Source: a virus
Taxonomy: Duplodnaviria > Caudoviricetes
Virus record (IMG/VR): IMGVR_UViG_3300025723_000097
Coordinates: 1 to 37,014 of that record
Direction: 5' to 3' (one strand)
Length of the DNA stretch: 37,014 nucleotides
Of the stretch, positions 1 to 37,014 are shown in pieces. The notes beneath the pieces are model-generated. The model saw only the letters and a program-made list of their open reading frames with translations. It was not told where the DNA came from and made no database searches. A program made the translations under genes and the position numbers. Positions within the stretch are counted from its first letter, which is position 1; every line of letters starts with the position of its first letter.

Positions 1-291
1 ATTTGGGAACTTGCCAAAAAGGCTGGAATAAATCTAACACCTGCTCAATTTTCAGGTGTACTAGAGGATGAAGTTGATGAATTTACGCTAGAAGATTTCG
101 CCGAGTTGATTGTTCGGGAATGTTCCAAACTGGTAAAAGCCAGACTAAATCATATTCCCGATAATCAAGATGATTGGGACGGACACAATTACGGAGAAAC
201 TGCCGCAGTATATGGAATATTGGACACATTCCAAGAACACTTTGGTGTTGATTGCGACCCCGAGAACTCTAAATTCGGAGTTGAAGAATGA
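1..291 (+). CDS. Phage hypothetical protein of the 'FAELIVREC...HFGVEE' family, 5'-partial
   Basis: Frame 1 is open from base 1 (IWELAKKAG...EDFAELIVREC...KFGVEE); shares motifs with 706..993 and 1187..1417. Confidence 0.75.
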   Translation: MWELAKKAGINLTPAQFSGVLEDEVDEFTLEDFAELIVRECSKLVKARLNHIPDNQDDWDGHNYGETAAVYGILDTFQEHFGVDCDPENSKFGVEE

Positions 292-488
292 ACAAGTTTG
301 CTGTTGGTGATGTACTGGATGTGAGCCAAGAGTTTGCTATCTATCGTGAAGCCATTGTTGAAGATGTATTCACTAAAAAGAATGGTAGTGTATATGTGAA
401 GGTTCGTGGAGTGTTGGCTGATGGCTCTTTGTCAAAGAAGCAACACGATGTATGGGAAGATGCCGCTGGCGTCTCAAAGATACGATAA
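288..488 (+). CDS. Hypothetical protein (66 aa)
   Basis: ATGA overlap with the upstream stop, GGAG RBS. Confidence 0.7.
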   Translation: MNKFAVGDVLDVSQEFAIYREAIVEDVFTKKNGSVYVKVRGVLADGSLSKKQHDVWEDAAGVSKIR

Positions 489-502
489 CATTTTGGAGTT
501 GA

Positions 503-709
503 ATGATGTTTCCTAATTTGAAAATTATTGGTCGTGGCACTGACCCCAATATCAACAACCACGCAACAATTGCCTTGGACAAGAGTGTGCTCGGTGGTCT
601 TGACCGCGATCGGCCAGCCGGTGGTTATCCTGCTGGCCAAGAACAAGCCATTGCTGAAATGCGTCAACGAGTGGCAGAATACGAAACCCTACACGGAGAA
701 GTAAAATGA
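503..709 (+). CDS. Hypothetical protein (68 aa)
   Basis: GGAG RBS inside the junction repeat; ATGA overlap with the next gene. Confidence 0.65.
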   Translation: MMFPNLKIIGRGTDPNINNHATIALDKSVLGGLDRDRPAGGYPAGQEQAIAEMRQRVAEYETLHGEVK

Positions 710-993
710 ACACCAAACAAATTGAAATACTCGAAGATCAAGCCAGTCTGTATGCCAGTCGGCAAACAACTGACCCAGATGAATGGGAATTTATTTTCCG
801 TAAAAAGTTCGCCGAGTTGATTGTCAAGGAATGTGTTGAACAACTGGTCAAAGAAGGCGATGCTTGGGAACAATTCTCTCGCAACCCTCCCGAAGGCCAA
901 GAGACTAACGCCGGACACGCATTGTTTGCCGCATACAGGTTGAAGGAAGATGCTGTATCTAGATTAGAAGAACATTTTGGAGTTGAAGAATGA
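706..993 (+). CDS. Hypothetical protein, HFGVEE family
   Basis: KFAELIVKEC and C-terminal HFGVEE. Confidence 0.8.
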   Translation: MNTKQIEILEDQASLYASRQTTDPDEWEFIFRKKFAELIVKECVEQLVKEGDAWEQFSRNPPEGQETNAGHALFAAYRLKEDAVSRLEEHFGVEE

Positions 994-1190
994 TATTAGA
1001 AGATTTGGAATATATTTTTAAACCGCAGATTGAAGAAGGTACAACCAAGTTGTATTTTATGTTGATTGATGGTGCTGACTTAAAAGAAGTTTATCGCCAT
1101 CCTGCCAGTGACATGGCCAGTCTTGTGCCCATGTTGGATAACTTTCAATACGATGGCACCGAAGGTCGTATGCCGAGATTTGTACAATGA
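990..1190 (+). CDS. Hypothetical protein (66 aa)
   Basis: ATGA coupling at both ends. Confidence 0.7.
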   Translation: MILEDLEYIFKPQIEEGTTKLYFMLIDGADLKEVYRHPASDMASLVPMLDNFQYDGTEGRMPRFVQ

Positions 1191-1417
1191 ACGAACGAAT
1201 TCAAATACTTGCCGATGAGGCTTTTAAGGGATTGGGAACCAATCCTGTCTACGCTACTGCAATGATTTACGCAAGCAAAGAGTTAGAAAAGTTCGCCGAG
1301 TTGATGGCTCAAGAAGCGGCTGATGTTGCCTACAACACTTACTGGAACAATCCCGACAAGGTTAGAGGAGCACATCTTAAACAAGCAATCAAACAACATT
1401 TTGGAGTTGAAGAATGA
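1187..1417 (+). CDS. Hypothetical protein, HFGVEE family
   Basis: MNERIQILA...LEKFAELM...IKQHFGVEE. Confidence 0.8.
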   Translation: MNERIQILADEAFKGLGTNPVYATAMIYASKELEKFAELMAQEAADVAYNTYWNNPDKVRGAHLKQAIKQHFGVEE

Positions 1418-1761
1418 GCTTAGATGTAGATTTGATGGTCACTCAACCCACTAGTGTGTACAGTGGAAACATAACACACAATTTGGGTAAGATGGCTAGT
1501 GAGGTAAAAGTAGGTATAGGTGCTAAGATAGACCTATACACTATTTTGTGGCGTCCTGAGGAACTTAATTTTAAGTTTGCTAGGGACATCGCAGACTTGT
1601 TGGATGAGGGGTGGAACATTTTGTTAAGTGATCCAGAGAAGTTTAAGAAGTTTAATCCTGAAAATGGATGGGGTAGCTACGAAGGTCTTTGCGACTTTGT
1701 CTACAAATACCGTAACGCCTGTTGGGATAATCCTGACGCAGAATTGAGTATATCACGATGA
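1414..1761 (+). CDS. Phage hypothetical protein
   Basis: Coupled ORF with NITHNL and PENGWGSYEG motifs. Confidence 0.75.
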   Translation: MSLDVDLMVTQPTSVYSGNITHNLGKMASEVKVGIGAKIDLYTILWRPEELNFKFARDIADLLDEGWNILLSDPEKFKKFNPENGWGSYEGLCDFVYKYRNACWDNPDAELSISR

Positions 1762-2066
1762 AAATGTATATTTGTATTAAAGACAGTACTCCAGTGGGCA
1801 TGGCAATGAATGCCGCGGCCCATGCTGGGCTTATGTGCCATTTGAAGTACAGCGAAGATGCCGATTATCAAACATGGCTGGACACTAGTTTTAAGAAAGT
1901 AACTTGTATGGTAACTCCAGCAGAGTTTGCTATGCTTAAAGAACTAGATGACAATTTGATTGTGACAGAAAGCCGAATGGACAATGCTGAACTGGCAGTT
2001 GTGTTGTGCCCACGTCCAGACCATGAATGGCCTGAATTCGTTAACCTACTTAAACTTTGGAAGTAA
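1758..2066 (+). CDS. Peptidyl-tRNA hydrolase type 2 (PTH2)-like protein
   Basis: KMYICIK...G..MNAAAHA, W....FKKVTC and C-terminal LKLW follow the PTH2 pattern. Confidence 0.7.
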   Translation: MKMYICIKDSTPVGMAMNAAAHAGLMCHLKYSEDADYQTWLDTSFKKVTCMVTPAEFAMLKELDDNLIVTESRMDNAELAVVLCPRPDHEWPEFVNLLKLWK

Positions 2067-2067
2067 A

Positions 2068-2235
2068 ATGAAAATTCGTTTTGATAAAGACACCATGCCC
2101 GATGAACTGTACAATGCGCTGTTACAGCATTTTGTAAACGAAGCAGTTGGGTTAGGAGTAGAAGTTAATAAGTTTACCCAATTTAACAACTGGGTAGTAG
2201 AATGTGAAGTAGACGCAAAAGAATCGATTCATTAA
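2068..2235 (+). CDS. Hypothetical protein (55 aa)
   Basis: ATG 1 nt after the upstream stop, in frame with track ORF 1984..2235. Confidence 0.6.
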   Translation: MKIRFDKDTMPDELYNALLQHFVNEAVGLGVEVNKFTQFNNWVVECEVDAKESIH

Positions 2236-2244
2236 GGAGGCATT

Positions 2245-2712
2245 ATGCCGTGGATTCAAAATTGTGCGGCAGATGATATTCCAAAAGGTTTTCATGTCGC
2301 AGTAGGCGAGAATAGTATGCTGATCCAAATTGCGGATCCTGCTAGCTGGTTTCCTACACCAAAACATCAGTTCAAAGAAGTACATCGTTTTGAATTTTTG
2401 GACGTGGAGGAAAACGACCATGTTCTCGAAGAAGAAATGAAGTGCAGTCAAGAGCAAGCTAATCAACTTGTGGCTCTTTTACAACACGCACTCGAAGAGC
2501 GCATGGATGTAATTGTACATTGTTTCGCTGGTATTTGTCGTTCTGGAGCAGTATGCGAAGTGGGCGTTATGATGGGCTTCAGTGATACAGAGCGGTTTAG
2601 AAGCCCTAATCTGCTCGTTAAGCACCGTATGATGAAGGCCTTGGGTTGGACATACGATCCTAACGAAAGCCCGTTAAAAGACGATTGGCGCCGGTTTACA
2701 AACGACTGGTAA
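2245..2712 (+). CDS. Cys-dependent (tyrosine/dual-specificity-like) phosphatase
   Basis: CX5R motif VHCFAGICRS; AGGAGG RBS. Confidence 0.8.
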   Translation: MPWIQNCAADDIPKGFHVAVGENSMLIQIADPASWFPTPKHQFKEVHRFEFLDVEENDHVLEEEMKCSQEQANQLVALLQHALEERMDVIVHCFAGICRSGAVCEVGVMMGFSDTERFRSPNLLVKHRMMKALGWTYDPNESPLKDDWRRFTNDW

Positions 2713-2738
2713 TCGTCGTTTAAAAACAACACTTAGCA

Positions 2739-2767
2739 TTGACGTTCTAGCAATCTGATTGTATAAT
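2739..2767 (+). promoter_or_regulatory. Sigma70-type early promoter
   Basis: TTGACG-17 nt-TATAAT in an intergenic gap. Confidence 0.8.
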
Positions 2768-2794
2768 TGATTTAATAACAGAAAGGAGCGGAGT

Positions 2795-2989
2795 ATGACT
2801 ATGGTAGTTGCCAAATTCAAAGACAGATGGGTACAAATTGCCAAGTTTGCCCGTGACGTTAAATTCAGTGACGAAAAGGATTGGTTCATGATCGTTGTAG
2901 ATTGGGAAAAGCCTTTTCGTAAGAGAGAACAGTTTAAGTGGATTCCTGCTTCAACTCGTTTTGAAGAGGTTAAGGAGTTTATAGAATGA
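2795..2989 (+). CDS. Hypothetical protein (64 aa)
   Basis: AAGGAG RBS, follows the promoter, ATGA coupling. Confidence 0.7.
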   Translation: MTMVVAKFKDRWVQIAKFARDVKFSDEKDWFMIVVDWEKPFRKREQFKWIPASTRFEEVKEFIE

Positions 2990-3543
2990 GAACATGGGTG
3001 ACAAGTGATTTGCACTTTGGGCATAAGAACATTATGAAGTTCTGCCCACAAACACGAGCCCGTTTCAATGATGATGTCAGCTATATGAACAATGCTATGG
3101 TAGAAGAATGGAATGCGAAAGTTGCTCCAGAAGATACCGTTTACATTTTGGGAGATGTAGCATTCATGTCGGGCAGTGATGCTGGACGTATGATTAATCG
3201 TTTGAACGGTACAAAGATTTTGATCGAGGGTAACCACGACAAGAAGACATTGAACGATGTAACTTTCCGTACAGCATTCAAGGAAGTACACAAGTATTTG
3301 GATGTAAACTATGATGGTCACAAGATTGTCATGTTCCATTATCCAATTAGCGAGTGGGACCAAATGCATCGCGGAGCATTACACTTTCACGGACACTTAC
3401 ACGGTGGCCCAAGCGGGTTGGAAAAGTATCGTGCGTTAGACGTAGGTATGGACTCAACTGGTGAAATTGTAATCTCAATGGAACGTGCTATCCGTTTGAT
3501 CAAAGATAATGTAATTAAAGGACATCATCAGAAAGGTGATTAA
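2986..3543 (+). CDS. Calcineurin-like metallophosphoesterase
   Basis: SDLHFGH, LGD, GNHD, HYP, HGHLH motifs. Confidence 0.9.
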   Translation: MRTWVTSDLHFGHKNIMKFCPQTRARFNDDVSYMNNAMVEEWNAKVAPEDTVYILGDVAFMSGSDAGRMINRLNGTKILIEGNHDKKTLNDVTFRTAFKEVHKYLDVNYDGHKIVMFHYPISEWDQMHRGALHFHGHLHGGPSGLEKYRALDVGMDSTGEIVISMERAIRLIKDNVIKGHHQKGD

Positions 3544-3544
3544 T

Positions 3545-3712
3545 ATGAATACACATATGGTAAAGCAGACATTTTTTCAATTGAGGCCTGGAGACTTTCT
3601 TACATTAGTAGGAGAGTCTCAAACCCAGATGTTTGGAGAGCCCGAAAAGCTCTTCAAAGATTTTAAAGGCGATTTGTGGAGTGTTCCTGTTAGTAAAGTG
3701 GAGGCATTATGA
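3545..3712 (+). CDS. Hypothetical protein (55 aa, below the track cutoff)
   Basis: Hand translation MNTHMVKQTFFQLRPGD...VSKVEAL; fills the gap, ATGA overlap with the next gene. Confidence 0.6.
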   Translation: MNTHMVKQTFFQLRPGDFLTLVGESQTQMFGEPEKLFKDFKGDLWSVPVSKVEAL

Positions 3713-3942
3713 GGTGTGAAGATGAAAGCCATTTGCCTGTAGCAGAACAAAGTCTTGTATTTCGGCTCTATAAACGGGCTGAAATACGTAGACAGATTCC
3801 TGGCAGACTAGCAGTTACAGAAGGTAAACCCGACAAGATTGCTAATTTGCTAGATGAAGCCGCAATCGAAATACAACGACTACAGGCAATTATAGCCAAT
3901 ATTAGCCAAACATCAAAAGGAAAGGATGGGTTTCAACCATGA
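3709..3942 (+). CDS. Hypothetical protein (77 aa)
   Basis: GGAGG RBS; coupled at both ends. Confidence 0.7.
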   Translation: MRCEDESHLPVAEQSLVFRLYKRAEIRRQIPGRLAVTEGKPDKIANLLDEAAIEIQRLQAIIANISQTSKGKDGFQP

Positions 3943-4409
3943 GCAAGTGTTATCAATTAGTCGGAGTGCCAGCTTCAGGTAAGAGCACTTGGATTAAAAA
4001 CCAAACTTGGGCCTTGGGTTTGACCGTAGTTTCAACAGATACCTTTGTAGAAGACTATGCTAAAAAAGTAGGTAAGACTTACTCAGAAGTGTTTAAGGAT
4101 TATATGCCTACAGCAGTTGACCTAATGGTTGAACAAGTTGTATTCGCACGTAAGCATGGGCACACTATAATTTGGGATCAAACAAGCACTTCAATTGCTA
4201 GCCGTGAGCGTAAATTCAATATGTTGCCCGATTACGAACATATTGCTGTAGTGTTTAAGACTCCTGAAAAGGCGGAACTAGAACGTAGATTAGCTAGTCG
4301 TCCAGGCAAAACTATCCCATTGGATGTTGTTGAACAAATGGCATTTGATTTAACTATGGAACCTCCAACTGAAGAAGAAGGATTTAAAGAAATCTGGTAT
4401 GCGAGCTAA
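3939..4409 (+). CDS. P-loop kinase (AAA_33 / polynucleotide-kinase-like)
   Basis: Walker A GVPASGKSTW, STD, IIWDQT, lid RR...R. Confidence 0.85.
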   Translation: MSKCYQLVGVPASGKSTWIKNQTWALGLTVVSTDTFVEDYAKKVGKTYSEVFKDYMPTAVDLMVEQVVFARKHGHTIIWDQTSTSIASRERKFNMLPDYEHIAVVFKTPEKAELERRLASRPGKTIPLDVVEQMAFDLTMEPPTEEEGFKEIWYAS

Positions 4410-4423
4410 TAACTACGCACTTT

Positions 4424-4451
4424 AATAGGGCCTTTAGGGCCCTATTTTTTT
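4424..4451 (+). terminator. Rho-independent terminator
   Basis: AATAGGGCC-loop-GGCCCTATT followed by a T run. Confidence 0.85.
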
Positions 4452-4475
4452 GGCTATAGCTTCTGATCAATCGAA

Positions 4476-4481
4476 TAAATA
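4476..4481 (+). promoter_or_regulatory. Putative T4-like late promoter box TAAATA
   Basis: Lies between the terminator and a structural gene; resembles T4 TATAAATA. Confidence 0.5.
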
Positions 4482-4527
4482 CACTATAATAATCACAAGA
4501 TTGATTACAGAATAACGGAGATAGCCC

Positions 4528-6126
4528 ATGTCGCTACGTATTAGACGCGGAACAGATGCCCAACGCACAAGCATTACATTTGATTTAGGTGAATTAGTTT
4601 GGACCACCGACTCACAAAAACTATATGTGGGAGACGGAATAACAGCTGGCGGTATCAACGCTCTAGCTACTATGGCTGGTAGTGGATTTGCTTTTAATCC
4701 AACTACACAACGTATTGATTTTAGTGTACCTAACTTAAATCTTAACACATCGGAAGTAGCAGAAAATTCTGCTAATTTATATTTTACAGATGCTAGAGCA
4801 CAAGCTGCAGCGGCTGATGCATTACTAGCTGGTAATTCTTACAATACAGGTATTGCGTTTAGTTGGGATAGCGTAGATGGCCGTATTACAGCAGTAGCAA
4901 CAGGCAATCAAGTTCCTAGTATTACCGGTAATGCTGGCAAGTATCTAACTACAGACGGTACTAATATTATTTGGCATAATCCCCCAATTCCTGGCGGCCT
5001 AAGTATTCCTAGTTTTAGCGGCAATCAGGGCAAGTATTTAACAACAGATGGTACTAACTTAGCATGGGCTAACATTGCCATTAATACATTAACTTACAAT
5101 ACGTACAATGTAATTTTAGATTCTTCAGGTAACCTAACTACTAGCGGTAGCATTAAATTACCATATGGTAAGGACATTCTTCGCGATAATGGTAGCGGAA
5201 CTTTTGTTTCAATTACAGGCGGTTTGCTTTCTGTAAGCAATGATTCAAGTCCAAGTCTAGGCGGCAATTTAGGACTAAACGGCCATAATATTACTGGAAC
5301 TGGTAACATTAACTTTACTGGAAACTTACAAGCAAGCGGAACATTACAAGCAGGTAATAGTACTCTTAACAGTTTAATAGTCAGTTCATCATTAAGTGCT
5401 GGCATAACAACAGTAACAACATTAAACGTTACTACTGGATTATCAGCTAATCTTCCATTAAATAATTTTAATATTAACGGAACTGGTAATATTAATATCA
5501 ATGGCCAAGTATCAGCTACTACTATTAATACCAATACACTAACTGGCATATCAAATGGTTCAATTACTGCTACTAGTACTAACCAAACACCTTTTCAAAT
5601 TACTTCCTACGGTGCTGGCACATTACAAAGTGGATCATTACCTTCATTCTCTTTAAACAGTTCAAAAGGTACAGTTGGTAGGCCAGTGAATACTATACCC
5701 GGTGACTATTTACATAACATTAACTTTACTGGTTACTACAATGGTTCATATATAAGTTCTGGAAGTATTGTGTCTAATTGGGATGGTACTGCAGATCTAA
5801 CTGCAAATAATCCAGCATCTACCTTAAGTTTTGCAACTGGAGCTAACAACGGCGCAGGTTTAACAGGCACTTCTAGCGGAAGAAATAATGGTTATAACTT
5901 GATGACTTTTAACTCACAAGGCATATTAACTGCTCCGGTAGTTAATACAGAAGTTTTTTCAGGAACAACATTACCAACAGTATTACCAGATCCTGCTGCA
6001 GTTGGCATGGGCGCTAGAGCATTTGTATCGGACGCAACTTCAAATACATTTGCGGCTACTTATGTAGCTGGCGGTTCATACAAAGTTCCAGTGTATTCAG
6101 ACGGAACAGCTTGGTATATTGGATAA
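4528..6126 (+). CDS. Tail fibre / virion protein with Mtd_N (major tropism determinant N-terminal)-like domain
   Basis: N-terminal IRRGT...GELVWTTD..KLYVGDG..AGG; NLYFTDARA; Gly/Asn/Thr/Ser-rich body; C-terminal VPVYSDGTAW. Confidence 0.75.
   Translation: MSLRIRRGTDAQRTSITFDLGELVWTTDSQKLYVGDGITAGGINALATMAGSGFAFNPTTQRIDFSVPNLNLNTSEVAENSANLYFTDARAQAAAADALLAGNSYNTGIAFSWDSVDGRITAVATGNQVPSITGNAGKYLTTDGTNIIWHNPPIPGGLSIPSFSGNQGKYLTTDGTNLAWANIAINTLTYNTYNVILDSSGNLTTSGSIKLPYGKDILRDNGSGTFVSITGGLLSVSNDSSPSLGGNLGLNGHNITGTGNINFTGNLQASGTLQAGNSTLNSLIVSSSLSAGITTVTTLNVTTGLSANLPLNNFNINGTGNININGQVSATTINTNTLTGISNGSITATSTNQTPFQITSYGAGTLQSGSLPSFSLNSSKGTVGRPVNTIPGDYLHNINFTGYYNGSYISSGSIVSNWDGTADLTANNPASTLSFATGANNGAGLTGTSSGRNNGYNLMTFNSQGILTAPVVNTEVFSGTTLPTVLPDPAAVGMGARAFVSDATSNTFAATYVAGGSYKVPVYSDGTAWYIG
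4915..5067 (+). repeat. Intragenic duplication, 93-nt (31 aa) period
   Basis: PSITGNAGKYLTTDGTNIIW and PSFSGNQGKYLTTDGTNLAW. Confidence 0.8.
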
Positions 6127-6138
6127 TATTCAATATAC

Positions 6139-6165
6139 AAAAAAGGACCTTCGGGTCCTTTTTTT
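6139..6165. terminator. Rho-independent terminator, potentially bidirectional
   Basis: AAAAAAGGACC-TTCG-GGTCCTTTTTTT with a C(UUCG)G tetraloop. Confidence 0.9.
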
Positions 6166-6179
6166 ATGATATATAAAAG

Positions 6180-6830
6180 ATGGATACTAAACACTATTAT
6201 TTTTCCGATGCTAAACATTTAAAGCTAGACATGCCAGTACCTTATTCAGCTATGCTTAAAGAAGCACAAGCATTAAAGCATAGGTTTACTGCCCATCGAG
6301 GCTATGATGATTTACACAAGGGTTGGAAAAGTTTATCCTTATACGGACTAGCTGAAGACAAACATGATAGTTGGCAAGACTACGGATATGCCAATGCTGT
6401 CGAAGCGGCTAAAGACTTTGTATGGACCAGAGCCGCAGAAGAGTGTCCTACTATAATGAACTTTTTGAAAACATTTCCTTGTAAACGTTTTAGCCGTGTT
6501 AGACTTATGTTAGTAGAAGCAGGCGGATGGATTGGCATGCACTCTGATACCAAACATAGGATATTAGAAAATATCAACATCAGTCTAAGCAACCCAAAAG
6601 GGTGTATGTGGAATTGGGAAGATGGTGAAAGTTTGTTTATGGAACCAGGTAACGCCTACGCTATGAATATTAGTTACGGACATAGTATTGTTAATAATAG
6701 CACAGAAGATAGATTCCATTTAATTATTTCTAGACAAGACTCATTGCCTGAATGGCAAGCACTAATTGATCAGGCCGCTAGTGCGGCCGGTATTGACGGA
6801 CATTACGAGCTACACGAAGTAGCTGTTTAA
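6180..6830 (+). CDS. Fe(II)/2OG oxygenase, aspartyl/asparaginyl beta-hydroxylase-like
   Basis: RVRLM....GGWIGMHSD...HSIVN....RFHLI (HxD...H...R). Confidence 0.8.
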   Translation: MDTKHYYFSDAKHLKLDMPVPYSAMLKEAQALKHRFTAHRGYDDLHKGWKSLSLYGLAEDKHDSWQDYGYANAVEAAKDFVWTRAAEECPTIMNFLKTFPCKRFSRVRLMLVEAGGWIGMHSDTKHRILENINISLSNPKGCMWNWEDGESLFMEPGNAYAMNISYGHSIVNNSTEDRFHLIISRQDSLPEWQALIDQAASAAGIDGHYELHEVAV

Positions 6831-8254
6831 CCTAACATACGGGGACTAGTCCAATCCTCGTTATGCCAGTCAGGCTTAGTTAGTAAGTTTATATCTGTTA
6901 ATTCAAAAGTACTCACTGGCCCATCACGTTGTTGACGCTGAGCAAAGAAGCCGTCTGATGCTCGCGAAGTCATGATAAGATAGATAGCAGGATCAACTTG
7001 TTTAATTTTATTGAACAATTTGTTTTCGCAACTTACTCTATATTTTAAACTTTGCGTAGCAATATAAGGACTGTGCGTAAACATATCGCTAAGATTCATT
7101 ACAGTATTCTTACCCGGAGTAATCCAATCTAAGTTATATGTACTCATATAGTCTATCAATATATAATCAAATGCGAGTGTTCGAATCTTTTCCCATGCTG
7201 TAGTCCAGTCGGGGAAGTCGGCGATAAATTTTTCCCATTCTTGTCTAGCATATTCGATATGTGTATCTATATTATGCTTTAGGTTGTTGGGCATGATAGG
7301 CAAGTGATTGCGATAAAACTCAGCGTAGTCTGTACCATCCCACTCTTCTACCATAGCCTTCATAAACTTCAAAGTATTATGATTGATATCAGTAAAGATT
7401 ACTTTAGCATCATCGGTAACTCCCAAACGATGTAGATTTCTAATCCAGTTAACACCGATACCTACACTTATGTATTGTTCTATAGGCCCAGTGATTCCAT
7501 GGTACTCTCTTAAATGATCACTGTTCCACGCAGGGGTAAAATTATTACAGAAGAATTGATTATAATAAATGTCGCCCATCTCACGTAGGAATACATGATC
7601 ATGTTCATAGTACAAATATTTTTTGTTGTTACGGATATCATCACCCAAGTCAATCAGCGTTTTGTCATTTGCTAGTGCTACAGATATAATATTCCAACCA
7701 TGGCATTTCATGTCATACGTTTTTTCATTAGTGCCAGACTTAATCCATTCTGCCACTTCGTGATCATTGTACTTGAATTCTATACTACGTAGTGGCTCTA
7801 TTTGTACATGGGATGTATCTTCTTGATTGCCAACTACAGGAAAACCAAGTTCAGCATAATCTGCTAGGCGAACAATATAGAACTGATGATGTAATTCGTA
7901 ATAGCCGTTGCGCCAATAAGAGTTTTCGTTGCGATCCAATATGTGTCCTGCTATAAAGAAATCTTGTTCACATAGTTTGTCTATTGCGGGAAACAATCTA
8001 TCGCTAAGTCCTAAGCTCATGCCAGTTGCTACAATCACAGCGTGAGTATAACCTTCTGCGTAGGCTGTTTTCAATAATGTGTCTTCGTCTGAATTGATTA
8101 GAATATCATAACCGTGCTTTTCAAATCTGTGTAGCATAAAGTCAGATATATTGATAGCTACTTCTTTAGCCCACCCGCTAGAGTATCGCCCGGTGTTATC
8201 TACTACACAGCATACTGTTGACTTCTTATTTTTTTGCGTAAACTTTGTTACCAT
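6827..8254 (-). CDS. Hypothetical protein (475 aa), possibly a two-domain transferase-like enzyme
   Basis: Long ORF; AGHILD...YELHHQFY in the N-half, Rossmann-like SVGIG...IFTDIN in the C-half; function unassigned. Confidence 0.6.
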   Translation of the reverse strand: MVTKFTQKNKKSTVCCVVDNTGRYSSGWAKEVAINISDFMLHRFEKHGYDILINSDEDTLLKTAYAEGYTHAVIVATGMSLGLSDRLFPAIDKLCEQDFFIAGHILDRNENSYWRNGYYELHHQFYIVRLADYAELGFPVVGNQEDTSHVQIEPLRSIEFKYNDHEVAEWIKSGTNEKTYDMKCHGWNIISVALANDKTLIDLGDDIRNNKKYLYYEHDHVFLREMGDIYYNQFFCNNFTPAWNSDHLREYHGITGPIEQYISVGIGVNWIRNLHRLGVTDDAKVIFTDINHNTLKFMKAMVEEWDGTDYAEFYRNHLPIMPNNLKHNIDTHIEYARQEWEKFIADFPDWTTAWEKIRTLAFDYILIDYMSTYNLDWITPGKNTVMNLSDMFTHSPYIATQSLKYRVSCENKLFNKIKQVDPAIYLIMTSRASDGFFAQRQQRDGPVSTFELTDINLLTKPDWHNEDWTSPRMLG

Positions 8255-8808
8255 CTAGGAAACTTCTCCAAATCTTTTAAAAACTTATCAGGGAACAACT
8301 GCCATACAGTTTGCTTAGTTCCTCTGTAGTCTATTTGTTTAACTTCTTTCATCAAGCCCAAATGTTCCATTGCTGGTCCAAATATTTTGTGCACCAGTCG
8401 CTGTGTTCCTACTGTGTTCTCGTTGCTGGTAATATATAAGTCAGCCCACGGAGGAGTCCATTCAATACAAGTAGGTATTAAGAACTGTGCTGTAGGATTT
8501 TGATGATCAGTTATAACGCTAATAGTACGCAGTCCTTGTCCGTAGGTTCCAGGTAACTTGTCTGTAAACACACAAGTACGTGCGGCAATGCGATAAGCAT
8601 CCTCACCCATCTCTGGAAAACTATGTGCGGCCACACTACCCACGGCTTGATCATTATAATACAAGATCCATACTTGTTTGTATTTCTCATTGTTAAAGCA
8701 ATCTACCAATGACTTTTGGCTAGCATTGTTTTCAAAGCCACGTTTCTTGGCTTCGGCATAAAATTCTGTTAAATCTAAGTCAGGTGTCCAAGGTATTACT
8801 TTATACAT
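8248..8808 (-). CDS. Hypothetical protein, possible GNAT-fold acyltransferase
   Basis: Strand pattern WILYYNDQAVG...YRIAARTCV resembles GNAT beta2-4; weak. Confidence 0.45.
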   Translation of the reverse strand: MYKVIPWTPDLDLTEFYAEAKKRGFENNASQKSLVDCFNNEKYKQVWILYYNDQAVGSVAAHSFPEMGEDAYRIAARTCVFTDKLPGTYGQGLRTISVITDHQNPTAQFLIPTCIEWTPPWADLYITSNENTVGTQRLVHKIFGPAMEHLGLMKEVKQIDYRGTKQTVWQLFPDKFLKDLEKFPRW

Positions 8809-9497
8809 TTAACACGCTCGATAAAATCGGCAGGATAGTTTGTACTAAAGCTGGACCAACAGAGTTCGTTCATAGTTTCAAATGACTGAGGCTTGTCCCA
8901 TTCTATACCTAGCCCTGCTATATGTTTACGCATCTCATCTTGTCGTGTACTGTAGATATGACTTTCCACATCTTTAATACTAACAGGTGTCTCGTCCTGA
9001 TGGTAGGTAAAGAAATAGTTAATACTTTTTAACTTGCCATCTACAATAAAATAACTGCTAGGATGCATACTGTACTTCCACCATCCTAGGCTTCTGTGTG
9101 CTTTGACTATTTCAATCATCTGTTCTTGCCAATCGGGCAGTACATCATCAAAACTACAGTCACCATCTAAACTACGTTGCCAAAAGTCCACACCATCAAT
9201 AGCCAAATAAATCTTACGTTCTGGTATGTTAACTTCTAGTATTTTTGGAACCAGATCAGGAAACCGATACTCCATGTTGTGTAGATAATGCAGTTCTCTA
9301 AAGAACTTTTCATCCATGAGTTTTGGATCAACCACTTGATTCTGTCCTTGATGATAATCTCCCTCTGTGGTATAGTGCTGTACAAACACGGTTTTATCTT
9401 CGTTAATCAAACTTGTATAAACCAAATTGTTACGCCAGGGAGTACGACCCTGCGATTGATTGTAGTAGTAGGAGTAGTTCATATCTTTGTAGGACAT
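8796..9497 (-). CDS. Protein-kinase-like fold protein with degenerate catalytic loop
   Basis: FFRELHYL, VPKILEV, GWWKYSMHPSSYFI, KSINY; paralog of 17201..17893. Confidence 0.55.
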   Translation of the reverse strand: MSYKDMNYSYYYNQSQGRTPWRNNLVYTSLINEDKTVFVQHYTTEGDYHQGQNQVVDPKLMDEKFFRELHYLHNMEYRFPDLVPKILEVNIPERKIYLAIDGVDFWQRSLDGDCSFDDVLPDWQEQMIEIVKAHRSLGWWKYSMHPSSYFIVDGKLKSINYFFTYHQDETPVSIKDVESHIYSTRQDEMRKHIAGLGIEWDKPQSFETMNELCWSSFSTNYPADFIERVKCIK

Positions 9498-9501
9498 ATA
9501 G

Positions 9502-9528
9502 TAGTTATTATAAATATTTTTTTAAATA
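9502..9528. promoter_or_regulatory. Divergent late-type promoter region
   Basis: TATAAATA 9509-9516 and TAAATA 9523-9528 on +; TAACTA 9507-9502 on -, 4 nt before the ATG at 9497. Confidence 0.55.
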
Positions 9529-9545
9529 CACAAAACAGGTTAACC

Positions 9546-10610
9546 ATGAAAGTAAGCAAAATCCCAGGATTAGGTAGGTTTGGTATATTCATTGACAATG
9601 TTGATTTTAACACATTAACAGACGAAGAGTGGATGGATATTGGCAAACTACACATGAGCAGTTTAGTCACAATCATACGTGACTGTAACCTGTCGTGGGA
9701 GAATCAAACAGAGTGGGTTACCAAGTTTGGCGATACTCGCTATGGCATTCGTTACTTGATACTCAAAAAGTATCCAGGCCTGATGTGGCACGAAGTAGTA
9801 GGACTAGCATTAAAAGATGATCCACGCATAGAACCAATCGATATACTACGTCTAAAGAATATTGCACGTATGCAAGAAGTTGCTCCAGATGGTCGTCACG
9901 TTATGCGTGTAACTGGCCAGCGTGATAAAGACGGTAACCCGTTAGGTATGTTTGCCGAAGGCGAGCTAGCTTGGCATAGTAATGAAAGCGGCACACGCAC
10001 ATTTACTCCGGGTGTTGCGTTACTAGGATCTGAGAACATGATTGGTTCAGCAACAGGATTCCTAACAACTCCTGACTACTACGAAAATGTAAGTAACGCA
10101 TTTCGTAGCGAACTAGACGAGATGGTATTGTTACACAGGTTCACTCCTGGAAAAATGAATCCAGGATTACGGGTAGAACAAGACGAAGTTATGCATGCTA
10201 ATATGTGTCCAGTAGACGATATGGAAATGCCAATGGTTATACGTAGTCCAGGCGGTATCATCGGACTACATTATAGTATTCATACTGTACATAGTATTAA
10301 AGGTATGACTAAGGCAGAGTCTGATTCTGTATTTGAAGAAATTGATAAAGAATTATTTACTCCACAATATACATACGACCACTGGTATCAAAGCAACAAC
10401 GATCTCTGTTTATTTGATAACAGTATTACGCTACATCGTAGATTAGGCGAAACAAAGAATCGTATGTGTTATCGTGTACAACACGACTACAGCAATTTAC
10501 AAGATGGATTTTGGCAGCCGTATTTGTCAGAACCATTTGCTAGCGATTACATAGACGAAATTAAATATTACGTAGCACTAGCTGAAATTAAGAATTTTAA
10601 ATTACCATAA
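9546..10610 (+). CDS. TauD/TfdA-family dioxygenase
   Basis: WHSNE, TGFL, YDHWY...DLCLFDNSITLHRR, R..YR; start moved to ATG 9546 to avoid overlapping the divergent gene. Confidence 0.8.
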   Translation: MKVSKIPGLGRFGIFIDNVDFNTLTDEEWMDIGKLHMSSLVTIIRDCNLSWENQTEWVTKFGDTRYGIRYLILKKYPGLMWHEVVGLALKDDPRIEPIDILRLKNIARMQEVAPDGRHVMRVTGQRDKDGNPLGMFAEGELAWHSNESGTRTFTPGVALLGSENMIGSATGFLTTPDYYENVSNAFRSELDEMVLLHRFTPGKMNPGLRVEQDEVMHANMCPVDDMEMPMVIRSPGGIIGLHYSIHTVHSIKGMTKAESDSVFEEIDKELFTPQYTYDHWYQSNNDLCLFDNSITLHRRLGETKNRMCYRVQHDYSNLQDGFWQPYLSEPFASDYIDEIKYYVALAEIKNFKLP

Positions 10611-11458
10611 TGTATATATTACAAAGAACCAAGTTACAGTATGCTTACAGATTTGTACTAGTCATGACTATGCTAGTTATAGGTGGTTGGACATTTATAG
10701 ATATGCTTTTAGACTTTGCCAATCAATGGTACTGGTTAGTCATAGCCACCTTATATGTTATAACTGTAGAAGAAACATTTGCACATAGAATTTGCGCTCA
10801 CAGGATGTTTGCTATCAACACTAAGTCTCTAACATACAAAGTGTTAACCTACTTGTGTTCAGTTAATCAATCACACGGCCCCACACGCTATTTGGCCACG
10901 TGGCATCCAGCACATCACATGTATTCGGATAAGGGTAAGGCAGACAATGTTAACTTCAAAGAGTTTTGGTGGGGATCTGCTAGTACTATACCTGTAGAGT
11001 TTCTTTGTGATTTTCAAATACCAAACGTAGATAAAGTAGTTGAGCATGGATATAGAACTAGTAAAGAAGTAATTGATGATCCTTGGGCACAGTTCTGCGA
11101 AAGATATTCTCTTACTATATCAACCGTAACATTACTCTTGCTCTTTGTCTTTGCTCCTATTATACTAATAAATGTAGTCCTACTAGGTAGATTTATAATG
11201 ATGTTAGGTATGATGGCCGCAGGTATTTGCCATATCAAAGACATACCACTAACTTATAGATTAGCCAATACTAACGATGATTCAAACAATAACTTGATCA
11301 TACATTATTTGTTCTTAGGAATCTTTAGCGGACTATTACAGAACAATCATCATAGTAATCCTAATGCTGTTAGCCTAGGATTCCGTTGGTGGGAAGTAGA
11401 TACTAGTGCTCCTATATCTTACACGTTAAAATACTTAATGGAACAAAAAAATGCTTAG
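10610..11458 (+). CDS. Membrane fatty-acid desaturase-like protein (delta-9 type scaffold)
   Basis: TM segments; His boxes HRICAH, HPAHH, QNNHH; WWEVD. Confidence 0.85.
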   Translation: MYILQRTKLQYAYRFVLVMTMLVIGGWTFIDMLLDFANQWYWLVIATLYVITVEETFAHRICAHRMFAINTKSLTYKVLTYLCSVNQSHGPTRYLATWHPAHHMYSDKGKADNVNFKEFWWGSASTIPVEFLCDFQIPNVDKVVEHGYRTSKEVIDDPWAQFCERYSLTISTVTLLLLFVFAPIILINVVLLGRFIMMLGMMAAGICHIKDIPLTYRLANTNDDSNNNLIIHYLFLGIFSGLLQNNHHSNPNAVSLGFRWWEVDTSAPISYTLKYLMEQKNA

Positions 11459-12254
11459 AGGCATTAACAAGCAAGCATATTTGGATATGGCACCATATTT
11501 GGATATGGATGCGTTTGATAAGTTACAGCCCGAGATATACACAGGCTTTGCTCTAGCACGAGAGTACGCTAAGGAAGGTACTTGGATGAAGCCAGGCTTT
11601 ACTTGGAAGGATTCTAGTTACATTGTAAACTGGTTGCCTATTCCTTATGCTATAGATAAGTTCCTTGCCTTGCCTGATACAGATCCTATTAAAGTCGAAG
11701 GCTTAAAGCTATACAAAGACCTACACGACTACAAGTCACGTAACAAGTTTACACGCTATTTAAAAATGGCCATGGGCGCATACGATCCATACATTTATTA
11801 TTTCCTTTGGGAAGAAGGATCATGGGATGATCGTACTGCTCCACGTAAACTAACAGAGGAAGCAGAGTACTTTCCAGAAACTGTCAAATGGGTTGAGGAA
11901 CTTATCAACACAGGTATCTTTGAACATATCGGTCGTGTTATATTCTTCCATTGCGAAGCAGGTGGTGTTCCGTTTGAACACAAAGACTTAGATGCTAAAA
12001 ATGGTGTAGATATAGCATACCCGCACCGTAATGAGTTTATACACATTCGTCCTAATACAAAGAAAGCCATGTATGTTTGGGATCCCGAAACTAAGGACAA
12101 GACTTATATCAACACTAGAGCCGGTTGGTGGAATGACCAAGATTGGCACGGTGGTGAAATGATCATGGAACCTAGTTATAGTCTACGTGTAGATGGCAAG
12201 TTTACAGACGAGTTTAGAAAGAAGCTAGGCATTGATCACTTGGACAGCTATTAA
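11451..12254 (+). CDS. Putative cupin / Fe(II)/2OG-type oxygenase
   Basis: GRVIFF...EHKD...WHG...SLRVDG gives an HxD...H...R arrangement. Confidence 0.55.
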   Translation: MLRGINKQAYLDMAPYLDMDAFDKLQPEIYTGFALAREYAKEGTWMKPGFTWKDSSYIVNWLPIPYAIDKFLALPDTDPIKVEGLKLYKDLHDYKSRNKFTRYLKMAMGAYDPYIYYFLWEEGSWDDRTAPRKLTEEAEYFPETVKWVEELINTGIFEHIGRVIFFHCEAGGVPFEHKDLDAKNGVDIAYPHRNEFIHIRPNTKKAMYVWDPETKDKTYINTRAGWWNDQDWHGGEMIMEPSYSLRVDGKFTDEFRKKLGIDHLDSY

Positions 12255-13312
12255 TGAATAAACTAGCAGACACACTATCCTTATGCGAACATTGTTATAG
12301 ACACGTACCAGCTGTACGCTTTGAACGTGATGGTGCCATATGGTTGGGGAAGACTTGTAAGCAACATGGCTACGCAGAATATCTAGTAGAACCTGATGCG
12401 GAATTTTACTTAAACTATAAGTATCCACATAGAGATTTAAAAAGTTACTTTATCGAAACTACTAATCGCTGTAATTTAACTTGCCCACATTGTTATCAAG
12501 AACCTGATAACGCAACAGTAGACCCTAGTATTGATTACTTATTAAGTATAATACGCTCGTGGCCCGATGATGGGTTTGCTGTAGCCCTTGTAGGCGCCGA
12601 ACCTACTATGCGTAAAGACTTACCAGAGTTGATTCGTGGCATACAATCATTACCAGGTAAGCCACGCGATATCATGATATTAACTAACGGTGTATATTTG
12701 TCTAAGCTAACTTACGCATCACAGTTTGTAGAGTTTAAGAATATAGTGTGGACATTTGGATTGAACCATCCTGACTACAACGGACATACTGTACGCAACA
12801 AACAGATACAAGGTATAGATAATTGTATAGCACTAGGCATGAGTGTTAAGAACATTAGTTACACATTAGAGGACTTGTCACAAGTTGAATATTGCTTAGA
12901 TGAGATACAAGAGTTTCATCTTAAGAAATGCGAAAAGTTTCGTATACGTGTAGGATCAGATATTGGGCGTAATCCAGCAGGTGATAAAATATTCCTAAGT
13001 CAACTGGTAGCAGAGATTAAACGAATTGCAGAGAAACGTGGGTGGTCATATGACACAGATTTTAAATCAGGCATACAAGCACACTATCCTGTAATTGTTA
13101 ATGGTGTGTATATTAAAGCAATCCAGTGGCCCGATGTTACTACATTGGACATGTCTGAGATGCAAACAGAAGCCATAGCAGATATATTGCCAGGTCGTCC
13201 TCCTAGCCCATTAATACATCAAGTTATCTTGCGTGATGCATCAATAAATAAAAAGATGCCATTATACGACCCTTTACCTAAAGAGTTTAATTATGTAAGG
13301 CATAAGGAATAA
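12254..13312 (+). CDS. Radical SAM protein with Tes/GDGT-MAS (MJ0619)-like N-terminal metal-binding domain
   Basis: TLSLCEHC...KTCKQHG then TNRCNLTCPHC, GAEPT, LTNG. Confidence 0.8.
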   Translation: MNKLADTLSLCEHCYRHVPAVRFERDGAIWLGKTCKQHGYAEYLVEPDAEFYLNYKYPHRDLKSYFIETTNRCNLTCPHCYQEPDNATVDPSIDYLLSIIRSWPDDGFAVALVGAEPTMRKDLPELIRGIQSLPGKPRDIMILTNGVYLSKLTYASQFVEFKNIVWTFGLNHPDYNGHTVRNKQIQGIDNCIALGMSVKNISYTLEDLSQVEYCLDEIQEFHLKKCEKFRIRVGSDIGRNPAGDKIFLSQLVAEIKRIAEKRGWSYDTDFKSGIQAHYPVIVNGVYIKAIQWPDVTTLDMSEMQTEAIADILPGRPPSPLIHQVILRDASINKKMPLYDPLPKEFNYVRHKE

Positions 13313-13313
13313 T

Positions 13314-13883
13314 ATGATTAAGTATATTGGAAACTTTGCAGATTGGATTCAAGATGAATGGATAACATATCTATTAAACAATAGCGGTACATGTTTTCCT
13401 GTAGATGCTACTATGGAAAAAGAAGCAACTATCCTAAATGATTTTAATGGTGTAACTCCTGCCGGAGATAAAATTGAAGGAATGGAAGAACTATGGGATT
13501 TAGATCATGTATGTTGTGTTACTTACAAACAACATATCTTACCATTCAAAGTTGACCTGCCAATTGATATACAGGATAGCGAGTATGACTGGTTTTTCTT
13601 AAAGCTAACTCCAGGTAAAGTACAGCCTATACATTTAGATGCGGCCATTACTGGAAAAGAATATGCGGGAGGAGTCGCTATACCGAATACATCTGTACTA
13701 CGATACTGGATGCCTTTACAAGACTACAAACGTGGGCATATCTTTATGTACAACGATCAGAACTTTACCGATTATAAGAAAGGTGATTTATTCCTGCACG
13801 ATGGAGAAAATGTTTGGCACGGCGCAGGCAACATGGGGCACGTAACACGATTATCTTGGAACTTTGAAGTATACCCTAAATGA
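13314..13883 (+). CDS. Fe(II)/2OG oxygenase-like, tandem paralog 1
   Basis: KYIGNFADWI; PG..QPIHLD; RYW..LQDY..GHIF; WHG..N.G...R. Confidence 0.75.
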   Translation: MIKYIGNFADWIQDEWITYLLNNSGTCFPVDATMEKEATILNDFNGVTPAGDKIEGMEELWDLDHVCCVTYKQHILPFKVDLPIDIQDSEYDWFFLKLTPGKVQPIHLDAAITGKEYAGGVAIPNTSVLRYWMPLQDYKRGHIFMYNDQNFTDYKKGDLFLHDGENVWHGAGNMGHVTRLSWNFEVYPK

Positions 13884-14377
13884 AATATATTGGTAACTAT
13901 AAGGACTGGATCAAACCTGAATGGATAGAGTTCCTCTTATCTAATGATGGTACCCTACGTCCTAGAGGCGGAGAGAATCCAGACTGCGAAGAATTCAGGA
14001 TGGCTACCAGCGTCGGTTACGACATGACTAAGACTTATTGGCATCATTATACAGGAGATAAGTTTCCATTTGAAGTTACTCCGCCCTTTACTACAGACAA
14101 AGAATATATGTGGTGGTTTATAAAAATGACTCCTGGGCAGTTTATGCCTATGCACAGAGATCCGCATACCATAAATGTTAAACCAAACTGTACACGCTAC
14201 TGGATAGCTTTACAAGATTATGTTCCAGGACACATCTTTATACACGGTACGGAAGTAAGAGTTGATTATAAAGCAGGTGACATCTGGGAGTATGATGATG
14301 CTAGTGAAATACACGGTGCTTGTAATATTGGATTTAGTACTAGACTTACCGCACACTTTACCACATACGATAAATGA
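13880..14377 (+). CDS. Fe(II)/2OG oxygenase-like, tandem paralog 2
   Basis: KYIGNYKDWI; PGQFMPMHRD; GHIF; HGACNIGFSTR. Confidence 0.75.
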   Translation: MKYIGNYKDWIKPEWIEFLLSNDGTLRPRGGENPDCEEFRMATSVGYDMTKTYWHHYTGDKFPFEVTPPFTTDKEYMWWFIKMTPGQFMPMHRDPHTINVKPNCTRYWIALQDYVPGHIFIHGTEVRVDYKAGDIWEYDDASEIHGACNIGFSTRLTAHFTTYDK

Positions 14378-14895
14378 AATACATTGGCAACTATCGAGAC
14401 TGGATCACAGATGATCTAATGAATCATCTTCGTACTCGCACAGGCGAAACTAGACCAGTATGGCAACCAGAACGTTGGCAAGGACATCCTGAGCTAGATA
14501 AGTTTAGAGAATGGGTACGTCCTGGATACGCACATAAGAATCATGATTTCCAACAGTTCAATCCTAACTGCGAAGATATGAAAGACTATGAGATAGTATT
14601 ACCAGACTTTCCAGAAAAGCGTAATCAATGTCAGTGGTGGTTTATTAAATTATTACCCGGGCAGATGCAGCCTATGCATATTGATCCGCATTTAGTCGAA
14701 GTAACTAATCCTGTGCGCTATACTATGTTTTTAGAAGACTTTCAACCTGGACATATATTTGTCTACGACGACAAGATGTTTAGTAACTACAAGGCAGGGG
14801 ATGTGTATGAATGGAGTGATCCGATGATTGTACACGGTGTTGTTAATATTGGATTCAATACCCGTTATACTCTACAAGTTACCTATCACGATTAA
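14374..14895 (+). CDS. Fe(II)/2OG oxygenase-like, tandem paralog 3
   Basis: KYIGNYRDWI; PGQMQPMHID; GHIF; HGVVNIGFNTR. Confidence 0.75.
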   Translation: MKYIGNYRDWITDDLMNHLRTRTGETRPVWQPERWQGHPELDKFREWVRPGYAHKNHDFQQFNPNCEDMKDYEIVLPDFPEKRNQCQWWFIKLLPGQMQPMHIDPHLVEVTNPVRYTMFLEDFQPGHIFVYDDKMFSNYKAGDVYEWSDPMIVHGVVNIGFNTRYTLQVTYHD

Positions 14896-15967
14896 CTTGT
14901 TCTGCTATACTGATAAATGGCGACTTACTACCGCACAATATAGTACATGGTGCTGAACTGTCAGTAGTCCACTTTTGCTGTACAAGTGTTTGCCAAACTT
15001 CTCCAGACATTATATCTTTAATGCTGTGAGTGTGAGCGTCTAACGCACCTAACCCACCTAGTTCGTTAATAGTTTCAAATACTTCTAACTGAACTTCTCT
15101 AGCAATACTAGTAATAGATGTGCTGTCTATTAAATTATACTTACTATACAATTCAACATCGTAGTTTGCGTACAAGAACGACCCAATTAAACAACAAGGC
15201 ATCAAGTGGCCGTGGGCATCTATGTACAATTCTTTGCTGTCCAATGTAAGGCAATCGATTTCGCTAGTCCAGGATTTGTAGTCTTTTAAATCTACAAACT
15301 CGACAGGCTGTATGTTGCTAGAGTGAGGTTGTTCTATATAGTGTGTGATATTTCCAATTCTGTCTAACACTGGAAACTGTTTACCAAAGCGTTTACTATT
15401 TTTAACTGTAAACGAACTAAATCCCAATGAGTTTGCCAAGTTGTTAGCTATGTCCACTTCGTGCTCGTTGTGCTTGAACTTGATAAACATCCATTCCGCC
15501 CTTCCACCTGCTTCCATAAATGCAATAGCATTTCTTATGATAGCAGTAAAGTCTGTTCCTATTCTGTATAAACTATGTGTATCGGCCAATCCATCTAACG
15601 CAAATTCAACACGATGGTCGGCTGGCATAGCTTTGGCCAATTCTGTCCACCATTGTTCTGACCTAGCACTGCCGTTGGTATTGATAGTAACTCGTACCGT
15701 GCTGTAATCACGCAAGTATTGGCACATTAGAATCAAGTCGTTGTTGAGTATTGGGTCACCAAAGTCTCCGCAGAATATAACATGTTTGATCTGCGCAAGT
15801 ACTGTGGAGTTAAAGATATGTTTAAAATCAGCAATGGACCATTCGTTAAGAACTAAGGATGGGTTTTCAATTCCGCTGTGTATGTTACGCAAGCACATAG
15901 GACAACTTGCCTGACAGCGATTTGTAATCTCAACTTGTATTTGTTCTAACGATTCAAAGTTAAACAT
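14879..15967 (-). CDS. Radical SAM protein with C-terminal SPASM/twitch-like cysteines
   Basis: CQASCPMC, CGDFGDP, NTNGS, PCC, C...CG; paralog of 19968..21065. Confidence 0.9.
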   Translation of the reverse strand: MFNFESLEQIQVEITNRCQASCPMCLRNIHSGIENPSLVLNEWSIADFKHIFNSTVLAQIKHVIFCGDFGDPILNNDLILMCQYLRDYSTVRVTINTNGSARSEQWWTELAKAMPADHRVEFALDGLADTHSLYRIGTDFTAIIRNAIAFMEAGGRAEWMFIKFKHNEHEVDIANNLANSLGFSSFTVKNSKRFGKQFPVLDRIGNITHYIEQPHSSNIQPVEFVDLKDYKSWTSEIDCLTLDSKELYIDAHGHLMPCCLIGSFLYANYDVELYSKYNLIDSTSITSIAREVQLEVFETINELGGLGALDAHTHSIKDIMSGEVWQTLVQQKWTTDSSAPCTILCGSKSPFISIAEQVNRDR

Positions 15968-16489
15968 TTAATATCCAATTAAGTGTAACATATACTTTGG
16001 TTTCATGCCAGCATTAATACCGCTGTGCCATTCTTTATAATCGTTCCATTCAACAACTAGTCCTTCGGGAGAGTTGTAATAATACTTGTCACCTAGTATA
16101 AAAATGTGTCCTAACACAGGGCCACTTAACATAATACTATAACGTCTAATCTTACCATACAGTAAATAATCTTGTTCGTTGTCATCCACATCCCAGTGCC
16201 ATGGAGCAAAGTAGCCCGGGTCCACTCGGCTAATCCAAGATCTATGTATACCGTCTAAATCTAAAGCGGCGGCAATCTTATCCACTAGTTCTTGTGGGTA
16301 GTTCTTTTCAGGATAGTAGTTAGTCCATTTGATACTAGCAGGATTGAAGTTAGCATCTTGCCACATTTTGTAAATGTCCATGTACCCTGGAGTATCAAGA
16401 TTCCACTTGCTAAGGTCCGGCGTGATATCGACACCCGTGTCTAAGGATGCGATAAGTTCTGCCCAATCGATTTTATTCAAGCTGTTCAT
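15968..16489 (-). CDS. Fe(II)/2OG oxygenase-like
   Basis: PGYFAPWHWD, GHIFI, WHSGINAG; start moved to ATG 16489. Confidence 0.7.
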   Translation of the reverse strand: MNSLNKIDWAELIASLDTGVDITPDLSKWNLDTPGYMDIYKMWQDANFNPASIKWTNYYPEKNYPQELVDKIAAALDLDGIHRSWISRVDPGYFAPWHWDVDDNEQDYLLYGKIRRYSIMLSGPVLGHIFILGDKYYYNSPEGLVVEWNDYKEWHSGINAGMKPKYMLHLIGY

Positions 16490-17204
16490 CAGGATGATCC
16501 AAGTAACCAAATGCCCATAGACGTTCTGCACACCAGAAACATTTATTACAATGCGTAATAGGATGTCCAGGATTCTCGCAACTTCTAGTAATAGGGAATA
16601 GATTCTTTTCAACATCTAGTACCCTGTACATGTCTGCAATATCTTTCTTATTTAAGTTAACCCATGGCACATATAAACGCTCATCCGATTTGACTTCCTT
16701 CTGAGGTAAGCCGCCGCTGGTTAATAAACTAAAATCGGTATCTTCTCTAACAGGAATGTTAACACCAAACAATGGCTTTTGGACTTCGTCGGTCCTAGCA
16801 TCAATGTGCCACTGTGGTTGTACTTCGGGATGATCCTTCCACATCTCGTATGGAGGGAACTTAGTAAGTCCAGCATACATGATATCAACTTCACCGCTTT
16901 CTAATTTATCACTAACAGTTCTAAATAAGGTCTCAGGATTTTGATCTGCTACGTCATACTTGTGTACTGTAAAATTAGTCTTGCCTGTCAGTTGTGAGCA
17001 AAGGGCAATTGAATCATCAATAGCGGGTTCAGCGGCTTCTCTACGTCCAGGTTCAAATATTGTGTAGATATTCAAATGATCTTTAATGTGTTCCATTAAT
17101 ACATACAGCATTAAGGAACTATCGGCTCCGCCACTAACAATAATACCCACAGGTCTATCGTTATAGATTATAATGTCATGTCCGGCAATAGTGATAGTAT
17201 TCAT
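16473..17204 (-). CDS. QueC-like PP-loop ATPase (adenine nucleotide alpha-hydrolase family)
   Basis: SGGADS PP-loop; TRSCE...CNKCFWCAER Zn-type motif. Confidence 0.75.
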   Translation of the reverse strand: MNTITIAGHDIIIYNDRPVGIIVSGGADSSLMLYVLMEHIKDHLNIYTIFEPGRREAAEPAIDDSIALCSQLTGKTNFTVHKYDVADQNPETLFRTVSDKLESGEVDIMYAGLTKFPPYEMWKDHPEVQPQWHIDARTDEVQKPLFGVNIPVREDTDFSLLTSGGLPQKEVKSDERLYVPWVNLNKKDIADMYRVLDVEKNLFPITRSCENPGHPITHCNKCFWCAERLWAFGYLDHPDEQLE

Positions 17205-17893
17205 GGTGTTCCTTTGAATAGGTTGTTGTATATTTCTGGGAACGGATTATCCGTCCATGTATTTGCTAAGTGTGTAAGTAGTGTATTCTTAAAGAAGATG
17301 GAAAAATCAATCATCCCATCTTTAGTAGCGGAGTCGAATCTGCCGCCGCTATCTACTCCTATAATACCTTCTACCTTACTACGTTCTATATACGGGTTGT
17401 CTATCTCGGCACATCCGTAAAAGTCAAATGTTTTAATTTTATTATTCTTATCAATAAAGAAGCAATGCGGATACAAGGCCATTTTGTAGTAACCTTCGTC
17501 ACGCAGGTCTTTAATAATTTTATAAATCTGTTCTTTCCAATCTGGGCACAGCTCGTCTAAGTTACGTCCAGATAGTATAATATGGTTAAGTGTTTCTGTG
17601 TTCCACTCAATTACAATTTGTCTACTGTCTAAATCAACTTCAAGCACACGCGGCGCCCACTCAAAGTGTTGACACAACATCAAGTACTCGACTTCACGTT
17701 GAAAGAAAAAGTCCATTAATTCTTTAGTTAAGTTAGTTTGATATTGTTGATACTCGCTAGTTTCATCCCACAACATACACATACGGGTGCCGTCTGGACT
17801 GACCAATGGAGTATATAGCATATTAGTAGGAACGTTATGCTTGTTGATATAATCTAGTTTATATAGATAGGACCAGCCTGAAGTATCAATCAT
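17201..17893 (-). CDS. Protein-kinase-like fold protein with degenerate catalytic loop
   Basis: FFQREVEYL, APRVLEV, GYYKMALYPHCFFI, KTFDFY. Confidence 0.6.
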   Translation of the reverse strand: MIDTSGWSYLYKLDYINKHNVPTNMLYTPLVSPDGTRMCMLWDETSEYQQYQTNLTKELMDFFFQREVEYLMLCQHFEWAPRVLEVDLDSRQIVIEWNTETLNHIILSGRNLDELCPDWKEQIYKIIKDLRDEGYYKMALYPHCFFIDKNNKIKTFDFYGCAEIDNPYIERSKVEGIIGVDSGGRFDSATKDGMIDFSIFFKNTLLTHLANTWTDNPFPEIYNNLFKGTP

Positions 17894-18566
17894 ATGTTAT
17901 TACAAAGTCGTTAGTTTTAAGTTGTTCGAGTTCGTCTTTAAGTTCCGGAGACATCTTGAACTTTACCAGTGTTGGAGAACTTGAAAAGTCCTTCATTTTA
18001 AATTCAAGGTTAACACGATTGAGCCAAGGACTAAAAATATTATCAAACTTGTAATGATTCTCAGGTGCAGGTACAGCCTGGGTAATACTAACAGTAATAA
18101 AATCATAACCGAGACTATTACGCAAAGGCTCACGAACGACTAATTGTAAACGTGGAACAGATCCAAAGTTACAAGCAGTATGTAATCTATCAGTTAGCAT
18201 CATATACCAATAGTTATCTCGTTGGCATTTAAACATAGTTTCTGATTCTAAGTCAATAAGAAAAGATTGCTCGCCAGTTAAATTCAAATGCCAACGATTA
18301 TCTATGTCGGCATGTGATTGATAACTCTCTCCAGGTTTTAATGTAATAATACGTGCTTCACCTATAGGAGCAGGTAAGGTCATTAAGATACGCTCCCATG
18401 CTGTGCCTTTATACTCGTCCTTAATAGTCCAAGTGCCATAAAAGAAATCGCCCGAATGTTTATTCAATACAACAACATCATCTGTTATAGGGTGTTCAGC
18501 AAGAGCTTGCTCGATTATTCCGGCAGGACATTGCCAGCGTTGTTCGGTAACCATATCATATTTCAT
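17886..18566 (-). CDS. Fe(II)/2OG oxygenase, Asp/Asn beta-hydroxylase-like
   Basis: EARIITLKPGESYQSHAD...HTACNFG...RLQLV. Confidence 0.75.
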   Translation of the reverse strand: MKYDMVTEQRWQCPAGIIEQALAEHPITDDVVVLNKHSGDFFYGTWTIKDEYKGTAWERILMTLPAPIGEARIITLKPGESYQSHADIDNRWHLNLTGEQSFLIDLESETMFKCQRDNYWYMMLTDRLHTACNFGSVPRLQLVVREPLRNSLGYDFITVSITQAVPAPENHYKFDNIFSPWLNRVNLEFKMKDFSSSPTLVKFKMSPELKDELEQLKTNDFVITYD

Positions 18567-19975
18567 ATCAAATGTCCTAGCTCCGGAAACGTGGCTTTAA
18601 AGTCTGTACCACGCTGAGCATCTAGTGTCATTATATATTCTTTAAAATCCGGAAGCAAGTTACTTTGATCCTCTTTATCCATCCAATCAAGTATACCTTC
18701 CCAACGTTTCCATCCCCAAGGATTATTTCCTAAGGATTCGCTGTCCTTATGATTTATTTCTAACCATTCTTTAAGTTCGTTAAACTTTTCACGCACTTCT
18801 AGCTTATCTTCTTTAGGCAATACACGTATGCTCAACCATGTTGGCATCCATACTAGATGTACTCCGATTAACCCGCCACCTTGCATATATCCACTAGCAT
18901 TGATTTGCTTATTCAACTTTTTAAAATTACTAGATACCTTCCATTTGATAAAATCAGGAATATGTTTAATATTTAAAATTTGAGCAGCCAACGCTATTGT
19001 AATATGAATGTTGTCAGGTGTGTTATCTAATATATGTAAATTTTTTACAATAGTATCCCAATCGCTTGGAAAACGTATATAATGATTTCTATCAGATAGT
19101 CCGTCTAAACTAACTCCTACTTTAACTACTTTAAATTTTTTCCATAATTCAATAATAGATTCGTCTAGCATTAGGACATTTGTATTATAGCGTAAGTGTA
19201 TTTGTTCAGCATAACCTCTACGAACAATTTCTTCTAAAAATACTTTGTGTTCTTTAATGATTAGAGGTTCGCCTCCGGCAAAATATAGTTGTTTGAGATT
19301 AGGTATTTGGTCATAAATCTCATTCCAGAACTCGGGATTCTCATGCCACTTGTTATCAAATTCCTCAGATTGCCAACTCATTTGTTTTTTAATCAAAGTA
19401 CTTTTAAATATAGGAAATATTTTTTTATGTTCAGAAACCCACAAACTAGAATCGTGCGGACTGCACATGACGCATTTTAGATTACAAGTATGCCCCAATC
19501 TTAAATCTAAATATTGTAACTTAAATGGAATGCTTCCGTCATCGTGTGTGTCATCGATCAATTTAGGAATATCAACATTATCTAAATGCCATGCGCCGGT
19601 TTCCCAGATTCTTTTACTTACAATACCTTCGGCTTCTTCTTCAAAACATTTAGTACAGCTATTAGGTATTTTTCCTTCTAGCATTAGTCTGCGTACAGAA
19701 CGCATATACTCGCTATTAAATACTTGGCTGGGCAACTCATTTCCAAAGTTACTAGCATTACCATTTTCTTTTTTAACAAGTCCTACTTCATACTCACCCG
19801 TCTCGGCTCCGCTGGCATTAGCAACACAGCAAATACGAGCATCACCATTGGGCCTGGTGGCCAAGTGTAGCCAAGGAATAACACAAAATGATGTCGAGCC
19901 AGCTACTTGTTCTAGCTGTTGTTGCCAGTTGGCCAACTCACTATTTTCATGGTTCATCCAAAAAACTTTATTCAT
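18563..19975 (-). CDS. Radical SAM protein with N-terminal twitch/SPASM-like domain
   Basis: CVIPW...ICC...CTKC then CNLKCVMC, FAGGEP; paralog of 22430..23692. Confidence 0.9.
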   Translation of the reverse strand: MNKVFWMNHENSELANWQQQLEQVAGSTSFCVIPWLHLATRPNGDARICCVANASGAETGEYEVGLVKKENGNASNFGNELPSQVFNSEYMRSVRRLMLEGKIPNSCTKCFEEEAEGIVSKRIWETGAWHLDNVDIPKLIDDTHDDGSIPFKLQYLDLRLGHTCNLKCVMCSPHDSSLWVSEHKKIFPIFKSTLIKKQMSWQSEEFDNKWHENPEFWNEIYDQIPNLKQLYFAGGEPLIIKEHKVFLEEIVRRGYAEQIHLRYNTNVLMLDESIIELWKKFKVVKVGVSLDGLSDRNHYIRFPSDWDTIVKNLHILDNTPDNIHITIALAAQILNIKHIPDFIKWKVSSNFKKLNKQINASGYMQGGGLIGVHLVWMPTWLSIRVLPKEDKLEVREKFNELKEWLEINHKDSESLGNNPWGWKRWEGILDWMDKEDQSNLLPDFKEYIMTLDAQRGTDFKATFPELGHLI

Positions 19976-21065
19976 TATTTGTTATCCTAATATTATCTAT
20001 AACTTCTACCATCTGATCCCGAGGTTTAGAAAAATCAGGAGTACTACCACACATCCTTGTACAAGTGATTAATTTTTTTTCATTCCAAAATATATTCCAG
20101 ACTGATTGATACTTAGACGAGTTTACAATATTTTTTATAGGGTGTGTTATAGCATTCAATTCTTCTATACCCCCAAATGCTTCTATTAAATCGTCGTATT
20201 GTTTTGTTATTTCATATCTAACAGCATACGCATCATTTTGTTCAATATAGGTATACGGAATACTTGCTAACCAGCAACAAGGGAATACATTACGAAAAGC
20301 ATCTATGTAAATTTCTTTTTGATGAAATGCCTGACAATCGATAACCGATTCCGCCACTACAGTCTTATAAGCATCTATTACTTTTTTGTCTATAAACTTT
20401 AAAGGTGTATCTGTAGCAGGTTCAATGATATGGGTTATATTACCTTTCTTATCTAACACATCTACTTTTGGTTCAAGTAGGAACCTACTACTGTTTTTCA
20501 TAACAAACCTATCAAAGCCTAATTCTTCTGCTAGACGTTTAGCATCTTCTACTTGATGTTCGTTATGTTTAAATTTAATAAAGCACCATTCGGCTCGACC
20601 GCCTGCTTTAATAAATGCTGTAGCATTCTTAATAACTTTGTCATAGTCTGTGCCTATGCGATATAAACTATGTGTGTCCTCTAATCCGTCGAGAGCAAAT
20701 ACTACTAGATGATTTACAGGTAATACGCTCACAAGTTCTGCCCACCATTGCGTAGATTTAGCACTACCATTAGTGTGTATTCTTATGTTCAAATTTGGAT
20801 TAGTATCAGTAGCATATCTACACATCTCTACTAGATCCTTATTTAAGATAGGATCCCCAAAATTGCCGCAAAAGAAAAACCCATCTAGTTGTGCCAATAC
20901 ACTAGGACTCATAATAGTTTTGAATTCTTCTAGTGTCCAATCTGTTAATTTTATTAACAGATTGTCTAACCCACCTTGAATATTTCGAGCGCACATAGGA
21001 CAACTTGCTTGGCAGTTGTTAGTGATTTCCAAATGGACTTCTTTTAGTTGTGAGAAGGTGAACAT
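19968..21065 (-). CDS. Radical SAM protein with C-terminal SPASM/twitch-like cysteines
   Basis: CQASCPMC, CGNFGDP, HTNGS, PCC, CTRMCG. Confidence 0.9.
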   Translation of the reverse strand: MFTFSQLKEVHLEITNNCQASCPMCARNIQGGLDNLLIKLTDWTLEEFKTIMSPSVLAQLDGFFFCGNFGDPILNKDLVEMCRYATDTNPNLNIRIHTNGSAKSTQWWAELVSVLPVNHLVVFALDGLEDTHSLYRIGTDYDKVIKNATAFIKAGGRAEWCFIKFKHNEHQVEDAKRLAEELGFDRFVMKNSSRFLLEPKVDVLDKKGNITHIIEPATDTPLKFIDKKVIDAYKTVVAESVIDCQAFHQKEIYIDAFRNVFPCCWLASIPYTYIEQNDAYAVRYEITKQYDDLIEAFGGIEELNAITHPIKNIVNSSKYQSVWNIFWNEKKLITCTRMCGSTPDFSKPRDQMVEVIDNIRITNNE

Positions 21066-21107
21066 GAAATATTTATGTACGCACTTAATAAGGTTAAATA
21101 TTTCATG
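21063..21107. promoter_or_regulatory. Back-to-back late-type promoters forming a perfect 13-bp inverted repeat
   Basis: CATGAAATATTTA (21063-21075) / TAAATATTTCATG (21095-21107); each arm reads TAAATA-TTTC-ATG. Confidence 0.75.
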
Positions 21108-21812
21108 AAAATACCATTCGATCCAAATTGGAAAAATATTGCCATCAGTTTAAGTGGTGGAGCCGATAGTGCGTTGTTAACCTATTTGATTTGTAAACAA
21201 GTCAAAGACCTAGATATCATAGTACACGTTATTAGTCATATACGTATGTGGAAAACCAAGCCATGGCAACAGGACGATGCTGATAGAGTATACACATGGT
21301 TATCTCAAAAATTCAATCATATCAACTTTAAACGACATATAAATTTTATTGCCCCTGAGATTGAATATGGTAATATAGGTCCATACTTAACAGATGAGTA
21401 TGGTAAGAAGGTCAGCGGTGATAACATACAACAACGTGCCTATGCCGAGTTTATCGGCCACAAACATAATATTGATGCTTACTATAATGCGGTAACACGC
21501 AATCCTAGACTGGCAACGTTCAACGGTATGCGCGAACGAGACGTTGAGCCCGATGACAGTAACCAGCATCTTACTGAAATGACACACATGGGTCGTAAAG
21601 TTTATCATCCATTTAGATTTATAGAAAAATCAGAAATAGTTAGAACATATAAAGAACTTGGCATAATGGAATTGTTCAATATCACACGCAGTTGCGAAGG
21701 TGAGTTTGACGGAATTGATTATACTACATACATCAAGAACCAGCCAGTACCAACTTGCGGAGAGTGCTTTTGGTGTAAAGAAAGAGAGTGGGCAATTGAA
21801 CAAAACCAATAG
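21105..21812 (+). CDS. QueC-like PP-loop ATPase
   Basis: SLSGGADS; TRSCE...CGECFWCKER; start moved to ATG 21105. Confidence 0.75.
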   Translation: MKIPFDPNWKNIAISLSGGADSALLTYLICKQVKDLDIIVHVISHIRMWKTKPWQQDDADRVYTWLSQKFNHINFKRHINFIAPEIEYGNIGPYLTDEYGKKVSGDNIQQRAYAEFIGHKHNIDAYYNAVTRNPRLATFNGMRERDVEPDDSNQHLTEMTHMGRKVYHPFRFIEKSEIVRTYKELGIMELFNITRSCEGEFDGIDYTTYIKNQPVPTCGECFWCKEREWAIEQNQ

Positions 21813-22443
21813 ACTTATAACATTCGGATGTTCATTTACGTTTGGCACAGGATTGCCCGATTGCAAAGAAGGTAGTGCTACTCCTAGTAATCAAGGCTGG
21901 CCAGCAATACTGAGCAAAAAATTAAACTTAGATTTAGTTAATGTATCTGCTAGCGGAGCGAGCAATTTTGAAATCTTACATAACATTATAAATTTCGATT
22001 TTCAAAGTTCTGATACCGTTATTATCATGTGGACATATTTTGCAAGAGATTTATATTTTAGAAGTCTATTTTCAAAAATTTGGCCGATAGATAGATTAAG
22101 CCCTGGGAGTACTAGCAACAGCATTATTGATAATTTGTTAGATACTAAAGTTATTGTCGGACGTAAGTGGATAGAAAATATGAATGAAAAGACATTTGCC
22201 TTAAAGACATGGGCACACATACACCACGCAGATTTATACTTAACAAGTAAAGGTATAAAATACATACACTTTCCAGCATTACCAGACGATTTATTAAAAT
22301 ATTCTGTACCATACAAAATTAATAATTTCTATGCTAATGGTATAGTAAGATTAGATGTAGCAACAGATAACATGCATCCCGGTATTAAAACAAACGAACA
22401 TACAGCAAATTCAATATATAATATTTTAAATGAACAAATCTAA
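21796..22443 (+). CDS. SGNH/GDSL hydrolase-like protein
   Basis: TFGCSFTFG, GASN, C-terminal DNMHPG; probable TTG start (uncertain). Confidence 0.65.
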   Translation: MNKTNRLITFGCSFTFGTGLPDCKEGSATPSNQGWPAILSKKLNLDLVNVSASGASNFEILHNIINFDFQSSDTVIIMWTYFARDLYFRSLFSKIWPIDRLSPGSTSNSIIDNLLDTKVIVGRKWIENMNEKTFALKTWAHIHHADLYLTSKGIKYIHFPALPDDLLKYSVPYKINNFYANGIVRLDVATDNMHPGIKTNEHTANSIYNILNEQI

Positions 22444-23692
22444 AACATTCTGTATGCATCCTTTCACAGGATTAGCCACACGTGAAGACGGTGCTATTAA
22501 GGCCTGTTGTCGTAGCCATCCGGTTGGCTTTATAGATAAGAATAGTCTAGAAGAAATTTGGAACAACGATACTATGCGCCGCATACGTCAGCAGGTGCTT
22601 AATAATGAGCGTCCGCCTGAATGTGAACCATGCTTTAACTTAGAAGACCAAGGTGTTGAAAGTTTGCGAGTGCGTCATATAAGCGGTAAGATTCCAGAAG
22701 CTCGTATTAACTTATATCCTAATGCTCTAGATACTCTAGCAGAAGATTATACAATGCCTTTTGAAATTCCTACTATAGAACTAAAACTAAACAATTTGTG
22801 TAATCTCAAATGTCGTATGTGCCATCCAGGTGATAGTACTAGTTGGAACGATTGGGAGCAAGTGGAAGATTTCTACAAAGCAGAAAACAACATTATTGCT
22901 ATTTTAGTAGACGAACATAATTTAAAGAACAAACCACATCTTGACAAGTTTCAAGATAGTCCAGAGTGGTGGGCCAGTTTAGAAAAGTTGTTGCCCTACT
23001 TTCGCCGTGTAGAGTTTGCTGGTGGAGAACCATTAATGGATCCACAACACTACAGAATTTTAGATATGTTAAAACCGTATGGTTCAAATATAGAATTAAA
23101 ATATGCTACCAATGGCACTACATTAGGAATCAAAGGCGGGAGAACAGTTCATGAATATTGGCCTCATTTTAGAAGCATTGCCGTTAACGTCAGCCTTGAC
23201 GGCATTGGCTCTGTTTACAATTACATTCGTGGTAACAGTGATTGGGAAGAAGTTGTTGCTAACATTAAAGAAATACAAAAGATCAAAAATGTAAGTCGTG
23301 TAGTAGGAGCGTGTACTGTACAAATTAGTAACGTGCTTACCTTAGATAAAACTATAGAATGTTTTCTTAATGAGCTAGGCATAGTATTCCATTCGCATCG
23401 TGTAGAATATCCTAAGCAATTATCAGCACAAGTATTACCCAGAGAACTACAAGTTCTAGCTATAACAAAATTACGTGCTGTCATGGATCACGTAGAAGAT
23501 TTTAAATTAGTCAAACAACATCCAGCACTGTTAGCGTATACACGTGGGCAGATACAAGACAATATCAATTACTTGATGGCACGTGACCAAAGTGACAAGT
23601 GGGTAGACTGTATAGAGTTTAATCGTAGATTAGATGTAACTCGTGAACAAAGTTTTACAGATGTGACTCCAGAGTTTAAACTGTATGTATAA
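22430..23692 (+). CDS. Radical SAM protein with N-terminal twitch/SPASM-like domain
   Basis: CMHPF...ACC...CEPC then CNLKCRMC, FAGGEP, ATNG. Confidence 0.9.
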   Translation: MNKSKTFCMHPFTGLATREDGAIKACCRSHPVGFIDKNSLEEIWNNDTMRRIRQQVLNNERPPECEPCFNLEDQGVESLRVRHISGKIPEARINLYPNALDTLAEDYTMPFEIPTIELKLNNLCNLKCRMCHPGDSTSWNDWEQVEDFYKAENNIIAILVDEHNLKNKPHLDKFQDSPEWWASLEKLLPYFRRVEFAGGEPLMDPQHYRILDMLKPYGSNIELKYATNGTTLGIKGGRTVHEYWPHFRSIAVNVSLDGIGSVYNYIRGNSDWEEVVANIKEIQKIKNVSRVVGACTVQISNVLTLDKTIECFLNELGIVFHSHRVEYPKQLSAQVLPRELQVLAITKLRAVMDHVEDFKLVKQHPALLAYTRGQIQDNINYLMARDQSDKWVDCIEFNRRLDVTREQSFTDVTPEFKLYV

Positions 23693-24611
23693 GGTTGTTA
23701 ATCGTTGGGATCATGCCAATGCTGTCAAAGTCGAATGGAACTTAGGTAAGCGTTGTAACTATGACTGTAGTTATTGCCCTAGCGAAATACACGATAACAC
23801 TAGTCCGCATACCGATATAGAAATATTAAAACAAACTATTGATCAACTTTCCTCACTAGGCAGACCTGTACGTTTAAGTTTCACGGGAGGTGAGCCTTGT
23901 GTACATCCTAAGTTTGATGAACTAATAAAGTATGCTAGATATAAAAATATACATTGGATTAGCGTAACAACAAATGGAACACGCCCATATGAGTTTTATG
24001 CTAGCCTACCTGTTGACCAATATGTAGTTAGTATACACTATGAATATGACTGGCTTAGAGTTGTTAACACTATACAGAGACTAGCCGAAACTAAAGTTAA
24101 GATTATAGCACAGATTATGGCCCATCATGATTATATGGATCAAGCATTACAAACTCGTGCGATAATGCTTCAGGCACAAATACCCAGTACAGTAAGACGT
24201 ATTCGTTGGACTAAAGGCGATCACGATTTGTTTGATGATATGCGTTACAACCCAACAGACTTAGCATGGGTCAAAGATGCTGAAGCAACTGTACAACCTA
24301 ATACTATCATATTTTATCGAGATAAACCTTTAGAACAAAGACACGCTAATGATATTATTAAATTAAAATTAAATCAATACAAAGGTTGGACCTGTAGCGC
24401 AGGTATAGAAAGCCTGATGATAAATTGGGACGGAGATGTACACAGAGCGACTTGTAGAGTCGGTGGTAGTCTTGGCAACATATATGAAGGCAACTTCGTT
24501 GTCCCTAGCGAACCCGTAACTTGTGACCGTAATTTCTGTACCTGCGCGGCAGACATACCGCTAACTAAATTACTTGCGGCCGATAACCATATAACGAGTG
24601 TACAAGGGTAA
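23685..24611 (+). CDS. Radical SAM protein with C-terminal Cys cluster
   Basis: CNYDCSYC, FTGGEP, TTNG, CSAG...C...CTCAAD; paralog of 25773..26729. Confidence 0.9.
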   Translation: MYKVVNRWDHANAVKVEWNLGKRCNYDCSYCPSEIHDNTSPHTDIEILKQTIDQLSSLGRPVRLSFTGGEPCVHPKFDELIKYARYKNIHWISVTTNGTRPYEFYASLPVDQYVVSIHYEYDWLRVVNTIQRLAETKVKIIAQIMAHHDYMDQALQTRAIMLQAQIPSTVRRIRWTKGDHDLFDDMRYNPTDLAWVKDAEATVQPNTIIFYRDKPLEQRHANDIIKLKLNQYKGWTCSAGIESLMINWDGDVHRATCRVGGSLGNIYEGNFVVPSEPVTCDRNFCTCAADIPLTKLLAADNHITSVQG

Positions 24612-25163
24612 TTTTAATTCGCTGGCCCAGATTACATTGATGCCACACTGATGTTTAAATTCCTCTAAGTCGCTAGCTATCCTAACGTGTTCTGGAATGT
24701 CATAGTTGTTACTTTGTAACACTAATAAACTATTCTGAGGCATACCACTTAACCACAAGTCATATTGATCCTGTGTAATATGTTCGCAACTTGTATTAAT
24801 AACAACGTCGGCATCACTTCTAATATTACACATGTCTGCTGTTACCGCATGAAATCTGCCTTGTATTTCTTCGCCCTTGTTCATCATAGTAGCAACAGAC
24901 TCACAAGTTGGATCAATATCTATACTACGAATATTTTTAATTTTAATGTTACTTTGAAACAACATACTGGCTAACACACCGACCCAGCCGCCGTGTATGT
25001 CTATAGATACATCGTCAACCCAAAACATTTTTTCTAACTCGGTAATTAGCCACTCTTTGCTTTTGAGTTGCCCACTCCAAAAGGCGTCCATGGTACGCAT
25101 AGGATCCTTGCTATTTCGGATGGCACACATCCAGTAGTGTAAGTGTTCAGTATCTATTTTCAT
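24570..25163 (-). CDS. Class I SAM-dependent methyltransferase-like protein
   Basis: IHGGWVG motif I, SIDID, ADM, VINTSCEH. Confidence 0.7.
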   Translation of the reverse strand: MKIDTEHLHYWMCAIRNSKDPMRTMDAFWSGQLKSKEWLITELEKMFWVDDVSIDIHGGWVGVLASMLFQSNIKIKNIRSIDIDPTCESVATMMNKGEEIQGRFHAVTADMCNIRSDADVVINTSCEHITQDQYDLWLSGMPQNSLLVLQSNNYDIPEHVRIASDLEEFKHQCGINVIWASELKLPLYTRYMVIGRK

Positions 25164-25776
25164 TTAAAATTGCCGTTATTTCGTCTGCTATTAATTTGTG
25201 TGTGTTAACACCTGGGTGTAAATTATCTAACGCTCGATCAACTGGAAGTGTTGATTGAATTTTTAATTTGTGATAATCTAAATCTAAAAATTTAGGCTTA
25301 TAAGACTTTACTTCGCTATAATCAGCAAACACATTATAAACTGGAATATTAATCGATTGTAAGTATAGCGTAGCGTGGTGAATATAAAACCATGTTCTAG
25401 TTGCAATGTCGGCAGCTGAGTGAGTTTCCTTCCAACTATTTGCTAACTCAGTAGTTTGCCAGGTACCGATAGGTATAATTGTTTGTTGTCCTAATAAATT
25501 CTTTTTACCAAATATTAAATCTCTTCCAACAAGCGACCACATTACTATAGCAACATCCCCTTTAGAAAATTTATATTTTAAAATATTATATAATATTTCT
25601 AAATTACTAGCGCCACACTTGCCTTGATTAGATAACTGAACATTAGCCTGATTAGCTACTAACGATGGCCATGCTAACTTACTAGGAGATTTGCCTGGCA
25701 TATCAGGAGCTATATGGCAGTCTGGTAAACCGTGCCCGTATGTTACTGAACATCCGAATGTTACTATTTTTTTCAT
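25147..25776 (-). CDS. SGNH/GDSL hydrolase-like protein
   Basis: TFGCSVTYG.GLPDC, GASN, DNLHPG; paralog of 21796..22443. Confidence 0.7.
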   Translation of the reverse strand: MKKIVTFGCSVTYGHGLPDCHIAPDMPGKSPSKLAWPSLVANQANVQLSNQGKCGASNLEILYNILKYKFSKGDVAIVMWSLVGRDLIFGKKNLLGQQTIIPIGTWQTTELANSWKETHSAADIATRTWFYIHHATLYLQSINIPVYNVFADYSEVKSYKPKFLDLDYHKLKIQSTLPVDRALDNLHPGVNTHKLIADEITAILNENRY

Positions 25777-26729
25777 TTTACTTTTGGTACCTTACTATCC
25801 GCTGAACTAACACACCTTTCAGTTACGCAAAGCCGAGGGGCGGAAAACAAAGTAAATTTTTCTATCGTACCCAGAGAATCTTCTTTACAGCTATAAGCCC
25901 GCTTGACCTCATTACCTCTTATTATAACACTTTGATACCCACTATTACAAGTCCAATTGGTAAAACTGTTAAAGCCTAGCGCATTGAATCTTTCTGCTTG
26001 GTCAATATAATAATCTTGTTCGCCGTCTGTTAGACGTATTTGATAGCCTTCTTGCTGTTCAAAATCATTCTGCATAATATCAATCATCTCAGATGTGTAA
26101 CCATCCACTATGGCTGTGGCTGTGTCGTTGCTTTGAGGTTTGAGTGTTACGTTGATTCCACGAGCACGTAAGCGTTCACAGCGTTCTAACGTGGCATAGA
26201 ACTTGTCGGGCACCATAACTTGATTAACTGTTACATGAACACGTTCATACATCAACTGTAAACACTTGTCGCCGAACTCTTGTTCCCTAGCAAACTCTTC
26301 ATGAAAGCTGGCTGTTATACTTCTACGCTGTAAACAGTCAGTAATATTACACCAATTGTTCCACCATTTTGAACCAGGCGACAAATTGGTAGTCATATGT
26401 ATACTTTGGTAAGGACTTTCAGTTTCGTCTAGGTGCTTGATTAAATTGAGAAGATCTTTATAAGCGGTTGGCTCACCTCCGCTGAAGCTCCAGTGAAATT
26501 GAGTAAATCCGTTCAAACGAGCTTGACGTTTTATCTCATCGACTGTAGACTTATATACTTCTAAAGTTTGGTGATCCGGTTGATCACTACGAGCATAGGG
26601 CCAACAGTAAGAACATTTATAGTTACAAAACCTGCCCAATATCCAACTAATGTTAAATAATGGACGATCCAACATAGTTTGCTGTCCAAACCGTTGTATT
26701 TTTTCGAATGGTATAAGAGAGAAATTCAT
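25773..26729 (-). CDS. Radical SAM protein with C-terminal Cys cluster
   Basis: CNYKCSYC, FSGGEP, TTN, CNSG...C...C...CVSSAD. Confidence 0.9.
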   Translation of the reverse strand: MNFSLIPFEKIQRFGQQTMLDRPLFNISWILGRFCNYKCSYCWPYARSDQPDHQTLEVYKSTVDEIKRQARLNGFTQFHWSFSGGEPTAYKDLLNLIKHLDETESPYQSIHMTTNLSPGSKWWNNWCNITDCLQRRSITASFHEEFAREQEFGDKCLQLMYERVHVTVNQVMVPDKFYATLERCERLRARGINVTLKPQSNDTATAIVDGYTSEMIDIMQNDFEQQEGYQIRLTDGEQDYYIDQAERFNALGFNSFTNWTCNSGYQSVIIRGNEVKRAYSCKEDSLGTIEKFTLFSAPRLCVTERCVSSADSKVPKVK

Positions 26730-26757
26730 TGACAGTATTTACAAAATGCGTTATAAT
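26729..26757 (+). promoter_or_regulatory. Consensus sigma70 promoter for the tRNA-like RNA, with an antisense TAAATA box in its spacer
   Basis: TTGACA 26729-26734, 17 nt, TATAAT 26752-26757; TATTTA at 26736-26741. Confidence 0.9.
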
Positions 26758-26763
26758 AGTTAC

Positions 26764-26880
26764 GTGGACGTGAGTGTAACTGGTAAACCTCCTCCAAGTA
26801 AGCTGACCCCCAGCTGAACGGAGGGATTGGGCCTTGCTCTTAGAGCGGCTTTGGAAGTTCGAATCTTCCCGTCCACACCA
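26764..26880 (+). tRNA. Atypical tRNA-like RNA (117 nt), anticodon undetermined; possibly tRNA-Tyr(GTA) with a 17-nt insertion
   Basis: Acceptor GTGGACG/CGTCCAC + ACCA; D-loop TGGTA; stem CCTCC/GGAGG; long variable arm; T-arm GGAAG-TTCGAAT-CTTCC. Confidence 0.8.
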
Positions 26881-26908
26881 TTTTTAACACAGGCACAGAA
26901 AGGCAAGT

Positions 26909-27238
26909 ATGAACAAGGCAATAGCAATAGCACTTATGTTAGTAACCACTAACGTATTTGCTTATGAAGATAACCCATATACTAAGTTTGATACCACACA
27001 TAATTTTACTAACCAAAGTAACATTACTTGGCGGGCAGTTGATAATGTTCAAGCAGAGTGTAACAAGGCTTCAACCAAGTACGCAGGTAAGAACTTTGGC
27101 TATGCTGTTTTAGCTTGTAGTTTTTGGATTAAAGAAAATGGGCAAGATGCTTGTGTAATTATTACAGGTAAACAAACAAGTATGCACAGTATTGGGCACG
27201 AAATGCGCCACTGCTTTCAAGGTAATTGGCATGACTAG
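26909..27238 (+). CDS. Secreted protein with HEXXH motif
   Basis: Signal peptide (VFA/Y); GHEMRHC near the C-terminus; 4 Cys. Confidence 0.65.
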   Translation: MNKAIAIALMLVTTNVFAYEDNPYTKFDTTHNFTNQSNITWRAVDNVQAECNKASTKYAGKNFGYAVLACSFWIKENGQDACVIITGKQTSMHSIGHEMRHCFQGNWHD

Positions 27239-27629
27239 AAATTTGGAAGAAGAAATTTGGCGTGATGACGAAATCTTAAACAAGATACGTACTCGCGATG
27301 ACTATGCTCAGAATGTATATGCGGCATTTTGTAATATGCGTTGGTGCCCTAGAGAACTAGTACCAGCATTACGACAAGATGACAAAAAAGACTTGTGGCA
27401 TTGTAGTTGGCGAAGTGCTGGCGGCTTAGTTGCTGATTGGCAAGGTAAGGGCGGAGACTACATGGACTGGTACTGTTCCGGTATTAGAGGCGGTTTGAGT
27501 ATTGACGGCAAAGAAGATGCCGAGTATTTTGAACGTACTAAGTATGTGTCCGAAGGTGTTATCACTGAAGAAGTTGAAAAGGACTTTAACCGCTTGGGCT
27601 GGTTTCCTGTTCCTTGGGAAGATGATTAA
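27231..27629 (+). CDS. Phage hypothetical protein
   Basis: YAQNVYAAFCN, CSWRSAGG, YMDWYCSG; start moved to ATG 27231. Confidence 0.75.
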   Translation: MTRNLEEEIWRDDEILNKIRTRDDYAQNVYAAFCNMRWCPRELVPALRQDDKKDLWHCSWRSAGGLVADWQGKGGDYMDWYCSGIRGGLSIDGKEDAEYFERTKYVSEGVITEEVEKDFNRLGWFPVPWEDD

Positions 27630-27649
27630 TTAAAGGTGTAAATACTAGC

Positions 27650-27820
27650 ATGACACATTGGACAGTAACAGTTGAAGAAGCGGATGACGGCAGTGGAGAT
27701 GTAGTACTGCCACTTCCGCAAGAATTACTAGACCTACAGGGTTGGAAAGAAGGAGATACACTTGAGTGGACAGATAATGGAGATGGCTCTTGGAGCATAA
27801 CAAAAGTAAGCAATGGCTAA
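27650..27820 (+). CDS. AbrB/MazE/SpoVT-like small DNA-binding protein (56 aa, not in track)
   Basis: Hand translation ...GDVVLPLPQELLDLQGWKEGDTLEW...; TAAATA at 27639-27644. Confidence 0.7.
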   Translation: MTHWTVTVEEADDGSGDVVLPLPQELLDLQGWKEGDTLEWTDNGDGSWSITKVSNG

Positions 27821-28031
27821 AGACGATATTATAGAATTAACAGGCACAGTTGAAGAAGTACTACCAGGTAACATGTTCAGGGTAAAGGTAGAAAATATGC
27901 CAAACCCACTATTATGTTACATGGGTGGCAAATTAAAACAAAACAAGATTCGCATTATCCTAGGCGATAATGTAAGGCTAGAAGTCAGTCCATATGACCT
28001 CAGCAAGGGTAGAGTAACTTATAGGTTATAA
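27813..28031 (+). CDS. infA: Translation initiation factor IF-1
   Basis: MAKDDIIE..G.V.E.LP...FRV...GK....IRI..GD.V..E.SPYDLSKGRVTYR, 72 aa. Confidence 0.95.
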   Translation: MAKDDIIELTGTVEEVLPGNMFRVKVENMPNPLLCYMGGKLKQNKIRIILGDNVRLEVSPYDLSKGRVTYRL

Positions 28032-28033
28032 AG

Positions 28034-28696
28034 ATGAACATCATTCTCGACCGCGTTAACGAAGTTTGTAAAAGTGTTCGAGAATCAAGTCCTGAACTAA
28101 CCACATTCAAAAAGTTAATTACCTTAACTAGGAAAACATTCAAGCGTTATGAATTTGACCTAGACATCAGAACCCGAAAAGAAAAAGATTGGGATCCAGA
28201 TAAATTTTATGTTGTAGCATATTACGACAGCGAAAACGATAGCCAGGGTGAAACTCCTATTGAAGTTATCGTACATCATAATTTAACTGGTACTGAAGAA
28301 TTCGGGCAACACCAAATAACCAGTTTCCTTGTAGAAATTTACGATGCTGTAGTACATGAGTACAGACATCAATATCAGGGTATGCGTAGAAATTTCAGAG
28401 ACTACGAATGTAAACCCACTAGCCCTTATAATGAATACTTGGCAGACAACGATGAAATAGATGCGTATAGTGTAAGTATAGCAATTGAGCTACTACGTAC
28501 TATGGACGCAGATAGAGCCAAACGCAGATTGTCAAAGATTAGTGTTTTGAGTAAAATGCGTACAGGCTTACAATTATCCAGCCCAATGCTCAGAGCGTAC
28601 ATAAGTCATTTTGGACTAAATGAAGTCACTAGAAGAATAGCCAAAAAAGTATATAGACATTTAGATTTGATTGACAAGCGTTATATTTTCATGTAA
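28034..28696 (+). CDS. Hypothetical protein with HEXXH...E motif
   Basis: VVHEYRHQYQ...YLADNDEIDAY; related to 35966..36691. Confidence 0.65.
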   Translation: MNIILDRVNEVCKSVRESSPELTTFKKLITLTRKTFKRYEFDLDIRTRKEKDWDPDKFYVVAYYDSENDSQGETPIEVIVHHNLTGTEEFGQHQITSFLVEIYDAVVHEYRHQYQGMRRNFRDYECKPTSPYNEYLADNDEIDAYSVSIAIELLRTMDADRAKRRLSKISVLSKMRTGLQLSSPMLRAYISHFGLNEVTRRIAKKVYRHLDLIDKRYIFM

Positions 28697-28699
28697 AAT
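28671..28699 (+). promoter_or_regulatory. Sigma70-type promoter
   Basis: TTGACA-17 nt-TAAAAT overlapping the 3' end of the upstream gene. Confidence 0.75.
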
Positions 28700-28720
28700 A
28701 CTTGTATATTAATTAATTCG

Positions 28721-29404
28721 GTGAGCGACATGAAAGAGTTCCCTACACAGCAAGTATTAGAATTGGCCTGTGCGGCACAACGAATCAACGGTGCGTACCT
28801 TAAAGATCCAGAATCAGTATATGCTGATGACGGTGTTCTGATGTACACTAAACAACCAAATAAATTTCTAATGCTTTATACGTTAGATGACAAGATGATT
28901 GTCCCTGATACTAAAGCACTTAAAATCGAGCCCGAAGATGTTGCTCGTGCTGAAGAAATTCGAAAGTATTATAAACGACTGCTGTTCGCGGCTATCGACG
29001 GCGAAAATGAATTCCTCACTAAAGTAAATTCATTGCTAGGTAGTGAAGTAGTTAAGGAAAACGAGTTTGGTTGGATGGCGTGTTTGCCTAGCGTACAGGC
29101 TAGAGATGCTGTACACAATGAAGTTAAAAAAGCCGCCAGAGCAGTCGACGAAGGTTTCCTGGGCAAGCCCGGTGATCGACTAGCAGATTTGGATTGTGAA
29201 ATTCTTGAAGTAATTAAGTCAAAAAACTTTGAAGGGTGGAACATCTGTGCTATAATAAACAATAAGATGGCATCTTGGATGAGCCAAATTGAACTTAAAA
29301 GAGGACCTTGTGTTGTAGTAAAGGCCAGGGTAAAAGATAACAGCAAACACTGGAAACATCAAAATGATGAAACCAGATTAAATTATGTTAAGGCGGCGCA
29401 ATGA
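28721..29404 (+). CDS. Phage hypothetical protein, possible C-terminal OB-like domain
   Basis: Long ORF after a promoter; C-terminal KARVK...ETRLNYVK; start may be ATG 28730. Confidence 0.65.
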   Translation: MSDMKEFPTQQVLELACAAQRINGAYLKDPESVYADDGVLMYTKQPNKFLMLYTLDDKMIVPDTKALKIEPEDVARAEEIRKYYKRLLFAAIDGENEFLTKVNSLLGSEVVKENEFGWMACLPSVQARDAVHNEVKKAARAVDEGFLGKPGDRLADLDCEILEVIKSKNFEGWNICAIINNKMASWMSQIELKRGPCVVVKARVKDNSKHWKHQNDETRLNYVKAAQ

Positions 29405-29991
29405 AAAGAGAACTAGACGAATACCTATGTAAGGTATATCCAAAGATGATGGTGAACCGTGATAAGCCTATGACCGAGACAGCAATGTGTTGGGGGTTTG
29501 ATTGCGGTGATGGTTGGTTTCAAATTTTAAATCAACTTATGGGTAATATTCAAAGTCACATTGATTGGAAGGAACGTCAGCGAGAAGTATCTATCAAATT
29601 TAACCGGATAGCCGAACAGCTTAAGGATGGTGACTCTACATTGTTTGATAAAGAGTACAAGGATATGATTAATCAAGAGTACAAAGAAAAGCGTAGACAA
29701 CAACTTATTGATCAGTACCCTATAACTATTCCCGAACCTATTCCGCAAGTAACATTGGATCAGGTTAAGGAAAAGTTTGGAACACTACGTTTTTATTACT
29801 CAGGTGGAGATGATTACATTCGAGGACTAGTAAGTATGGCAGAATCAATGTCAGGTGTTACTTGCGAAACTTGTGGCAAGCCAGGTACAAGTACCGGTGG
29901 TGGACGGATTAAAACAGCGTGTAAAGAACACGGCGGTCAAGACTATGACACGCCAGAAGAGGAATTAGATGAGAATCAAACTAGTCAGTGA
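29401..29991 (+). CDS. Phage hypothetical protein with C-terminal Zn-ribbon-like motif
   Basis: CGDGW, QVKEKFGTLRFY, CETCG...C..H. Confidence 0.75.
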   Translation: MKRELDEYLCKVYPKMMVNRDKPMTETAMCWGFDCGDGWFQILNQLMGNIQSHIDWKERQREVSIKFNRIAEQLKDGDSTLFDKEYKDMINQEYKEKRRQQLIDQYPITIPEPIPQVTLDQVKEKFGTLRFYYSGGDDYIRGLVSMAESMSGVTCETCGKPGTSTGGGRIKTACKEHGGQDYDTPEEELDENQTSQ

Positions 29992-30829
29992 CCTCCATTT
30001 GGAGTTTAGCGACATCAACATTCAGAACGACAACAACTATGATGTGTTGATCTTAGGCGGCGATATTATGATCGCACAGGATCTCCACGACCATCCAGAG
30101 TTGAGCAATACAAGTGATCAACGGGCTATTGCTAATGGTACTGGTTTGGGTCGTAGGCAAGAACGTGCTCAACGGTTCCGTGACTTTTTGAAGCGTTGTA
30201 GTTTTCAGTTTCCACATGTTATCTATATCATGGGTAATCACGAATTTTACAATGGCAAGTTCTATGCTGGCATCGACTATATGCGTGAGGAATGTTCTAA
30301 GTATCCTAACATCTATATGTTGGAACAGGACACTAAAGTCATCGATGACGTAGTATTTGTTGGTGGAACACTTTGGACTAACATGAACAAGCGTGACCCG
30401 CTGACCATGCATGCCATCGAAGGTATGATGAATGACTTCCGTATCATCCGTAACGATTATAGAAGCTATGCTCCTATGAGTGCGTTGGACGTTGCTCACA
30501 GGCATGATAAGACACTACAATACTTTCGCCATGTACTCAGCGAGAACAAGGACAAGAAGTGTGTTGTAGTTGGACATCACAGTCCTAGCTTTCAAAGTTG
30601 CCATCCAATGTATGGTGATGATCAGCTGATGAACGGTGGATATCACAGTGACTTGAGTGAGTTCATTTTGGATCACCCACAGGTTGTGCTATGGACACAT
30701 GGACATACTCACCATCCATTTGATTATAAGATTGGTGAGACCAGGATTGTATGTAACCCACGTGGTTATGAAAACGATGGTTATAACGAAGACACGGGTT
30801 GGAACCCTAACATTTTATTGGAGATTTAA
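29969..30829 (+). CDS. Calcineurin-like metallophosphoesterase
   Basis: SDLHLE, GGD, GNHE, HHSP, HGHTH, NPRGY. Confidence 0.9.
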   Translation: MRIKLVSDLHLEFSDINIQNDNNYDVLILGGDIMIAQDLHDHPELSNTSDQRAIANGTGLGRRQERAQRFRDFLKRCSFQFPHVIYIMGNHEFYNGKFYAGIDYMREECSKYPNIYMLEQDTKVIDDVVFVGGTLWTNMNKRDPLTMHAIEGMMNDFRIIRNDYRSYAPMSALDVAHRHDKTLQYFRHVLSENKDKKCVVVGHHSPSFQSCHPMYGDDQLMNGGYHSDLSEFILDHPQVVLWTHGHTHHPFDYKIGETRIVCNPRGYENDGYNEDTGWNPNILLEI

Positions 30830-31003
30830 ATGACTGAAGAAGCAACACCAAAACCTAGCGATATGCTAAGACTAACTGCTGGAAATATTGGCGCACTATT
30901 TGAACAAATAGCCAGTCATATTGACACACTAGAAGCAGAAGTAGTAAAACTACAGGCTCGAGTAACAGAACTAGAACTTCAACAGGATCTTGATGTATCA
31001 TGA
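30830..31003 (+). CDS. Small coiled-coil protein (57 aa, not in track)
   Basis: GGAG RBS; MTEEATPK...IDTLEAEVVKLQARVTELE; ATGA overlap with the next gene. Confidence 0.65.
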   Translation: MTEEATPKPSDMLRLTAGNIGALFEQIASHIDTLEAEVVKLQARVTELELQQDLDVS

Positions 31004-31425
31004 AAATCGGACTTAGTTATAGCCGTTGCGTAAGAGACATCGTCGATGGTGTAGTAGACATCGACGATGTACTAGTAGTAATCACTCGTACAGATTTCGA
31101 TCCGCACGATGACGAACAATGGTCTAGCATTTGGCAAGGATATGGTGGTGGCCGTAGTGCGGGCAGTATTTGGAGTGCTCCAGAATGGGCTGGATACCAT
31201 GACGAGGACTTGTTCCGTAGTGTCAGTATTGAACTTTGGGAATCTGGTAAGCTACACCAGCCTCGTAAGTTTGGCGCACACCCAACACGCCGTCCAGAAA
31301 TTTGGTTAGAAGCAGTACTGCCAAATAGCGAATTGGAAAAGAATCCGGCCGCTAAAAAGGCTTTTGAAAAGTTCCAAACTATTGCTGGACTTTCGAGCGT
31401 CGAACTGGATGACAAGTACCGCTAA
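31000..31425 (+). CDS. Phage hypothetical protein
   Basis: Coupled ORF MKIGLSYSRCVRDI...GKLHQPR. Confidence 0.75.
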   Translation: MKIGLSYSRCVRDIVDGVVDIDDVLVVITRTDFDPHDDEQWSSIWQGYGGGRSAGSIWSAPEWAGYHDEDLFRSVSIELWESGKLHQPRKFGAHPTRRPEIWLEAVLPNSELEKNPAAKKAFEKFQTIAGLSSVELDDKYR

Positions 31426-31437
31426 AGATCGTATAAT
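31409..31437 (+). promoter_or_regulatory. Sigma70-type promoter
   Basis: ATGACA-17 nt-TATAAT. Confidence 0.65.
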
Positions 31438-31468
31438 ACTTATATCGTAACAAGATAGAAAGTATAAC

Positions 31469-31765
31469 ATGATACGGACTATTATTGCTGTATTCATAGC
31501 GTTTTGGTTAATTTCAAATTTCTCCGGAAATAGTAAAGCCACGGCCTATGATTATAGCTACTATAAAGAACTGTCGTACCAAGAGCTGTATGATTTTCCA
31601 AATGATTGTAATCAAGCAGACAATCAATTATCAATCCTAAAACGGCTACAAGAAGCTAAACATTTCAATTCAGACCCAGATACGCTGTCACCGGCTGATA
31701 GAGATTATAATGGACGTTTGAAAGCCACAATTTGGTGGTATGCTTATAGGTGCGACAAATCATGA
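31469..31765 (+). CDS. Hypothetical secreted or membrane-anchored protein
   Basis: Hydrophobic N-terminus; Cys pair. Confidence 0.65.
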   Translation: MIRTIIAVFIAFWLISNFSGNSKATAYDYSYYKELSYQELYDFPNDCNQADNQLSILKRLQEAKHFNSDPDTLSPADRDYNGRLKATIWWYAYRCDKS

Positions 31766-32109
31766 AAAAACTCTTAGTACTATTATTGCTGGTATCGGCA
31801 AATGCCTATGCAAGTAACTGTAAGGTCACTACTGTTGTTGTCGAAAACGATGGCAAAGTGGATAGCCAAACTGCTACAATTTGTAAAGAAGGCAATCAAG
31901 TACAACCAAAAACTCAAATTGGTGACATTGTACTCGAAAATGAACTTGCCCAAAATCCAAAAATCAATATGTATTTCAAATACAAGAACAGCCGCTGTCG
32001 AATGTTTATTGAGCATGGCATCCGAAACAAAGAACCTGAAGTGTATCACGGAGTCATGTGCCAGGCAGATGACAGTGAAACGAACTGGGTAGTGGTTGAC
32101 AAGTGGTAA
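31762..32109 (+). CDS. Hypothetical secreted protein
   Basis: Signal peptide MKKLLVLLLLVSANAYA; 4 Cys; ATGA-coupled start. Confidence 0.7.
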   Translation: MKKLLVLLLLVSANAYASNCKVTTVVVENDGKVDSQTATICKEGNQVQPKTQIGDIVLENELAQNPKINMYFKYKNSRCRMFIEHGIRNKEPEVYHGVMCQADDSETNWVVVDKW

Positions 32110-32124
32110 GTTAGGCAGTATAAT
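32096..32124 (+). promoter_or_regulatory. Consensus sigma70 promoter
   Basis: TTGACA-17 nt-TATAAT. Confidence 0.85.
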
Positions 32125-32152
32125 TAAATTTTAACACACAGAGAGGCACACA

Positions 32153-32281
32153 ATGAAGGCATTTATAGCAGGCACAGTTTTTGGACTGGTACTAGCCACT
32201 GTTGGATTTTCCGGCATTGCTCGTATTATGGACAAAGGCGTAGACACAGTTAAAACACAGAGTCAGGAGTTGGCAAAATGA
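32153..32281 (+). CDS. Small membrane protein (42 aa, not in track)
   Basis: GAGG RBS; MKAFIAGTVFGLVLATVGFSGIAR... Confidence 0.65.
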   Translation: MKAFIAGTVFGLVLATVGFSGIARIMDKGVDTVKTQSQELAK

Positions 32282-32403
32282 AAACGGTAGTAGCATTAAT
32301 TTTAGTAACAGCCCTTACCGCTTGCTCAACAGTAGCAGGTGTAGGTAAGGATATCCAATCGTCCGCAGAATGGACAAAAGAAAAGATGGGTGGTTCAAAA
32401 TGA
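32278..32403 (+). CDS. Entericidin EcnA/B-family lipoprotein (41 aa, not in track)
   Basis: MKTVVALILVTALTAC-STVAGVGKDIQ: lipobox plus T..G.GKDI signature; AGGAG RBS. Confidence 0.75.
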   Translation: MKTVVALILVTALTACSTVAGVGKDIQSSAEWTKEKMGGSK

Positions 32404-32954
32404 AAAAGTTTTTATTGCTAGTTCCTGTAGTTGCTATCCTAGCGGCTTGTGGTACAACTGATCCGTATCAAAAACGTGCGGACAATGAACGTCAACGTCA
32501 AGAACGTTATGTTGAGCGCAGTATTGATCAAGCACCTAAATGGATGTTCGAACCTCCATTGAGCAATAGTGCTGTCTACGAAGCCGGTACTGCTGTTAGC
32601 GCAGACTTCAGCATGGCTGATATCAAAGCCAAAGCTGATGCGTATGGTAAGATTTGTATGGCGGCTGGCGGTACAGCAAGTCAACGTACAAAGATTTACA
32701 AAACAGACAGTGACAAAGCCAGTACTGAATTTACAGAAATGGCTATGCGTACTAGCTGTAAAGAAGTTGACCTTACAGGCGTAGAGGTCAAAGAGGTCAA
32801 ACGTGTATCCGAAGGCACTCGCTATCGTGTATACGTCTTGGTAGCATTGCCTACAGGTGATGCCAACATTTTGCGTAAGGCAAAAGAAGAAGCAAAACAA
32901 CGTCAGTTCGCGGCTGGTCGCCAAGAACAGGCATTTAAGGAATTGGACAATTAA
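32400..32954 (+). CDS. Lipoprotein (LPP20-like)
   Basis: Lipobox ILAAC; APKW, G...SAD..MA..KA...A, YRVYVLV; ATGA-coupled start. Confidence 0.7.
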   Translation: MKKFLLLVPVVAILAACGTTDPYQKRADNERQRQERYVERSIDQAPKWMFEPPLSNSAVYEAGTAVSADFSMADIKAKADAYGKICMAAGGTASQRTKIYKTDSDKASTEFTEMAMRTSCKEVDLTGVEVKEVKRVSEGTRYRVYVLVALPTGDANILRKAKEEAKQRQFAAGRQEQAFKELDN

Positions 32955-32955
32955 T

Positions 32956-33273
32956 ATGTTTAAAGAAATCTCAGCAATCGTAGTAGGTTGGATCGCCTTT
33001 GTTGTAGTATGTATGTTTGGTAGCTTTTTTGCTTATCAATACTTTGCTCCCAAGTATCGTGCTGTAGACAATGAAGTGTTCAAACAAAGCGAGCAGTACA
33101 ATGACGGCATGATCCGTGATTTGGAAAATCTCCAAATGGATTATATCAATGCGGACAAGGATCATAAAGATGCTCTCCGTGCTATAGTGTTACACCGTTT
33201 TAGTGTATACCCTGAGGATAAAATGCCTCCCAACCTTCGCAATTTTTATAACGATTTGAAAGCAGGAAAATAA
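32956..33273 (+). CDS. Membrane-anchored hypothetical protein
   Basis: N-terminal TM helix; start moved to ATG 32956. Confidence 0.7.
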   Translation: MFKEISAIVVGWIAFVVVCMFGSFFAYQYFAPKYRAVDNEVFKQSEQYNDGMIRDLENLQMDYINADKDHKDALRAIVLHRFSVYPEDKMPPNLRNFYNDLKAGK

Positions 33274-33274
33274 A

Positions 33275-33760
33275 ATGAACAAGTTTCTTTTGGTATTGCC
33301 CTTTGTGGCCGCTCTTACAGCATGTGGCCCACAAACAGAAAGCTCAACTCAGATCGAGCGCCGTAAGCAGGAAGAACTGAGCCTACAGGCAGTACAGTCG
33401 GTCGGTATGCCAGCAATCACTAACTTTGCTGAAAAGCGTATGTTCAAAGATATTCTCGAATTGCGTGATCGTAGTGTACCTACTACAACCTATTTGGTTG
33501 GCATGAATAACCAATTGACCAAGTTGTGTGACTCAGTTGGCTACGGTTTGCCTTATGCTACACAGTATACCAACCCAATGCGAGTTGGTGGTGATGGTAC
33601 TCATGGTTATGTGACATTGCCGCAAGCTGATCCAAACGGATTGTATAGCCCGGCTTCAGCTGAAGGTACGTGGGTGTTGTGCGTAGATCACAAAGACAAC
33701 AAGCCAAAACCAATTTACGTTGAACCTCGTATTATTGTAAGCCCAATTGCTTTACAGTAA
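33275..33760 (+). CDS. Lipoprotein
   Basis: Lipobox ALTAC; GYGLPYATQYTNP, QADPNGLY. Confidence 0.75.
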   Translation: MNKFLLVLPFVAALTACGPQTESSTQIERRKQEELSLQAVQSVGMPAITNFAEKRMFKDILELRDRSVPTTTYLVGMNNQLTKLCDSVGYGLPYATQYTNPMRVGGDGTHGYVTLPQADPNGLYSPASAEGTWVLCVDHKDNKPKPIYVEPRIIVSPIALQ

Positions 33761-33761
33761 T

Positions 33762-34238
33762 ATGAAACTGTTTGCTCGCTCCGGAGGACACTGGCTCTTC
33801 TGGAGCGGTTTTATATACCTCAGCTTAACCGTACTGGTTGCTCTTAGTCCTTATAGAGACTATACTATGCTTGTAGAGTTGGTATGGCTTGTTATGGTAG
33901 CTTTACCATTAGTATGTAATCCGCTGGCTCGCTGGCTTAATATGAGAGAAACACACATGTTTGATATGTTTAAAAAGAAACCTAGTAACGTAGTACCGTT
34001 TCCTAAAGAGCCTGAACACGGCGGCGGAGACGGTGGTGGTTATATTCCCGAACCAAAGAAGCCTGCCGTGACTTATTACACACTAGGAATGACTAGCGAA
34101 AATCGGTTAGAGTTTAAAATGGGTTATAGTGCTATTACTATGAACCACGGCGGTATTACTAATTTGATTGAGCAGTTAAAGACTTTTCAAAAACAACTTG
34201 CCCAATATGAAGGTATAGAGGAAGAAGAAAATGCTTGA
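33762..34238 (+). CDS. Hypothetical protein with two N-terminal TM helices; possible internal start at MFDMFKKK
   Basis: Hydrophobic N-half, soluble C-half with a Gly linker. Confidence 0.6.
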   Translation: MKLFARSGGHWLFWSGFIYLSLTVLVALSPYRDYTMLVELVWLVMVALPLVCNPLARWLNMRETHMFDMFKKKPSNVVPFPKEPEHGGGDGGGYIPEPKKPAVTYYTLGMTSENRLEFKMGYSAITMNHGGITNLIEQLKTFQKQLAQYEGIEEEENA

Positions 34239-34386
34239 ATGGTATACCAGAAATCAGCAGAGTATTAGTATGTTTATTGCCGGGTGGTGTGCTCTGGCCA
34301 CAATTGATTGTTTTGTTCAGGGCGATTATGCCTTTACAGCAATCAACGCATTTTTAGTATGGCTTAATATAAGGTTGTCAAAATGA
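34231..34386 (+). CDS. Small membrane protein (51 aa, not in track)
   Basis: MLEWYTRNQQSISMFIAGW...AFLVWLNIRLSK; ATGA overlap with the next gene. Confidence 0.6.
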   Translation: MLEWYTRNQQSISMFIAGWCALATIDCFVQGDYAFTAINAFLVWLNIRLSK

Positions 34387-34748
34387 ATCCATTTAGAGAT
34401 CAAGAAAAATTTATGAAGGCTTGCGACCAACCAGTCGAAGGTTTTAATCAAGATCAATTTAAACTTTATGTTTCATTGATTGATGAAGAATTTAAAGAGC
34501 TTAATGTTGCTATCAATAATAGTGATCATGTGGAAACATTAGACGCTCTTATTGATATTTTAGTTGTTACTATTGGAGCGGTACATTCGTTAGGTGCCGA
34601 CGGTGAAGGAGCATGGCGAGAAGTTATGTCAACTAACTTTGCTAAGATTGATAAAGAAACTGGCAAGGTTCGTAAGCGTGAAGATGGTAAAGTATTAAAA
34701 CCAATTGGTTGGATTCCTCCTAACTTGGAACCATTTGTAAAAAGATGA
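34383..34748 (+). CDS. MazG-like / PRA-PH family NTP pyrophosphohydrolase
   Basis: LIDEEFKEL, ETLDALID, N.AK, REDGKVLKP. Confidence 0.85.
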   Translation: MNPFRDQEKFMKACDQPVEGFNQDQFKLYVSLIDEEFKELNVAINNSDHVETLDALIDILVVTIGAVHSLGADGEGAWREVMSTNFAKIDKETGKVRKREDGKVLKPIGWIPPNLEPFVKR

Positions 34749-35314
34749 TAGAGATTTATGACGATTTAGTTCCATTGGAAACACAAAGGTTAATTGAAAA
34801 AGAATTAACCGGCCCTTATTTTCCATGGTTTTTATCTTCAGGAACAAATCACGGAACTACTGATTATTCGGTGTTAGATCAAAATATTAAACCTGATAGT
34901 TTAACTAGAGAATACTTACAGTTCACACATACTTTGTTACATGAAGGAAACCCTACTTGGGAAATGTCCGAACTAATAATTAGTATGTTTGAAAGTTTTT
35001 GCGATAAAGCCGATATAAATTTTAAATCGTTATTTAGAGTTAAGGCAAATTTTCAAACACAATGTAACTTTTCCAAAGAAGAGTTTTACAATACACCGCA
35101 TAATGATGCCGTGGGAACACATAAGGTGGCAATATATTATGTAAACGACAGCGATGGAGATACAGTATTGTTTGACTTAGACGGAAATATTATAAAAACT
35201 GTAAATCCAAAAAAAGGAAGATTTTTAGTATTTGATGGTAATTATTATCATGCTGGTAGACATCCAATACTAGCAGATATGAGAATTGTAATTAACTTTA
35301 ATTTTAAGGAATAA
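34745..35314 (+). CDS. Fe(II)/2OG oxygenase-like protein
   Basis: [38 protein letters not shown]. Confidence 0.8.
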
Positions 35315-35315
35315 A

Positions 35316-35906
35316 ATGCCAAATTTAGTACCAATGGTGATTGAACAAGAAGCTCGCGGTGAACGTAGTTATGACATTTATAGTCGACTACTTAAAGATC
35401 GTATCGTTATGTTAGATACAGATGTAAATGAACATTCAGCAAGTTTAATCGTAGCACAGCTACTTTTCTTAGAAAGTCAAGGTAATGAGGATATTAGTTT
35501 TTTCATTAATAGCCCTGGCGGTGTTGTTACCGCTGGTATGGCAATTTACGATACCATGCAGTTCATCAAACCGGACGTACAAACCATCGTTATGGGACAG
35601 GCTTGCTCAATGGGTAGTTTACTCGCCACTGCTGGCGCTCCTGGCAAACGCAAGATTCTACCAAACGCTCGCCACATGATTCACCAGCCTAGTGGCGGTG
35701 CTGGCGGGCAAGCTACAGACATGGAAATCCAAGTAAAAGAAATCCTAAAAATGAAGCAGAGTTTGACACAGATTTATGTCAATCATAATTCAAAGGGCAA
35801 GACTTTTGAAGAGTTTTATAATGCTATGGAACGTGATAACTTTATGAGTGCCCAAGAAGCACTGGATTTTGGCTTGGTTGACGAAATTGTTACAAAACGC
35901 CCATAA
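35316..35906 (+). CDS. clpP: ATP-dependent Clp protease proteolytic subunit
   Basis: [40 protein letters not shown]. Confidence 0.95.
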
Positions 35907-35937
35907 AGTGCGTATATAATGGTAAGCCGTAGTATAC

Positions 35938-35945
35938 TATAAATA
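35938..35945 (+). promoter_or_regulatory. T4-like late promoter box TATAAATA
   Basis: Exact T4 late consensus in the intergenic gap, before an AGGAG RBS. Confidence 0.6.
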
Positions 35946-35965
35946 GCTATGTCTAGGAGTGTACT

Positions 35966-36691
35966 ATGGCCCAACTACCATTTGATTGGTCTAAACTTGA
36001 TAGAAGTACTCTGTATTCCTTATTCTATTCGTTGAACGACGAATTAGTAGGTAAGGAACTGTCTCCTAGTCAGATTCAAAAACGCATTATCAGACATATT
36101 AAGGCTTATTTGCCCGTAAAAATTAAAAAATGTTTGTACGCACCTACTACTCCAGGATTTGTTTTTATGGGTGGGGTATACTATAGTAATTTGGACCACA
36201 AAGGTAAACCTGCTATAGAAGTCAATTTTAATTATAATCCAGACGATAAAAAATTAAAACTAACCCAACACCGTTTCAAACGTATGGCTGTACGTTTCGC
36301 AGATGTTGTACTTCACGAAATAGTACATATGAGACAGTTCCGTGCTAGAAACTTTAAAAATATTCCAGGCTATCAAAGCACAGCAGAATATGCTAAAGAT
36401 CGTAAGAAACAAGAATATTACGGCGACAGGGACGAAATGGGTGCCCATGCTTTCAATACTGCTTGTGAACTAATAGATCGTTTTGGCTACGATCCTACCA
36501 CTATAGCTCAATACTTGGATTCAAACCAATGCCGTAGACATAAAAATTCCACTTGGACTGATTATTTGAAAGCATTTGATTGGAATCATGATCATCCAAT
36601 TATACGCAGAATGAGAAATTTGATCTTGCGCAATTTGGAAAATGCCGCCGACGGCAAGCCATTTAAGACCAACAACCACTTGACATACTGA
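35966..36691 (+). CDS. Hypothetical protein with HEXXH...E motif
   Basis: VLHEIVHMRQ...YYGDRDEMGAHA. Confidence 0.65.
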   Translation: MAQLPFDWSKLDRSTLYSLFYSLNDELVGKELSPSQIQKRIIRHIKAYLPVKIKKCLYAPTTPGFVFMGGVYYSNLDHKGKPAIEVNFNYNPDDKKLKLTQHRFKRMAVRFADVVLHEIVHMRQFRARNFKNIPGYQSTAEYAKDRKKQEYYGDRDEMGAHAFNTACELIDRFGYDPTTIAQYLDSNQCRRHKNSTWTDYLKAFDWNHDHPIIRRMRNLILRNLENAADGKPFKTNNHLTY

Positions 36692-36708
36692 TAATTACTC
36701 TGTATAAT
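36680..36708 (+). promoter_or_regulatory. Consensus sigma70 promoter
   Basis: TTGACA-17 nt-TATAAT. Confidence 0.85.
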
Positions 36709-36740
36709 ATACACTTATACAGTTAATCATTGGAGTCACT

Positions 36741-37014
36741 ATGAGCGTTTGTGCCAGTCACATTTGGAGTTTGGAAAGTCATCCAAGCCGTTTAAACAAA
36801 GAAGCTATTATCCTAGCTATTGCTCAAGAAGGCAATAAGGAATTCTTTGAAGGCTGTCGACTTGCGCTCGACCCAATGATCACTTTTGGGCTTAAACAAA
36901 TACCGGAGAAACAAGATGAAGATGGTCCTGGGCTACCTTGGGATAGTTTTACTCTCGCTCTTACTGGCTTTACAACTCGCAATGTCACAGGCAATACAGC
37001 TCGCGACATGATTC
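36741..37014 (+). CDS. ATP-dependent DNA ligase (T4 gp30-like) N-terminus, 3'-partial
   Basis: GGAG RBS; hand translation SRLNKEAII...LALDPMITFGLKQIP...TRNVTGNTAR resembles the phage ligase N-terminal domain; catalytic motifs lie outside the window. Confidence 0.65.
   Translation, partial: MSVCASHIWSLESHPSRLNKEAIILAIAQEGNKEFFEGCRLALDPMITFGLKQIPEKQDEDGPGLPWDSFTLALTGFTTRNVTGNTARDMI

Follow-up and report, generated by a model that had tools for sequence, protein, structure and literature searches.

A family of phage RNAs with a tRNA-like body and a replaced anticodon arm

Phage T5 encodes RNA1 (rna1 or T5s03, NC_005859.1:30501-30644), which is annotated as a "tRNA-like stable RNA with unknown functions." Similar RNAs are present in the cultured phages BF (KY630187.1:289744-289855), CBB, Kaldavass, XbC2, Kuerle, Fifi287, and 2.275.O (MG592671.1:210989-211123). 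These look-alikes are known from database records alone, and some are annotated as tRNAs ("tRNA-Val" in CBB, "tRNA-Arg" in Kaldavass, and "tRNA-Cys" in Fifi287). Here, we describe a family of phage RNAs that is real, conserved, and uncatalogued, and that belongs to this known but unexplained class. Our starting point was a virus record of 37,014 nucleotides (the window). The RNA folds as a cloverleaf with covarying stems, selection acts on its core, its anticodon arm is free to vary and never canonical, and there is one copy per genome, apart from the tRNA array. We found no description of the family in the literature within our scope (older work on the RNAs of T4 and T5 and most subscription papers fell outside it). 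In the accessible part of a review of jumbo phage functions, tRNA-like RNA appears only as a partner of Ro (PMC7824862). Three short motifs and two contig names from the family had no match in six of the nine supplementary files of a catalogue of structured viral RNAs (PMC10690425); the other three files may list the family as a candidate RNA.

T5 RNA1 shares with our family a Leu-type D loop, an enlarged non-decoding arm, a long variable arm, and A51-U63 in the T stem. However, it is 144 nt long, lacks an encoded CCA, and lies within a tRNA array, while the members of our family stand alone behind their own promoter. Its match to R1, our model of the family, is partial and scores 18.4 bits, below the ordinary tRNAs of T5, and it belongs to another sequence family. 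The cultured look-alikes share the Leu-type D loop, the non-decoding arm, the long variable arm, and A73. Those of BF, CBB, Kaldavass, and XbC2 also share a bulged variable arm, A51-U63, and a UA-GC-tetraloop-GC-GA core, which 26 of the 164 family members listed contain as well. On the other hand, the look-alikes have no encoded CCA, and the copies in BF, CBB, XbC2, Kuerle, and Fifi287 adjoin tRNA genes. The look-alikes score 24-41 bits with R1, which is no higher than ordinary tRNAs, so any homology to our family is conjectural. Unannotated or misannotated look-alikes of 112-115 nt from cultured jumbo and N4-like phages lie at L644:12845-12956 (BF), at L655:61-173 (CBB), and in L656, L657, L660, L662, L663, and L664; a symmetric 7x7 internal loop in the anticodon arms of look-alikes is presumably loop-E-like. 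In Vibrio phage 2.275.O, there are two unannotated tRNA-like RNAs of 135 nt with very long variable regions (L654:990-1124 and 1224-1359). They sit just upstream of a YqeY-like gene, and in T5, too, a gene labeled "tRNA amidotransferase" adjoins the tRNA region. BF also encodes three tRNA-shaped RNAs with an extra arm and a common CAGCAAC-type motif (277106-277227, 294918-295036, and 296567-296691; L644 and L645).

Allo-tRNAs are also non-canonical, have long variable arms, and occur in bacteria and phages (PMC5389517, PMC7609411). But they keep their anticodons and have an 8/4 or 9/3 configuration of the acceptor and T stems (PMC5389517), while all members of our family have a 7/5 split, and on this basis we rejected an allo-tRNA identity. 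The non-proteinogenic tRNA-Gly of S. aureus has a stem that binds EF-Tu weakly (U50-A64/A51-U63), of which our family shares A51-U63; unlike our family, it keeps its anticodon arm and has a known acceptor enzyme (PMC7826273). We also rejected, by Rfam search, the identities of bacterial Y RNA (PMC4201824) and tmRNA. The family has no match to the YrlA model, and it reaches just 15-16 bits with the tmRNA model, whose cut-off is 47.

The locus contains the following features:

25773..26729, minus strand: radical SAM gene (PF04055), divergent, the usual upstream neighbor of the RNA
26729..26757, plus strand: sigma70-type promoter, TTGACA, 17 nt, TATAAT (12 of 12 consensus bases)
26764..26880, plus strand: whole RNA gene, a 117-nt class II tRNA-like RNA without an anticodon, very probably a mimic (from its fold, and from 108.4 bits with R1, which was built including this sequence)
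26764..26770, plus strand: 5' strand of the acceptor stem, 7 bp with 26870-26876; G4-C69 and G7-C66 are invariant
26771..26790, plus strand: U8 and D arm with a Leu-type loop (A14 A15 ... G18 G19 U20 A20a)
26791..26824, plus strand: replaced anticodon arm, with a 5-bp basal stem, an AGUA/GAA internal loop, a 5-bp hairpin, and a C-rich apex
26791-26795/26820-26824, plus strand: 5-bp basal stem of the replaced arm
26796-26819, plus strand: 24-nt "loop" with a hairpin (26801-26805/26811-26815) and apex ACCCC
26825..26852, plus strand: 28-nt variable region, with a 4-nt linker, a long variable arm, and U48
26853..26869, plus strand: T arm with invariant A51-U63
26877..26880, plus strand: discriminator A73 and encoded CCA (ACCA), followed by a U-rich trailer
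26909..27238, plus strand: ORF of 109 amino acids with a hydrophobic N-terminus and an HEMRH motif, 28 nt downstream of the RNA

A preliminary description had placed a tRNA-like RNA at 26764-26880 on the plus strand, and all of its coordinates are correct. The minimum free energy fold is the cloverleaf, at -42.5 kcal/mol (z = -2.3, with 7 of 200 shuffles equally good), and the combination of a 7-bp acceptor stem, a T arm, and CCA arose in none of 200 simulated windows of equal dinucleotide make-up. The D stem contains A10-U25, G11-C24, conserved U.C and G.A mismatches, and one extra pair that covaries (G.U in 83 members of the family, G.G in 41, U-A in 35, and C-G in 1). The variable arm has 5 bp, a 2-nt bulge, 4 bp, and a 3-nt loop. 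Rather than an open anticodon loop, the 24 nt probably form an internal loop, with AGUA (26797-26800) opposite GAA (26816-26818), that is capped by the hairpin.

Standard tools do not recognize this RNA. ARAGORN called no tRNA in the window, and Rfam had no match at the RNA's position with E <= 1, so no existing Rfam family accounts for it at that threshold. The relatives score 16-28 bits against the tRNA model RF00005, with one at 30.8 (the gathering score is 29 bits). When ARAGORN was run on the relatives with introns allowed and a lowered threshold, it reported inconsistent anticodons. That both tools miss the RNA is what a decaying tRNA pseudogene would predict, but we give that explanation practically no credence because of how the family has evolved.

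The family comprises at least 164 distinct sequences of 95-121 nt, 58 of them at less than 90% similarity. Members were gathered from viral DNA by pattern scans with the 5' half and a separate scan with the 3' half. The 164 members listed are a sample, and the 5' patterns and regular expressions fix part of the D arm. In an alignment of 58 rows, 94.2% of cells are paired, and both partners have changed in 20 of the 29 pairs; none of 500 shuffles reached as high, and slid controls gave 35-52% pairing. Within the acceptor stem, double changes affect 5 of the 7 pairs and 99.3% of cells are paired, with G4-C69 in all 164 members listed. In the variable arm, 4 of 4 pairs of the distal helix and 3 of 5 pairs of the proximal helix change on both sides. 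The covariation that the preliminary description wished to see among phage homologs is therefore present.

The sequence is conserved as well. A comparison of 772 pairs of syntenic loci gives an identity of 0.91 for the 56-nt core (slightly high, as the pattern used to excise it fixes some bases of the D arm) and of 0.47 for the fourfold-degenerate sites of the neighboring gene. The spacer of the promoter is 0.39 identical in the same pairs. The RNA ends in ACCA in 162 of the 164 members listed and in ACCG in the other two. We conclude that the RNA is maintained by purifying selection on its core. The compensatory changes, the conserved core, and the kept promoter and CCA bear out the earlier argument against simple decay, and we rejected the pseudogene on these grounds.

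The anticodon arm is where the family departs from tRNA. It ranges from 12 to 37 nt, and none of the 164 members listed has an arm of 17 or 19 nt or, as the preliminary description suggested relatives might, a normal 7-nt loop. Arms that are shorter than normal (12 or 16 nt) occur in 28 of those members. The AGUA/GAA motif occurs in 66 of the 164, with a C-rich apex like the window's in 37 and mostly a tetraloop apex in 29. Other classes are GNRA-capped (25 members), short CUUG hairpins (9), and short UNNG-type hairpins and others. On a 40-row tree of the neighboring gene, the arm class changes 16 times (the minimum possible is 6, and the shuffled mean is 20.7), and recombination may add to these changes. 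Given these changes and the free length of the arm, nothing seems to be required at the tip except closure. Seven members have Leu(UAA)- or Tyr(GUA)-like loop words at the tips of long arms, which may be remnants or chance. The family RNA is almost certainly unable to read codons.

The preliminary description had proposed two options: a tRNA-Tyr with a short intron that is processed by phage enzymes, or a non-decoding mimic. It is true that, as that description noted, the loop would shrink to 7 nt with a central GUA if 26802-26818 were excised, which is what a tRNA-Tyr(GUA) with a 17-nt intron would need. But position 33 would then be A instead of U (the non-canonical A33 that was noticed earlier is indeed found throughout the motif class). 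Furthermore, because 98 of the 164 members listed lack AGUA/GAA, there is no shared anticodon or intron, and arms below the canonical length leave no common mature loop. Neither a tRNA splicing endonuclease nor RtcB was found in any of five carrier records, three of which are at least 90% complete. Also, an ordinary tRNA-Tyr(GUA) is present elsewhere in five carriers (G001, G002, G003, G004, and G006), although none was found in the portion of G007 that we examined. These results led us to reject the intron model, which we now consider highly improbable, and they favor the second option: the RNA is very probably a non-decoding mimic. One form of that option, a decoy for anticodon nucleases, is weakened, since the anticodon arm is the sole part of the RNA that is not conserved.

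The commonest arm does resemble another RNA. We take the AGUA/GAA internal loop to be the bulged-G or sarcin-ricin motif, with the three-dimensional fold that this name implies. By eye, the window's arm matches the flanks of helix 95 of E. coli 23S rRNA at 15 of 17 bases, with A.C instead of U.C. Among the 66 members with the motif, 64 match at 15 or 16 of the 17 bases and 57 match at 16; this flank sequence is common to 13 of the 15 proteobacterial genomes with a match. In four members, the AGUA/GAA arm is even capped by a GCAA tetraloop. So the tRNA body might be a stable carrier and the arm the working part, which would imitate the sarcin-ricin loop of 23S rRNA without its cleavable tetraloop and bind toxins or factors that attack the ribosome. 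The loop-E-like internal loop in the cultured look-alikes, which is symmetric and in the same place, would fit this idea. Nevertheless, we think it a long shot. About 60% of the family lacks the motif, and bulged-G-type loops are common as rigid extenders of helices. Arms that lack the motif can have the CUCC/GGAG stem as well, which means that the match to helix 95 is in part just inherited stem, and two members carry the motif on an altered stem. Finally, the comparison was made after the sequence had been seen. We view the likeness as a lead only.

Which tRNA does the body resemble? In E. coli, LeuRS recognizes A73, A15-U48, G18G19, A20a, and the tertiary pairs that join the D loop to the T loop, and the anticodon arm is dispensable for charging; TyrRS recognizes A73, G1-C72, and U35 (PMC9976931). 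Our family keeps the LeuRS set: A73, A15:U48, and GG-N-A are each found in 164 of the 164 members listed (A73 and U48 are unbiased, while the D-loop bases were partly fixed by the search patterns). U48 is present in all 129 members that were found without using that position, and U8:A14 and the tertiary bases of the T loop are also kept. As references, we used bacterial tRNAs, among which A15:U48 occurs in 30 of 30 Leu and 0 of 24 Tyr. With R1, 32 bacterial Leu genes score 31-52 bits, led by a tRNA-Leu(GAG) at 51.8 bits, and 20 Tyr genes score 25-36 bits, no better than Gly. Both comparisons favor Leu somewhat because the Leu references were chosen with a D-loop pattern. The G73 and G2-C71 of tRNA-Ser are each absent from all 164 members listed. 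In all, the family shares with class II tRNA-Leu (RF00005) the 7/5 acceptor-T helix, A73, A15:U48, G18G19, A20a, the long variable arm, and CCA. It differs in lacking a 7-nt anticodon loop, in its extra D-stem pair, in its linker and bulged variable arm, in its weaker T stem, and in being, as predicted, leaderless. On the basis of these determinants, we think it fairly likely that the RNA is handled as a tRNA-Leu.

Parts of the body do look like tRNA-Tyr, which is what the preliminary description had suggested from G1-C72, A73, and the long variable arm. The T arm (A51-U63 and A59) and the base of the variable arm, with two U before the T stem, are indeed Tyr-like, and by T-arm score 108 of 129 members side with Tyr. 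Compared to phage references (10 phage Tyr), 127 of 129 members have a Tyr-like acceptor; A73, G1-C72, and A3-U70 are shared with bacterial tRNA-Tyr(GUA), the latter two in most members. A73 and G1-C72 are both present in the window, and they are found in 164 and 148 of the 164 members listed. But the D loop, 15:48, and 2-71 are Leu-like: G2-C71, a Tyr/Ser pair, is in none of the 164, and G15-C48 never occurs. A mimic of tRNA-Tyr could bind TyrRS or else a defence nuclease that is specific for Tyr, for example PtuAB of retron-Eco7, which depletes tRNA-Tyr (PMC11555353). Partial BLAST matches of the 3' half are mostly to phage tRNA-Tyr, and in the main arm class, numbering the basal stem 27-31 puts GUA at the expected start of an anticodon. 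However, the 98 members without the motif have no such GUA, G1-C72 is replaced in 16 of the 164 members listed, and R1 does not rank Tyr above Gly. Also, bacterial TyrRS needs U35 (PMC9976931), and the family does not present a GUA anticodon in a loop. We consider a Tyr mimic improbable.

There are reasons for caution about Leu, too. The extra pair in the D stem and the linker of 3-5 nt before the variable arm imply that the geometry for LeuRS may not be kept. G3.U70, the determinant for alanine, occurs in 12 of the 164 members listed, so the identity of the amino acid may not matter. A51-U63 is present in 129 of 129 members, and the flanking pairs of the T stem vary by compensation, which seemed to mark the RNA for exclusion from EF-Tu. 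But this mark is weakened, as 22 of 110 phage tRNAs have A51-U63 too, and so do 11 of the 30 bacterial tRNA-Leu. The predicted affinity for EF-Tu is -9.43 kcal/mol, as compared to -10.1 for bacterial tRNA-Leu (about 0.7 weaker) and equal to that of tRNA-Tyr (computed with values from PMC3239215).

The promoter is conserved. Its -35 box shares bases with the start codon of the radical SAM gene, which is divergent, and 6 nt separate the end of its -10 box from nucleotide 1 of the RNA. Of the 163 members with enough upstream DNA, 149 have a promoter that matches at least 10 of 12 consensus bases, and the spacing is exactly 6 nt in 145 of these, in which nucleotide 1 is always a purine. In contrast, the spacing is 8-12 nt for the ordinary phage tRNAs (8 of 165 calls) that a promoter immediately precedes. 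Given the usual distance from a sigma70 promoter to its start, we infer that transcription starts at nucleotide 1 and that RNase P would not be needed. Since the 5' end is paired, the product is probably a stable RNA with a 5'-triphosphate. Nothing resembling a terminator lies in 26400-27400, so the 3' end must be generated by cleavage of a longer transcript, which probably includes the 109-amino-acid ORF.

These features might instead indicate that the RNA acts in cis, as a tRNA-shaped 5' cap that stabilizes an early transcript or directs cleavage by RNase E or RNase Z before the downstream gene. The predicted start, the missing terminator, the U-rich trailer, and the ORF just 28 nt downstream all agree with this, and the freedom of the arm fits enzymes that read only the elbow and acceptor. 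On the other hand, there is no upstream RNA to remove, and a signal for cutting needs no invariant A73, encoded CCA, Leu-type D loop, or bulged variable arm. The downstream ORFs of 154 members fall into six clusters (113, 26, 12, 1, 1, and 1 members), so there is no fixed partner, which favors action in trans. We think that a role in cis is quite unlikely. In 26 members (L260, L299, and other GNRA-capped ones), the downstream gene encodes, by eye, a short histone-like protein that is rich in Ala, Lys, and Arg.

To locate relatives, we also used the radical SAM neighbor. Of 80 viral loci with a homolog of this gene, 63 have the full RNA directly upstream and 2 have it at another place; 4 are truncated by the contig end, and 11 show no RNA. 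Of these 11, three have at most 62 bases upstream, and one is in a genome (G004) with a copy of the RNA 13 kb away. In the window, 9288-26729 holds a large cluster of radical SAM, QueC/PP-loop-like, and TauD genes, a make-up that is typical of modification islands and may be unrelated to the RNA. When we searched five large phage records with R1, each had one copy (73-116 bits, with the next best match at 39.5). The gene stands apart from the tRNA array, whose roughly 30 ordinary tRNAs include Tyr(GUA) and several Leu.

The carriers are uncultured giant phages of the T4-like kind, with records that reach up to 400 kb. Their capsid proteins are 67-73% identical to those of cultured jumbo phages of Proteobacteria, and their DnaK is 70-71% identical to betaproteobacterial records from a plasmid collection, so the host is probably proteobacterial. 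We did not find the family in 141 proteobacterial genomes, where the best R1 matches were ordinary tRNA-Leu (27 candidates were scored per genome). We rejected 67 pattern matches in GTDB as members, as most were within the coding sequence of EF-G. Among 50,697 phage records, blastn with the window and L026 gave only partial matches to tRNAs; five cultured jumbo relatives contain nothing above 44 bits with R1, and the radical SAM neighbor has no match among cultured phage records.

How might an RNA that ribosomes cannot use be useful to a phage? We propose, tentatively, that it is a conserved and leaderless non-decoding mimic of tRNA-Leu that is charged by LeuRS and, being abundant, acts as a decoy that occupies host enzymes with affinity for the acceptor end or elbow of tRNA. 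Transcription from nucleotide 1 would give a leaderless RNA with a paired 5'-triphosphate end, and host enzymes that trim 3' ends would free it from the downstream mRNA. The host's leucyl-tRNA synthetase would then recognize and leucylate it, because all of the published E. coli LeuRS determinants are present and the anticodon arm is unneeded. Binding to EF-Tu would be somewhat weak, by the 0.7 kcal/mol noted above. The sealed arm would prevent miscoding and shield the RNA from anticodon nucleases. The result would be a stable, abundant shell that the host's tRNA-binding enzymes accept but ribosomes cannot use, and it could soak up defence toxins that modify CCA ends or aminoacyl-tRNAs, which would spare the real tRNAs. 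The candidate partners include toxins of the AbiEii/MenT, toxSAS, and GNAT types. That the partner is a toxin that modifies the acceptor end or aminoacyl-tRNA is a guess, and the decoy role itself is possible but still in doubt: our analysis did not link any defence enzyme to the RNA, and in the one case tested, with retron-Eco7, rescue by a phage tRNA required an intact anticodon (PMC11555353). A more elaborate version seems improbable to us. Here, the leaderless and CCA-ended tRNA-Leu shell would display exchangeable motifs where a tRNA has its anticodon arm. The commonest motif would be an uncleavable copy of the sarcin-ricin loop, and the motifs would be swapped repeatedly in an arms race with host defences that attack translation.

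Alternatively, the RNA might be a dedicated donor of leucine outside the ribosome, either for L/F-transferase (that is, N-degron tagging for ClpS-ClpAP) or for another tRNA-dependent transferase. The intact LeuRS set and the lack of an anticodon agree with such a donor, and the invariant and weak A51-U63 recalls the non-proteinogenic tRNA-Gly of S. aureus (PMC7826273). Also, ClpS is encoded by four of the five carriers, and one of them (G001) adds ClpP and a ClpA/B-type ATPase. Nevertheless, we consider this unlikely. L/F-transferase is absent from all five carrier records, and the rules for the E. coli enzyme, which are G3:C70 and the set of C72, A4:U69, and C68 (PMC4105747), are poorly followed: G3:C70 is in 53 and A4:U69 in none of the 164 members listed. 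(The window has G3:C70 but G4-C69 in place of A4:U69.) ClpS is not specific to carriers, as four of five cultured relatives without the family also have it. And as discussed above, A51-U63 is not rare in bacterial tRNA-Leu and would cost little binding to EF-Tu. In G001, a Pfam scan of 288 of the 291 ORFs of at least 110 amino acids (ORFs that span the 20-kb cuts were missed) found no synthetase, RNA ligase, or CCA enzyme. G001 also encodes DnaK, DnaJ, GroES, and HSP20, and the window itself encodes an AbrB/MazE-like protein, IF-1, and ClpP (27650-28031 and 35316-35906).

RNAs of the T5 RNA1 type are annotated without a mechanism, and our family, whose comparative signal is uncommonly clean, supplies the comparative evidence that was missing. 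The LeuRS set, the elbow, the CCA, A51-U63, and the predicted start at nucleotide 1 are held, while the whole anticodon arm is free. This map makes the function directly testable, by charging, by binding to EF-Tu, or by protection from toxins. If the decoy reading is true, then this is an RNA-based form of counter-defence that is distinct from the supply of spare tRNAs. A practical issue is that tRNA finders miss such RNAs or assign them false anticodons (the three annotations above, and "Pro" in G002), which distorts studies of codon usage in phages.

Other oddities were seen among phage RNA genes. Phage genes for tRNA-Ile(UAU) with long variable regions, which are unusual for Ile, are at L409:13786-13877, L414:12598-12689, and L417:15129-15227. 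Genes for tRNA-like RNAs of 101-104 nt with odd anticodon regions lie in tRNA arrays, in L651 (G007:194218-194321) and L575 (LPKP23 252949-253049). Finally, two carriers have circularly permuted (two-piece) tmRNA genes, at L410:3032-3475 (G001) and L414:7470-7886 (G002), and the one in G001 lies, by eye, directly behind a gene for a cold-shock-like protein.
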